Source of the DNA: Mytilus trossulus
Lineage: Eukaryota
DNA length: 64,000 bases
Assembly (NCBI RefSeq): GCF_036588685.1
Contig: NC_086379.1
Span: forward strand, 48,484,001-48,548,000
Reading direction: 5' to 3'
Part shown: one piece after another, positions 1 through 64,000 of the stretch
Layout of the letters: each line of letters begins with the position of its first letter
How positions within the stretch are numbered: position 1 is the first letter of the stretch
Notes under the pieces: generated by a model
What the model was told of the DNA's origin: nothing
What the model saw: the letters and a program-made list of their open reading frames with translations, nothing else
Databases searched by the model: none
Program-made: the position numbers and the translations under genes

Positions 1-113
1 TTTAAGACAGTCTAAGGTAATATGTATGTAGCCAATGAGCAACATCAAGCAACAGTTGAGTGTAAATGGCATGTATAGTATTTCTGTAGCTTTCCATGGT
101 TGATAGTTATATA

Positions 114-843
114 TGTCGTGTACAAGTTGCAATTTTGTACAGGTTATAACATGTACCAAAATATTGTACACGTTATAATTAGTACGATTCCAAAATACAA
201 GTTTTAACATGTACAAAAGTACCTCGTACTTGTTATAACACGTTCAAAGTATAATGCTTGAAACGATTTTAACCTGTACAATATTTAAAAATAATATTTA
301 AGCAATATATACATTCACGATTGAAATTTAGCAAATAAAAAAGAAAATAATCAAATGTAAATGAAGTTATATTATTTACACTATGCATAACATACCTCAT
401 TTTCATACATTTAAGAAAGAAGTTGTTTTACTTGTTGCTACAAGACAGAGACATGTGACACCTTTGAGTTGCACACAGCATTCATACTTCTACATTTTTA
501 ACTGCCTTTCTTACACTGATAATGCACACAACTTTGTCCTCCAATAAATGATATCTTACGCACCATCTCTCTCAAACTCATATCACTCATTGGGACTTCA
601 GACATATTTAAAGTTGCATTTGTAAGAAATTGAACCTGGTTTCTACTCAAGTGTCCCTTTATTTGTGCATCTAAGTCTTTAGTGCCAATTTTATAACCGC
701 CATGTATATTCACATTCATCACCAAGCCTGGTATGTTTTTCTCATCGGCAAGGCCCTTATCAGTGAACGGAATAGGAATGATAATATAATCACATTGGAA
801 GGAAATATTATAACCTGGACAAAATCGCAACTTGTACACGACT
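114..843 (-). mobile_element. Internally deleted Ginger-like (KRBA2/SCAND3-type integrase) DNA transposon relic
   Basis: Inverted termini TGTCGTGTACAAGTTGCAATTTTGTACAGGTTATAA (114) and TATAACCTGGACAAAATCGCAACTTGTACACGACT (ends 843); TATA on both flanks (110-113, 844-847). ORF 498..839 has YKIGTK..SRNQ..SLRE..GGQ..C.C and a frameshifted CNSK-CH tail, typical of the C-terminus of this integrase family. Confidence 0.65.
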
Positions 844-1122
844 TATATACCTACAGTAATTATATTTGCAAACACGCTATTTTCAGCCATAATCGATACC
901 AAATGTCTGTCTTTCTTTTCATAACCATAACAACGTAATTATATTTCCAAGCACTCCAAGAAGAAACATCAGGTCGAAAATCCAATTACTTATTTAAGTG
1001 AATAATTCATACTGCATATTATTTAAAATGTATGGAATTAAATCCCACAAATATGGAAAAGCGTTTCCTTTTTAAAATGCGATTTTAACACGCCAAACAT
1101 TATTCCTAAGTATTTGTTTTAC

Positions 1123-1347
1123 CTGCGTTATCCTTCGTTTTCGTTCTTCCAGTTAAGTGGGTAGCTTTCAAACACTCTGGTAGTCTTTTTGCTAGAGCTT
1201 TTGCAGACGCCCTTGTTTTAACGAATACAATAAATCTTGAGTCCTCTTTTAATATGTAATACTCCTGGACAAGTGTGCGTATTATTTCATTAACATCAGG
1301 GTTACTTTCAACATCATGTCTCATCTCGCGTAGCACTGATGTTACAT
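1123..1347 (-). CDS. RLR exon: Hel2, motif IV
   Basis: ESNPDVNEI...DSRFIVFVKTRASAKALA...ATHLTG; CAG/GTAAA boundaries. Confidence 0.88.
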
Positions 1348-4300
1348 CTGAAACAGGAGTCCTTTTTCTAATATTCATTCAATTGCTAAATGATTTCCTA
1401 ACCCTTTAAAACTAGTGAACTGAACTAGTTAGCAATAGCTACTGTGGTACAGTTTGTAAAGCAATTTGAAAACTGTAAAATAACTCTGACGTTGAAGGAT
1501 TTAGCATGATTTACTTCGCCAAATTTGTTAGATACAAAAGTAGTTTACTAATAATAAATCGAGTCTTTAAAATCTTTTTGTAACAAGCACATAATATAAA
1601 TCAGGGTTATAATTATTCTCTGGGTAATTGAAATGATCTGAAAAAACAAAAAGGGAGTTTGAACTGGATGCGTCACGAGGATTTAAATTTCAATATATTT
1701 ATCTTAATGCTAAGATTTCGTGAAATGCTATTGAGTGGTTCCAGAGGAGTTGAGATGACAAGAATGGGGACTGACAAACGGACGGATTCAAAATCATTTT
1801 AACCTACGAAATTTGTATACTAGTCAACAAAAGAAACGATACACGACTTTGAAATACAATTTATCAAAAAGTATTAAATATAAATCAAAATGAGATATAG
1901 TGCATTATTTTGAAAAGCTTTCATTTGCAATGTATGCACATATGATAGTGAATATCAAAACCTGTCGAAAAGTAACTAAATCCCGTTTAAACGATCAAAG
2001 GATGGAGAATATATTTCCATGGTCTTTAAGTATAACTACCTTCAATATTGGTCCTATAAACGGAAGACCTCATCTTTAATTTGAAACAAAAGTCTTGTGG
2101 CGTTTCTTTTGTTGACTAGTATATAAACAGAAAACAGGTGATAAACTAATGAAGTATTTACAGATATCTCGAATCTGATAAAAAAATATACTTGCCTTTT
2201 AGTGCATCTATAATTTGTCTTTCTTGTATTGTATTTGCTTGCTGGCTTTCATCAAATAATTGTCCATGTGCATGAGTAAGCAAATCAGTAACAAGTGCAA
2301 TGTCAAGTAATGAATTCATCTCAAGAGATTCAACGTATAACTGCAAAGACATCAGAAACGAAAAAAGGTGAGAGGATTTTTCAACTTGTTTCTATAGTTT
2401 TAAGAGTGCATTTCTATCTAACTAAAGATTTGTAAACGTTGTGTGTCGTTTGTTATAGTTTGTAAAACGTTACAAATGAAGAAACAAACGCATCGTTCAC
2501 TGACCTTGTTTGAACTGTCAAAAATGTAAACAAACTTATTACGCGGGAAAATACCTTCTGTAGAAGATGTTCTAAACACACAAGACTTCTGTGTCTGCTG
2601 TTGTGTTTTTTTTTATTTTGGTCGGGTTGTTGCCTCTTTGACACATTCCCCATTTCCATTCTCAATTTTATTCTGTGCATATTCAGTTTTTACGTCCTCA
2701 TCAGATGAATGTAAAAAAGCAGCACCGAAAGGAGATACCTAAAAAACCTAAATTTAAGAAATTATTGACATTGCTATGAGTTATGCGAATCAGGAGTGTA
2801 TCTCTTTTTCTTTTGTCAGTATCAACCTTTTGTAAGTGGGAAACATATGAATAATTACATAATTGATTCAATGTTTAAGTTAGAAAGAAATACAGCATTT
2901 GTACTAACAACAGACGGACGACAAACTGTAAAAGCATTTTTAGCGAGTGCATAGTGTGTCAAAGCTTGTGCAATCTTTGTAAATTTATGTTAGAATCAAA
3001 TGATCTATAGTCGCCGTCAGCTGAAATTCGTAGCGGTTATCAATTGAAATAATCTAAACTATCAACCACGTTCACTCGAGATATAGTTTTTCACATTCCA
3101 TTCATAAATCGCAAAAAGAAAAACCACTACTGACCTACCTTTTAAGTGATTGCACTGTGATAATCCTGACCTTCACATTTTCCAAGACTATTTTCAATGG
3201 TGGAATCCGCCATTGTTTTTTCCGGAAGTGTTCCCCTGGAGTTCAATTTCATAACATTTGCATAAAGAGATGTATTTATAAAGGTTACTCGGGAACACGT
3301 GTATTTGTTTACTTTTAACACGTGTGTTTAAATCAAAACATGTTTATGTTTAATTTGATTGGACCATCAGTAAGTTATTACCGGTTTAAGTTATATCAAT
3401 CATGATAACTTCATGCTAGAATTTTAGCGCTAAAATTATAATAAGATATCTAGAATTGTCATTCGAGGTTCGCCTATCCGACAGAAAGGTTCGTTTTTTC
3501 TTAAATCGCCACTTGGTAAAATGTCCGAATCTTCTCCACGTCTGGAATTGAATGAAGACATACTACTCGAAGGAGATAATAGTTTACCGCCACCTAATAT
3601 TCATAAAGCAGCTGATAAGTCGTCTGATTTGGTAGATACTGTAGAGCTTTTTAAGACAATTTTAGACAGCAAGTTAGGTGAGTTGAAATCTGAACTCATA
3701 CAAGAACAAGATTGCCTTAAGAGAAAAATTAAGGAGGACGTCACTCTAAAATTTAAGGGGGAAGGAAACAGAATTCAGTACACCTTTAACGAGGAATTAT
3801 TAGACACTGTTAATAAACTTTCAAAATTCATCCCTAACTCCAATACTCAAGCCTATAGATTAGTTCTTGACATAACTGATAAGATCAAAAGCCGTAATAA
3901 GAAAATACGCATAGCTGATGCTTCCCCTACTGGTTGGGGAACCGTTAGGGAATACGAATCCAATGCCGTGGCTTCAGATTCTGAAGATGAGAGAAAGATA
4001 CGACAAGCTGAGACCAGAGCTATCCGTACCTCCAAGGAGAAGTCAAAATCTCGCCAGCAACCTTACCCTAAAAATCCGCCTCGTCAACAACCTGCGGAAT
4101 CTTATGGTAACCCTGCTTACGCTCAGCATTATCAACGTAATCAGCAACAGCCCTTTCGTGGGAGCTTCGCAAGGCGTGAGCCTTGCTCAATCGACACGTG
4201 CCACTACTGCAAGCAACAAGGCCACTGGAGAAAAAACTGTCCTCTTCTCGCCAGTCTCAGGTCATCCAACAGCAACTCCACAACCTACCAGAAGTAGTAA

Positions 4301-7300
4301 AGTAGGGCCTGAACGTCACTCTCCAGTCATTGTGAATGATAAGTATTTAGACACTATTAATGACCAATTTTCTACATGTTTTGTTGATAACGATTATATA
4401 GAATCTTTTTTAGATCAAGTTCAATATTTTGAAAATTGTCAGTCATATGATAAATTTAAAGGGGTGAAAGGTAGATTAGCTTGTCATGTAAAGTATTGGG
4501 AAAATATAGGTGCTTGTCCTTTTGTGCTTGATACAATAAAAAATGGTTATGTTATTCCATTTATAGATACACCTTTTAAAATGTACCACAGAAATAATAG
4601 ATCAGCACGGCAGAATACTGAATTTGTCACAAAGTCAATTGAAGATTTAGTTCAAATAGGTTGCGTAATTAAAGTGCCTTTTCAACCATATGTGGTAAAT
4701 CCATTGAGTGTTGCTACTCAAAAGTCCGGTAAGAAACGACTTATTTTAGATATGAGTCAATTGAATAAACACATAAAGCGCGAAAAAATAAAATTTGAGG
4801 ATTGGAAGTTAGCTATACAATATTTTGACAAAGATATGTATCTGTTTAAGTTTGATTTAAAATCTGGTTATTTTCACTTAGACATATGCTCACAGCAACA
4901 GACTTTCTTAGGTTTTCAGTGGGAAGGTCAATTTTATTGCTATACTGTTTTAGCTTTCGGAATTACTACCGGTCCGTACATTTTTACTAAATGTTTGAGG
5001 CCACTAGTAAAATTTTGGCGTGGAAACGGTATAAAAGTTGTTTTGTATTTAGATGATGGATTTGGCATGAGTCCAGATGAAAATACATGTAATGAGCAAT
5101 CGTCCTTCGTAAAAAGGTCTTTGATTGATGCTGGTTTCCTTATTAACGAGGAGAAGTCTGTTTTTAAACCTGTTACCGAGTTAGAATGGTTGGGAATAGT
5201 TTGGAACTCGAAAGAATACAAATTATCTATTACTCAACGTCGAGTTGACGATTTGATTTTCTCATTGAATGTCATTTTGGCTAAATTTCCCTATGTTACA
5301 GCTAGATATTTAGCTCAGGTTGTAGGTAGAATTATTTCTATGACTCCCGTAATCGGAAATGTGGCTAGAATTATGTCAAAGTTCTGTTACATGGAAATTG
5401 AAAGTAGAATTGGGTGGGATATTCCCATTACAGGGTACAAACCCGTCGAGGTTTTATCAGAGTTAAAGTTCTGGTTAGAAAATGTCACCATGATTAACTA
5501 TCGTAATTTATGTCATTACAGTAAATCTTCTGTTGTCATATACTCAGATGCTAGTAATATTGCCGCTGGTGCATACACCGTTGAATTAGAAAATAAGATT
5601 TTCCATAAGATGTGGACATGTAGTGAAACGGTACAAAGCTCCACATGGAGAGAGCTGAAAGCTATAGAGTTGGCCCTTTTTTCTTTTAAGAATAGTTTCA
5701 CAGGAAAAACTATAAAGTGGTTTACTGACAATCAAAATTGTGTCAAAATTGTTAATTCGGGAAGTATGAAAGAAAATCTTCATGTTATAGCAAAATCTAT
5801 TTTTTCATTTTGCATTCAAAAAGGAATATCAATTGACATTCAATGGATTCCCAGAAAAGAAAATGAAAAGGCTGATTATATCAGCAAAATGGTTGATTTC
5901 GAGGACTGGGGAGTCACACATATATTTTTCAATTTTTTAAATGATATGTGGGGTCCTTATTCGATTGACAGGTTTGCAAGTGTCGAAAATAGAAAAGTTA
6001 TGAGATTTAACTCCTTATTTTGGCAACCTGATTCTGAAGCAGTTGATGCATTTTCTCAAGTTTGGACCAATGAAAATAATTGGCTAGTTCCACCAATTAA
6101 TCTTGTGATACGATCGATTAAACACATTATAGCTTGTAAAGCTCGAGGCACGTTAGTTGTGCCTAAGTGGATTTCTGCTGCATTCTGGCCTTTGATATTC
6201 GATAAACATCTGATTTATCAAGATTACGTAAAAGATGTTATTGTGTTTAAAAATACTGATGGTATTTATAAGCAAGGTTCGAATAAGAATACGATATTCG
6301 GAATTGAACCGTTTGGTTCGCAAGTTTTGGCTGTTTTGCTAGATGCATCTTAGACATGGCCCTAATATATATAGATATATTTTAGCAGGCATGGTCTGTT
6401 TGTGACATGGCCCTAATATATATATATATATATTGTAGCAGGCATGGTCTGTTTGTGACATGGCCCTAGTATATGTATATTGTAGCAGGCATGGGTGTTT
6501 ATGTTGACATGGCCCTAGTATCGGTAATGATATTGTAGCAGGCTTGGTTTTTTATTTGACATGGCCCTAGTATCTATAATGATATTTTAGCAGGCATGGT
6601 AATTTGTTTTTACAGTTTATGGCCCTAGTATCTATAAAGATATTGTAGCTGGCGTTGAAATATTTGAATATATATTATATTTTACTGTGTATAGAAATCT
6701 GAAATATGCTAATAATTCGTCCTCTGTATATGTATATAAAATGTTATTGCAATTTTACGTTTTTCAGATATTTTTTCAGTAGGACATTGGTCAGACTTTA
6801 ATTCACAAGTTGCCTCTAATAATGATCTCAGCAGTTTGTTCAAACAGTTACCAGAATTCCTTCTTTCGTCCAAGGCTGCGAGTACTCAGAAGAAATATAG
6901 ATATGCCTTCAATTCATGGTGTAAGTGGACTAGTCAATATTCTTTTTCACCATTGCCAGCATCTCATTTACATATTTCTTTATATTTAATTCATTTGTCT
7001 GAAACTGCAAAATCGGTTTCAAAATTAAATGATGCTTTTTACGCCATAAAATGGGCACATAAATTAGCTGGCGTTGCTGATCCCAGTGAAAATAATCTAG
7101 TTGCATCTGTTCTTGAAGGGGCTCATAGAAAAATAGGTCATTCAGTTGTCAAAAAAGAACCTATCACACCACATATTTTGAAAAATATTGTATGTAAATA
7201 TGCTAATAATACTTGTAATTTAAAAGATGTAAGAATAGCATGTATGTGTTTATTAGCCTATGCTGGCTTTTTACGATTCTCCGAGTTAGCTAACTTGAGA

Positions 7301-10300
7301 AGGTCTGATATACAGTTTTCCCCTACTTACCTTACACTTCATTTAGTCAAGAGTAAAACTGATGTATATAGGGAAGGGAAAGATGTTGTCATTTCAAAAA
7401 CAGGGAATATTACATGCCCGGTAGATGTACTTCAGCGTTATCTAAAGTTAGCTAACATTCCTGAAGAATCGAATGATTTTATTTTTAGATCTATTTGTTA
7501 TTGTAAATCTTTGAATATATACAAACTTAGAAAGAGTAGTCATATTTCTTACACCAGAGCCAGAGAGTTATTGTTATCTGCACTTGACAGTTTAGGTCTT
7601 GATAAAAAACAGTTTGGCTTACATAGTTTGAGGTCAGGAGGAGCTACTGCCGCGGCAGAAGCTGGAATAGATGACCGGTTGTTTAAGAAACACGGGAGAT
7701 GGAAAAGTGATAAAGCCAAAGATGGTTATGTTAAAGAGAGTATACTCAACAGATTGTCAGTATCTAAGAATTTAGGCTTGTAATATATATTGTTTGTCCC
7801 CCCTTTTTCTTTATGTCCCTTTCTTTATCAATCGAAGCTTTCTGTGCTGTCGGGGCGAGCTGATAACCAAAAACTGTGTTGAGTTTTTACTTTGTAAATG
7901 CTTTATGTTCGTTTGAAGTATTGAATAAGAACATAAATGTATTTATAAAGGTTACTCGGGAACACGTGTATTTGTTTACTTTTAACACGTGTGTTTAAAT
8001 CAAAACATGTTTATGTTTAATTTGATTGGACCATCAGTAAGTTATTACCGGTTTAAGTTATATCAATCATGATAACTTCATGCTAGAATTTTAGCGCTAA
8101 AATTATAATAAGATATCTAGAATTGTCATTCGAGGTTCGCCTATCCGACAGAAAGGTTCGTTTCCCACCCACCCACCCTTTTTATTAAGACTTCATAGGA
8201 ATGTGAATCAGTATGTTATGTAGAAAATAGTTGATAAAATACATGTATGTAAATCGAAATGATTTTTTCTTCAACTTATAGAACATTTTTCTATTGTAGA
8301 TTGTGTTTATATGTGATGGCAGCGGTCGATGACAGCAAATTGGACATTTGTTTATTGTTTATAATAAAAAATAAGCTTTCTGTGCTGTCGGGGCGAGCTG
8401 ATAACCAAAAACTGTGTTGAGTTTTTACTTTGTAAATGCTTTATGTTCGTTTGAAGTATTGAATAAGAACATAACGGGAAACCGTATCACATCAATGAAA
8501 AGAACATTTCAGGAAACTGCGTAAATGACGAATTTCACATGTAAACAAATGATCCTCATAGAAACGAAGATGGCGGAATTACAATGGAAAACATTCTGGA
8601 AAATGTGAAGGTCAGGATTATTACAGTGCGATCACTTAAAAGGTAGGTCAGTAGTGGTTTTTCTTTTTGCGATTTATGAATGGATTGAGAAAAACTATAT
8701 CTCGAGAGAACGCGGTTGATAGTTTAGATTATTTTTACCGATAACCGCTACGAATTTTAGCTGACGGCGACTATAAACGTATTGTTGATGGACCGTTTGC
8801 ATAGTCTGTGTTAGAAGGTAAAGCACTTTAAATTTGTCATTTTATGGTCTTTTATAGCTTGCTTTATGGGGTATTGTTTTCATTTGCAAACGGTGACCTA
8901 TAGTTTAAACAGAGCTTCTAGTTTAATCTGCTTTTACCATCATTAAAATGGGAGAAGTGGACGGATACTTCTAACAAAAAAGGAGATGGTTGGCAATAGT
9001 AAAAGGTTAAACATTTTGTGCAGGTCTTCGACAAATCATTTGACATGCAAATGATTAATTTCAAACAGTTGGCTAACAGGACGTAAATAGTTTGTCGTAC
9101 TATCAGGGCCTTTCCGAAATGAGTGGGTTCTTGTCATTGTCCTCTTATTCTCTGTTCTCTACTTAAGACTGTACAATAAATATTGTAAATGTTTCTTTTG
9201 GAATTCCATATTTTTGCCGTATTTCATGTTGATTTGTCTTATTTTAAGAATTTCGTTAATCTGGTTCGATATGCATAGACGATAATTTGATGTATGTTGT
9301 AGTAAAACAAATGGTAAAAATAAATGTCTGAGGAAGAAATATTATCGTTGATAGTGTATATGATTGGAACCAATAGTCGAGCAAGTCTTTCATCAAAGAG
9401 CGCCGGGTACACTACTTTTGTTGGTGAGGTTCAAATTGGTCAGTATTTACTTTTACTTCAATTTTATTAGTTGTGCTTAGACTTTTCGTTATTCCCATTT
9501 TAAAGATATGTTGTGAATTTTCTTCATATTCCAGCTTGTTATAAATATCAATATACCTCCAAAAGTCTTAGGCAAATGTGTATTAGGCGAGGCAAATCTG
9601 CGTCGATTAACATTACACTTTCTGTTTTTCGTTGTGTTTCCTTTATCCAATGTACATATCTTCTTTCTCTTTTATTAATTGGTGGATTTTCTAGGGCGTT
9701 TAACAGAGCCTTTGTGTCCAATCCATTTACCATAAGAAATGAACTCACTGAAAAGGAAAATCTTTGTACTTTTTATTTAAAAATTATAAAATAACATTAT
9801 TATACTAACTTACAAATTTATAATGAAACTGAAGTAATTGAAAAGATAGGTTCCTTAAATTATCAATATTAGGGCCTGTATGCATAAAGCTACTTAAGTT
9901 AAGATGTTCCTTAGTAAACACTTAAGTTAAGGAAACTCCGCCCTTTTTATCAAAGTGGTATGCATAAAAAATCTAAAACTGAGTATTCTTAAGTAAAATC
10001 TTAGTTGTTTTAAGTCACGCCCACAAAACTTAAGTGGTATACATAAGACTCCTTATGCTAAGGAAACCCCTAAGATAACACTTAAGTCTAAGGTACCTAT
10101 AGAGCTTCCTTAAGTTTTCAAAAAGAGTTAAAAATCAATCGAAAGTATGCGTATTTTGCAAAACATAAATAGGTTACCTACAATTGAATTGATTAATACC
10201 TATATCAGTTATTAAATACTATTTATTCGTTTATTTATTGCTAAATATTAAAGATCGTCGTAATGTTCTTAAAATCACGTATAATCAACATCAAGAGATA

Positions 10301-13300
10301 CCAGTGGGTAGTTGTATACTTTTTCCCATATCTCGTGTGTATACCGAAAAATACTCAGTTTTTATACTCATGTAATTCATGGATCTATTTTTCTTTTGTT
10401 AACTCTGTCCGAGCACGTTTTCTAAATTTTTAAAATACACCGCTCGGGTATCATTTGTACCCGTAAGTTAAAACAGAATTAAGGAATGAAGAGAGGGCAT
10501 GCAAAACCAAATTTCTATAGCATGTGTGTGAGGTTTTTTTGTGTTTTTTTGTTTTTTGTTGTTTTGTTGTTGTTGTTTTTTTTGTGGGGGGGGGGGGGGG
10601 GGGTCATTTAAATTTGAATTTAGTTTTATTTTAAAGATGTAGAGCATACCCTAATTTTTTTCACGTACAGGGACAAAATCGAAATGTTTTTAAGATGGAT
10701 TTATTTCATAAAGGGTGATGGTGGACATAGACCTCCATTTTGTTGAAACAATAAGTTGATTGTTTATGGAATCACTGTTACGGCAGTCAGAAGTCCCCAC
10801 TGCTTCACCCCATGAAATTCGAAATTTTTTTTTTTTTATATATGATATATATTACGGTTTCGAAAATATTGCTAAGTACATTAAGATGTTGAGAATAAAC
10901 TTTCTGTAATAATTTGTTTTAGTAAAGATTGTAGGTTTTTTTCACAAATGCCCTAGTTTGTATATGGATTCCTGGGGGGGGGGGGGAAACTACCCTCCCC
11001 CCTTTTGTTTTCTAAAAGGGAAGTGAAAAAAATGTTAATTTCACATCAAAATAGATTTTTTTTATCAAACCATAAGCATACGTAATCAAGGGGTCTGGAA
11101 AGAGAGATGTAAGCGCATAATAAGCTGAAATATTAGTAAACATTTTATTGAAAAAAAGGATTTTGTAAAATGATTTGTTTTGTGAAAATATGTGCTTACA
11201 ATGCTACCCTTAGTCTTGTGCTATGCCATTGAAACCTTGATCATGTTTTGTTAGAGTTTAAAACATACTGTTGTATCCAGATTCATTAAAAGATAATTAA
11301 AGATTAAGTAGAGGATATTCTTGGATCACCGAAATATTTTTTTTCCAATGCTCATCCGTCAAAACATCAACCTTAAAAAGCGTTGTCTTATATGCACCAA
11401 TTGTTCCTCATTATACTATGTTACGTTCTATTGAACTGTTTTACATACCAATATCAATGTAACCCCAGCTCTTTAAAATAAAAGCATGCATTGATCAATA
11501 AATTTAAATAATCATAACAAACTTTAACACGGATGAGTACATGTGATGAGCTAGTATATATAATACGGTAATTAGAGAAAGGTTAAAATTTAAGTATTCC
11601 TTAGTTCAGTGAAGACTTAAGTAAGTTTATGCATACCGCTTAAGAATTTTACTTAACTAAGGAAATTCTTAGTGAAATTTAAGTTTAAGGAATACTTAAG
11701 TTAAGACGTTTTATGCATACGGCCCCAGATGTATAAGATATTTCGTTATACTTATTCAACTTGAAGAGAAACAAGTAAAACCATCGCTTCATTAATGAGC
11801 GTAAATGTAGACAATTTTAAGATGAAAGAAAAGTCGCGTTCCCAAAATCTTTTTTCTATATTGGGAAAATATTAAAAACAACAAGAATACTTAATTCAAA
11901 ATAATTTTACATTAATGTTCATATACTAGTATCTCACTGACCAAAGTTGAATCTAAAACCAATCAAATGCAATCAACCTTATAAGAACATTGTTGATAAA
12001 GATAAAAATACATTACGAAAATTGGAATAAGGAGTGTGTTTAAACAATGATTGACCAAATGAACATTAAATGTTTACTTCCTATATCAGTATCCGTTTAT
12101 GTCCACACACGTTAACATCTACAATGTATGTGAAAAAATCATAACAATACTGAACTCCGAGGAAAATTCAAAAAGGAAAGTCTCTAATCAAATGGTAAAA
12201 TCAAAAGCTTAAACACATCAAAGACTTCAAAGGAATGGATAACAACTGTCATATTCCTAACTTTGTACAGACATTGTCTTATGTAGAAAAGGGTGGATTT
12301 AACCTGGTTTACATTTCCTGTGTGAAAATAGCCATATTCGTGTATGGTAAAATCTTCTTAAACGAGCTGAAACCTCAATTTCTTAAAACATTTGAACGCC
12401 AAGATATAATTAAACAAGGAAAAATTCATAATACGCTGTTCTTTCATACATAGTGCTTAATAATTAGGAAAACACCACTGCTATGTACCTGTTCTATCAC
12501 TAAATACACGTTCAACATCCTGTATGGCTTTGAGAAGAATATCTTGTACAGGGTCTTGTTGTCTTTTGGTGGAACAAATTGGAACTAAGTAAAATAAAAT
12601 AAAACATTATCTTATGGTAGTATGATCATTAATGTAACACTAGTACCTTATATGTACATGCTGATGTCGTCGATAAAAAAAAAACAATGTGCACATACAT
12701 ACTTTAAAAATAATTGCAACTTTTTTTTAATTTGTTTCAATAAATTACACATTAAATTTTGCAATAGTTTCATAAATGCTTTAAGCCCTCAATGATACAA
12801 ATTCAGAATCGTTTAGGTTATAAAAATGATAGCCATTAACGTTTAAGTGTTCTGAGAACATTGTGGCTTATCCTATGTTCCCCTAAAACTTAAATTGTTG
12901 GCAAGTTTCTTTATTGATATTTGGAAATTCGCGAGGCTCCTCCTATGTTTTATTGTGTAACGTGTGTTATGCAAGTTTGTGATAGAAGTTGTTTTCACGA
13001 AGGCCTGTATGCACGATTGTACCTAATACTTTAATTTGATCATCCATGCGTTTCTTTTCATTTTTTAGAATACACAATGTTTGGCATACAAAGTTACTAG
13101 TTATCAAATCCACAATAATGAAAATAAACTCATCATAGATACCTGGATTGAAATTCGGTGTTTGCGCCAGACACGCGTTATGTCTATAAAAGATTCATTG
13201 GTGACGCTCGAATCCAAAAGAGTTAAATGGGCCAAAATAACGTATGAAGTTGAACAGCACCAGGGACCAAACATTCCTAAAGGTTTTGCCAATTAAAGCT

Positions 13301-16300
13301 AAATTTATCTATTCCCAAAGTTTTGTTATTAGTTAATTTATACTTATGACCATATAACTGATAAATTATACCAACACAGACGTGCTGACTACTAGGTTGG
13401 TAAGCAGCTTAAGTGATGGTTTGTTTAAATTACATGTGCATAGATGACAAATATTTTGATAGAAAAATAAGATAAATATAAGATAGAGCTTAGATTCCGT
13501 TGTATTATAGTACAGTTTTATTATACCATTACAATATTTATTTTTGGGCACAATCAAATTATACCGTTTGTAGGTGTTGATGAATATTCTAACAGTTCTT
13601 TTTCGTGTTTTATGACAACTGACAGCTTAGAAACATCTAGGTTTGCCATTAAGCTTTGCAAATGTTGAACAGCAGAAAATCCGTCGTCTGCCCTATTCGT
13701 TCCTGGTGAGGCAGTTAGACCTAAAATCTAAAATGTAAGTGTAAATACTTGTTGTCAAAATGAAACCAAATGGAAAAAAATAGTTCTGGAATACTTTCCT
13801 TGTGTAATTATCTATCTTATGTTCATCATATGGATGTAATGCATGTAAGTCAACATTGTAAGACTAATTAAGCAATCGTTACTAGGCATGATAGCTAAAT
13901 GATAACCCTTGACAATTGAAAGTGGAAAGTCTAGAGTTGATATATTCAAGTAAATGATCACCTCAAAAGTACCAATCTTATAGTGATCTTCTAGGCACAT
14001 CCAATAGCTTTGCTGGCATTGCTCCCAATAAAAATAACAACACACTTATGACATTAGTATACAAGATTTTCTATCTTTGTAACATGAGTAGTGTTTGTTG
14101 ATTGCATTGTTGTTGGGTTTTTTTGTAATAACATCTGGTGACAAACTATTCATACAGATTGACTGATTTGAATGGTTGGTAGTTAATTAACTGATTTTGC
14201 ATAATGTCCAATTTGATAAATTGATTGGCGATCTTCGAATGTGGAATCACCAAATGGGACTTATAACCGAGTGTTTTAAGTAACACGAAGGGTGCCACAT
14301 TTCCTAATCCTTCCAAGAGAATCTTATATAACCCCTATATTTGGTTTAAGTTAGTGTAAATCAGTATTTAGGGTTTTGTCTGTGTCGTGTTCTGATGGCT
14401 GTTTGTCTTTCGTCGTTTTCTTTATAGCGTTGTCAATGTGTTCTGCCTTTCCTTCAATAAACATGCGAAAAATGAAACACACATAAACGGATAATTATTT
14501 TCCTTATTTATATTTTTCAATATATAATAAAAAAATTGAGATATTGTTTTACCAGGAAGGTTGGGCAAAAAAGCATTGCGAAATTGTTCATAAATTTAAT
14601 TTCCTGTAAAGAAAAAATGATGTACTAGTATCAAAAAGAACAAAATACTTCATTACTATCTTAATTTGTCTTAACTTAATACAAATTCTTTGAAATAGCA
14701 TACCTATACAAGTTTAAATAACATTCGGTCGTCCCTCCGAAAAAATGTCATCAAGTGACTTAGCGTAATTCGATGATTAGTTTTAGAAACAAAAACAAGC
14801 TACGTACTATACTAACGATAAATAAATTCCTATTTCAAACTTCGTTTGAACTTTTACAAATGAATTCATGATGGACAAGAAAAAACATTTTTGTAACTCA
14901 ATACCTTCTTTGCATTTTACTCTTTTCCTTAAATCCAGATTTTAACTTATTATTTTAAAACAACTGGCAATTGCTGTTTGATAAGGTAACTCTAAATGCA
15001 TTGAATGTTGGTCAATAGTTTTTTAACATTCACCACTGTAATAGTACTACCGTTAATATTAGTTTAAATTGGACAATTATAATTTAACAAACCTGTGGGA
15101 TTTTCCCGGACTTCGTTTCAAACTTGTGTCTTCTGTAGTAATTCATGATATGATTGAAAGCATTTCGTCGCACAACATGGTGACATTCGTCCAGAATAAT
15201 CAGCGTCAGAAGATCCATCGAGATTGTATTTTCCGACTTTTCGTCCAGGTGATTATAAAGTGATTGTGGAGTACAGAAGAATAAAGATACACGTTGTATT
15301 ATGGTTGGAAAGGAGTCACATTCGCCCTCTAAACTTGCGTCCCATTTATAAATCTTTCCCTAAAATGTTAAATATGTTACAATATTAAATAATTACATTA
15401 CATGTATGTTTCACTATAATACGTTATTCTGATTGGGTAACTGTACATCACGTGTTATTCCTTAAACAATTGTATTATTCAATAAAAATTTGCATTCATG
15501 ATAAAATGATGTCCCATAAAAAAGTGCACAGGTGAATAAAATAACAGAATTTCTGAAATTCGTGTTTTCACGATTTTAGATAAAAAAAAAATGAATGATT
15601 CTTTTTGTAACTTCATAGGGTTGTAAAAGCGTTGACCGGCGCACATTTTTAGAATAAGCGCTTCTGCGCTTCATACAAAATGTACTTCGGTCAACTCTTT
15701 TACACCCTAAGTTACAAAAAAAAGCATTCAATTCTTAAATAAAAAATATTACTGCATTACACAAATCTTATTTTCTTAAATAAAAAATATTACTGCATTA
15801 CACAAATCTTATTTCTCATTATCAAAATATCGTCACATGAATTAATTCTCGTAATCAAAAATGTCTTCACATGAGTTATTTCTCATTATCAAAATATTGT
15901 CGCATAACTCATTTCTCATTATCAAAATATCGTCGCATAACATATTTCTCATTATCAAAATATCGTCAAATGGCTTATTTTGATTCTCAAAATATGGTCA
16001 CATGACCTTTTTTTAATTGATGCATTAGTATATTCTATACAAATAATCAATCAGAAAAGAAACTCTATGTGTATTGGTATTTTCTTTAAATGGAAATTTC
16101 TACAATGCATGCAATTCAAATGTTGCAATTATTAATATCTTCAATTGCCTATACCTGGAAATGTAGGTCTGTAAAAGTCCTGCATGCTCTGCTGTATTGC
16201 TGTTCTAACAGAACATTTGTCTTATTTATGAAAACGACTTTACCTACAATAGGAAAAATCATCCAGTATGTTAAAGTTTCACAACATGAACAAAATGATA

Positions 16301-19300
16301 ATAAATTTGAGTTTCACAACAACATGAACAAAATGATAATAATTTGAGTTTCACAACAACATGAACAAAATGATAATAATTTAAATGTCACAACAACATG
16401 AAAACAAGAGGCTGTCACAACGAAAGCAAACTGGATTTATTAATATTTATTTGTGTCCTGCCAATATCCCAAGAACCATAACTGATGAACGGTAAAAGTG
16501 AAAATCGTGACATCCATTTTGTCATCAGTATCAACATATTAAAATTTGAAAAGCTTAGGTTGAATGGTTCATGAGTAAATACAACAACATGAATGGAAAC
16601 GCCATTTTTCGATCTTTCAACAACCATAACTCCTGAACGGTAAAAGTCAAAATCGACATTATTGAACTTGACCTCCATTTTCTCATCAGTAACGACATAT
16701 ACAAATTTGAAAAACTTTGGTTGAACAGTTCATGAGTAAATGCACGGACATGATTGGAAAAGCCATTTTTCAATCTTTCAAGAACCATAACTGATGAACG
16801 GTGAAAGTCAAAATCGTCATTATTGAACTTGACCTCCATTTCGTCATCAGTAACAACATATACAAATTTGGGAAGCTTTGGTTGTGCAGTTCATGAGTAA
16901 ATGCACGGACACGACTGGAAAAGCCATTTTTCAATCTTTCAAGAACCATAACTGATGAACGGTAAAGTCAAAATCGTCATTATTGAACTTGACCTCCATT
17001 TTGTCATCAGTAACAACATATAAAAATTTGGGAAGCTTTGGTTGTACAGTTCATGAGTAAATGCACGGACACGACTGGAAAAGCCATTTTTCAATCTTTC
17101 GAGAACCAAAACTCCTCAACGGTAAAAGTCAAAATCGACAATATTTTAATCTTGACCTCCATTTTGTCATCAGTAACAACATATTAGAAATTGAAAAGCT
17201 TTGGTTGAACAGTTCATGAGTAAATGCACGGACACCACTGGAAAAGCCATTTTTTAATCTTTCAAGAACCATACATGTAACTCCTGAACGGTAAAAGTCA
17301 AAATCGTCATTATTGAACTTGACATTTTGTCACCAGTAACAACATATTTATATTTGGGAAGCTTTGGTTGAATGGTTCATGCGTAAATGCACGGACACGG
17401 CTGGAAAAGCCATTTTTTAATCTTTCAAGAACCATTACACTCCTGAACGGTAAAGTCAAAATCGTAATTTTTTAACTTGACCTTCATTTTGTTGTCTGTA
17501 ACAACTTATTGAAATTTGAAAAGCTTTGGTTGAATGGTTCATGAGTAAATGCACGGGCAACATTTGCTTGTCGCCCGCCCGCCCGCCATACATCCCTAAA
17601 TCAATAACCGACATTTGTCAAAAATCCGGTTAAAAATGATATTAATTGACATTTCAGCTATACTTCATCATATTAGTTCAGTTGTTTAACAATAGGAATG
17701 AGAAATTTATTGCATTAAGTTTAGAACTACATGTGTTGCGAATTAGTTTCTGTCAAGTTTAAAGATAATGTATCTTACCATTCGGGTATTTGATTAAATG
17801 GTCTTCAATTATATGATATGCAACATAAGTCTTTCCTGCATTGGTTCCAGCACAAATAATAGTGTTTTGACCTGACACAGCTATCTCAACAAGCTCTTCT
17901 TGATATTTTCGTAGTTCAATTAAACTTGGTTTCCTTTCTATAAGTTAAAGCAGAAAACAGTATAATTCTATTACTAATTGCAAAGCAATATTAACCGAAA
18001 AAAATCTACAAAATTCGAAGCAAGCTTTCATCATATCATTTTGTGATATTATATTTGTTGATGGGAGTTTTATATCATTGTCATGTTTGTTGGCATATAT
18101 CCCACATTCCCTCAGCTAGTGATAATATGGAAGTCAATTGTAAGAACATTTTAAGGACGCTATCACGAGTTATATACTCTGGAATGTCTGTGTAACACTG
18201 CTATGTTCTACTTTTCATAACCAAATTTCTATCCTCGATTCTTTAGAGATTACACCACTGAAATACATTCATTACCAAATGCATACTTTCTTTAGCAACA
18301 AGATCTGTTTGAATTCTTGGGTACAAGATCGACCCAGATTTTTGGGGGATTTGGGGTTGCTCATCTTTAGTTTTCTATATTAGATTTGTTGACTATTGTT
18401 AGTCGGCGTTTTTTGTTTTTACCATGCTGTTGTGATTCCGTCTCCAACTGCATAATGAGTTTGAATGTCCCTTTGGTGTATTCCACCCCTCTCCTGCAGA
18501 AGAAATTATGATAATTAGAATATGATACATGTACCCACCTGTGATTGATAGGACACAACAGCTTGTTTTACTCCCAAGTTTTAGTGTATATATGCCACTA
18601 TCTTCATTGGTAGATTCTAAAATGACAAGCTTGTAGACCTGGACATGTATACCATCGATTATATCACTTAAACATTCTTGTCTGCTTTTCTGGTCGTATA
18701 CAATTTCCTCATCATTCTTTAACCATTCTGCTATAAACTTTGACCCACCAACAATACATTGTAAGGTCACTGTATTGCCTTCAACACATGTTGTCTCCTG
18801 CAAAGGTTTGATGAAAACAACTGCAATGCAAAAAAAAAGTAGCAATTGATAAGCAGTCAAATCATTCGCAAAATAAGCAAAAATTATTTAAAATACAATT
18901 AAGATCCAGTATATTCAAACTCTAAAATTGCATCATTCTGTTGTATTTTTATAGAATGATTTAACTTTCTCTAATATATCTTGCTATATAATTTCTATGA
19001 AGGCAATGCACATTTATTGTAACAAATGTGAAACACTGAGGTGTCACTAATAAAGCTAGAACTGATCGAATTTCTGAGGAGAAGAGGTCAGCCTGTGGTT
19101 TCTTGTGGGGTTTTCGTTGATCAATATTAGTTTAATGTATTGTGGCGGATCTTTAATTTGCTTTCTTTGTCAAGCTTTTTTTTATAACTATTTTAACTAG
19201 AGGTATTTTCTAGAGAGAAAAACACAGTATTATCTTCTATTCACGTGGAAAACTTAAATAAAATAAAATGATAACGTTAGTGTGTCCGACTTAAATTACT

Positions 19301-20809
19301 TAAATTGCATTGATTCGGAACCCTCAAAACCAAAAATGTGTAAGTCAAGGATAAACAAGTACTTAATTTTGTCAAATATTACCACAGTAATACATACAAT
19401 TAAATTTTTGAAAAAAATATAACAACATTGTAATACTTACCGTTTTCAGTATCTTGCTTTTCTGATATACCCATGGATGTACAACAAAAATAAACAATGT
19501 TCATATACGGTCTTTGTTGATGATATAGTGAAAATAAAAAATTCGTTTCACTAGTAAAGAAAGTACTCATGCGCATTTATCTGTGCAGTTGATTTTCTGC
19601 TCTTTTTCTTAAAACAGGGTCTCACGTACTGTGAAAAATATGTGTTGTATTACATGTATAATATCTACATTTTGAATACTGGTATTATAATGGTATTGTC
19701 TTTTCTTGTTTGTAGATTTCTTGTACTATTCTATTGGTTTCGATATCGTTTTCTTTGGAATCGTAATCATATCTGATGAAATAAAATGCAGTCCTTTGAG
19801 ATAAAGTATGAAAAGTGTCGCAAAATGTGAATTGTATCATTCTTTCGTTATCATGTGTAAAAACACGATTTGTATCAAGAATGGCCTTTAACAATTATAA
19901 TAAAAATATAGACGGTGTGGCATTACTGTCTTATAATCCTGGTACTTTTGATAACTATTTGGGACAATTCTCTGCTGATGGCTGTCTAGTTGTTAGACGT
20001 CATAGAGCATTCAAGGAGTAAAATGGATAATTATTATTTTATTTACCTAATATGTATCTATTACGATTTCGATAAAGAACCTTGCCGCCTAAAGTCTTGG
20101 TCCATAATTTTGACGTTCTCAATATCAACTTGGATCTGACGTTTGACGGCCATAAAATTTATAAACCAAACTTACTCGCAAGATACTCCTTTAATTGTGA
20201 AATCTGTTCTTCATAGTCAATACCTCTGCTTTGCCATTCTTCAATTTCTTTCAAGTACTTTCGTTCAGTATCCTCATCCATACTGCAAATTCGCAAATCT
20301 TCAACCTCCAAAACAAAATCATTGTTCTTTTTATGACAAATGACCTGTAATCTGCTTGCAATTGCTCCAAATTCATCAAAATATTCCTGCAATTCCTGAT
20401 CGCTGACCTCTGTGTTTCCTCTGTGTATTATCTTATTTCTTCTTCTTCGGCATCTTTCAAGGTCATCACCTGTCTTCATTTGATGAGGTCGAGGGTCGGT
20501 TCTAGAATCCCACCCATCTGTTGGTTCCAAGGTAGAATAATGAATGTTTCTCAGAATTGTATAAATCAGTGGAATATCAAAATTCTTGTAAGATTCAGTG
20601 TTTACCGCTTCTTTAATTTTTGTCCAGTCTGATGATTTAAGACGGCAAAATAGATGAGGATTTGTTCTGCAACTGTAATCAATATTTTTAGGGTTTTCAT
20701 AATATAATAAAACTTCCTGTAGAAATCTGGGTATCAGATTTTGTGCAGCATGGCCAAGACGAGCGTAGTGTGTCTTTGTAGATACGACAGAACCACCAAC
20801 TGAGGCCAT
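1123..20809 (-). CDS. RIG-I-like receptor-type DExD/H RNA helicase with N-terminal DZIP3-like HEPN and Ig domains (11 coding exons in window, ~757 aa, continues past position 1)
   Basis: Exons 20809-20176, 19461-19441, 18820-18539, 17937-17779, 16243-16155, 15359-15093, 13727-13565, 12584-12489, 9747-9557, 2340-2196 and 1347-1123 join in frame with GT(GC)-AG sites. Motifs: LRKYQ, AGTNAGKT, TPQ, IILDECHH, ILGLTASPG, FVKTR. Motifs V/VI and the CTD are not in the window. Confidence 0.85.
1818..2121. mobile_element. Tc1/mariner-type MITE (~300 bp)
   Basis: TIR TACTAGTCAACAAAAGAAACG / CGTTTCTTTTGTTGACTAGTA, flanked by TA on both sides. Confidence 0.8.
2196..2340 (-). CDS. RLR exon: Hel2i, ending at a GC splice donor
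   Basis: LYVESLEMNSLLDI...IIDALK; donor AAG|GCAAGT keeps frame with the next exon. Confidence 0.75.
3270..3496 (+). repeat. Split direct repeat A1 (227 bp)
   Basis: Identical by eye to 7937-8163. Confidence 0.95.
3521..4297 (+). CDS. gag: Gag-like protein with CCHC zinc knuckle
   Basis: RNKKIRIADAS..GWGTVREYE..ASDSEDE block typical of DIRS-order gag; CHYCKQQGHWRKNC (CX2CX4HX4C). Confidence 0.9.
   Translation: MSESSPRLELNEDILLEGDNSLPPPNIHKAADKSSDLVDTVELFKTILDSKLGELKSELIQEQDCLKRKIKEDVTLKFKGEGNRIQYTFNEELLDTVNKLSKFIPNSNTQAYRLVLDITDKIKSRNKKIRIADASPTGWGTVREYESNAVASDSEDERKIRQAETRAIRTSKEKSKSRQQPYPKNPPRQQPAESYGNPAYAQHYQRNQQQPFRGSFARREPCSIDTCHYCKQQGHWRKNCPLLASLRSSNSNSTTYQK
3918..6353 (+). CDS. pol: Pol: reverse transcriptase + RNase H + Dam-like methyltransferase domain (true start uncertain; 5' part overlaps gag)
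   Basis: KRLILD, FDLKSGYFH, LAFGI, YLDD; RNase H YSDAS, RELKA, TDNQN, RKENEKAD; MT-like IDRFAS, DAF, NNWLVPP. Confidence 0.95.
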   Translation: MLPLLVGEPLGNTNPMPWLQILKMRERYDKLRPELSVPPRRSQNLASNLTLKIRLVNNLRNLMVTLLTLSIINVISNSPFVGASQGVSLAQSTRATTASNKATGEKTVLFSPVSGHPTATPQPTRSSKVGPERHSPVIVNDKYLDTINDQFSTCFVDNDYIESFLDQVQYFENCQSYDKFKGVKGRLACHVKYWENIGACPFVLDTIKNGYVIPFIDTPFKMYHRNNRSARQNTEFVTKSIEDLVQIGCVIKVPFQPYVVNPLSVATQKSGKKRLILDMSQLNKHIKREKIKFEDWKLAIQYFDKDMYLFKFDLKSGYFHLDICSQQQTFLGFQWEGQFYCYTVLAFGITTGPYIFTKCLRPLVKFWRGNGIKVVLYLDDGFGMSPDENTCNEQSSFVKRSLIDAGFLINEEKSVFKPVTELEWLGIVWNSKEYKLSITQRRVDDLIFSLNVILAKFPYVTARYLAQVVGRIISMTPVIGNVARIMSKFCYMEIESRIGWDIPITGYKPVEVLSELKFWLENVTMINYRNLCHYSKSSVVIYSDASNIAAGAYTVELENKIFHKMWTCSETVQSSTWRELKAIELALFSFKNSFTGKTIKWFTDNQNCVKIVNSGSMKENLHVIAKSIFSFCIQKGISIDIQWIPRKENEKADYISKMVDFEDWGVTHIFFNFLNDMWGPYSIDRFASVENRKVMRFNSLFWQPDSEAVDAFSQVWTNENNWLVPPINLVIRSIKHIIACKARGTLVVPKWISAAFWPLIFDKHLIYQDYVKDVIVFKNTDGIYKQGSNKNTIFGIEPFGSQVLAVLLDAS
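6353..6654 (+). repeat. Six-unit ~52-bp hairpin repeat array between pol and YR
   Basis: GACATGGCCCTARTAT-(variable)-ATATTKTAGCAGGCATGG units at 6353, 6404, 6457, 6506, 6558 and ~6617. Confidence 0.9.
6768..7783 (+). CDS. Tyrosine recombinase (no ATG at the N-terminus; probably entered through a splice acceptor at 6766-6767)
   Basis: GFLRFSE, SKTD, HSLRSGGAT, HGRW..AKDGY catalytic motifs. The frame is open upstream of the TTG at 6836 (DIFSVGHWSDF..) back through ttttacgtttttcAG. Confidence 0.92.
7835..7936 (+). repeat. Split direct repeat B1 (102 bp)
   Basis: Identical by eye to 8373-8474. Confidence 0.95.
7937..8163 (+). repeat. Split direct repeat A2
   Basis: Copy of 3270-3496 directly abutting B1. 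Confidence 0.95.
8373..8474 (+). repeat. Split direct repeat B2 (element 3' end)
   Basis: Copy of 7835-7936. Confidence 0.95.
9557..9747 (-). CDS. RLR exon: Hel2i
   Basis: ORF 9548..9748 (..RRYVHWIKETQ..HICLRLLE); strong ttttccttttcAG acceptor, GT donor. Confidence 0.8.
9872..11725. mobile_element. Non-autonomous TIR element, PIF/Harbinger-like termini
   Basis: GGGCCTGTATGCATAAA.. / ..TTTATGCATACGGCCC with CTTAAG-rich subterminal repeats; TSD not clear. Confidence 0.65.
12489..12584 (-). CDS. RLR exon: start of Hel2i insertion domain
   Basis: VPICSTKRQQDPVQDILLKAIQDVE; AG/GT boundaries, phase 1-1. Confidence 0.75.
13140..13330 (-). repeat. Degenerate copy of an interspersed repeat with a hammerhead-like core (same family as 32270-32610)
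   Basis: Reverse complement reads GAGCGTCACCAATGAATCTTTTATAGACATAACGCGTGTCTGGCGCAAA, matching 32422-32560. Confidence 0.55.
13565..13727 (-). CDS. RLR exon: motif III
   Basis: ILGLTASPGTNRA...HLQSLMANLDV. Confidence 0.92.
15093..15359 (-). CDS. RLR exon: motif Ic and DECH box
   Basis: FFCTPQSLYNHL...LTLIILDECHHVVRRNAFNHIMNYY...KIPQ. Confidence 0.92.
15605..15717. repeat. Long imperfect inverted repeat (hairpin)
   Basis: TTGTAACTT..AGGGTTGTAAAAGCGTTGACCG / CGGTCAACTCTTTTACACCCTAAGTTACAA. Confidence 0.7.
15810..16005. repeat. ~30-bp minisatellite
   Basis: TTCTCATTATCAAAATATCGTCRCATRA repeated about 6 times. Confidence 0.8.
16155..16243 (-). CDS. RLR exon: helicase motif Ia
   Basis: GKVVFINKTNVLLEQQYSRACRTF; TAG/GTATA boundaries. 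Confidence 0.85.
16404..17635 (+). mobile_element. Non-autonomous Helentron/HINE-like element with ~160-bp internal tandem repeats (~7 units)
   Basis: AACAAGAG start, repeated ACCATAACT..GAACGGTAAAAGTCAAAATCG.., GCCC microsatellite near the end; related reversed copy at ~58365-58915. Confidence 0.7.
17779..17937 (-). CDS. RLR exon: Q motif and Walker A
   Basis: Manual translation ERKPSLIELRKYQEELVEIAVSGQNTIICAGTNAGKTYVAYHIIEDHL; AG/GTAAG boundaries. Confidence 0.9.
18539..18820 (-). CDS. RLR exon: immunoglobulin I-set domain
   Basis: VFIKPL..EGNTVTLQC..EWLKN..YKLVI..EDSGIYT pattern; ttgcAG acceptor, GT donor, phase 1-1. Confidence 0.85.
19441..19461 (-). CDS. RLR 21-nt microexon (KKQDTEN)
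   Basis: tatatcAG|aaaagcaagatactgaaaacg|GTAAGT; phase 1-1, in frame. Confidence 0.55.
20176..20809 (-). CDS. RLR exon: DZIP3/hRUL138-like HEPN domain plus coiled coil
   Basis: ORF 20159..20809 with FDIPLIYTILRN, PTDGW and DDLERCRRRRNKIIH (RX4H). Donor GTAAGT after 20176 (phase 1). An acceptor TTCCAG just upstream of the ATG implies a 5' UTR exon. Confidence 0.8.
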
Positions 20810-21519
20810 GTTAAATAGTTAACGTCATTTCTCCTGGAATATAACGCATAACTAAACAATAAAGCATGACTATTTATAAAAAAAAAGTAGAAATTCAAAA
20901 TAAAATATGCAAGGGAGCAACCATTTAACTTCAAAGAGAGGGGGAATTACATTTTGTCTGAGACAGACGCTACATGTACCAATCCAAAAGTAAAATCACA
21001 AAAAAAAACGAAAATTCAGAAAGAAAAGTCCCTAATCAAATGGCAAAATCAAAGGCTCGTACACCTCAAACGAATGAATAACAACTGTCAAATTCCTGAC
21101 CTGGTACAGGCCTTTTTTATGTAGAAAATGGTGGGTTAAATCTGGTTTTAAAGCTAGCTAAACCTTTCACATGTAGGACATTCCCATAAAATTCCGTATT
21201 ATTGACAACGATGTGTGAACAAAACAAGCTGACATAACAGGTAAAAATGTCAAAAATAGTGGTACAGCAGTCATCGTTGTGTTATAATCCTAATCATTAC
21301 GTACAAAAACAAACAAATATGTCAACAAAGACAAAACAAAAAGGCATACAGACAAAGTTCCAAATATGTAATGGATTCCGAAGCAACACAAAACACCTTA
21401 CAAATATAGATTTATATGGTCTTCAATGCATTGTTCCACTGCTAAATTATTTATTCTACTTTCAAGTACACCTGGTACAATAAAAAACTTGATAATTAAT
21501 TGTTCAAATAATACTTTTG

Positions 21520-22420
21520 AAAATAGTGGGATTCATTACTTTTGAAAGAACCTGATAAATTGCATGCTAATATTCGTGATTTTGAATCTTTTTAAAGTTT
21601 TGGTTTTTCTACACTTGTTACCACATTGTCTCATGTTTTTATAAAGAAAAATCACACACCTGATTAAATGGGCATTACAAATTCCGAATGCGAATACATA
21701 TGTTCAACTCTTTAAGGTCATTTTAAGTAACAAACAAAAGAACAAAAACAATTGGACATGCTTTTGATACTATAATCGCCCCTGAATTTTTATTAGATAA
21801 CAATTGTGTTCGCTTTAGAGATTCCGTATATCATCATGTTATTGGAATTCCAATGGGGACTAACTGTACACCACTTGTTGCGGACCTGTTTCTGTATTGT
21901 AATGAGTTACAATTAATGACTAAAATCAGCAAAGACCCATCGAACAACATCAGATACAAAATTTAACAATACTTTTATATATTCGGATGATATATTGGCT
22001 CTCGATAATGACGACTTCAGTATGTATACTAAAGAAATTTATCCTGTTGAACTAACTTTAAATAAAGCTAAAACTAACAATGAACACTGCCCTTTTCTTG
22101 ATCTTGATATCTAAATCATTAATGGGAAGCTTAATACCAAAGTGTATGATAATACAGATGATTTTTTTTCATTTCATATCGTTAATAATCCATTTTTAGA
22201 TGGTGACATTCCCTTGATAACATTTTAAAGTGTTTATAAATCTCATCTTGCACAATTCGCTCGTTTATGTAACTATGCATTAGATTTAAGCGAGAGAAAT
22301 TTATGTATTAGTGGAAAATTATTACACCAGGGTTTTCGAATTGCACAAACTAGTTTTGTCATCGAAATTTTATCATCGGTACAAGGACATCCTTCGTAAA
22401 TACAATTCAATATGCAGACA
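21520..22420 (+). pseudogene. Degenerate Penelope-like reverse transcriptase fragment
   Basis: Frameshifted GIPMGTNC.PLVADLFLY, DDIL, PFLDLDI, PFLDGDIP motifs. Confidence 0.75.
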
Positions 22421-22540
22421 TATTCATTTGATGCATACATAATCTTTCAATCAGTTTAATTGAGGTCTGAAGCTGGCATGTCAGCAACTGATACTAGTAG
22501 TAGTCCTTTGTTAATGTATGAACCATGTACTATATATATT

Positions 22541-23750
22541 CCATGGTTATTACGAGTAAACATATTTAAACAAACGAATCCGAAGGATGAGTTTGTTTAA
22601 ATATGTCAATGAGTAAGACACATGGTATATAAAATTTGTAATATAAATAAAATGATTGACAGCTTCAAGACCTTCAACTAATATTGGAAATTGATCACGT
22701 TACAGTTTTATCCAATTAAATGGAAGCTCGCGCAAGTCACCTTTGCGCCTCGTGTATGATATTCTGTGTATTTCATGTAATAGAACCCCTGAATTTGCAA
22801 AAAAGGAAAGAAAATGTCAGATTTTCCCGATTATTATTTAGTTTTGCGCCCCGTGTATGGTTGTTTGCGCAAGCTACTTCATAATGTCATCAGACTGAGG
22901 TAAACAAAAATATCGGATTCCAGCGTCGGACAAGGATTAAATAATTATTCTAATGACGGTAAGAATTGTTTTTGTTTTCAAGTATCATACAAATTAATCA
23001 TATTTTACAGAATTTTCATCTCATTGAAAATTGCATATTTATACATTTCTAGTTTTCGTACAAACTGCTTTCTTCCGTTATTTTATTAATTCGATTATTA
23101 GATTATTTATTAAAACACAATTTTAATGATAAAACACTGTACTTAAACAGTAGCGGAGCCAGGGAGAGTAGATAGTGTACGTTCCCCTAATTGATCGCAA
23201 AAAAATCATGTTTTTTAACAGATATTTGTAGCCGATATTTATTCCTTTTTCTATAGGTACCCCCTTTTTAAAATCGAAATTTAATCGGATCTTCGCAAAG
23301 GAAATGATAGGTTCACATTTCATTTTTTTCACAACTTAAAGAAGAAACATTTAGTAATTGTTTCCAAAATTAGGGGAATTCGTAACAATCCTATATAGTT
23401 TGAAAAAGGTTTCTTAAGATGTGGGTACACATAATTTATTGCTTTTTGTTATGAACTGAAAACAAATGAAGATCTTGACCTTTTAGTACGTTTAACAGTT
23501 TCCTAAATATTTAAGAGGCGGATACATTTAAAAAAAAAAAAGGTGGAGCTTCAGCCATGGAATAACATGAACATGAATATGTTATACCATGGCTGAAGCT
23601 CCGCCTTTTCCCTTTGAATACTTGTTGAGTTGCATATTTAATTAGCAAAGTATGGTACAACATTAATTTGCATATAATATACCATGATTTTGCCTCACCA
23701 CACTTTTTAAGCAAATTATTTCATAAAAACATCAAAGGAAAAATCTAATT
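22541..23750. mobile_element. Unclassified ~1.2-kb insertion with two long hairpins
   Basis: Hairpins at 22541-22625 (CATATTTAAACAAAC..GTTTGTTTAAATATG) and 23539-23609 (AAAGGTGGAGCTTCAGCCATGG..CCATGGCTGAAGCTCCGCCTTT); appears to interrupt a SINE-like repeat. Confidence 0.45.
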
Positions 23751-23859
23751 TATGTTACAATGTCATTTTGTTTACTTTTTTTTTGTTATCTATTCTGACA
23801 TCGGACTTTTTTTTAAACTGAGTTTTACTGTGCGTATTGTTGTGTATTTTTTCTACATT

Positions 23860-24117
23860 GGCTAGAGGTATAGAGGTGGTTTGAGACCTAAAAAAACATG
23901 TTTAACCTCACCGCATTGTTGCGCCTATCCAACGTCAGGAGCCTCTGGCCTTTTTTAGACTTGTATGTTTTTTATTTAAGTTTGATTTAAAGATTTCGGG
24001 CGTGGGATTTTCTCGCTGCATTGAAGACCCGTTGGTGGCCTTTGGTTGTTATCTGCTCTTTGGTCGGGTTGTTGTCTCTTCCACATACCGGTATTCGACA
24101 TTTCCATTCTCAATTTT
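23860..24117 (+). repeat. SINE-like interspersed repeat (copies also ~55013-55310, partial ~2590-2670, reversed ~24945-25005)
   Basis: Shared GTCAGGAGCCTCTGGCC..CATTGAAGACC..GGTCGGGTTGTTGTCTCT..TTTCCATTCTCAATTTT. Confidence 0.65.
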
Positions 24118-27100
24118 AAAGTAAATAAATTGTCGTCAGATCCAACCAAGTTTGACTTATTACCTGATCATATTTAATCTAAGCTTCGATCTAGCTATAG
24201 TAATTATAGTTTTTCAGATAATAAGGAAAAACTCGAAAAGAAGAACAAATACCGTTATTAAAGGTCAATTACTCTAAAAAAGAAGTCGTGCTGAATTATA
24301 TGTAAATCTTGCATTGCTGATCAGTTTTCATGTAATCTGATTTAAGTTAATCTGATTATTTTTTATGTTTCTCCACCTGTCAGATTTTCTCTTCTTACTG
24401 CGGTTTTCAAGATGATAGACAAAACCTGTTTTTTACCCCCCGACGTTCTAATTTTATCCCTGTCAGCCATGTTGGTTGACAGGCCGGGAATCGGACACAT
24501 TTTTTTAATCCAGAGTTCCTACAGATGAGTGTGGCCAAGTTTTGTTAAATTTAGTATAGAGCTTCAAAGACGATTATTGTATTAAGTTAACGACAACGAT
24601 GGGCAACGGACATCAAATGATACTTTGAGCCAGAGGACGTTGAAAAAAGGGGGGCCGATTTAGATAGAAAAAAATCTCAGTTCAGGACAACATATTTTCA
24701 TGAGCATGACCTTGGTCAGAGTAGAGATCGTATGGAATAACTAAGTGGGTTTTTTTCTGCATTTTTTTTGTTTTTGTTTTTTTTGTGGTTGATGGTAGAT
24801 TGTAGATTTTTTTGTTAAGATTAAATTTTTACCACATTTTTATAAGACTTGGGACGATATAGATGGACAATTTCACTTTTTTGACAAATTTTTAAACGTC
24901 TTCGTGAGTTTGCATATGTACATTTTTGGGGGAGGACAGCGCAATTGTCTTCAATGCAGCGAGAAAACCCCACGCCCGAAATCGTGCTTCAGCTGGCCCC
25001 TGAACAAAAATGTATACGCGTTTCTCGTTTCTCGAGACGTTTTTTATATTGATTAGACAGTTGGTTTTCCCGTTTGAATGGTTAAACACTAGTAATTTTG
25101 GGTCCCTTTATAGCTTGTTGTTCGGTGTGAGCCAAGGCTCCGTGTTGAAGGCCGTACATTGACCTATAATGGTTTACTTTTTTAAAATTGTTATTTGGAT
25201 AGACAGTTGTCTCATTGGCACTCACACCACATTTTCCTATATCTAGTTCAGTGATAATGGACGTCGTACTAACTCCGAAATCTATAAATCAAACTTAAAT
25301 AAAAGAATCATACAAGCCTAACAAAGGCCCTTTTTTCTAAAATTGGATTTTTTTTCTTTTCTTTGAATTTCGCAATTTTGTTTTCAACATACTGATATAA
25401 AAACGTATATTTGTATATTAAATTACTAATGATTACAATCAGGTTATAGTATACTATCCACAGAGGTCACTGATAATTTATTAATAAATAGATACATATA
25501 TAATATCAATGTCTGTTGTGAGTAGTGAACTAGGCAATGGTTATAAATTATGTAAATATACAGGTTATTGCTAGTATAACATGTATAATTATTTGTGCAA
25601 TAATTTTGAAGGATATATAAAAAAAAAGTATATTTATAAAAGGGGTGTTAGAAAAAAGTAGGATGGCTAATCAGGATTGTCCTGCTCAAGTCGGACCATC
25701 AATTTACAACAGAAAGATAACACAGCTGGTAAAACCAAAACTGAAACTAGATATCAAAACAAATATGTGTTGTTCCACATTTCATTTAAAGTGTGTTAAA
25801 GTATTAATTTGAAGAAATAATTATACATACGATTGTGTGTTTGTATCTGCAGGATACGCACAGTTTTGATACATGTACCGATTTAAAACATCGTATTAAA
25901 TCACGTAGTGTCAATTAAGTTATATTTGTTCAACTTTGTCAAAGTACAAATGTACATAGCGATAGGGTTCATATTATTATATATACATGTACATGTATGT
26001 TATATGAACTTGATTTAAAAGTATAAAATAAGGAATTCTACTGTTAAATTGAAATAAAAAATAATGTGTCCATAGTACACGGATACCCCACTCGCGCTAT
26101 CATTTCTATGTTCAGTGGACCGTGCAATTGGGGTCAAAACTCTAATTTGGCAGTGAAATTAGAAAGATCATATTATCATAGGGAACATGTGTACCAAGTT
26201 TGATTGGACTTCAACTTCGTCAAAAATTACCGTGACTAAAAACTTTAGCCTGAAGCGGGTTAGACGGACGGACGGTACGACGAACGAACGGACGCACAGA
26301 TCAGAAAGCATAATGGCCATAAATGGGGCATAGCATATTATTTGTTGGTCTGTTATACTTAAGCCGCAATACTGACCTATGTTCTTTGTTAACGATCACA
26401 TATGCACCTCTGTACATGTATACGTTAAATATCAAAACGAATTTATTGCATATCCATTCATTTTCAAAAAATCGTAAATTGAGCTGAGTTTTAGTTTACA
26501 TCATCGTCATAAAGATGCATGAAAGATTTGCCGCTGAAATAAATCAAAAAAAAATCACCATTAGTCTGGTTTACTTCAAAGCTTCCCTTGACCGGGCCTA
26601 CTATAATATGTATGTAAGCATTTAGATACATGTAATCGCCAAATCTATTCGCTGCACCTTTTGCTTAGTTGGTATAGGAATGGCTAATCAGCTAGGGTCC
26701 TATGAACCAATCCCGGCTCGTACGCTTGTTACAGTGGTAATCGAAGAGAGGAAAATGATGCTCTGCTGTTAATGTCTTAATTTACTGGTACATTACTATA
26801 TAACATAGGTACTTTTAAGTGGACTATTCATGTATGGTATGAGTTATGGAAAGTCGAACGGTTACTTACATCCACTTAATTCGAACTCTCGTGAGTTCTC
26901 TCGTGGATCCGATGCATTAATTTTAGATGAAATTTTGCAAATATACATTGTAGGCTAAAATTTATAAACGAATCCAATCAAGAAAACTTAACGTTGATCA
27001 CTAAGCCATGTCGTGCGAACCCTGTCAGGGAGAAACGTATGATTCTATATTTGATCATATTTACCAAAACTTGTTGTACTCGTTACACTGGTAAAAATTG

Positions 27101-27336
27101 CCACGCAAATAACAACCATTTGACAATTAAATTAGACCAAGGACAAAAGTGAAATGTTTAAAGGAAACTACAGAGCATATACATCTGATACAAAAAATGA
27201 AGTTTCCAGATCTTCTTCTTTAACACATAAATCTAGCTAGTATGGATAGAAAGAGACAAGCGTTATCTCTACATTCATTATATTTCATTAAGATTATAAT
27301 ACATGTATAATATTGGTAAATTAAGGTCGAATATTT

Positions 27337-27962
27337 TTATTTTTTCACTACAGTATACATGAAATATTCAAAACTTTTATTGCTTAAAATTTTGTAACTA
27401 ATTGAAATATCCAAGTTCCTACACGATTCCTCCAAGAAAGAAATTCGTACATCCGGGTCTTCGTCTGTAAATTGTAACAGCTTTCCGTTCGTACACAACA
27501 CTCTAAATATTTCAGACAGCACGGAATGTGTTCTTTCTTTTCCTTTAAATTTGTCTTTGAGTAAGGAATCTGTTGTGCCTTTATCAAAAATTATGCTCAT
27601 CGTGTCTGATTTAAATGGAAGACTTTCTGCATCACCACAAACAAACATGATTCTTGGTAAAGAATTAGAAGTATCCCGAATGCCTGGTTGAAATATGGAA
27701 GATCGTTGAAAGTGTAGGCATTCGTTCACATAATCGAAACAAAATAAATTAGAATTGTTTTTTAAATGTTTAGATAATTCAGATGGGAATCGCGATGTTC
27801 CGGTACCCAAGTCCAGTAAATTTATTATGTCATTACTTTTGGTTTCTTCTAAATATGGTAAAACCGACTGAACTGTCAAATAAGGATCTGTCAACCAATC
27901 AAATGCCTCGTTACGTTTCTTATACCTCTGATTCCAGTATTCCCATCGACTTAGGCTGTCGT
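27337..27962 (-). CDS. CSKMT: Citrate synthase lysine methyltransferase (METTL12)-like, exon 2 (seven-beta-strand SAM methyltransferase)
   Basis: YWNQRY..FDW, LLDLGTGTS (motif I), DY, GDA..LPF, DKGTTDSLL, TDEDPDVR; acceptor tatttcAG at 27964-27963. Confidence 0.75.
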
Positions 27963-28763
27963 CTGAAATACATGTAAAGAAAACCATAGTGTACAATTTC
28001 AAGTTCATAAACAGATTTCTACCATTTCTAAAAACAAAAGACTTTAATAAAGTCCAATTTACCAGTTATATTCAATAGATCACGATCGTTGAAATCTAAA
28101 AAAAGAAAAGAAAAAAGAAGTCATTACACAGACATAATAAATAAATGAATAATTCGGAAATTTATACCATGAGACGGGACCGAACGAGCATCTGCATCTA
28201 AAAAAAATAATTTGAAAACAGAGAACGATAAGATCGTCTTGCATTTGGCGTAAATCCATTCCATGTTTTACGTGCAATTTTTCCGGGATATTCTAAAAGG
28301 ACAAATCAGCAGTAAAGGATACAGAACTTTTCCTAAGGGGGGGCCGCTACAGTCATGCTTTAATGATTCTCATAATCTTATAATCAACCAAATTTTTACC
28401 ACGAAAGGGGGACCGGGCCTCTCCAACCCCCCAAAAATATATTTACTGTTAGCTGTAATTGTCTTATTCTTTGTTAGCTGTTATATGACTTTTTTCTATT
28501 TGTTATCTGTTATTGAAAATTGGAATGTTAGCATTTTGACAGCCAATCTTCTGTAGAAATTGAAGATAATTGAAAATTGTGATTTGAATGGATAATAGTC
28601 TCATTGGCACTCTGACCACATCTTCTTACGATGTATATATATAAAGCAAATTTACAGATTTAACATTGTTGGGTTGATGTTTAGACGAGTTGTATATATA
28701 TATATATTATATAACAAGTCTAAAAGAATACAACATCACCAAAAACACAATAAAACGAACAAT

Positions 28764-28806
28764 ATGTTAGATATTTCGGATAACAGATATCCTTCTTCGG
28801 TAATTG
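28764..28806 (-). ncRNA. Minimal hammerhead-ribozyme-like motif (variant core) at the Penelope 3' end
   Basis: tta-CCGAAGA-A-GGATA-tctgt-TATCC-GAAA-TA-TC-taa; core reads CCGA instead of CTGA. Confidence 0.45.
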
Positions 28807-29349
28807 CACGATGAAAAATGAATCATGTCAATTCAAATTAAGACTCTATCAAAATCTTGATTTATACAATTTAAGCGAACGCTGGAACAATTTTAAAATT
28901 TTCAAACACACCGCAAAGACTACAAAAATATGCCAAAAATAAAAAAAGTTATTTACGATGTGAAATGGCACAACTCTAAATTCCCAAAGGTGTTGACAGT
29001 TGAGATGTTCAACAACTGCGTGGAAATACAGTCCCAATAAACAGTCCTGACCGATCTAAACTGGTACGATATTTAAAATATGACAACGGTAGGGCAGTTG
29101 CATCAGAGACTGCGTATTTAAACATATAAAAAATATAGTAATTTGATGATAAGAAAATTGAGTAATAAATGTTTACTAAGGTTAAGTAATAGAACGTGGC
29201 TGCGTACTTACACATTCTTGCCAACTGTAATCAAAACTTATATAATTCAAAAATTCCTGAAAAGTGTAAGGGTCCAGTACGGAAGCCGTAGTAACTGGCC
29301 ACAAGTGATGACAGGAAATTAGTGATGGTAGGAAAAATGAGTGACTCTT

Positions 29350-30291
29350 CTATGTTTTTTCATTAATGCCCTCTGGGGAAACTGTCCTCAGCTTTCTTAT
29401 CCAAAAACTTTCCCGAGCAAGTCTGTCGGCCTTTGACCAATCCTCGTTGTGATCTATGATAGTGATGGTAAGTTTTTTAAGATCAGCTTGGGCGTGCCCA
29501 TGTGATCTTAAATGACGACTTACGGGGAGGTCGGGCTTGCATGTGTAGTCGCTACGATGACCATTCATGCGTTTGTTGAATGGCTGTTCTGTCTCGCCAA
29601 CATACTGCATGCCACATCGACACTGAAGAATGTATACAACATTCTGGGTTTTGCAAGTTACATTACAAAATATTGTGTACACAGACCCAGTGGAGTGGCA
29701 AGTAAATGTTTGAGTATTCACTATTTGTTGGCAAGTCAGACATCGTTTGTTACCACACGACTTGCACCATCCTGTAGTTGAACAGCTTTTATTAGAGGAG
29801 ACGGCAGCTTTTACAAATAAGTCTTTTAGACTTGCTGGTCTCCGAAAAGCTAAGACAGGAGGATCGGGAAAGATTTTGGATAATTTTGGGTGATTGGCAA
29901 TACTTTGCCAATTGGCACGGATCAAACGTGAAAGGTTTGAAAAAGCGGGATTGTATGTTAACACAAATGGAACTATTTTGCTGCGCCTCTTCTTTTTGTA
30001 CTGTAACAGGTCTTTGCGGCTGTTATTGTTAGCACGCGCAAACCCCTTATCTATGTCCCATTTCTTATAACCTCGTTTGATTAGAAATCCGCGAAGTTCC
30101 TGTAACCGCTGAGTGACAGCCTCCTCAGAGGAGCAAATCCGCTTTACTCTGAGAGCTTGACTGTACGGGATACTTTTTGTACAGTGTTTGGGGTGACAGC
30201 TTTGGGGAGAAAGGTACTGATGTTTATCTGTAGGTTTACAGTAGAGGTCTGTTGATATGACACCGTCCTTTATAGATGTAGTTGTGTCCAA
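29350..30291 (-). CDS. Penelope-like RT C-terminus + GIY-YIG endonuclease (partial, frame intact)
   Basis: TDLYCKPTD..YL..SCHP..KSIPYSQALR; CCHH-type linker; NVVYILQC..YVGET..KRMNGHRS; RESFWI..GIN. Confidence 0.9.
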   Translation of the reverse strand: MDTTTSIKDGVISTDLYCKPTDKHQYLSPQSCHPKHCTKSIPYSQALRVKRICSSEEAVTQRLQELRGFLIKRGYKKWDIDKGFARANNNSRKDLLQYKKKRRSKIVPFVLTYNPAFSNLSRLIRANWQSIANHPKLSKIFPDPPVLAFRRPASLKDLFVKAAVSSNKSCSTTGWCKSCGNKRCLTCQQIVNTQTFTCHSTGSVYTIFCNVTCKTQNVVYILQCRCGMQYVGETEQPFNKRMNGHRSDYTCKPDLPVSRHLRSHGHAQADLKKLTITIIDHNEDWSKADRLARESFWIRKLRTVSPEGINEKT

Positions 30292-32092
30292 TATATATAT
30301 ATTATATATATTATATATATTAACATATTCAATGACCACATAATAATCTTTATGTTGTACTATAACACCACTGTCCCTGATTAGGGGAGGATTGCACACC
30401 AACTAGCATGCTAAAGTTGACGCAGTTACATTTTGTATGTGCCTATTTTCATGTCAGCCGGGAGCCTGGATCCAGTGGTTGTAGTTTGTTACTGTGTTAC
30501 TAAGTTTCTCGTTCACTATTTTGTGGATAAATAACGCAGTTAGTTTTCTCCTTTGAATTGTTTTACATTACTAAGTGGTGTGGGTTTGAATTATGGCTTT
30601 GGGAATTATACAACATCTTTTTCTTTTAGCATTTATATTATAAGTGCTACATTTGTACTCCCTCTCTTTTCATTTACAGAAAGAGAACCCTGACCACCAT
30701 ATTTTTAAAAGCTTTTTAACTGCTTCACATGGCGATAATTGAAGTTCAGAAACCATTGATGCAAATACAGATGTGTCGTCAGATTAATTTTTCGACAAAT
30801 AGCCTATTTAAAATCCTACAGCTTCTCAAATGCTGTACCCACATTTTCCATATTCTATAATTTCACATAAGATACATGATTGGTGTTTCACTTGGTGTCA
30901 TCCAAATTTTCACTAGGTCCAATTGATATTATACTATCAGAATTGTCACTTGAGTCAATTTCTATTATCAGAATAACCATAAATGGCTTGCGTGTTTCAG
31001 TTACATGTCCTGTCTCCACTGAACTGGGTATTTTTGTATTTTATAAGTTAGTTTTATCATGAGGTCATTAAATAAAAAAAATATATATTGTGCATGAATT
31101 TTTTTTTTATTGCTTGTAAAATATATACATGATATATATTGCTTTTCAGATTTTTTTTTATCTAAAAGTCAAATTTATAATAAAGTGTCAATGTCTGCAC
31201 TATTTTCAAAAACTAAATAAAAAAAACCTAAATCATTAATAATTGATCCCTCAAATGCCCTAGATTAAAAATATCCCTATAGCAAACACGGAACACATAA
31301 ACTAGAAATTTCGTTCATAAAAATTTAACATCCATACTATAACTTATTGCACAAGTTACGGAAAAAAATCAACCATTGAAGGCAGAACTGCCTCAACAGC
31401 CAAAACGTCTTGTTTACACAAATAACAATTTTCTAGGTCCATACCACAAGTTAAATACTAAGATCTACGAGTCATCTACTGGATTGGTCCTGGACAGATT
31501 TATTTTCATATTTCATTTACTGTTATCTGTTATTATCCCTTTTCAATTCATTGTTACCTGTTTTTCACCAAATCAATTCAATGTTTTTCTGTTATGGAGA
31601 CCCCCTTGTCCCCCCCCCCCCCCCCCCCATAAGAGCTACGGTTCCGCAGCTAATGTATAAGGTTCTATAAACAACTTTGAGAAAAGACACGGTTTCTTGT
31701 TTTGAACTGTACACGTTGTATACTTAAATTAGCATCATTCTGCAATTTATATACAATTGAAATGAGACCCCCCCCCCCCCCCCCCGAAAAATTAGTACAA
31801 CATGTTCCTGTCTATACATGGAATTATAAAATGGGAAATGTCTAACCTTTCCTTTGTCTGCGGCTGGGGGAGGGGAGATACCGTTAAGGCTCATTATGTT
31901 AGCATTCAAAAGTAAGATTTATGATAGAACATTATTTTTCACCGGTCACTCGTTTCTTATGACTTGGTTAAAAAGTTTAGCTCTCAGCTCAAGTTTTAGC
32001 TAGCTCTGTCACAAAGTTTGGATGCATAGTGATTGCAATTAGTTCCAAGTCCTCGCTCACACATGTATAGTAACTAAGTTTTAAAAAAATAC

Positions 32093-32177
32093 CTTTTATG
32101 TGTCTCGTTGAAGCCAAGGTCAATACATTTTGTGTTCTTTTTATCATAAAAATACGAAATAATACTTTTGTCAACAT
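32093..32177 (-). CDS. CSKMT: CSKMT-like exon 1, predicted mitochondrial transit peptide
   Basis: MLTKVLFRIFMIKRTQNVLTLASTRHIK (basic, no acidic residues); AAG|GTATTT phase-1 donor in frame with exon 2. Confidence 0.6.
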
Positions 32178-32453
32178 TCTAAATATTAACCTTCAAATAA
32201 ACGAATTATCTACCTTTAGATATAACGTTAAGTAGTTTGTGGCGGGAATTTCAATTTCAATCTTTTAGAAATACTAAGGCTTTTCTATCTCAAGAATAGA
32301 TAACGGTTAACCATAGCATTATTTGCATAATTTGGCAAAACTTTTAAGAATTTTTGGTCCTCAATGCTCTTCAACTTAGTTCTTTATTTGGCCTTTTTAA
32401 CATTTTATGATTCAGTACGTCGAGCATCACTGATGAGTCTCAGTCGTTTTGTA

Positions 32454-32535
32454 CACAGGCACCGTTGTCTCAGAAAAAAATCCTAGTTATATATTAAGGT
32501 ATATAAGAAATTATTTTCTGAGACAAGTGCCTGTG
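32454..32535. mobile_element. 82-bp mini-MITE with 8-bp TSD
   Basis: TIR CACAGGCAC(CG)TTGTCTCAGAAAA / TTTTCTGAGACAAGTGCCTGTG; GTTTTGTA at 32446-32453 and 32536-32543. Confidence 0.8.
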
Positions 32536-32688
32536 GTTTTGTAGACGAATGGCGCGTCTGGCGCAAATGCAAAATTTCAATCCATGGTTGTATCTTTGAT
32601 GAGTTATTATTTACCTGATCGTACGCGTAATTTTACTCTTTTGTTTTCGTTTTTTTTTCTCACTATACAGTACTATACATATTTAAAC

Positions 32689-33012
32689 TTACAAATCTTC
32701 CGTTTTTGTGTCAAACGTAATGCAATTCTCTTCTTGGTGTACGACACTTTCTATTGTCACTACTTCCAAGATATTTCTTTTCGTCGTACTCGTAGTTGTG
32801 TTTTTGACGCACCCTTTCTTGTGTCGAATAAAGAACCACAGAAAAAATGCTTGGAAAATCCCAAGTGATATAAATATAGCAGAAACAGCAATGTTATGTC
32901 CATCATGGTTGTCTTTGTACCATACACATAATGAAACAACTAGTAAGGACATGCCTGTCAAAAGCAATCCAGTTATCGACAGAGAAAGCACTACCACTAA
33001 TCCACGTTTCAT
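32689..33012 (-). CDS. Hypothetical 107-aa protein with two predicted transmembrane helices
   Basis: ATG start, two long hydrophobic stretches split by a short polar loop, basic RHKK after TM2; no recognised family. Confidence 0.45.
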   Translation of the reverse strand: MKRGLVVVLSLSITGLLLTGMSLLVVSLCVWYKDNHDGHNIAVSAIFISLGIFQAFFLWFFIRHKKGCVKNTTTSTTKRNILEVVTIESVVHQEENCITFDTKTEDL

Positions 33013-33949
33013 TTCTTTCGAAAGCTACGTACTATTACGTCATGCAATGACGTATTTAAAACGGCGGGTTTTTCCTCGACCGTACTTGTAAGTGGTACAG
33101 TAGAAGGATATCGGACACGGGGTATGGGGCGGTGGCACTTCAATACTTGATTGATAGAGGGTGCCGCTGGGTTTCTGTTACCCCACCTTTTTCATCTAAT
33201 TTTGATTTAAAAAATGTATACCTTTTCAGATATATTGCGTAGGTAAAAATGTTACATTTTCTCATCTGTTTGGGGTTTTATTCTTGTTGTGTGTAATGTA
33301 ACAGTGGAATACCAAATTGCCAAAAGATAGTAAATTGGTTGATAATACACAGCCGGGAACACCAAGAAAGATGACAGACGAAGTTATGGGAACTTTAAGC
33401 TTATCATATATTTCTGATCATTTCTGATATCATAGTTTTCCCGACCTATTCACATATGTTCAAGCTTAAAATGGTGACCTCTTACTGCGACATGTCCTAT
33501 TACCTTGTATATAGGAAGTGGACCCGAGATCAAAATAATAAGGATACTTTGTATGATTGCATGTACTCCGGGTGGGACAACATATTACATGTACTATCCA
33601 ACAGAAAAAGTCAATGTAAGCAATTGAAATTATCGTATGGCCTTCAACAATGGGCCGCAAAAACTCATACTGTACAGTCAGTTATAAATGGCTCAAGCAT
33701 GACAAAACGTGGGAAATGCATCGAGAAAAAACAACGACCTGCTTTATTTTATGTCAATTCTCCTTTGATCAACGTTTCAGACCGTAGGGTGCTCTAGTTT
33801 AACCCTAGACGATAGCTATCACATTGGCAAACATAACTGTAGCATACTGCTGTTCAAAAGTCATAAATAGAATTGAGAGAAAACAAAAACGGGTTACAAA
33901 CTAAAACCTAGGGAAAACCTATAGGAGGAAAACAAGATCAAACATACAT

Positions 33950-34520
33950 CTTCGAAAATAGTGGAATTAATTACTTTTGGAGTGTCAAGAACTCGTTGGA
34001 AGTACTTAATAAATTGCATGCTTATATTGGTGATTTTTAATCTGTTTAAGTTTTGATTTTTCTACCCTGTATACCACATTGCCTCACATTCTCATTAAGA
34101 GAAAATTCACACACCTAATTAAATGGGCATTTAAAAAGTCAGAATGTGAATATATATATGTTCAAACTCTTTTAGGTCATTTTTATAGTAGCAATAAACA
34201 AAAAAACTATGTCAATTGAACATGCTTTGATACTATATATGCCCTTGAATTTTTACTAGATAACATTTTTGTTCGCTTTGGGGATTCCGTATATCGTCAG
34301 ATTATCGGAATTCCAATGGGGACTAACTGTGCACCATTTATTGCGGACCTGTTTTTGTATTGTTATGAGTTACAATTTAATTATGACAAAAATAAGCAAA
34401 GACCCATCGAAACAATATCTGCTAAACAATAATACTTTTAGATATTTGGATGATATTTTGGCTCTCAATAATGCAACATGCAGACTTCATATACGTTCAG
34501 GTATTTCACATCCAATATTT
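33950..34520 (+). pseudogene. Degenerate Penelope-like RT fragment
   Basis: FDFSTLYTTLPH, GIPMGTNCAP, FRYLDDILALNN motifs with frameshifts. Confidence 0.75.
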
Positions 34521-34669
34521 TCCGTTAATGATAATCTTATAGATATCAAGATCGAAGAAAGGGCAGTGGTCTTTGTTAGACGTACTATAAGCTACGACGT
34601 AGCTTATTTGAAATACGTTCAACATGATAAATTTCTTTATTATATACATACTGAAGTGGTGAACAGTTA

Positions 34670-35630
34670 GTCACCATTGGAATTCCAATAACATGACGAT
34701 ATACTGAATTTTTATAGCAAACACAAATGTTATCTAGTTAAAAACTCAGGGACGGTTATAGTGTCAAAAGCATGTCCAATTGACATAGTTATTTTGTTTG
34801 TTGATGCTAAAGAATGACTTGAAAGAGTTTGAACGTATGTATTCGCGTTCTGACTTTTTAAATGCCTAATCAATTAGGTGTGTGATTTTTTTCTTTAAAA
34901 TTTTATGAGGCAAAGTTGTATAAAGGGTAGAAAACCCATATGTTTTGAACAGATTCAAAATCACCAATACAAGCATGCAATTTTAATAAATATCAAGTAC
35001 TTCCAACGAGTTCTTGACTCTCTAAAAGTAATAAATTCCACTGTTTTCATATGCCTTATTTAACCAATTTATTATCAGGTTTTTTATTGTACCAAGTGTT
35101 CTGGTAAGAAGAATAGATAATTTAGTAGTGGAACAATGGCTTGAAGACGAAATAAATCTATATTTGTAAGGTGTTTTGTGTAGCTTCGGAAACCAATACA
35201 TAGTTGGGACTTTCATTGTATTTGGTTCTGCTGGTAAAGCGGTAACTAAAGTTTAAATTTGTTACAGATGTCGTTTTCTGAAAATGGAGTCAGTTGGAAT
35301 GTTGGTGAATTGGGGATTTCTTTTTGTAGAACCTCAATGTAAAATTTACGTCATACAATAATAATATTATTATCAGCTTTATCGGTCGTAACAAAAACAA
35401 TTTCCTTGGCTATAGTTCTTTTAGTTTATGTTTGATACGAGAAATAGGTTTATTGTGGTTAATGTTAAGAGTTAAATGTTCTGTAAAATGTTGAATACCT
35501 ATATCAACTATGTTCGTTACTGAATTAAAGAAAGAGTCCAAAGGTTTGTGTCAGCTTTTTCCCGTTCTATCCATTTCAAAGAGTAAGTATGGAGTGAGTC
35601 GGGGATGATATTACGACACTCATTCCTTAT
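34670..35630 (-). pseudogene. Degenerate Penelope-like RT fragment, inverted relative to the previous one
   Basis: PTDKADNNII, VPTMYWFPKLHKTPYKYRFI; partly the reverse complement of 33950-34320. Confidence 0.75.
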
Positions 35631-36129
35631 ATCAATACGACATAGTCCTATATATAGTGCTGTAGGCTACATACACAGATCTAGAAATATTTTAAGTCTA
35701 AGTCTTATGAAACCATGCATTTCTAACTAAAACACCTGACATTTTAACACGTAGTTACAGAAATCTATAGCAGTTATGTATATGTTAAACCTGTTTTAAA
35801 ACTTGCACAGTAAAAAAATCGTGTTTTCCTTCCGAAAAATACAATCATGACGTCTTTTCACTAAATCCATTGGAATGTTAGATGTGTACGGATTGATAGT
35901 TTAGTCTTAGATGCATGATTATTTTGTATTAGTTGTGAATGGATTTGAAATAGCTGTCAGATAACTGCGAGTACTTTCAGATCTGTTCCTAGTGTCTTTT
36001 TTGTTGTTGTCGGGATGTACAAGTACCCGCCCACGTCCACTTGTAATTCTGTCTATCTGATGAGTTAAGCCTTTTTCAACTGATTTTTATAGTTCGATCG
36101 TTTTTATGTTGTATTGTTTTACCACTGTC

Positions 36130-36475
36130 CCAGGTTAGGGGGTGGATCCCGCTAACATGTTTACCCCCCCCCCCCCCACACATTATTTATGTATGTGCCT
36201 GTCCAAAGTCAGGAGCCTGTAATTTAGTGGTTGTCGTTTGTTTATGTGTTACATATTTGTTTTTCGTTCATTTTTTTTTTATATAAAAAAGGCCGTTAGT
36301 TTTCTTGTTTGAATTGTTTTACATTATCATATGGGGGCCTATTATAGCTGACTATGCGGTCTGGGCTTTGTTCATTGTTGAAGGCCGTACGGTGACCTAT
36401 AGTTGTTAATGTCTGTGTCATTTTGGTCTCTTGTGAACAATTGTCTCATTGGCAATCATACCACATCTTCTTTGT
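36130..36475 (+). repeat. SINE-like interspersed repeat (partial copies ~25040-25245, ~30400-30600; reversed ~12140-12310, ~20990-21130)
   Basis: GTCAGGAGCCTGTAATT..GGCCGTACGGTGACCTATAG..GTCTCATTGGCAATCATACCACATCTT blocks recur across the window. Confidence 0.6.
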
Positions 36476-36602
36476 TATAATCAGCACACGTCTATCGGGT
36501 GTAGTGTGATAATGTCTTATCAATTAGTGAAAAGACAATATAAAATTGGCTCAAACTATTAAAGACCAAGTTGAACGAGGATAGAATATGCTTAACAATG
36601 TT

Positions 36603-39399
36603 TTATTTGTTTTTATTTAATGTAGTCATTTGACATGGTTTGCTGACATATTTCATTACAAGCGAAACTGTTAAGTCTTGAATACTGACTGGCAATATGG
36701 AATATATAAAACTCTCAAAAGAAGTACGAAACCCTGGAACATATCTAGTGTCCGGATACTGGCAACAAATGGCGTCCTCCATTGCGTCAATTACTTGCGC
36801 AATGTCTTTATTGGCAGTTAAATCTAGTATATTTTCCTTTATTTTAACAAGAAAATCGTTGAAATAATGTTCTCCATATGCATTTTTAATCTCGTCTGGA
36901 CACTTTTCCCATAACTCCTTGTTTTGTGCGATGATAATATTTTCATCAGTTATATTTGTTCTGTAAAAATTAAAATATCATAAAAATTAATTGACACATG
37001 TATATTTATCAAGTGATAGCATGTATACATAAAAGTTTAAAATAAAAGAACGTCCAATGAAGTAATTAAGTCTCAAAAAATATTTTTTTTAACTCAGATA
37101 ACCGGGGAGAGATCCGTTTGCGCCAAAAATTCGTCCTTTTGAGCCACAACATTTTTTACTAATGCTACGTTAGCGCCACCTGTCTTAAAATTACATGGTA
37201 TCATTTGCCTAAAAAAACCAACACATGATTGCGTCAATTAATAGAAAAATTACTTCCCTACACTTTTATTCGGACTTGGAACCGGCAGTTTACACGGCAA
37301 ATGTTTCCTTTTCTAAAACATACTTTCTTCTTACTGCTGCTGCATGAGTACTTCCGAATTTAATGTATGCAGTAGCTTGTAACTTCACTTTTATATTGTC
37401 CAAAAAGACAAACATTGAAGGATGAAATGCATAAAACAGTTCATAACTAGTATCTCAATTGTTTGTAAAACAATTAAAAGGTCTTTCTTGTAAAAGTGAT
37501 GTTTTCGTATTGTACTTTGAACGACCTTTCGTTTGATATACGACAAGCATACCTTCTGAAACTTTTCGCTTTTTACACTTAATGACCTTATCCGCCTACA
37601 TTTTTGAGATCGGAATTATAATATATGAAACAGAGTATATGAGCTTTCATTTGATATGCGACAACGCCATGTTCTGGAAAGTTTATTTTTTGCACTTAAT
37701 AACCCTATCCTACTAATTTTTGGAGGTTGGGAATTTGATATTTCAAATGTACACATCATGACCTTTCATTTGATTAAAACAACCCTACCTTAAAAGAACA
37801 TTTATTTTTTGCACTCAATGACCCCATCTAACCCATTTTTGGGAGACGTCAATTTGATATTTGAAATGTACGCTTTATGTTCTTTCATTTGATATGCGAC
37901 AACCTTACCATCTGAGAAATTTGAATGTTTGCACTAAATGACCCCACCCTTCCCTCTGGGATGAAAAGGGGGTTTAAATTTTCATTTTTAAGTAGAGTTT
38001 ATTAAGACCTTCAATTTGATATATCAGATGACCCCATTTGACAAAGTGCAAATAATGATGCAATATCAACTATATAAATAGAAGTTATGAAACTTACAAA
38101 GTCAATGCAAAACTTGAAAATTTCAAATTGACTTTTTGGTGGTTTTTTCCATGGAATGTTTTTGGTATTTGGTCAAACATATAACTATGTCAACCTCTTC
38201 AATTTCTAATACATTTTAAGTGGTAAGCTCTTGATGATTTAGAAATACATGCCTCCGCTCGAAAAACTTCAAACTGCATTACCTCTAAAACGACAATAGA
38301 TATCTCAAATCTGTTAAATGATAAATGATCTACAGTTGAAGGACAACATTATAGAAAAAGAATTTGGACAATTTCAATGTTCACCAAGGTCACAATTAAT
38401 CATCAAATATATGATGCAATACCAAACTTGAGAACCGGAAGGCGTAGAGACATCGGACTATCACCCTTCAACTCAAGACCACTTGACCTTTCAAATATCA
38501 CAAGGTCAAGGTCATAGTATAATGTGAAGGTCAAGGTGAAATTTCATCATGACCTGACATTGACCTCAAATTGAAGGTCTTGAATTACTGATCATCTTTT
38601 CAGTTTATAGTAGGTTGATATCTGTTACCTTTAAAAAGATATACACAAAATACTATACTTTTAATAATCATCCCGTTGTAACTTTTGAACAGACAATCGG
38701 ACATTTTTGGGCTTATTATATAAAATGTAGAGTTCGTCGAGAGGAACATTTTATACGCTGTATGTAGGCAGCAAAGTCTTATCGTTTTCCTAATATGTAA
38801 GCTTGAAATTGCAGCGTAATTTTTCTTTGCACTCTGTGACCTTTGACCTTGGGTGCATATTGAAGGTCACATGAATTAAAGATTATTGGTGAAGGTCCCA
38901 AGTCTCTACGACTTCCAGTTCTTGAAATAGATTTTTTCTAAAATTGTATACAATTTTTCAAGGGGAATAACTCCTTATAAGGGTTAATAACAAAATGATT
39001 GTATATGTTCATTAACATTGCCATCTGTTCCTGTACATGTTGCCGTTTTCAAATCGATTCTATCTCTAACATTTTTTGAGAAATGAGCAAAGGAAAGAAA
39101 TTGTTTCAAGGGGAAATAACTCTCAAAGGGGATGATGAAATTCTATGCAGCCTCATATGGTAATACATCATGATGAGATGTACCTATTGTCCAAATAAGA
39201 TCATGATATCTTCAAAAACAACGAGGGGGGGCCATGTTGACAAAAAACAATAAAAGGGAGATAACTTCTAAAGGGGATGATGAAATCCTACACAGCCTCA
39301 TCTGGTAATACTTCATAATGAGGTCTACCGATGGTCCATATTTGGGTTTGATAACTCCAATAGAAACGAGGGGAGGCCATGTCAAACAAATGCTGGATG

Positions 39400-39431
<32 letters not shown>

Positions 39432-42400
39432 AGTATCTCAATTGTTTGTAAAACAATTGAAAGGTCTTTCCTGTAAAAGTGATGTTTTCGTTATGTACTT
39501 TGTACGACCTTTCGTTTGATATACGACAAGCATACCTTTTCAAACTTTTCGCTTTTAACACTTAATGACCTCATCCGCCTACAGTTTTGAGATCGGAAGT
39601 ATGATATATGTAATACAGAGTAGATGAGCTTTCATTTGATATGCGACAACGCCATTTTCTAGAAAGTTTGATTTTTGCACTTAATAACCCTATCCAACTA
39701 ATTTTTTGAGGTCGGGAATTTGATATTTTAAATGTACACATCATGACCTTTCATTTGATATACAACAACCCTATCTTTAAAGAAAATTTATATTTTGCAC
39801 TCAATGACCCCATCCAACCCATTTTTGGGAGACGTCAATTTGAAATTTGATATGTACGCTTTATGTTCTTTCATTTGATATGCGACAACCTTACCATCTG
39901 AGAAATTTGAATGTTTGCACTAAATGAACCCACCCTGCCCACTGGGATGAAAAGGGGGTTCAAAATTTTCATTTTTAGGTAGAGTTTATTTAGACCTTCA
40001 ATTTGATATATCAGATGACCCCATTTGACAAAGTACAAATAATGATGCAATATCAACTATATAAATAGAAGTTATGAAACTTACAAAGTCAATGCAAAAC
40101 TTGAAAATTTCAAAATGATTTTTTGGTGTATTTTTCCATGGAATGTTTTTGGTATTTGGTCAAACATATAACTATGTCAACCTCTTCAATTTCTTAAACA
40201 TTTTAAGTGGTAAGCTCTTGTTGATTCAGAAATACATGCCTCCGCTCGCAAAACTTTAAACTGCAGTATCTCTATAACGACAATAGATATCTCAAATCTG
40301 TTAAATGATAAATGATCTACAGTTGAAGGACAACATTATAGAAAAAGAATTGGGACAATTTCAAACTTCACCAAGGTCACAATTAATCATCAAATATATG
40401 ATGCAATACCAAACTTGAGAACCGGAAGTCATAGAGACATGGGACTATCACCATTCAACTCAGGACCACTTGACCTTTCAGAGATCACAATGTCAAGGTC
40501 ATAGTATAATGTGAAGGTCAAGGTGAAATTGCATCATGACGTAACATTGACCTCAAATTGAAGGTCTTGAATTACTGATCATCTTTGCAGTATATAGTAG
40601 GTTGATATCTGTTACCTTAAAAAAGATATACACAAAATACTAGATTTTTAAGAATCATCCCGTTGTAACTTTTGAACAGACAGTCGGACATTTTTCGTTT
40701 AATAATATAAAATGTAGAGCTCGTCGAGAGGAACATTTTATACGCTGTATGTATGCAGCAAAGTCTTATCGTTTTCCTAATATGTAAGCTTGAAATTGCA
40801 GCGTAATTTTTTTTTGCACTCAGTGACCTTTGACCTTGGGTGCATATTCAAGGTCACATGAATTACAGATTATTGGTGCAGGTCCCAAGTCTCTACGACT
40901 TCCGGTTCTGAAAATAAAAAAAATTCTAAAACTGTTCACAATTTTTCAAGGGGAATAACTCCTTATAAGGGTTAATAACAAAATGATTGTATATGTTCAA
41001 TAACATTGCCATCTGTTCTTGTACATGTTACCGTTTTCAAATCGATTCTGTCTTGAATACTTTTTGCTAAAAATGTAAAAGAAAGAAATTGCTTCAAGGG
41101 GACATAACTCTCATAAGGGATGATGAAATCCTTAGCAGCCTCATATGGTAACATATCATGATAAGATCTAGCTATTGTCCAAATAAGGTCATGATATCTT
41201 TTAAAACATTTAAGGGGGGCCATGTTGAAAAAAATCAATAAAAGGGAGATAACTTCTAAAGGGGATGATGAAATCCTACAAAAGTTCATCTTGTAAAAGT
41301 TCATGATGAGGTCTATCGATGGTCCATATTTGGTCTTGATAACTTCAACAGAAAGGGGAGGAGGCCTTGTCAAACAAATGTTGGAAGAAAAAAAAGAAAA
41401 AGACTAGTATCTCAATTGTTTGTAAAACAATTGAAAGGTCTTTCCTGTAAAAGTGATGTTTTCGTAATGTTCTTTGTACGACCTTTCGTTCGATATACGA
41501 CAAGCATACCTTCTGTAACTTTTCGCTTTTTACACTTAATGACCTCATCCGCCTACATTTTTTAGATCGGAAGTATGATATATGTAACACAGGGTAGATG
41601 AGCTTTCATTTGATATGCGACAACGCCATGTTTTAAAAAGTTTGATTGTTGCACTTAATAACCTCATCCAACCAATTTTTGGAGGTTGGGAATTTGATAT
41701 TTCAAATGTATACATCATGACCTTTCATTTGATATACAACAACCCTATCGTAAAAGAAAATTTATTTTTTGCACTCAATGACCCCATCCAACCAATTTTT
41801 GGGGGACGTCAATTTGAAATTTGAAATGTACGCTTTATGTTCTTTCATTTGATATGCGACAACCTTACCATTTGAGAAATTTGAATGTTTGCACTAAATG
41901 ACCCCACCCTTCCCCCTGGGATGAAAAGGGGGGTTAAAATTTTCATTTTTTAAGTAGAGTTTATTAAGACCTTCAATTTGATATATCAGATGACCCCATT
42001 TGACAAAGTGCAAATAATGATGCAATATCAACTATATAAATAGAAGTTATGAAACTTACAAAGTCAATGCAAAACATGAAAATTTCAAATTGATTTTTTG
42101 GTGTTTTTTTCCATGGAATGTTTTTGGTATTTGGTCAAACACATAACTATGTCCACCTCTTCAATTTCTAAAACATTTTTCGTGGTAAGCTCTTGATGAT
42201 TCAGAAATACATGCCTCCGCTCGCAAAACTTCAAACTGCATTATCTCTAAAACGACAATAGATATCTCAAATCTGTTAAATGATAAATGATCTACAGTTG
42301 AAGGACAACATTATAGAAAAAGAATGTGGACAATTTCAAAGTTCACCAAGGTCACAATTAATCATCAAATATATGATGCAATACAAAACTTGAGAACCGG

Positions 42401-45400
42401 AAGTCGTAGAGACATGGGACTATCACCATTCAACTCAAGACCACTTGACCTTTCAAATGTCACAAGGTCAAGGTCATAGTATAATGTGAAGGTCAAGGTG
42501 AAATTTCATCATGACCTGACATTGACCTCAAATTGAAGGTCTTGAACTACTGATCATCTTTGCTGTTTATAGTAGGTTGATATCTGTTACCTTTAAAAAG
42601 ATATACACACAATACTATACTTTTAAGAATCATCCCGTCGTAACTTTTGAACAGACAGTCGGAATCTTTTGAGCTCAGTGTATAAAATGTAGAGCTCGTC
42701 GAGAGGAACATTTTATACACTGTAAGTATGCAGCAAACTCTTATCGTTTTCTTAATATGCAAGCTTGAAATTGCAGCGTAATTTTTTTTTGCACTTGGTG
42801 ACCTTTGACCTTGGGTGCAAATTAAAGGTCACATGAACTTAAGGTTATTGGTGTAGGTCCCAAGTCTTTACGACTTCCGGTTCTCGAGATACAATTTTTC
42901 AAAAATTGTGTATATTTTTTCAAGGGAAATATCTCCTTATAAGGGTTAACAACTAAATGATTGTATATGTTTATTATCATTGCCATTTGGTCTTGTACAT
43001 GTTGCCGTTTTCAAATCGAATCTATCTTGAATACTTTTTGATAAAAATGTAAAAGAAAGAAATTGCTTCAAGGGGACGTAACTCTCATAGGGAATGATGA
43101 AATCCTTAGCAGCCTCATATGGTAACACATCATGATGAGATCTAACTTTTGTCCAAATAAGGTCATGATATCTTTTAAAACATTTAAGGGGGGCCATGTT
43201 GAAAAAAATCAATAAAAGGGAGATAACTTCTAAAGGGGATGATGAAATCCTACAAAAGTTCATCTGGTAAAAGTTCATGATGAGGTCTATCAATGATCCA
43301 TATTTGGTATTGATAACTTCAACAGAAAGGGGATGAGGCCTTGTCAAACAAATGTTGGAAGAAAAAAAATAAAAAACTAGTATCTCAATTGTTTGTAAAA
43401 CAATTGAAAGGTCTTTCCTGTAAAAGTGATGTTTTCGTTATGTTCTTTGTACGACCTTTCGTTTGATATACGACAAGCATACCTTCTGAAACTTTTCGCT
43501 TTTTACACTTAATGACCTCATCCGCCTTCATTTTTGAGATCGGAAGTATGATATATGAAACACATAGTAGATGAGCTTTCATTTGATATGCGACAACGCC
43601 AAGTTCTAAAACGTTTAAATTTTGCACTTAATAACCCCATCCAACCAATTTTCGGAGGTTGGGAATTTGATATTTCAAATGTACACATCATGACCTTTCA
43701 TTTGATATACAACAACCCTATTGTAAAAGAAATTATTTTTTTTGCACTCAATGACCCCATCCAACTAAATTTTGGGGGACGTCAATTTGAAATTTGAATT
43801 GTACGCTTTGTGTTCTTTCATTTGATATGCGACAACCTTACCATCTGAGAAATTTGAATTTTTGCACTAAATGACCCCATCCTTCCACCTGGGATGAAAA
43901 AGAGGTTTAAAATTTTCATTTTTAAGTAGAGTTTATTGAGACCTTCAATTTGATATATCAGATGACCCCATTTGACAAAGTGCAAAAAATGATGCAATAT
44001 CAACTATATAAATAGAAGTTATGAAACTCACAAAGTCAATGCAAAACATGAAAATTTCAAATTTATTTTTGGGTGTTTTTTTCCATGGAATGTTTTTGGT
44101 ATTTGGTTAAACATATAACTATGTCAATCTCTTCAATTTCTTAAACATTTTAAGTGGATAGCTGTTGTTGTTTCAGAAATACTTGCCGCCGCTCGAAAAA
44201 TTTCAAACTGCATTATCTCTAAAACGACAATAGATATCTCAAATCTGTTAAATGGTAAATGATCTGCAGTTAAAGGACAACACTATAGAAAAAGAAATGG
44301 GACAATTTCAAAGTTCACCAAGGTCACAATTAATCATCAAATATATGATGCAATACCGAACTTAAGAACCGGAAGCCGTGGAGACATGGGACTACCACCA
44401 TTCAACTCAGGACCACTTGACCTTTCAAATATCACAAGGTCAAGGTCATAGTATACTGTGAAGGTCAAGGTGAAATTTCATCATGACCTGACATTGACCT
44501 CAAATTGAAGGTCTTGAATTACTGATCATCTTTTCAGTTTATAGTAGGTTGATATCTGTTACCTTTAAAAAGATATACACAAAATACTATACTTTTATTA
44601 ATCATCCCGTTGTAACTTTTGAACAGACGGTCGGACATTTTTGGGCTTATTATATAAAATGTAGAGTTCGTCGAGAGGAACATTTTATACGCTGTATGTA
44701 GGCAGCAAAGTCTTATCGTTTTCCTAATATGTAAGCTTGAAATTGCAGCGTAATTTTTTTTTGCACTCGGTGAACTTTGACCTTGAGTGCATATTAAAGG
44801 TCATATGAATTTAAGATTATTGGTGAAGGTTCAAAGTCTCTATGACTTCCGGTTCTCGAAATAAAATTTTTGAATTATTTTTTTTAATTTTTAAAGGGAA
44901 ATAACTCCTTATAAGGGTTAGTAACAAATTAATTGTTTATGTTTATAAACATTGCCTTCTGTTCTAATACATGCTGTCATTTTCAATTAAATTCTATCTC
45001 TGATACTTTTTGAAAAAAATGCAAATAAAAGAAATTGCTTCAAGGGGATATAACTCTCAAAGTAGATGATGAAATCCTATGCAGCCTCATATGGTAATAC
45101 ATCATTGTGAGATCTACCTATTGTCCAAATAAAGTCATGATATCTTTAAACACATTTTGGGGGGACCATGTTGAAAAAAATTAATAAAAGGGAGATAACT
45201 TCTTAAGGGGCAGGTGAAATCCTACAAAAGTTCATCTGGTAAAAGTTCATGTTGAGGTCTATCGATGGTTCAATTTTGGGATTGATAACTCCAATAGAAG
45301 CGGTAGGAGGGCGTGCCAAAAAAATGCTGGAAGAAAAAAAAGAAAAAAAAACATTAGAAAAACAATAAGGTCTTTCCCATGTAGGGGAAAGACCTTAACT

Positions 45401-48400
45401 AGTATCTCAATTGTTTGTAAAACAATTGAAAGGTCTTTCCTGTAAAAGTGATGTTTTCGTATTGTAATTTGTACGACCTTTCGTTTGATATAAGACAGCA
45501 TACCTTCTGAAACTTTTCGCTTTTTACACTTAATGACCTCATCCGCCTACATTTTTGAGATCGGAATTACGATACATGGAACAGAGTAGATGAGCTTTCT
45601 TTTGATATGCGACAACACCATGTTCTAAAAAGTTTGATTTTTGCACTTAATAACCCTATCCAACTAATTTTTGGAGGTCGGGAATTTGATATATCAAATG
45701 TACACATCATGACCTTTCATTTGATATACAACAACCCTACCTTAAAAGAAAATTTATTTTTTGCACTCAATGACCCCATCCAATCAATTTTTTGGAGACG
45801 TCAATTTGAAATTTGAAATGTACGCTTTATGTTCTTTCATTTGATATGCAACAACCTTACCATCTGAGAAATTTGAATGTTTGCACTAAATGACCCCACC
45901 CGTCCCCCTGGGATGAAAAGGAGGTTTAAAATTTTCATTTTTAAGTAGAGTTTATTGAGACCTTCAATTTGATATATCAGATGACCCCATTTGACAAAGT
46001 GCAAATAATGATGCAATATCAACTATATAAATAGAAGTTATGAAACTTACAAAGTCAATGCAAAACTTGAAAATTTCAAATTGATTTTTTGGTGTTTTTT
46101 TCCATGGAATGTTTTTGGTATTTGGTCAAACATATAACTATGTCAACCTCTTCAATTTCTAAGACATTTTAAGTGGTAAACTCTTGATGATTCAGAAATA
46201 CATGCCTCCGCTCGCAAAACTTCAAACTGCTTTATCTCTAAAAGGACTATAGATATTTCAAATATGTTAAATGATAAACGATATACAGTTGAACAACAAC
46301 ATTATAGAAAAAGAATTGGGACAATTTCAAAGTTCATAAAGGTCACAATTTATCATCAAATATATGATGCAATACTAAACTTAAGAACCGGAAGTCGTAG
46401 AAACATGGGACTAGCACCATTCAACTCAGGACCACTTAACCTTTCAACTATCACAAGGTCAAGGTCATAGTATACTGTGAAGGTCAAGGTGAAATTTCAT
46501 CATGACCTGACATTGACCTCAAATTGAAGGTCTCGAACTACTGATCATCTTTGCAGTTTATAGTAGGTTGATATCTGTTACCTTTAAAAAGATATTCACA
46601 CAATACTATACTTTTAAGAATCATCCCGTTGTAACTTTTGAACAGACGGTCGGACATTTTTGGGCTTTTTGTATAAAATGTAGAGCTTGTCGAGAAGAAC
46701 ATTTCATACGCTGTATGTATGCAGCAAAGTCTTATCGTTTTCCTAATATGTAAGCTTGAAATTGCAGCGTAATTTTTGTTTGCACTCGGTGACCTTTGAC
46801 CTTGGGTGCATATTAAAGGTCATATGAATTTAAGATTATTGGTGAAGGTTACAAGTCTCTATGACTTCCGGTTCTCGAATATAAATTTTTGAAAATATAT
46901 TTTTAATTTCTAAAGGGAAATAACTCCTTATAAGGGTTAATAACAAATAAATTGTTTATGTTTATAAACATTGCCATCTGTTCTAATACATGCTGTCATT
47001 TTCAATTAAATTCTATCTCTAATACTTTTTGAAAAAAATGCAAATAAAAGAAATTGATTCAAGGGGATATAACTCTCAAAGTAGATGATGAAATCCTATG
47101 CAGCCTCATATGGTAATACATTATGATGAGATCTACCTTTTGTCCAAATAAAGTCGTGATATCTTTTAACACATTTTGGGGGGACCATGTTGAAAAAAAT
47201 CAACAAAAGGGAGATAACTTCTTAAGGGGAAGGTGAAATCCTACAAAAGTTCATCTGGTAAAAGTTCATGTTGAGGTCTATTGATGGTTTAATTTTGGTA
47301 TTGATAACTCCAATAGAAGCGGTAGGAGGGCGAGCCAAACAAATGCTGGAAGAAAAAAAAGAAAAAAAAACATTAGAAAAACAATAAGGTCTTTCCTCAC
47401 GGAGAGGAAAGACCTTAAAAACATGCGAAAAACAATAAGGTCTTTCCTCGCGGAGAGGAAAGACCTTAATAATTCCCCGTGGAATACTTTTGCTCTATTA
47501 CTAGTACGTCTTGCGGTAGATAGACGGTTTCAGCCCATACGAATGGTGGGAGCTAAGCACTGTGTCACCAACGTATGTGGCTAAAACATAATCAGCAAAA
47601 GCTTATATTTTCTTCTCTTTTGGCATATCTTGTATAAAATATTCAGCAAAGCAATAAGTTTTCTTCTCTCTCTGTAAATGGACTGTCTACTACATTTCAA
47701 GTCATTTCTCTCCAGATGCTCATCTTCATGCTGAAATATCTCCGATCATATGATACTTTTTTTAGCCAAACATATTATAAGAATAAATATTAATCTTTAA
47801 TATTTATGATAGATATGTGTATAGGTAAATTGGCGCAAATGAGTTCCGATTATTGGTGCAAATGATACATTTGGAGAACAAAATTTTGGCGCAACTAATA
47901 CCCCTGAAAAAACAGTAGTTGGCGACAAAGGACTGATGCCGATAACCGTATGTTCCAAACGGAAGGGAACCCGCATAACAGATTACGTATAATAATCTAC
48001 CGAGGTTTGCCGAGTGACAAAATTGACTCAGTTTCCCGACTTAATTTTCGATCATTAGTTTAACCTTGATTACTTGTGTTGTTTTAATTACGAGTACATT
48101 GTACATTCCGTTAATTTGCTTGTCTTGTTAATATCTATTATACATGCTGGATTATTAGCCTTTCAAAGTTAACAACCGGTTTGCACATTTATAAAAGAAC
48201 TTTGTTTGCATTTACCTTAAATATTGCCATTTCGTCAATCAATTTAAAATGTATCAAACCAGTTTTCGTCAGATTCCGACAAGACGCTTGTAGCTAATGA
48301 CCTGAAGTCATAAAACTTTCGAGTCAGTATTAGTACTCATACTCAAAACTCAACCAATCAAAATGCTGGATTTCATGTTTCAAGCACTGATCAAAGTTTT

Positions 48401-51400
48401 ATTTACTTCAACCACTTGACTGTATAGTTTATATACTTACTTGTACATGCTTGGTTCTATTGTGATGACCTTGACATTAAACTTTTGCATTTCTCTTCTG
48501 AGACATTCTGAAAATCCTATTACACCAAACTTCGAAGCAGTGTATGCTGAGAAACCTGGCAATCCATTTCTTCCTGGAAATCAAAACAGTGTGTTTAGGG
48601 ACAGTTTAAATGTTTTTAATTGTCATTTAGATTAGCAACATGTCGAGCATCTTTGCTAGCCAATGGTTCTTCTTAAAAGGGACCAGGTCGAAATCCTTGG
48701 CTAGCGAAGATGCACTGTCAACGTATATTTGTTCCACCTAACAGAAGTTCCAGTGGAAACTTTATTATAAACAATGTCATAATACCTGTACCCGATAGAA
48801 CAAATATTCTATACTATTTATTCCGTTAGGAACATTTACTGTAATATTTATTCCTGTGGAAGTTATATTCCAGATTATTTTTTCCATTTGGACATTTCAT
48901 TATGAAGGAACTTCTATTCTGTGACAGCACCTCGAGTACCAACTGAGAAGGATCCGACAAACGAAATGCAGATAGCTTATATGATGTTTTTCTTTATGTT
49001 TGCAGTATGCAAAGTTGTCGCGTTCAACCTGATTGGCTTTTGAGTATCTGAATAATAATTCAAAATAGCTGTTCATGTCAGAGTTCATGCAAAAATGGGT
49101 CCGCTAAAGCCTTTGCTGAACGATTTGAAATTAAAAATATGACTGCATGATTGAGAATTAATAAACTAAACGTGTTAATTGCCAACCTGACTAGGCCAGT
49201 ACTGAAATTTAGGATATTAAGATAAATATTTTTATATATTTAAATCTCGTATAACATTTTCAATAACACGACAATGTTCGTTAATTAATTTGTAATATTT
49301 GAATTATTTGTTAAACGCGTGTTATATTACCAGCCAGACTTGCAACAGTGACAACACGACCTTGGGTTTTTCTGACGAGCGGTAGAAATGTTTTGGTCAC
49401 TCTGATTACACCTGTTAAATTCACGTCAATCAAGCGTTGATAGACATCTAATGGACACCATTCACATTCGACGTAAGATGCTACACCTGCATTGTTAATA
49501 ACAGCCCATAATCCTACAAAAATAGAAAAAAAATGTTTAATTCTTACAATTCTAAAATAGCAGATAAAGAACTCGTATTTCCCGTCCGTAGCGTTTATCC
49601 GCAAACATTGTGGTGCTTTTTGTTCATTGGCTTTGTCTGGCGTGTGAATATATATAAAAGTATAGCAAAGTCAACCATGTCAACCTCGTTTATCCAAAAA
49701 ATATTCACTTCGAAAAACTCTAGTCGAGGCATTCTTGAGCAATCTGTCAACGTATTTTATAATATGCATAGCATATCAGTACTATAGTAATACATATATA
49801 TATATTTGTGTTGTTCTTGCCATTCGTCTTATGACCAAAATTGTTTTGATTTCTATATGTTCTCTTGTCGAAAAGTCAGTGTTCATGATTTGATGTAGTC
49901 TGTTGTTTAATCCAATGAACTTTCAGATAACGGCGGTCTTTCGGCATGTTTGGGTTGGTTTGATTTGTTTGGGGTTTTTTTTTGGGGGGGGGAGGGGGAG
50001 CAGTCCGAAAAATATCACTCGGCTAAAAGTTTGTGTACTGACATATTTGCACGAACCTTTATCTTGAATAGTATCTTCAACAAACTTTAATGCATCTAAG
50101 ACATCTTGTTCTTTGGTTACATCTATTTGTACAGGATGCACACATTTTGAGAAGTCTTTAAGTTCGTTTGCACCCGCTCCGTTAATATCTAGACAACCAG
50201 CAAACACCTGGAATCCTAAAGTGCTCAACTGTTTGGCTATATGGTAACCAAAGCCTCTATCACATCCTTAAAGAAAGACATGATTTCCGTCACTTTGAAA
50301 ATATTATGTTTTTGTATTTTTCAGAGGCGTATCAATTAAGAGGTGGCAAAGGTGCCCGGGTCCTCCTTTTTCCTGGAAAAAATTGCTTGTTTATATATGG
50401 AATCTCTGAAGCATGAACAGAGCGGGGCCCTCTTAGGCAGTCAGTGGGCCCCCACTTATAAAAATGTCTGGATGCACCACTGTTTTCCCCACTGCCCTGT
50501 TTTCTTTTCTACAGTTATCCCCAGACCAATTCCCGCCTTGTTACTCCCTTTATCAAACATTCCTTTTGAACCTACCGTGATCTACTGTGTATCACATCTC
50601 AAGAGAGTGCCAGGGAAAACACATTTATGATATATAACCCTTGATTAATCATGAATCGACCAATATATGTTTACAGTGGTCCATTTAGGGAGCAAAGAGA
50701 GTGTATGCTCTCTAAATTGATTTGAAAATATATACATTTTAGCATAAAATCGTCCAATTTTATTTTTCTCGCTTATGAATTCATCCAAAAACACTTTAGA
50801 CCGATAAATATACATACATAAAACAGACATATAATAACAAGCATTCTGTGTGTGAATATAATCTAATGCATTGCAATACATACATGACATAGTCGGGGGG
50901 CGGGGGGGGGGGGGGGGCACTTCCTATGTAATGACTGGTAGGGATGAGCCGCTGGAATAGGTCACTATTTCATGCTTCATGATATATGAAAAGGGTGGGA
51001 AATTCAGATTGAATATATCAATAGGTTGATATTATCACTTGCTGGATATGTATTATAAGTATCTGAAACTAATTAAGTGTTCCTATTTATTTGTAATGCG
51101 GTTAAACCACAGTCGTAAATGCATCAGCTATTTGTCAAACCAATTAAACTCTATTTATTCAATGTGGTATTTCCACTGAGGTTAGATATAGATGCAATAA
51201 ATCCAATCATTTTGACATTTCCACCTCATTAACATTGAAAGGTTTGCATACATGAAACATTTGAAGAAATTCCATTGCATAGTGTCAGCGTCCTTCAACA
51301 GGGAACGACAAATCAGTTTTTAAATAAATTAAATGTAAACTCAGTAAAAGTGATACTATCTGAAGTGTTACTAACGTTACATTTATCTGATAAAACATTA

Positions 51401-52553
51401 TCTATTGTCTTTTCAAATTGAAATTTCTTCATAATTAAAGTTATAAAAGGGGCAAATAGCACTGGCAAATAGAAACTTAGTGAAGAATATATTGGAAAAG
51501 CAATGTGTGATTATTGCGACTGCGTTGCTTCTAAACAAAAACGTAAAATGAGTGGGACCTCAAAATTTGTTTAAACTCTAATGTACCAGAAGATGAAAAA
51601 TATCCAAATATATCTATAGGTCTGTTTTTTGTTCATTAATATATGACAAGGTATACATTTTAGATAAACAAAATATATGAAAAGGGTGGGGTACTTGATG
51701 TCTCAGCTGCTCACCCCTACCCAAAAAAGTTTGAAGTGGCCCCCCCCGGGGACATAGTCCTCTACCGGTTAAAAAATCATTGTAATGGAACGAAATTCTA
51801 ACTCGATCTATAACATGTCATGGTGTAAACTAGATAAAAATAAAATAACAAACAAACATACATACAACTAAATTCTTCAAACATTTTACTAAGTATATCA
51901 TAAAAAATTTAATTCTAGGTTAAGGGCTAAATAATTGAACAACATGAACAAGGAGAAAAGCTAAAATCGTGAAAATCGAAGTTGACCTGTACCTACAGTA
52001 GACCTGATAAACACGGTACACCAAATATCAAATCGATGAAGAAAAACTGATTTGCCGCGGACTGACGGATGGACAGACAGCTAGACAGACGGCCGGACAA
52101 AGTGAAAACCTAAAGTCCTTCGACTTCGTCAGAAGGAGACTACAAACACGACTTTTACAGTCAATGTAAAGAGGATCGGACCATGTCAACCAAGTTTCAA
52201 GTTAAACTTGTATTGTAAATTGTGTATACATACGGTCTCCGGTTTGAGACAAACAGAATCGAGTGACGTTTATGTCTGATGTAAGATTTGATATTCCTCC
52301 AAAGCTCGTGACCGGTTTCAAATGTAAATTCTCAGTGTAAATTGCCTTTTAAGTTAAACCACGGGGTCAAGAAATAGTACCACAACATTGATTTTAAAAA
52401 TAGCATACCTGTTATAAATACTGATTTGCCATTTACTTTGATTTTCCTGTTTCGTCTGAGTTTGTAAACAAATATAAGAAGACTAACGAAAAGTATGAAA
52501 ATAAGAATCACTCCATAAACACAAATATGCATAGCATTAGCGCAGTCAGTCAT
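36603..52553 (-). CDS. Short-chain dehydrogenase/reductase, BDH1/RDH/HSD17B6-like (5 exons, 342 aa, N-terminal membrane anchor)
   Basis: Exons 52553-52409, 50266-50057, 49513-49331, 48573-48441 and 36960-36603 splice in frame. Motifs: VFITGCDRGFG (TGxxxGxG), LWAVINNAG, GRVVTVAS, YTASK (YxxxK), LRREM..VITIEP, YPDTRY. Confidence 0.9.
37106..47940 (-). mobile_element. MULE/Mutator-like transposon relic interrupted by the 10-kb array
   Basis: GATAACCG(G/T) duplicated at 37097 and 47941; degenerate GG..TTTG(T)CGCCAA TIRs; transposase-like FADYVLATY..RRTSNRAKVFHGE|ELFYAFHPSMFVFLD continues across the array. Confidence 0.65.
37446..47469 (+). repeat. Five tandem ~2-kb non-autonomous Helentron-like units
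   Basis: Units start ACTAGTATCTCAATTG at 37446, 39429, 41403, 43376 and 45398. A 3' hairpin TAAGGTCTTTCC..GGAAAGACCTTA follows units 4 and 5; AAGGTCTTTC also occurs near each 5' end. Confidence 0.9.
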
Positions 52554-53258
52554 AAAATATCATCGCTTCACATGGTAGTTTTAATATTCATAACTTGTCA
52601 TTGTAGGCGTAACTAGAAAGACCGAGTAGTTACGATTGTTAATTGATTAATCTTTTGGTAAAAAGTCATCCATTGATTGACCAATCAGAATCATTTCAGA
52701 AAGTCATGTTTTATCTTGTTCTACTATTTGGTTTTCCGATAGACCTGTGACGGATATTTTTTTCATCACGGAAACCGACTTTTTATTTAGTTTTTTATCA
52801 GACGAGTGCGCTCCCCTTGAAAATGGCATCTCCTTCTCCAGATCCAACATTTACAAAAGAAGAAATAAAAAGGAACTTATTCAAATCACCAAATGTCGAA
52901 GCAGACAGAATGACAGGTTAATATATTATCCACATCATGGACTTTAACTAATTATACGTCCGGTATCTCGAATGACCGAATAACAGTGTAAATTGATTCC
53001 TTCATTCATCACCTGATCACTGTTCATAAAAAAACTTTTTAATTTTGGTGTAACTTGTTTCGGTCTTCCAATGGAGAGAAACAAGTGCCTGTGGTACAAA
53101 CACAGGAAATCGTAAGTTCTATAAATAAAATTCTGTCAATAATAAAGTCGACTATCAATAGAGCTTTTCTTAGAATTTACCGAATTTTATTTATAGATCT
53201 TCCGATTCCTGTGGTATATTTTTTACAACAAAAACTGAACAAATAAATAAGAAATATT

Positions 53259-55562
53259 GGGTTTCACTAATTAGCGACAAGAAGCGACATGAAGAACAAT
53301 TTTAGCGACAGGAGAACTTTTTTTTTATTAAATATAAAAAGCATTTTAATATCATGTTTATCATGTTTATTTATCTTTTTAAATATACGGGCAGAAATTT
53401 TTTTTTTTTTTTTTTTTTATATTGATAGATGAAGAACATTAAATTAGATTAACGAGGCATGTGTCCATTTTATTTTTGCTACAATCACATCCAATTAACA
53501 TTTTTAACTTTTTACAATTACAGACACGTGACAGAGTTGTCAAGCCATAACTGCATGGAGATTTGGAAATTTTCAGCTGGAGTTTTGGTCTCATATAACT
53601 CAAACTGGAATTTTTTATCGACCCTTTTTTCGTCTTGCGCAACGTTTTTTTGTGTGTGTTGAAACTGCATATCATTGAATTACATGCGCGAGAATATACA
53701 ATCATTGTAAATAGTGTAGTCCCAATGAACATCTGTTAAAAACTCAAGATCGTAATTAATTTCCTTTAATCTTCAATCAATATGCATAAATATGATAAAT
53801 ATCGTTAAATCTGGTAATACACAAAAGAAAATGACATGAATGATAAAACATTCACATTTCAATTTTGTTTTCCTCTTCTTTGACTTTCATTTTGTAAGTT
53901 TATTATATATTGTAGGAAAGGAAAAGAGTTTTAAAGAAACAAATTATAAGATACATGTAAATATATTATTATTCTAAAACACAAGTAAAAGCGAGCGTAA
54001 AAGTCAGGGCTATCCATTGAATCGGGTAGCCGGCTGAAATCCACCGCTTACAGTGGCTTCAAGTGCCGTCTACTTCATTGACAAAAATATAAATTCAAAA
54101 AGAAAAAAAAATCTTTTTCAAATGTTTACAGGCAGCCGAGAGACATGTATTGTCACAAAGTCGAGGTCACGATAAGCAAGGATGAAAAGTCAGTGTTTAC
54201 CTTGGCCTAAATATAGTTCACATGAATTCAGGTCACTGATTGGTTGTCTTTTTAAAGTCAGACTGCATTGTTTCCTTTCAAAGATAACAAGAGAGACATA
54301 TCGGTGGTCATTGAACAATAACAATAGAGACGGAAGTTTTTAAAACGTGAAGACAATCAGATAGGACGACAATTTAATTATGTTATGTAATAGTATAAGT
54401 CAAATTAAAGAAAGCGTAGTAGATAATATTGTTCAGAATCTGGAAAACAGTATCTTTTGAAGTTCATTTTTCAAAGCCCATGTGTTATCAGCGAATCAAG
54501 GTCAAAACATAAAGTAGAATATTGTCGACTCGACATCAAATAACTAACATTTCCAAATGATTTACGTATCTGATTTATTGAACAGTTTACAAAAAATATA
54601 TCAATTTTCTTTCAATGCTTGAGAAATAATTGTATGATTTAACGACGCATACTACTCTTTAGAGAGAAAAGGGGGGTCATTTGTTTGCAAATGCACGTAG
54701 TTATGCAAAAATAAATTGATCAAGATTTCTAACAAACCGGATGATTATTTAAATAAAACTCCTTTAAAAGTAAATGAATTTTAAGCATAAGGTAATGAAA
54801 ATATAAAAACAAACATAAAAAAAATGAAATTTCTTTTGAGTTTTTTTTTCTTTCTTTAATTTCATACATAAAAAATGGTCATTTGAAAGATGAAATTAGG
54901 TGCCAGGAGATTGCCAGAATGCAGGATTTTGCTCTATTTATGCCAGAGCTTCTCATGTTCTCGGGGCCTTCAGCAACTCTCAGAGTCAGACCCCCTGCTG
55001 TAAGACACCAACGGAGGGTTGAGATCTCACAAACATGTTTAACCCCGCCGCATTTTTGGGCCTGTCCCAAGTCAGGAGCCTCTGGCCTTTGTTAGTCCTA
55101 TATTATTTTAATTTTAGTTTCTTGTGTACAATTTGGAAATTAGTATGGCGTCCATTATCACTGAACTAGTATATATTTGTTTAGGGGCCAGCTGAAGGAC
55201 GGGAATTTCTCGCTACATTGAAGACCTGTTTGTGACCTTCTGCTGTTGTTTTTTATTTGGTCGGGTTGTTGTCTCTTTGACACATTCCCCATTTCCATTC
55301 TCAATTTTATGTTACAGCGCCTTTAAATTTAATTGAGCCTTCTACTTCAATTTCAATGGAAAGCCCTGAAAAGTAATATCATAATACCACAGGGTAAGCG
55401 TAAAACATAATAAATAATAAAAAAAAAAATTCTTATGCATACATGTATTCTTTTTATATTTATTTGGAATAAGTAACTTTAAGCAAAAAAAATGTTTTCT
55501 TGTCACTAAAATTATTCTTCTCAAAGGTTCTATACGTTTTTTGTCGCTAATTAGTGAGACCG
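53259..55562. mobile_element. 2.3-kb non-autonomous DNA transposon with 8-bp TSD
   Basis: TIR GGGTTTCACTAATTAGCGACAA / TTGTCGCTAATTAGTGAGACCG; GAAATATT at 53251-53258 and 55563-55570. Confidence 0.75.
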
Positions 55563-56787
55563 GAAATATTAAAGTGTACCTGTGGTATATTTTTTATACA
55601 CAATAAAAACGAACAAATAAATTAGAAATATTTAAGTGTTATGAACTATGATGCAGGATAAAAAAAATGAATGAATCATTAATTTTATATCCTTTTATTT
55701 TCAGATAGCAGTTCAGCCTTGTCTTTAATGAATAGGTTACAGATAGATTATGAAATTGAAATGAGTAGAAAATTAATGCAAAAAGGTATATATACATGTA
55801 AATAGTTTTCGCTATTAAAGCATCCAAAAATGTAGGTTCAAATGTACTTATTAAAATATCTGACTTTTTTTAACTGATAAATTATCATGATGAGATGTAT
55901 CATCAACAAAATAATATTAAAAAACAATATATTCATGTACATGTTGATATTCTTGTTGAGCAAAGAGATTTTTTATTCATTTAAAATTGAGATCTCAAAG
56001 AAAGGTTTAGAGCTTGACTTGTTGTTCATGTTGTTGGTTACTGTATATCATATTAAGTTTATTGTTTTGTAAATAATTACCTATGTATGTTTATCCTTGT
56101 TTAACATTTGTCTAGTGAGTACATTGCACATATAGTTGAATTGTATATGGTCAGCTATTTTTTTATAGTCTGTACATACAGTGACTTATACATGTTATAG
56201 TACTGTGGATTCATTTTCATTGTCACCAATTTTCGTGGATGAAGGAAAACTTGCATGTTCGTGGCCATGTAATTTCATGGTTGTGCCAAAGTTTTTATAC
56301 ATGCTAGAAAATTTGTAATTCGTTTAACCTTTAATTTTGTGGTTCACCTATACCCAGGCAATCCATGAAAATTGTATCCAACAAATATAAATTAATCCAT
56401 CCTAGTTGTAAACTCCTACATCAATTCAATACCACTATAAAACTGCACCCAGTGGAGCACCTGGTTAAGTTTAGACCAAGCAATGAAACATATATTGCTA
56501 ATCGGATAAAAACAAATCTGATTTTTTTTCAGACGACATGCATGAGCAGAGACTGAAACAATTACGACAGAAGTTGAAAAATCTAAGTGATGATGATTGG
56601 ATGTACCCATCGGTGGAAAAATTGCTGGGACTAAGTTAATCACAAAAAGTTATAATTTATAAAAAAAATACGGAACAAGCACAAAATGATCCGAGACCAA
56701 TTAGTTGGTAAATGGAACTGATATAAAAGGTGTCAGATTGTGATCTATAAATACATGATAAAAACAGTGTAACTGCAGATTCCACAA

Positions 56788-57336
56788 AGGAGAAAGGTCC
56801 AGTAAGGACCAATTTGGCCTCAAATTTCAGGTTCATCTGACAAAAGATTTTGACCACTTTTTAAACACTTAATTGTCTATTTCATTTGAATCAATTAGTT
56901 TATGTGAAAGAGTTTAACCGATATACATGAAGTCATAAAAAAACGATCCGATTCAAGGTCAAATATGAAAAATCTACCAAATATGATGAAAAATGTCACT
57001 TTTCAGATGGTTTTTGGTAAAAATGAAATTAGCCTCATCCATGTTCATCCTCAACATTTATATGTTTATATATGTTCTGTATTATCATTAAATACAACTT
57101 ACATTTCAATATTAAGGATGAACATGAATGCACTTTCATTTTACATGAAAATCGTCTAAAATTTAACTAAAATGCTAGAATTGTGAAGATTTCAGTAACT
57201 TAGCATGACTTAATGGTGCTAGTACTTGATATACATGTATGTACATAGTATTGTCAAAAACAGCCCATATGTATGTAAATTTTGTAAAACTGCTATATTT
57301 TGGGGCCAAAAAGGGGTCTTAATAGACATACTCTCT
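56788..57336. mobile_element. Old MITE with degenerate TIRs
   Basis: AGGAGAAAGGTCCAGTAAGGACC..TTGGCCTCAAA vs TTTTGGGGCCAAAAAGGGGTCTTAATAGACATACTCTCT. Confidence 0.4.
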
Positions 57337-58364
57337 TATTTGTATGGTGGAGAACTTGTTGTAGGACATGTGAATTAACATGTGTATCTATGTTTTATCA
57401 TAACAAATCTTAAAAAAACAGATTTACCTAAATATCTTATTTTTATGTATAAAAATTTCTATAAATTTGTCTTGGTCTATTTTTTTCACAATTTCAGTGA
57501 TTGACTTATGTATTTGAGTGTTTCTGTAGTATATTTTGACTCTTTTATCTGACCCTTTTAATATTTCAACTTTCAGTATGAAAGTAATGAAGAATGCATT
57601 AGATACATGTGTCACATCAGTTTATGAATAAAAGCTTATATCAACTATAACAAATAACTGGAGATGGGGGATAAACATCAATGAAACAGAAACCCCACTA
57701 AAAAAATAAGCAAAAGATGACTACAACAATAGACAAGTACAACAAAAATGTATCTATATATATTCAATTTTCAATCATCCAATTTTATGCAACTGCAAAA
57801 AAAAAAAAATATTTGGTCATATATTGGTAATTAGGCCAGGTATCATGTATATAGTCATCAGCGTTGTGCAAAGACGCTTAGTTTCCCAACAATTGCTTTA
57901 GTTTAAGTGAATGGATTATAACACTAATCTCGGAGTTTAGAACATATTTAATTATCATTATTCAATGTATTTTTGCATTACACAATAATAAGGGGCCAAT
58001 AACAATACTTGTATAAATTGCTTATTTCTTGAACAATTTCAATGGGGTTTTATTCTTGAATTCTTTGGGTTCTGAATCTTACCATGAATTAAGATTTTGG
58101 AATTTGGGTCCCGTCTTTAAATTGGTCCACATGAGGCCCAAAGGATCCAGCTTAAACTTTGTTTGATGTCATCAAAAAATGAATTATTGATGTTCTTTGA
58201 TATGCCAAATCTAACTGTGTATTTAGATTTTTTTATATAGGGTCCTGCTTTCAAATGGGTCTACATTAAGGTCCAAAGGGTCAAAAATTAAACTTGGTTT
58301 GATTTTAACAAAAATTGAATTCTTTGGGTTCATTGAAATGCTGAATCTTAAGCATGTATTTAGA

Positions 58365-58915
58365 TTTTAACTGGATTTTTGTGACAAAAATGTAGATTAT
58401 TGATTTTGGGATGTAAGGCGGGCAGATGGCAGCCAAATGTTATTTGTGAATTAACTCATGAGCTGTTCAACCATAGCTTTTAAAATTTTAATATGTTGTT
58501 ACTGACAAAAAATTGGAGGTCAAGTTATATAATGACTATTTTTACTTTTACCATATAGGAGTTATGGTTCTTGAAAGATTGAAAAATATCGTTTCCAGGC
58601 CTGTCTGTGCATTAACTCATGAACTGTTCAACAAAAGTTTTTAAAATTTTAATATGTTACTGACAACAAAATGGAGGTCAAGTTTAAAAATGATGATTTT
58701 AACTTTTATCATTAGGAGTTATGGTTCTTGAAAGATTGAAAAATGGCGTTTCGAGGACTATCTGTGCATTTACTCATGAAATGCTCAACCAAAGCTTTTA
58801 AAATTTTAGTATGTTGTTACCGACAACAAAATGGAGGTCAAGTTCAAAAATGACGATTTTGACTTGTACCCTTGAGGAGTTATGGTTCTTGAAAGTTTGA
58901 AAAATGGTGTTTCAA
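58365..58915 (-). mobile_element. Truncated reversed copy of the ~160-bp-repeat HINE-like element
   Basis: About 3 units, reverse-complementary to 16480-17630. Confidence 0.7.
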
Positions 58916-59046
58916 GTCTACATCTACATTCTACGTTGATCTGTCAAACTTGACCAATACTCAACGCTTCTGGTGGGCGCAAGAAAAAGAGTAATTTGTA
59001 AGATAACCAAAGAATATACAAGCGAGTATAAATTAAGTATAAAAAA

Positions 59047-60313
59047 AGTAGAGGCTCTAAAGAGCCTGTGTCGCTCACCTTGGTCTATGTGAATATTAAA
59101 CAAAGGAAGCAGATGGATTCATGAAAAAATTGTGTTTTGGTGGTGTTGATGTTTTTGTACATCTTACTTTACTAAACAGTCTTGCTGCTTACAATTATCT
59201 CTATCTATAATGAACTTGACCCAGTAGTTTCAGTGGAAAATGTTAATAAAAATTTACAAATTTTATGAAAATTGTTAAAAATTGACTATAAAGGACAATA
59301 ACTCTTTAGGGGGTCAATTGACCATTTCAGTCATGTTGACTTGTTTGTAAATCTTACTTTGCTGAACATTATTGCTGTTTACAGTTTATCTTTATCTATA
59401 ATAATATTTAAGATAATAACCAAAATCGGCAAAATTTCTTAAAATTACCGATTCAGGGGTAGCAACCCAACAACCGGTTGTCTGATTCATCTGAAAGTTT
59501 CCGGGAAGATAGATCTTGACCTAATTAACAATTGTATACCGAGTCAGATTTGCTCTAAATGCTTTGGTTTTTGAGTTATAAGCCAAAATCTACATTTAAC
59601 CCCTATGTTCTATTTTTAGCTGTGGCGGCCATCTTGATATGATGGCCAGGTCATCGGACTCATTTTTTAAAGTAGATACCCCAATGATGATTGTGGCCAA
59701 GTTTGGATTAATTTGGCCCTGTAGTTTCAAAGGAGAAGATTTTTGTATAAGATAACAAAGATTTACGAAAAATGGTTAAAAATTGACTATAAAGGGCAAT
59801 AACTCCTAAAGGGGTCAACTGACCATTTTGGTTATGTTGACTTATTTGTAAATCTTACTTTGCTGAACATTAATGCTTTTTACAGTTTATCTCTTTCTAT
59901 AATGATATTCAAGATAATAACCAAAAACAGCAAAATTCCCTTAAAATTACCAATCAGAGGCAGCAACCCAACAACGGGTTGTCTGATTCGTCTGAAAGTT
60001 TCAGGGCAGATAGATCTTGGCCTGATAAACAATTTCAACATGTCAGATTTGCTCTAACTGCTTTGCTTTTTGGTTTATAGGCCAAAAACTGTATTTTACC
60101 CTTATGTTCTATTTTTAGCCATGGCGGTCATCTTGGTTGGTTGGCCAGGTCACCGGACACATTTTTTAAACTAGATACCCCAATGATGATTGTGGCCAAG
60201 TGTGAATTAATTTGGCCCAGTAGTTTCAGAGGAGAAGATTTTGAAAAAGTTAACGACGCCGGACGCCAAGTGATGCGAAAAGCTCACTTGGCCCTTTGGG
60301 CCAGGTGAGCTAA
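59047..60313 (+). mobile_element. Non-autonomous Helentron/HINE-like element with ~500-bp internal repeat
   Basis: 5' AGGCTCTAAAGAGCCT hairpin + GCTCACC; 3' AGCTCACTTGGCCC-TTT-GGGCCAGGTGAGCT hairpin. Confidence 0.75.
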
Positions 60314-60489
60314 TAAAAATAATAAAACAATGTATAATAAGGGGGGGTTCCCATTTGCTTTTCGTTCATCTGATCTGAACCAATCCGGCTTCCGTGGCGG
60401 AACTAGGGAAAATAATCTCCGCCGGCACAGCTCCAGTCCATCATTTAACTTACTTGGCAAATGGGGGACTGCACAGATTAGATAGCAAT

Positions 60490-63290
60490 GGTCGAAAGCT
60501 CCCTCTTGAAAGATACCAAGGATGGAGCCTCAGGTATAGTTGCTGGTAGTGAGTTCAAAACTGTCACTGTTCTTGGGGAAAAACTGTATTTGTAGCCCTA
60601 AGTCTTGGTTAAATATTACCGGAACTGTTTGGTATGTGATGATATTGTTCTCGATAACATTGGTGTTAAGTATGTGTCGCATGGTATTTCAACATAATCA
60701 TTAACCACTTTGTAGAGTAATGTAAGGCAGCAACTATTTGATTTTCTGGAGGGGGGGGGGGGCTATGGATTTGTTTTCGCCTTCGATGAAAAACAATCTA
60801 TTTTTTTTGGCGACAAGTCGAAAACAATTTTTTTATTTCAATTTTAGCATGACATATAGTGCCAGCTGAGATTGAAATAGACAAATTGTCTTTCTCAGGC
60901 TCAAGAACAATTTTTTTTTTCAAAAATCCATAGCCGCCATGGCTAAAAATAGAACATAGGGGTAAAATGCAGTTTTTTGCTGATAACTCAAAACCCGTAT
61001 TTAGAGCAAATCTGACGGAGTAAAATTATTTATCAGGTCAAGATCTATCTGCCCTGAAATTTTCAGGTGAATCCAACAACCCGTTGTTGGGTTGATGCTC
61101 CTGAATTGGTAATTTTAAGGAAATGTTGCTGTTTTTGGTTATTATCTTGAATATTATTATAGATAGAGATAAACTGTAAACAGCAATAATGATCAGGAAA
61201 GTAAGATTTACAAATAAGTCAACATGACCAAAATGGTCAGTTGACCCCTTTAGGAGTTATTGCCCTTTATAGTCAATTTTTAACCATTTTTCGAAAATCT
61301 TAGAAATTCATTTTCAAAAATCTTCTCCTCTGAAACTACTGAGCTAAATTAATCCAAACTTGGCCAAAATCATCTTTGGGGTATCTAGTTTAAAAAAATG
61401 TGTGGCGTGACCCGGCCAACCAACCAAGATGGCCGCCATGGCTAAAAAAAGAACATAGGGGAAAAATACAGTTTTTGGCTTACAACTCAAAAACCAAAGC
61501 ATTTAGAGCAAATCTGACTCAGGTGAATTTGTGTATCAGGTCAAGATCTATCTGCCCTGAAATTTTCAGGTGTATCCGACAACCAGTTGTTGGGTTGCTA
61601 CCCCTGAATTGGTAATTTTAAGGAAATTTTGCTGTTTTTGGTTATTATCTTGAATATTATTATAGATAGAGATAAACTGTAAACAGCAATAATGATCAGG
61701 AAAGTAAGATTTACAAATAAGTCAACATGACCAAAATGGTCAGTTGACCCCTTTAGGAGTTATTGCCCTTTATAGTCAATTTTTAACCATTTTTCGAAAA
61801 TCTTAGAAATTCATTTTCAAAAATCTTCTCCTCTGAAACTACTGAGCTAAATTAATCCAAACTTGGCCAAAATCATCTTTGGGGTATCTAGTTTAAAAAA
61901 AGGTGTGGCGTGACCCGGCCAACCAACCAAGATGGCCGCCATGGCTAAAAAAAGAACATAGGGGAAAAATACAGTTTTTGGCTTACAACTCAAAAACCAA
62001 AGCATTTAGAGCAAATCTGACTCAGGTGAATTTGTGTATCAGGTCAAGATCTATCTGCCCTGAAATTTTCAGGTGTATCCGACAACCAGTTGTTGGGTTG
62101 CTACCCCTGAATTGGTAATTTTAAGGAAATTTTGCTGTTTTTGGTTATTATCTTGAATATTATTATAGATAGAGATAAACTGTAAACAGCAATAATGTTC
62201 AGCAAAGTAAGATTTACAAATAAGTCAGCATTTTGGTCAGTTGACCCCTTAAGGAGTTATTGCCCTTTATAGTCAATTTTTAACTATTTTTCGTAAATCT
62301 TAGGAATTTTTTACAAAAAACTTCTCCTCTGAATCTACTGAGCTAATTTAATCCAAACTTGGCCACAATCATCTTTGGAAAAATGTGTGGCGTGACCCAG
62401 CGAACCAACCAAGATGGCCGCCATGGCTAAAAAAAAGAACATTGGGGGTAAAATGCAGTTTTTGGCTTACAACTCAAAAACCAAAGCATTTAGAGCAAAT
62501 CTGACGCTTTATAATTGTTTATCAGGTGAAGATCTATTTGCCCTGAAATTTTCAGATGGCTCGGACAACCTGTTGTTAGGTTGCTGCCCCCGAATTGGTT
62601 ATTTTAAGGAAATTTTGCCGTTTGTTGTTATTTAATCTTGAATATTCTTATAGATAGAGATAAACTATAAACAGCTATACTGTTCAGCAAAGTAAGACCT
62701 AAAATAAGTCAACATGACCAAAATAGTCAATTGACCCCCTAAGGAGTTATTGTCCTTTATAGTCAATTTATAACAATTTTCATAAAATTTGTAAATTTAT
62801 ACTAACATTTTCCACTGAAACTACTTGGCCAAGTTCATTATAGATAGAAATAATTGTAAGCAGCAAGAATGTTCAGTAAAGTAAGATGTACAAACACATC
62901 ACCATCACCAAAACACATTTATGTCATGAATCCATCTAATATTATAATAACATTAATATTCACATAGATCAAGGTGAGCGACACAGGCTCTTTTGAGCCT
63001 CTAGTTTTGTTACTCTATTGATGTGTTGTTTCCAGGAAAGGTCTGATTCAATGTCGACTCCAAGGCATTTGGTACTTTTCTTCTTTTTTTTTTTATCTTT
63101 CGAGCACTTGTCCCTTAAGCGTGTATGAGTGTATTATTGGTGAACGTGATCTAGTGGTAGATTGTACACTGCACTTCTGTGGGTGGAAGTCCATGCCCCA
63201 GGTTTTTTCCCATTCTACAAGTTTGTACAGATCTTCTTGTAGTACATTAGTATCAGCAGTAGATGTTATCTTCTGTATACTATACAATCG
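60490..63290 (-). pseudogene. Non-LTR (CR1/L2/Jockey-like) RT C-terminal relic in two pieces (63007-63290 and ~60490-60720)
   Basis: LQEDLYKLVEWEKTWGMDFHPQKC..LGVDI..DLSW..HI; downstream LYKVVN..YKYSFSPRT..NSLP..SFK. Confidence 0.7.
60932..63006 (-). mobile_element. Second copy of the same family, opposite strand, ~4 tandem 503-bp units, 3' end missing
   Basis: Ends GGTGAGCGACACAGGCTCTTTTGAGCCTCTAGTT; identical 71-aa ORFs at 61400 and 61903 mark the 503-bp period. Confidence 0.8.
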
Positions 63291-64000
63291 TCTGTGTATT
63301 TACTCATGAACCGTTCAACCAAAGCTTTTCAAATTAAGATATGCGAAGCTTTAGATAATACGGCGGACCAGTTTAGGTACAACCTACCAGCGTTTATTAC
63401 AACGCCCACTTCATCGATTACCAGTTTACTATATACCGATATCTACGTTAAACAGGACAGTTTTTGGAAAGTTTGCTATAGCTTGCTATAGCAATAAACT
63501 TTCTTAAGGCATCGGCCTAACTGGAAAAGAGACAACCTAACTTACTTTAGGAAGTGTGTCCTACTTCTAGATAATGTAGTACTGGTGTTTGAAAACTAAT
63601 AATAGAAAGATGCTTTTGAAATGTTGAGCTTTTCTATTTTAATAGCATACAGCTTGAATAAAAAATGTACTGAATTTTCATCGATAAATCAAATAATTCA
63701 ACTTCATTTGAAAGACGAACAAACACTACTTCGCGGATCTGCGCTACGCGGAAAGTAAAATCAATACACACACGAGACAGCAGTTTCTACGTTATGATTT
63801 TATCGGTATTCTTCAGACATGCGTCAGATCTATAAATGTGTGCCTCCAAACCGGAGTACTACAATCCCGGTTTCAAAGGTTTCTACCTTCCTCCGGTTGA
63901 AGAGAAAATTAATAGCGTGTTTAAAATATTTCATGAATGAACATTTTTCATCGCTTTATACTACGATTTTTACAAATTTCTATTCAATATGTAAAAGCCC

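Follow-up and report, generated by a model that had tools for sequence, protein, structure and literature searches.

The minus strand of the window, the whole 64,000-nucleotide stretch of Mytilus trossulus DNA that was analysed, carries a gene running from 20809 to 1123, the predicted product of which is a RIG-I-like helicase by its helicase motifs and C-terminal domain. All 11 exons of the original prediction were recovered, joining in frame to 757 aa without a stop and separated by nine GT-AG introns and one GC-AG intron (after 2196). Coding exon 1 (20176..20809, minus strand, as are all the exons that follow) begins with the ATG and encodes a DZIP3-type HEPN domain (about residues 10-185) and a long amphipathic helix (residues 179-210), in agreement with Pfam PF18738, an AlphaFold2 model and RNA contigs; its acceptor lies near 20833, with an untranslated exon further upstream. 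Within it, the RNKIIH motif (R124, H129) at 20423..20440 is, by sequence and conservation, predicted to form one half of a composite active site of a HEPN RNase. A 21-nt linker micro-exon in phase 1-1 (exon 2, 19441..19461) is followed by the Ig I-set domain on exon 3 (18539..18820), which is of symmetric phase 1-1 and scored 35.5 bits against Pfam PF07679 (cut-off 23.7). The helicase starts on exon 4 (17779..17937) with the Hel1 Q motif LRKYQ and Walker A AGTNAGKT, and proceeds through motif Ia on exon 5 (16155..16243), motif Ib and the Walker B DECH on exon 6 (15093..15359, Pfam ResIII above cut-off) and motif III TAS on exon 7 (13565..13727). Hel2i begins on exon 8 (12489..12584), continues on exon 9 (9557..9747) and ends on exon 10 (2196..2340), which has the GC donor, and exon 11 (1123..1347) brings Hel2 with motif IV FVKTR. 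Extension to the left, proposed beforehand as the way to motifs V and VI and the C-terminal domain, revealed both on two more exons outside the window: exon 12 (C7:48483622-48483455) with motifs V and VI, and exon 13 (C7:48482663-48482050) with the pincer, the RIG-I C-terminal domain and the stop. The 13-exon frame spans 1017 aa with no internal stop or frameshift, whether micro-exon 2 is included or not, running from a DZIP3-type HEPN through a long helix and an Ig I-set domain to a complete RIG-I-like helicase with its C-terminal domain, and its product is about 90% identical to the annotated Mytilus edulis protein P0002.

Motifs Q, I, Ia, Ib, II, III, IV, V and VI, Hel2i and the pincer were all located in the 1017-aa frame, with the ATPase motifs intact; the Ig and RLR-type helicase assignments made earlier hold. 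A phmmer comparison of P0002 with solved RIG-I, MDA5 and LGP2 structures matched residues 325-1010, with duck RIG-I at E 4.7e-63. The C-terminal domain (PF11648, 65.1 bits, above cut-off, at C7:48482092) has an incomplete four-cysteine zinc site, in which the CxxC is present and the second pair retains one cysteine, the third zinc cysteine being replaced. This single-cysteine second pair is found in the Mytilus HEPN-Ig clade and the Death-type P0126, while P0131, P0151, P0139 and P0219 have two cysteines; the replacement suggests that RNA sensing in the HEPN-Ig clade may differ from that of RIG-I. The mussel protein thus shares the full helicase motif set, Hel2i, pincer and C-terminal domain with vertebrate RIG-I, MDA5 and LGP2, but has HEPN, helix and Ig where these have two CARDs or nothing, and three of the four zinc cysteines. 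Identity as a Dicer was rejected, as no RNase III or PAZ match was given by Pfam in P0002, P0005 or P0008. The name Dicer on P0006 is a label of its source only.

Pfam found no CARD in P0002, the M. edulis protein of 90% identity, and none of the 35 genome-wide matches to the CARD_2 profile lies on C7. An in-frame TAA stands 12 nt before the ATG of exon 1, and RNA contigs from two runs diverge from the genomic sequence at 20832, a point lying upstream of the TAA. An upstream CARD exon is therefore ruled out by the stop, the contigs and the lack of CARD_2 matches on C7. Four CARD-linked RLR loci coexist on C4 of the same genome. The absence of CARDs was predicted correctly, but the phrase "in place of CARDs" fits Mytilus only loosely, as there the nearest sister helicases show weak matches to Death domains, not to CARDs.

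With 48.1 bits (E 1.3e-12), the HEPN exon exceeded the cut-off of 27 of Pfam HEPN_DZIP3 (PF18738); HEPN_DZIP3 was also the first Atlas match, at 0.96. Its motif, R124-N-K-I-I-H129, sits intact at the end of a predicted helix (113-128), with N following R, as an RX4H-bearing DZIP3-type exon had been proposed. An all-helical AlphaFold2 model of the exon (pLDDT 89) had the HEPN nuclease Csm6 as its top fold match with VIA (Z 7.7, rmsd 3.4, 111 aligned), a match that is weak on its own; other HEPN entries scored Z 5.5-6.5, tied with unrelated helical bundles, and Foldseek with the same model returned no match at E 0.001. Prediction of a HEPN homodimer (residues 10-200, two copies, without alignment) scored 0.00 in both runs and weighs neither for nor against a dimer, and a full-length AlphaFold2 model of P0002 from a 15-row alignment (pLDDT 58, pTM 0.35) is too poor for domain packing. 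Non-conservation of the motif had been named as a refutation; RNxxxH was present in 33 of 33 HEPN plus helicase fusion models, many of which are isoforms or near copies. Retention of RX4H is not special to the fusion, since most stand-alone HEPN paralogs of the genome keep it too (25 of 28 aligned). Between the HEPN exon and its nearest paralog dN/dS is about 0.19 (dN 0.37, dS 1.98, the latter near saturation). Measured against P0008 and P0037, two distant paralogs, identity is 59% and 49% for the HEPN, 58-60% for Hel1/Hel2, 36-37% for Ig and 36-39% for the C-terminal domain, so that HEPN divergence is close to that of Hel1/Hel2 and lower than that of Ig and the C-terminal domain.

Full-length models with the fusion are annotated in M. 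edulis (with XP_071130630.1 as an unsplit model), M. galloprovincialis, M. californianus (RefSeq) and M. coruscus. Three paralogs lie about 0.9 Mb away (C7:47.47-47.63 Mb). In two of these the same HEPN exon precedes Ig and helicase exons, while the third has a different RX4H HEPN; one paralog in the genome has a stop inside the HEPN and open helicase exons. Chance juxtaposition of a stray HEPN exon is excluded by the recurrence of this layout in paralogs and four Mytilus species. In the helicase tree, the gene falls within a Mytilus clade beside Death-domain RLRs and far from vertebrate LGP2. The freshwater mussel Potamilus has a HEPN-RLR (one model) whose accession stands next to that of a CARD-RLR, its sister in the tree. 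A single origin of the Potamilus and Mytilus HEPN-RLRs was rejected (p-AU 6.7e-5, on 20 rows of the 58-row tree under a simpler model), and the Potamilus protein, known from one model, is of separate origin. The Mytilus paralogs P0041 and P0044 carry another HEPN with a TRADD-N-like lead at 0.87. Outside Mytilus, among the best 150 of 8987 representative matches, 134 had the DExH motif and two of these a HEPN (P0035, P0139) as called with our own profile, from which more distant HEPNs could escape.

RNA contigs were aligned over 17600-27300, an interval that avoids a 161-bp satellite and takes in exons 1-4 only; they are short and come from four runs, three of which are only guessed to be RNA. 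The contigs cover exon 1, departing from the genome at 20176 and 20832, and one of them, 98% identical to the exon, breaks away precisely at the HEPN donor and runs on for another 202 letters. The depth bin of exon 2 was covered in four of four runs, with empty intron bins on one side in all four and on the other in three, and one contig of about 88% identity joins Ig exon 3 to exon 4. A HEPN-to-Ig join was not among the contig rows displayed for this interval, nor was the junction present in any of the seven Logan proteins, from an unspliced caller, among 16 proteins returned in a search, all seven reading or being labelled as single-exon pieces. The claim that the HEPN, Ig and helicase exons form one transcript is thus supported indirectly: orthologs, paralogs and, in part, the RNA contigs favour it, but in the contigs the HEPN-to-Ig splice is seen only indirectly. 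The gene is most likely made as one protein.

The M. coruscus counterpart, McoRLR14 (CAC5414135.1, P0003), is 89% identical to the M. trossulus product and was published as an Ig-type (L4) lophotrochozoan RLR, a case of Ig grafting, in PMC8998645, the text and supplement of which contain no occurrence of "HEPN". At least five of the 19 M. coruscus RLRs of that study were found here to bear a HEPN (McoRLR8, 9, 11, 12 and 14) in a check covering six of the 19; the sixth, McoRLR5, is without it, but a neighbouring accession is a HEPN-only model. The same study reports high expression of the Ig-type McoRLR12 in gut and of McoRLR5 and 13 in hemocytes. The Figure 4 source data of PMC8195603 (2021) list the Lingula protein XP_013399073.1 as HEPN, coiled coil, TRADD-N, RLR helicase and C-terminal domain; it joins HEPN and RLR in one chain and parallels Mytilus P0041 and P0044, but is a single table row and lacks the Ig. 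The same paper describes oyster proteins with HEPN and Ig-repeat N-termini, some ending in a cGAS-like domain, and in the section concerned names HEPN and RLR fusions as separate list items without discussing a dsRNA-gated nuclease. On the question raised earlier, whether the exact architecture is published, HEPN goes unmentioned for McoRLR14, but the architecture is not wholly new, since McoRLR14 has already been described as an RLR of Ig type and one Lingula HEPN-RLR is listed in the 2021 supplement. No paper describing a HEPN-RLR nuclease was found in the open literature searched, a scope that leaves figures, subscription papers and some supplements (PMC8195603, PMC3710099) outside.

A HEPN with an intact nuclease motif before a RIG-I-type helicase suggests that the protein would likely cut RNA itself on viral dsRNA, and our main reading, to which a probability of about one half is given, is that of a single 1017-aa RIG-I-like helicase whose HEPN RNase would be switched on as helicases gather on viral dsRNA, independently of MAVS. 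OAS-RNase L, Csm6/Csx1 and Cas13 are RX4H HEPN-type RNases switched on by foreign nucleic acid via dimer formation. The mussel protein resembles them in its RX4H HEPN, with Csm6 as the top, if weak, fold match, but they use a second messenger or guide RNA, whereas here sensor and nuclease form one chain with no apparent messenger. According to the literature covered, the HEPN-NACHT NLRs of bivalves and corals also have the DZIP3-type HEPN as N-terminal domain of a sensor NTPase that oligomerises; theirs is a STAND ATPase with repeats. The mussel protein has an RLR in this position, suggesting dsRNA as its ligand. In the proposed mechanism, the helicase and C-terminal domain would clamp dsRNA and hydrolyse ATP, and neighbours on one duplex would draw their HEPN domains together via the helix-plus-Ig arm. 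As in Csm6, RNase L/Ire1 and Cas13, two RX4H half-sites would then build a single active site, and nearby single-stranded viral and host RNA would be cut, so that the virus may be limited or the cell killed with no need of MAVS, in parallel with the CARD-type RLRs of the same genome.

A different role of the HEPN, as an interaction or RNA-binding module that pairs with other HEPN proteins and possibly forms an active site in trans, in the manner of CARD/Death adaptor recruitment, is considered unlikely. The HEPN holds the slot of the Death-fold domains in sister RLRs and, in the sources covered, of those in invertebrate NLRs, at least 59 matches to related HEPNs occur in the genome, and PMC8662601, in the part covered, allows a HEPN to be either sensor or RNase. 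However, R, N and H are all kept across paralogs about 50% identical, as expected of catalytic residues, and inactive HEPN families are described, in the passages covered, as having lost the motif. The M. trossulus locus itself raises another doubt, as exon 2 is a shortened form of the 36-nt micro-exon of relatives, whose usual upstream acceptor reads AT here instead of AG, and intron 9 holds a recent 5.8-kb nested insertion (3006..8775, plus strand, antisense to the gene). The latter comprises a tyrosine-recombinase (DIRS/Ngaro-type) retrotransposon at about 3270-8474 (plus strand; Pfam RVT_1, Phage_integrase) nested inside an inverted-repeat element of about 570 bp. On its plus strand lie a gag-like region (3434-4294), RT/RNase H (3915-6350) and the recombinase (6740-7780), and its split direct repeats (3270-3496 = 7937-8163 and 7835-7936 = 8373-8474) are both 100% identical; seven other copies are 99-100% identical.

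From the lost acceptor and the young insertion it could be argued that the family is real and the M. trossulus allele broken or expressed in pieces (a 216-aa HEPN-only, an Ig-helicase and a C-terminal fragment), which we regard as improbable. The public models of the locus are indeed split in three (P0277 HEPN-only, P0125 middle, P0013 C-terminal), matching at 99-100% with breaks at intron 1 and intron 9, HEPN-only models occur in two other species (P0279, P0282), and one paralog has the HEPN stop already described. Against breakage, the 13 exons are free of stops and frameshifts, skipping of exon 2 leaves the frame intact, the insertion is antisense and intronic, and the 98%-identical contig leaves exactly at the HEPN donor. 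Slightly less probable still is an LGP2-like regulator tuning CARD-type RLR signalling, with a HEPN that only trims bound RNA, so ending or amplifying the signal. LGP2 has a regulatory role and RNase L products amplify signal, and the lack of a CARD, the coexisting CARD-type RLRs and the diverged C-terminal domain would suit such a regulator; yet the helicase groups beside Death-domain RLRs, far from vertebrate LGP2, and the four-gene expansion and repeated HEPN grafting would seem to fit an effector better.

The known roles of RLRs are signalling, as receptors, and partnership with a separate nuclease, for example Dicer. If the main reading is true, the mussel RLR, equipped with an RNase of its own, would be a sensor-effector inside an animal, of a type familiar from bacterial defence, and a predicted shortcut in animal antiviral defence. 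More tentatively, and somewhat short of even odds, marine and freshwater lophotrochozoans may repeatedly have joined a HEPN RNase to RIG-I-like helicases (in Mytilus with two different HEPNs, in Potamilus and in Lingula) and so built a one-protein equivalent of the OAS-RNase L pathway. These would make up an unrecognised RLR class in which the receptor itself is the antiviral nuclease and needs neither MAVS nor a second messenger. DZIP3-type HEPNs are expanded in corals and bivalves and are predicted from the motif to be RNases in the papers covered, the covered parts of which give neither a trigger nor a measured activity. In the HEPN-RLR case the trigger is predictable (dsRNA and ATP), so that activity and gating of DZIP3-type HEPNs become testable together. 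The published Ig-type mussel RLRs, some reported from hemocytes and gut, would then be reinterpreted.

The window consists of AT-rich animal DNA and belongs to an assembly of 1.3 Gb. The 11 minus-strand exons predicted from 20809 to 1123 all join in frame, and splicing them gave 757 codons with 0 stops across nine GT-AG introns and one GC-AG intron. The gene is completed by two exons immediately left of the window, yielding a frame of 3054 nt and 1017 aa with a RIG-I C-terminal domain at its end. Exon 1 scored above the Pfam cut-off for HEPN_DZIP3 and exon 3 above that for Ig I-set, as proposed. In the 1017-aa frame, the Q motif lies at residue 321, Walker A at 342, DECH at 452, TAS at 489 and FVKTR at 724, and the leftward extension supplied the missing motifs V (781) and VI (811). 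This anatomy, the open frame and the motifs are direct observations. P0002, an M. edulis model 90% identical to the product, matched solved RIG-I across residues 325-1010 (E 4.7e-63). Domains, motifs and this match thus identify the gene as a RIG-I-like receptor (RLR) of Mytilus.

The original prediction of a single gene was upheld in part. Models that run the full HEPN-Ig-helicase-CTD length are annotated in M. edulis, M. galloprovincialis, M. californianus (RefSeq, several isoforms) and M. coruscus. At 47.47-47.63 Mb of the same contig, C7, two more genes place the same HEPN exon ahead of Ig and helicase exons; in a third, that position is taken by a different RX4H HEPN. RNA support was drawn from contigs of four runs in three studies, one library being recorded as RNA and the other three presumed RNA. 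Over 17600-27300, which takes in exons 1-4, the exons were covered, while one unique intron bin was empty in all four runs and another in three. At the HEPN donor (20176-20177), contigs of three runs cease to fit, leaving 202, 4 and 39 letters among the matches listed, but the HEPN-to-Ig splice was seen in no contig among those matches. The Ig exon was joined to the first helicase exon by one contig of the RNA-recorded library, which comes from a relative or paralog because its identity is only about 88%.

Against a single gene, the public annotation divides the locus into a 216-aa HEPN-only model (P0277), a 439-aa middle (P0125) and a 376-aa end (P0013), all 99-100% matches. Two local lesions lie at the break points. 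One is the acceptor of a 36-nt micro-exon, which is AT, with a weaker in-frame AG 15 nt further on; skipping of the micro-exon likewise preserves the frame. The other, in intron 9, is a young tyrosine-recombinase retrotransposon nested in a small inverted-repeat element, with at least seven other copies at 99-100%. That both lesions sit where the public models split would also suit a broken or impaired allele, which we consider unlikely; the three-way split is most likely an annotation effect.

The intact-looking DIRS/Ngaro-type retrotransposon at 3006-8775 has split direct repeats 100% identical and lies inside an inverted-repeat element of ~570 bp; both families are young, the retrotransposon having at least 7 other copies and the left part of the inverted-repeat element being matched at least 26 times, all at 99-100%. 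The upstream neighbour (27340-33024, minus) resembles a CSKMT methyltransferase gene. It is merged with HEPN-RLR pieces in P0010, an M. edulis model that is chimeric and reflects conserved synteny. A 350-aa open frame at 29353-30402 (minus) presumably resembles a Penelope-type element's C-terminal portion, GIY-YIG motif included. Further on, a tandem array at 37444-47418 (about five 1.98-kb units, about 90% identity, 120-bp subrepeats in each) sits between exon ORFs 36606-36977, 49314-49670 and 49926-50267, which we take to be a short-chain dehydrogenase-like gene. A satellite-like repeat of 157-161 bp has 6.5 copies at 16508-17556 (intron 4) and 3 at 58441-58913; ~500-bp units, direct and inverted, occupy 59040-63012 at 82-90% identity. 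An isolated 142-aa stop-free frame (L005, about 4100-4520, minus) lies ~14 kb downstream of the gene.

The predicted lack of a CARD was borne out, with none found in P0002 by Pfam scan. An upstream CARD exon was ruled out, since none of 35 genome matches to CARD_2 falls on C7 and contigs from two runs connect at 20832 to an exon further upstream, on the 5' side of an in-frame TAA located 12 nt ahead of the ATG. On contig C4, each of four C-terminal-domain matches is preceded at 12-28 kb by a same-strand CARD_2 match, and thus HEPN genes coexist with canonical CARD-type RLRs. The nearest sister helicases of the HEPN genes (P0049, P0126) gave weak Death-domain matches.

Conservation of the RX4H motif was observed at two levels. 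RNxxxH is kept in 33 of 33 HEPN-plus-helicase models compared, many of them isoforms or near copies but including paralogs ~50% identical. Of 28 HEPN paralogs from the genome that aligned (30 loci entered, one unaligned and one the gene itself), 25 retain RX4H, RLR linkage being seen for few. Against the distant HEPN-RLR paralogs P0008 and P0037, HEPN identity is 59% and 49%, Hel1 and Hel2 58-60%, and Ig and C-terminal domain 36-39%; by these identities, HEPN is conserved like Hel1/Hel2 and above the other two. For HEPN and its nearest paralog in the genome, dN/dS comes to about 0.19, dS being close to saturation. In one RLR paralog, HEPN codon 99 is a stop but the helicase exons are open. AlphaFold2 models exon 1 (pLDDT 89) as a bundle made entirely of helices; R124 and H129 lie where helix 113-128 ends, and the last helix, at the C-terminus, spans 32 residues. 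The top structural match of this model was Csm6 (Z 7.7, weak by itself for a helical bundle); Foldseek gave no match at E 0.001.

On dsRNA, RLR helicases form assemblies; HEPN RNases require two RX4H motifs within one site. In the simplest model built on this knowledge, to which we give a probability of roughly 0.5, dsRNA would gather several helicase copies, the helix-plus-Ig arm would allow neighbouring HEPN domains to pair, and the paired domains would cut nearby RNA without MAVS. The HEPN-Ig Mytilus clade lacks the third zinc cysteine in its C-terminal domain, so RNA sensing may differ from that of RIG-I. It is doubtful, though less so than a broken allele, that HEPN serves as an adaptor or as a half-site for other HEPN proteins; an LGP2-like modulator is the least probable.

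Fusion of HEPN to an RLR may have occurred more than once. The best 150 of 8987 representative hits contained a single HEPN-RLR from outside Mytilus, Potamilus streckersoni KAK3611678.1 (HEPN_DZIP3 83 bits, RNKIIH, HEPN 28% identical to the studied one). By its helicase it groups with a CARD-type RLR, the adjacent accession KAK3611677.1, as sister and stands far away from the Mytilus genes; a single clade uniting Potamilus and Mytilus HEPN-RLRs was rejected (p-AU 6.7e-5, 20 rows). This one gene model suggests a separate origin. Mytilus itself has another HEPN type (RNFLAH), which occurs on two different helicase paralogs, P0041 and P0044, accompanied by a putative TRADD-N-like segment. The P0041 locus (G000:C7:47520982-47568691) encodes this different RX4H HEPN together with the TRADD-N-like segment, a region rich in Cys, an Ig domain and an RLR whose helicase motifs are altered (GQNAGKT, TASID). 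In the related models P0011, P0055 and P0056, one chain bears both HEPN types. Two further HEPN exons adjoin the RLR cluster at G000:C7:47659841-47667691 and resemble the double-HEPN protein P0001; the first of these exons has lost R and H.

The architecture is partly on record. The M. coruscus counterpart CAC5414135.1 is in print as McoRLR14, treated under Ig grafting (PMC8998645), and the accessible text and supplement contain 0 mentions of HEPN. A source-data row of PMC8195603 lists Lingula XP_013399073.1 as HEPN, coiled coil, TRADD-N and RLR, and the accessible part describes oyster proteins with HEPN and Ig N-termini, some with a cGAS-like domain. DZIP3-type HEPN was found fused to TPR, RING, ankyrin, CARD, NACHT, DEATH and LRR (PMC3710099), with 0 occurrences of RIG-I in the portion available. 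HEPN-NLRs are treated, or the HEPN survey cited, in PMC9646362, PMC8260672, PMC8662601, PMC9334734 and PMC7773633, whose available portions contain no assay. The literature search found no publication on an HEPN-RLR nuclease.

In conclusion, the gene is a genuine RLR variant, conserved and present in several copies, whose N-terminus is of the nuclease type. Its component parts are already known, and public annotation shows the fusion, which a supplement also records once. The HEPN-RLR mechanism is proposed nowhere in the portions of the literature covered, and it is open to direct test.

Follow-up and report, generated by a model that had tools for sequence, protein, structure and literature searches.

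An intact PAT-like retrotransposon

The window analyzed here is a stretch of 64,000 nucleotides from Mytilus trossulus (contig NC_086379.1), and positions 3270–8474 of it are occupied by an intact, young PAT-like tyrosine-recombinase retrotransposon, encoded on the + strand. The element is framed by split direct repeats in the order A1-B1-A2-B2. A1 (227 nt, 3270–3496) forms the left end and is 100% identical to A2 (7937–8163); B1 (102 nt, 7835–7936) is 100% identical to B2 (8373–8474), which forms the right end. The gag ORF (3521–4297, 258 aa) encodes one CCHC zinc knuckle at approximately 4196–4243 (Pfam zf-CCHC, E 1.8e-4, passing the cut-off), and its 3' end is overlapped by the pol ORF (3918–6353, 811 aa), which features reverse transcriptase (RT), RNase H, and an MT-like domain at approximately 5907–6158. 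The tyrosine recombinase (YR) follows in a frame of 347 aa from stop to stop (6740–7783; Pfam Phage_integrase, E 4.5e-13). Within pol, RVT_1 is matched at E 3.8e-16, and the RT_RNaseH and Dam matches both fall under their cut-offs; the Dam match (E 0.0046) lies where an MT domain is expected, after RNase H, and PF05869 in 5/48 homologues of this region is weak but consistent with such a domain.

These features are those of PAT-like elements: split direct repeats whose inner pair lies behind YR, RT/RNase H and YR on the same strand, a Gag zinc finger, and, weakly but consistently, an MT domain after RNase H, which sets PAT apart from Ngaro. An identity as Ngaro is disfavored by this last domain, which Ngaro elements lack. 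The element fits the echinoderm-form Pat1-like layout of the order DIRS, in which A1-B1-A2-B2 repeats place B1/A2 behind YR, and it shares with that form the gag zinc knuckle, RT/RH/MT, and a same-direction YR (PMC4157794). The PAT-like descriptions in the available portions of that source mention neither a hairpin array nor an intron in the MT–YR gap, whereas the window element has both; in the nematode-form Pat1 and Kangaroo, this gap contains the internal repeats, in contrast to the unrelated array found here.

The YR protein is identical to proteins named Mytilus californianus, and many near-identical models bear that name; we call the element multi-copy on the names of protein models alone. 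Pol is 96–98% identical between proteins named for different Mytilus species (P0125, P0154, P0173, and P0180), and the element is near-identical in sequencing runs from several organisms, including run X18. Horizontal spread or recent shared activity are possible sources of this cross-species near-identity. In addition, gene models P0003 and P0110 fuse element exons with host-like exons, including a fibrinogen domain in P0003, and copies of the element may thus splice into adjacent genes.

A GT-AG intron and a candidate AT-AC intron span the pol–YR gap

The first methionine of the YR frame is residue 167, and its coding part starts at an acceptor, 6759 or 6768. A GT-AG intron at 4729–6767 (+ strand) joins 270 codons of pol to YR, yielding a protein of 608 aa, and is represented by one contig and 16 model proteins. 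The contig comes from run X17, presumed to be RNA, and joins 4728 to 6768 with at least 255 letters on either side; together with the model proteins, it supports the intron that the original prediction, made from the sequence of the window, had placed around the array. The joint is absent from the contigs of the other three of the four runs examined (24 listed), and the array is covered by contigs in all four. Depth in X17 is 14.6 on the spliced contig and 0–7 inside the intron, a measure that cannot rank gene parts. A second X17 joint, from 7830 to 3500, was rejected as a circle because the A1/A2 repeat yields it in the assembly graph. The GT donor at 4729 is kept in 12/29 relatives and was dismissed as a conserved site: GGT makes up 41% of Gly codons, which is the same proportion.

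We further identify a candidate for a second, rare intron of the U2-type AT-AC form at 4339–6758 (+ strand), based on RefSeq models and conservation. It starts with ATAAGT and ends with TTTTAC, joining 140 pol-frame codons to YR in a protein of 481 aa; the AT donor is in U2 consensus, as compared with the U12 donor consensus, the AC follows a pyrimidine tract, and the two sides are in frame. The junction occurs in 11 distinct RefSeq-named model proteins, with the frame open. It was found in no contig of the four runs examined, such contigs being prone to drop rare forms.

Conservation of the two splice sites covers part of the clade. Among the 23 relatives with enough sequence, 11 from several clades carry ATRAGT in phase 1 near the gag stop, where the encoded residues vary (DKY, DEY, DKS, DKF, NKL), and the remaining 12 have no such donor within 330 nt. 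A phase-1 AC that ends a pyrimidine tract accompanies the donor in 8/10 AT-donor families, the exceptions being L006 and L074; some phase-1 AC is also found, under a loose rule, in 6/12 families without an AT donor, and L005 has a nearby AG that is out of phase. At the protein level, the acceptor was assessed in 33 of 115 ORF-called YR homologues, namely those with a placeable start motif. F-S-D is preceded by H, R, or Q in 29/33 (background 2%), and the next residue upstream has a codon able to end in A in 33/33 (background 56%), a pattern that matches the requirement of an AC acceptor.

U2-type AT-AC introns are exceedingly rare, with 24 among 608,562 U2-type introns in a five-genome survey, or about 0.003%, and those in SCN4A and SCN5A, for example, resemble 4339–6758 in having an AT donor within an otherwise U2 consensus, a polypyrimidine tract, and a terminal AC (PMC1557818, available portions). 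The surveyed AT-AC introns are all in host genes (same source), whereas the candidate at 4339–6758 is the likely route to a retrotransposon recombinase and is conserved in several clades. A conserved AT-AC intron would answer how a start-less recombinase is made and would provide a natural case of a rare splice type. The array lies inside both introns, and is thus on the unspliced RNA and off both spliced forms, ending approximately 100 nt upstream of the YR acceptors.

Six hairpin units between pol and YR

The array comprises six units at 6353–6659 on the + strand and begins on the final base of the pol stop codon (6351–6353). Units 1 (6353–6396), 2 (6404–6449), 4 (6506–6549), and 5 (6558–6601) are accompanied by unit 3 (6457–6496), which has a short inner stem and is predicted to be unfolded in context, and unit 6 (6616–6659), whose outer arms are degenerate; successive starts are 51, 53, 49, 52, and 58 nt apart. 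Coordinates and arm sequences bear out the proposal of six units that run from the pol stop and keep two conserved arms. The left-arm pattern has six matches in the window, all within the array, where 0.61 are expected, and 1/100 shuffles reached six.

Folding energy adds nothing to this picture. Single units fold at −7 to −11 kcal/mol with z = −1.44 to +0.91 relative to shuffles (+ strand), the entire array has z = +1.16 with a minimum free energy structure that pairs across units, and we dropped folding energy as support for structure because units fold no better than shuffles. Units 1–3 have as their inner stem an (AT)n run, self-pairing by construction, and the inner A-U pair of unit 3 would close a 2-nt loop. 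The compensatory change from A-U to C-G that had been offered as a sign of selection is present, but it represents one event copied into units 4–6 rather than repeated covariation.

No known structured RNA was recognized. Rfam returned 5 matches over 3000–9000, all far under the gathering score, and none of its transport elements of the CTE or MTE kind came near that score; a match to mir-1277 reached 23.8 bits against a gathering score of 81 and sits on an AT run. Neither the long stable hairpin of a miRNA precursor nor an Rfam catalytic core of a known ribozyme was found in the array units, and the suggested small-RNA source is unlikely given short, weak stems and no Rfam family at gathering score. 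Variation among other mussels is mixed: of 10 listed variants in the array (among 40 of 153 variants listed), three break an outer pair (6442, 6490, and 6622), and none falls within the first five pairs of the inner stem. Dimerization by kissing loops was set aside because apical loops vary within the array and are mostly non-palindromic across families.

Covariation in a relative at 61% YR identity

The comparison that the original prediction called for, an alignment of the pol–YR gap in relatives, proved informative. One relative, L001 (61% identity in YR and 58% in pol), carries the window's unit six times, plus a seventh degenerate copy, starting at the pol stop, and over the units of both the inner stem shows about four independent double changes, at inner positions 3, 4, 5, and 6. 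The unit has no other match outside the array in 362,857 nt. Arms are retained between the two families; linkers are not.

When 12 units from the window and L001 are tallied together, each of the first four inner pairs holds in 12/12. Inner positions 3–5 pair in 35/36 cells relative to 26.9 with permuted 3' halves, a figure that overstates the number of events, as units within an array are duplicates. Inner-stem cells include 14 G.U and no A.C. The CUA/UAG and GCC/GGC helices are almost invariant, with one C.A and one A.G mismatch in the 12 units, and these, like the inner helix, are kept as originally described. The outermost CAUG/CAUG helix did not hold up, with its U-A pair present in only 5/12 units. 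Predicted pair probability of the outer helices is below 0.4 in 9/12 units, and the near-invariance of the outer arms means that they yield no covariation signal. Overall, pairing of the inner stem is supported by covariation in these sequences, and the outer helices are invariant and marginal. The fixed features of the family are outer arms with two 2-nt 3' bulges, an inner stem that is merely paired, and a free apical loop.

The proposal that CATG palindromes, two in most units, serve as targets of a methyltransferase fares poorly. Four of the six window units do have two, but there is a single CATG in unit 4 and no CATG in unit 6, the paired CATGs are not retained in L001, and they are absent from the repeated motifs of other families.

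Repeated hairpins in distant families

Tandem repeats are found in TOC1 and kangaroo. In the available portions of the literature searched, which include PMC9210276, PMC7192593, PMC3266345, and PMC12477816, neither a hairpin array in the pol–YR gap nor a DIRS-order element with an AT-AC intron is described.

To place the array among more distant elements, YR was aligned for 53 sequences, drawing on 52 of 120 matches listed (roughly 100 YR homologues have 50–70% identity), and 90 loci were retrieved. Metagenome contigs supplied the best 80 of 295, viral contigs 1, and genome contigs 9. A pol end and YR were present in 70/90; removal of 4 with gaps under 50 nt and 24 duplicates left 42 gaps. Viral contigs contributed little. 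A single-protein scan gave 9 stretches, none confirmed; an alignment scan gave 1 distant locus; and the unit pattern gave 34 single matches and no arrays, which we take as chance.

A repeated hairpin (p ≤ 0.05 relative to 100 shuffles) was found in 28/42 pol–YR gaps, or 25/38 after merging near-identical families, and in 0/21 equal-length controls behind YR. In distant families (YR 33–50%), the unit is a short GC-rich hairpin of other sequence with a fixed loop of 3–6 nt, present in 2–10 copies. The test was not passed by 14/42 gaps, at least seven gaps have no repeat at all, and the test misses long units such as those of L001, L054, and L059. For 26 families, the gaps (8,640 nt) hold 93 motif copies and the other parts of these loci (98,698 nt) hold 4; as motifs were chosen inside gaps, only their near-absence outside is informative. 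Double changes between copies of one array are seen in seven families (L008, L029, L074, L076, L080, L084, and L089). Stem variants of the short-hairpin families comprise 10 G.U, 5 compensated, 4 other, and 3 A.C, and the excess of G.U over A.C (10 to 3), on a G+T-rich strand, leans weakly toward + strand RNA.

Position within the gap is flexible in these relatives, with the first copy 9–283 nt behind the pol stop, the last approximately 40–340 nt before the YR start, and no fixed spacing. Families of one assembly have different motifs (L014, L042, L050, and L076, prefix OFES01), and the loop ACTG recurs in separate clades of a quick YR tree, which is a single tree with 10/37 inner branches open and no named reference elements. 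The Gag zinc knuckle was detected by strict pattern in 12/18 long relative loci, and 3 of the 6 misses (L025, L028, and L029) have variant spacing. One clade (L010, L025, L026, L028, and L029) features a knuckle with six, not four, residues before the last cysteine. Nine relatives (L082–L090) are in assemblies titled as bacterial or archaeal MAGs and are probably animal host DNA binned with symbionts.

Judged by these comparisons of sequence, the array is real and is an RNA element under selection, known in its general kind and new in its setting. The original view that the RNA structure is selected, and is not a minisatellite in drift, is backed by relatives, though not by the window's own covariation.

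A putative packaging signal on unspliced RNA

We propose, at a probability of roughly 0.45, that the array is a family-specific signal on unspliced RNA, putatively read by Gag for packaging. The element would make a full-length RNA together with spliced RNAs that lack RT, RNase H, and MT, and splicing would supply an N-terminus to the start-less recombinase, through the GT-AG intron of one contig and the AT-AC intron suggested by models and conservation. Full-length RNA would be needed as pol message and template, spliced RNA would be needed for YR, and a signal tagging the unspliced form would be required because copying the spliced form would lose pol. The pol–YR gap would be the only non-coding stretch exclusive to full-length RNA, and the array in it would present a redundant, multivalent set of RNA stem-loops. 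We infer that an element-encoded reader, most likely Gag via its zinc knuckle, recognizes the array, and that Gag would select its own family's full-length RNA for particle assembly and reverse transcription. Of the functions offered in the original prediction, a signal confined to intron-retaining RNA appears to fit best.

Several results favor packaging: inner-stem covariation in the window and L001 (35/36 cells against 26.9), repeated hairpins in 28/42 gaps and 0/21 controls with motifs near-absent elsewhere in the loci, and a Gag knuckle in 12/18 long loci. Single assemblies that contain several families with different motifs point to an element-specific reader. Others count against it, as units fold no better than shuffles, outer helices have low pair probability, three of ten listed mussel variants break an outer pair, and 14/42 gaps fail the repeat test, at least seven of them without a repeat; the ACTG loop common to separate clades would also fit a host factor.

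The retroviral psi signal consists of several stem-loops within an intron and is read by the CCHC zinc knuckles of Gag/NC. Two hallmarks of a psi-like signal, presence on unspliced RNA only and a conserved stem-loop (here the covarying inner stem), are found in the array, and a third, Gag binding required for encapsidation, is predicted. The two share intron-confined stem-loops and a CCHC knuckle in Gag; they differ in that psi lies in the 5' leader with hairpins unlike each other, whereas the array consists of near-identical units behind pol and its reader is putative.

Host factors offer an alternative. MPMV CTE and IAP RTE are post-transcriptional transport elements, and an intron-specific position would equally suit a host-read export or stability element for intron-retaining RNA, of the CTE/RTE/MTE kind known from retroviruses and LTR retrotransposons, or protection from nonsense-mediated decay downstream of the pol stop, where the array begins in both the window and L001. 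Loops common to separate clades agree with this, and the MusD transport element, in which multiple stem-loops span about 400 nt beside the 3' LTR, is likewise structured RNA in the non-coding space of an intron-retaining retroelement RNA (PMC4588558, available portions). We consider such a function unlikely, as families in one assembly differ in motif, the first copy keeps no fixed distance behind the stop (9–283 nt), and the export elements described each form one large fold that has tertiary contacts and host readers, not an array of 10-nt hairpins whose motif changes between families. Control of splicing from within the intron seems slightly less likely again. The array could hold back part of the splicing at the YR acceptor, possibly through feedback by a protein of the element, and thereby set the ratio of genomic to YR message; it ends approximately 100 nt before the acceptors, and two splice forms exist in an element that must retain both RNA forms. 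However, the last copy in relatives ranges from about 40 to 340 nt before the YR start, the weak AT donor would limit splicing already, and arrays occur in families both with and without that donor.

Two further explanations dispense with a selected RNA. The absence of folding excess, the AT microsatellite loops, the stem-breaking variants in other mussels, and the families without an array would all be expected of a neutral minisatellite that occupies the element's only unconstrained space and is self-complementary merely through its (AT)n and (RY)n runs. This is improbable: arms and not linkers are kept between families at 58–61% protein identity, pairing exceeds the RY baseline, and the contrast of 28/42 gaps with 0/21 controls speaks against it. 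More improbable still are repeated DNA sites, whether interrupted palindromes or hairpins of single-stranded cDNA, for the recombinase or MT-like domain. The short motifs do resemble interrupted palindromes, and DIRS-1 replication passes through single-stranded cDNA (PMC7192593, available portions), but double changes between copies and 3'-only bulges are unexpected for double-stranded sites, the wobble pattern favors the + strand, the motifs hardly occur elsewhere in the element, the region behind YR included, and the CATG pairs are not retained.

Packaging by Gag can tentatively be extended to a broader model, possible in our estimate and with the odds against it: PAT-like elements of marine invertebrates would carry a tandem, family-specific RNA code in the pol–YR intron that changes with Gag, so that each packages its own unspliced RNA alone, and a weak U2-type AT-AC intron would ration the recombinase message. 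If true, the model would provide the order DIRS with its first packaging signal and would describe the first mobile element dependent on an AT-AC type II intron. The array would also explain why copying an abundant spliced form need not erase pol. Little is known about RNA handling by tyrosine-recombinase retrotransposons; for DIRS-1, the primer is not determined, and the string "packag" is absent from the available text of PMC7192593. The element is young, intact, and multi-copy, and its short, repeated, family-specific structure, at a fixed place, can be addressed directly in tests by binding, swap, or deletion.

Genomic surroundings

The retrotransposon is inserted within a small element with 194-nt inverted arms (91% identical) at 3006–3199 and 8582–8775, probably a MITE. 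On the − strand, exon-like frames of a DExH helicase with a DECH box flank the element at 15084–15359 and 1106–1378 (Pfam ResIII, E 2.4e-7; Helicase_C weak). These frames may belong to a RIG-I-like receptor, and the element would lie antisense in an intron of the helicase gene. Elsewhere in the window, tandem units of 161/157 nt occur at two places (16508–17556 and 58441–58913), a 120-nt unit forms five clusters within 39585–45898, and a 33-nt unit occupies 15808–16006. Finally, further pairs of inverted arms at 104–853, 1812–2127, and 9872–11726 are probably small DNA transposons.
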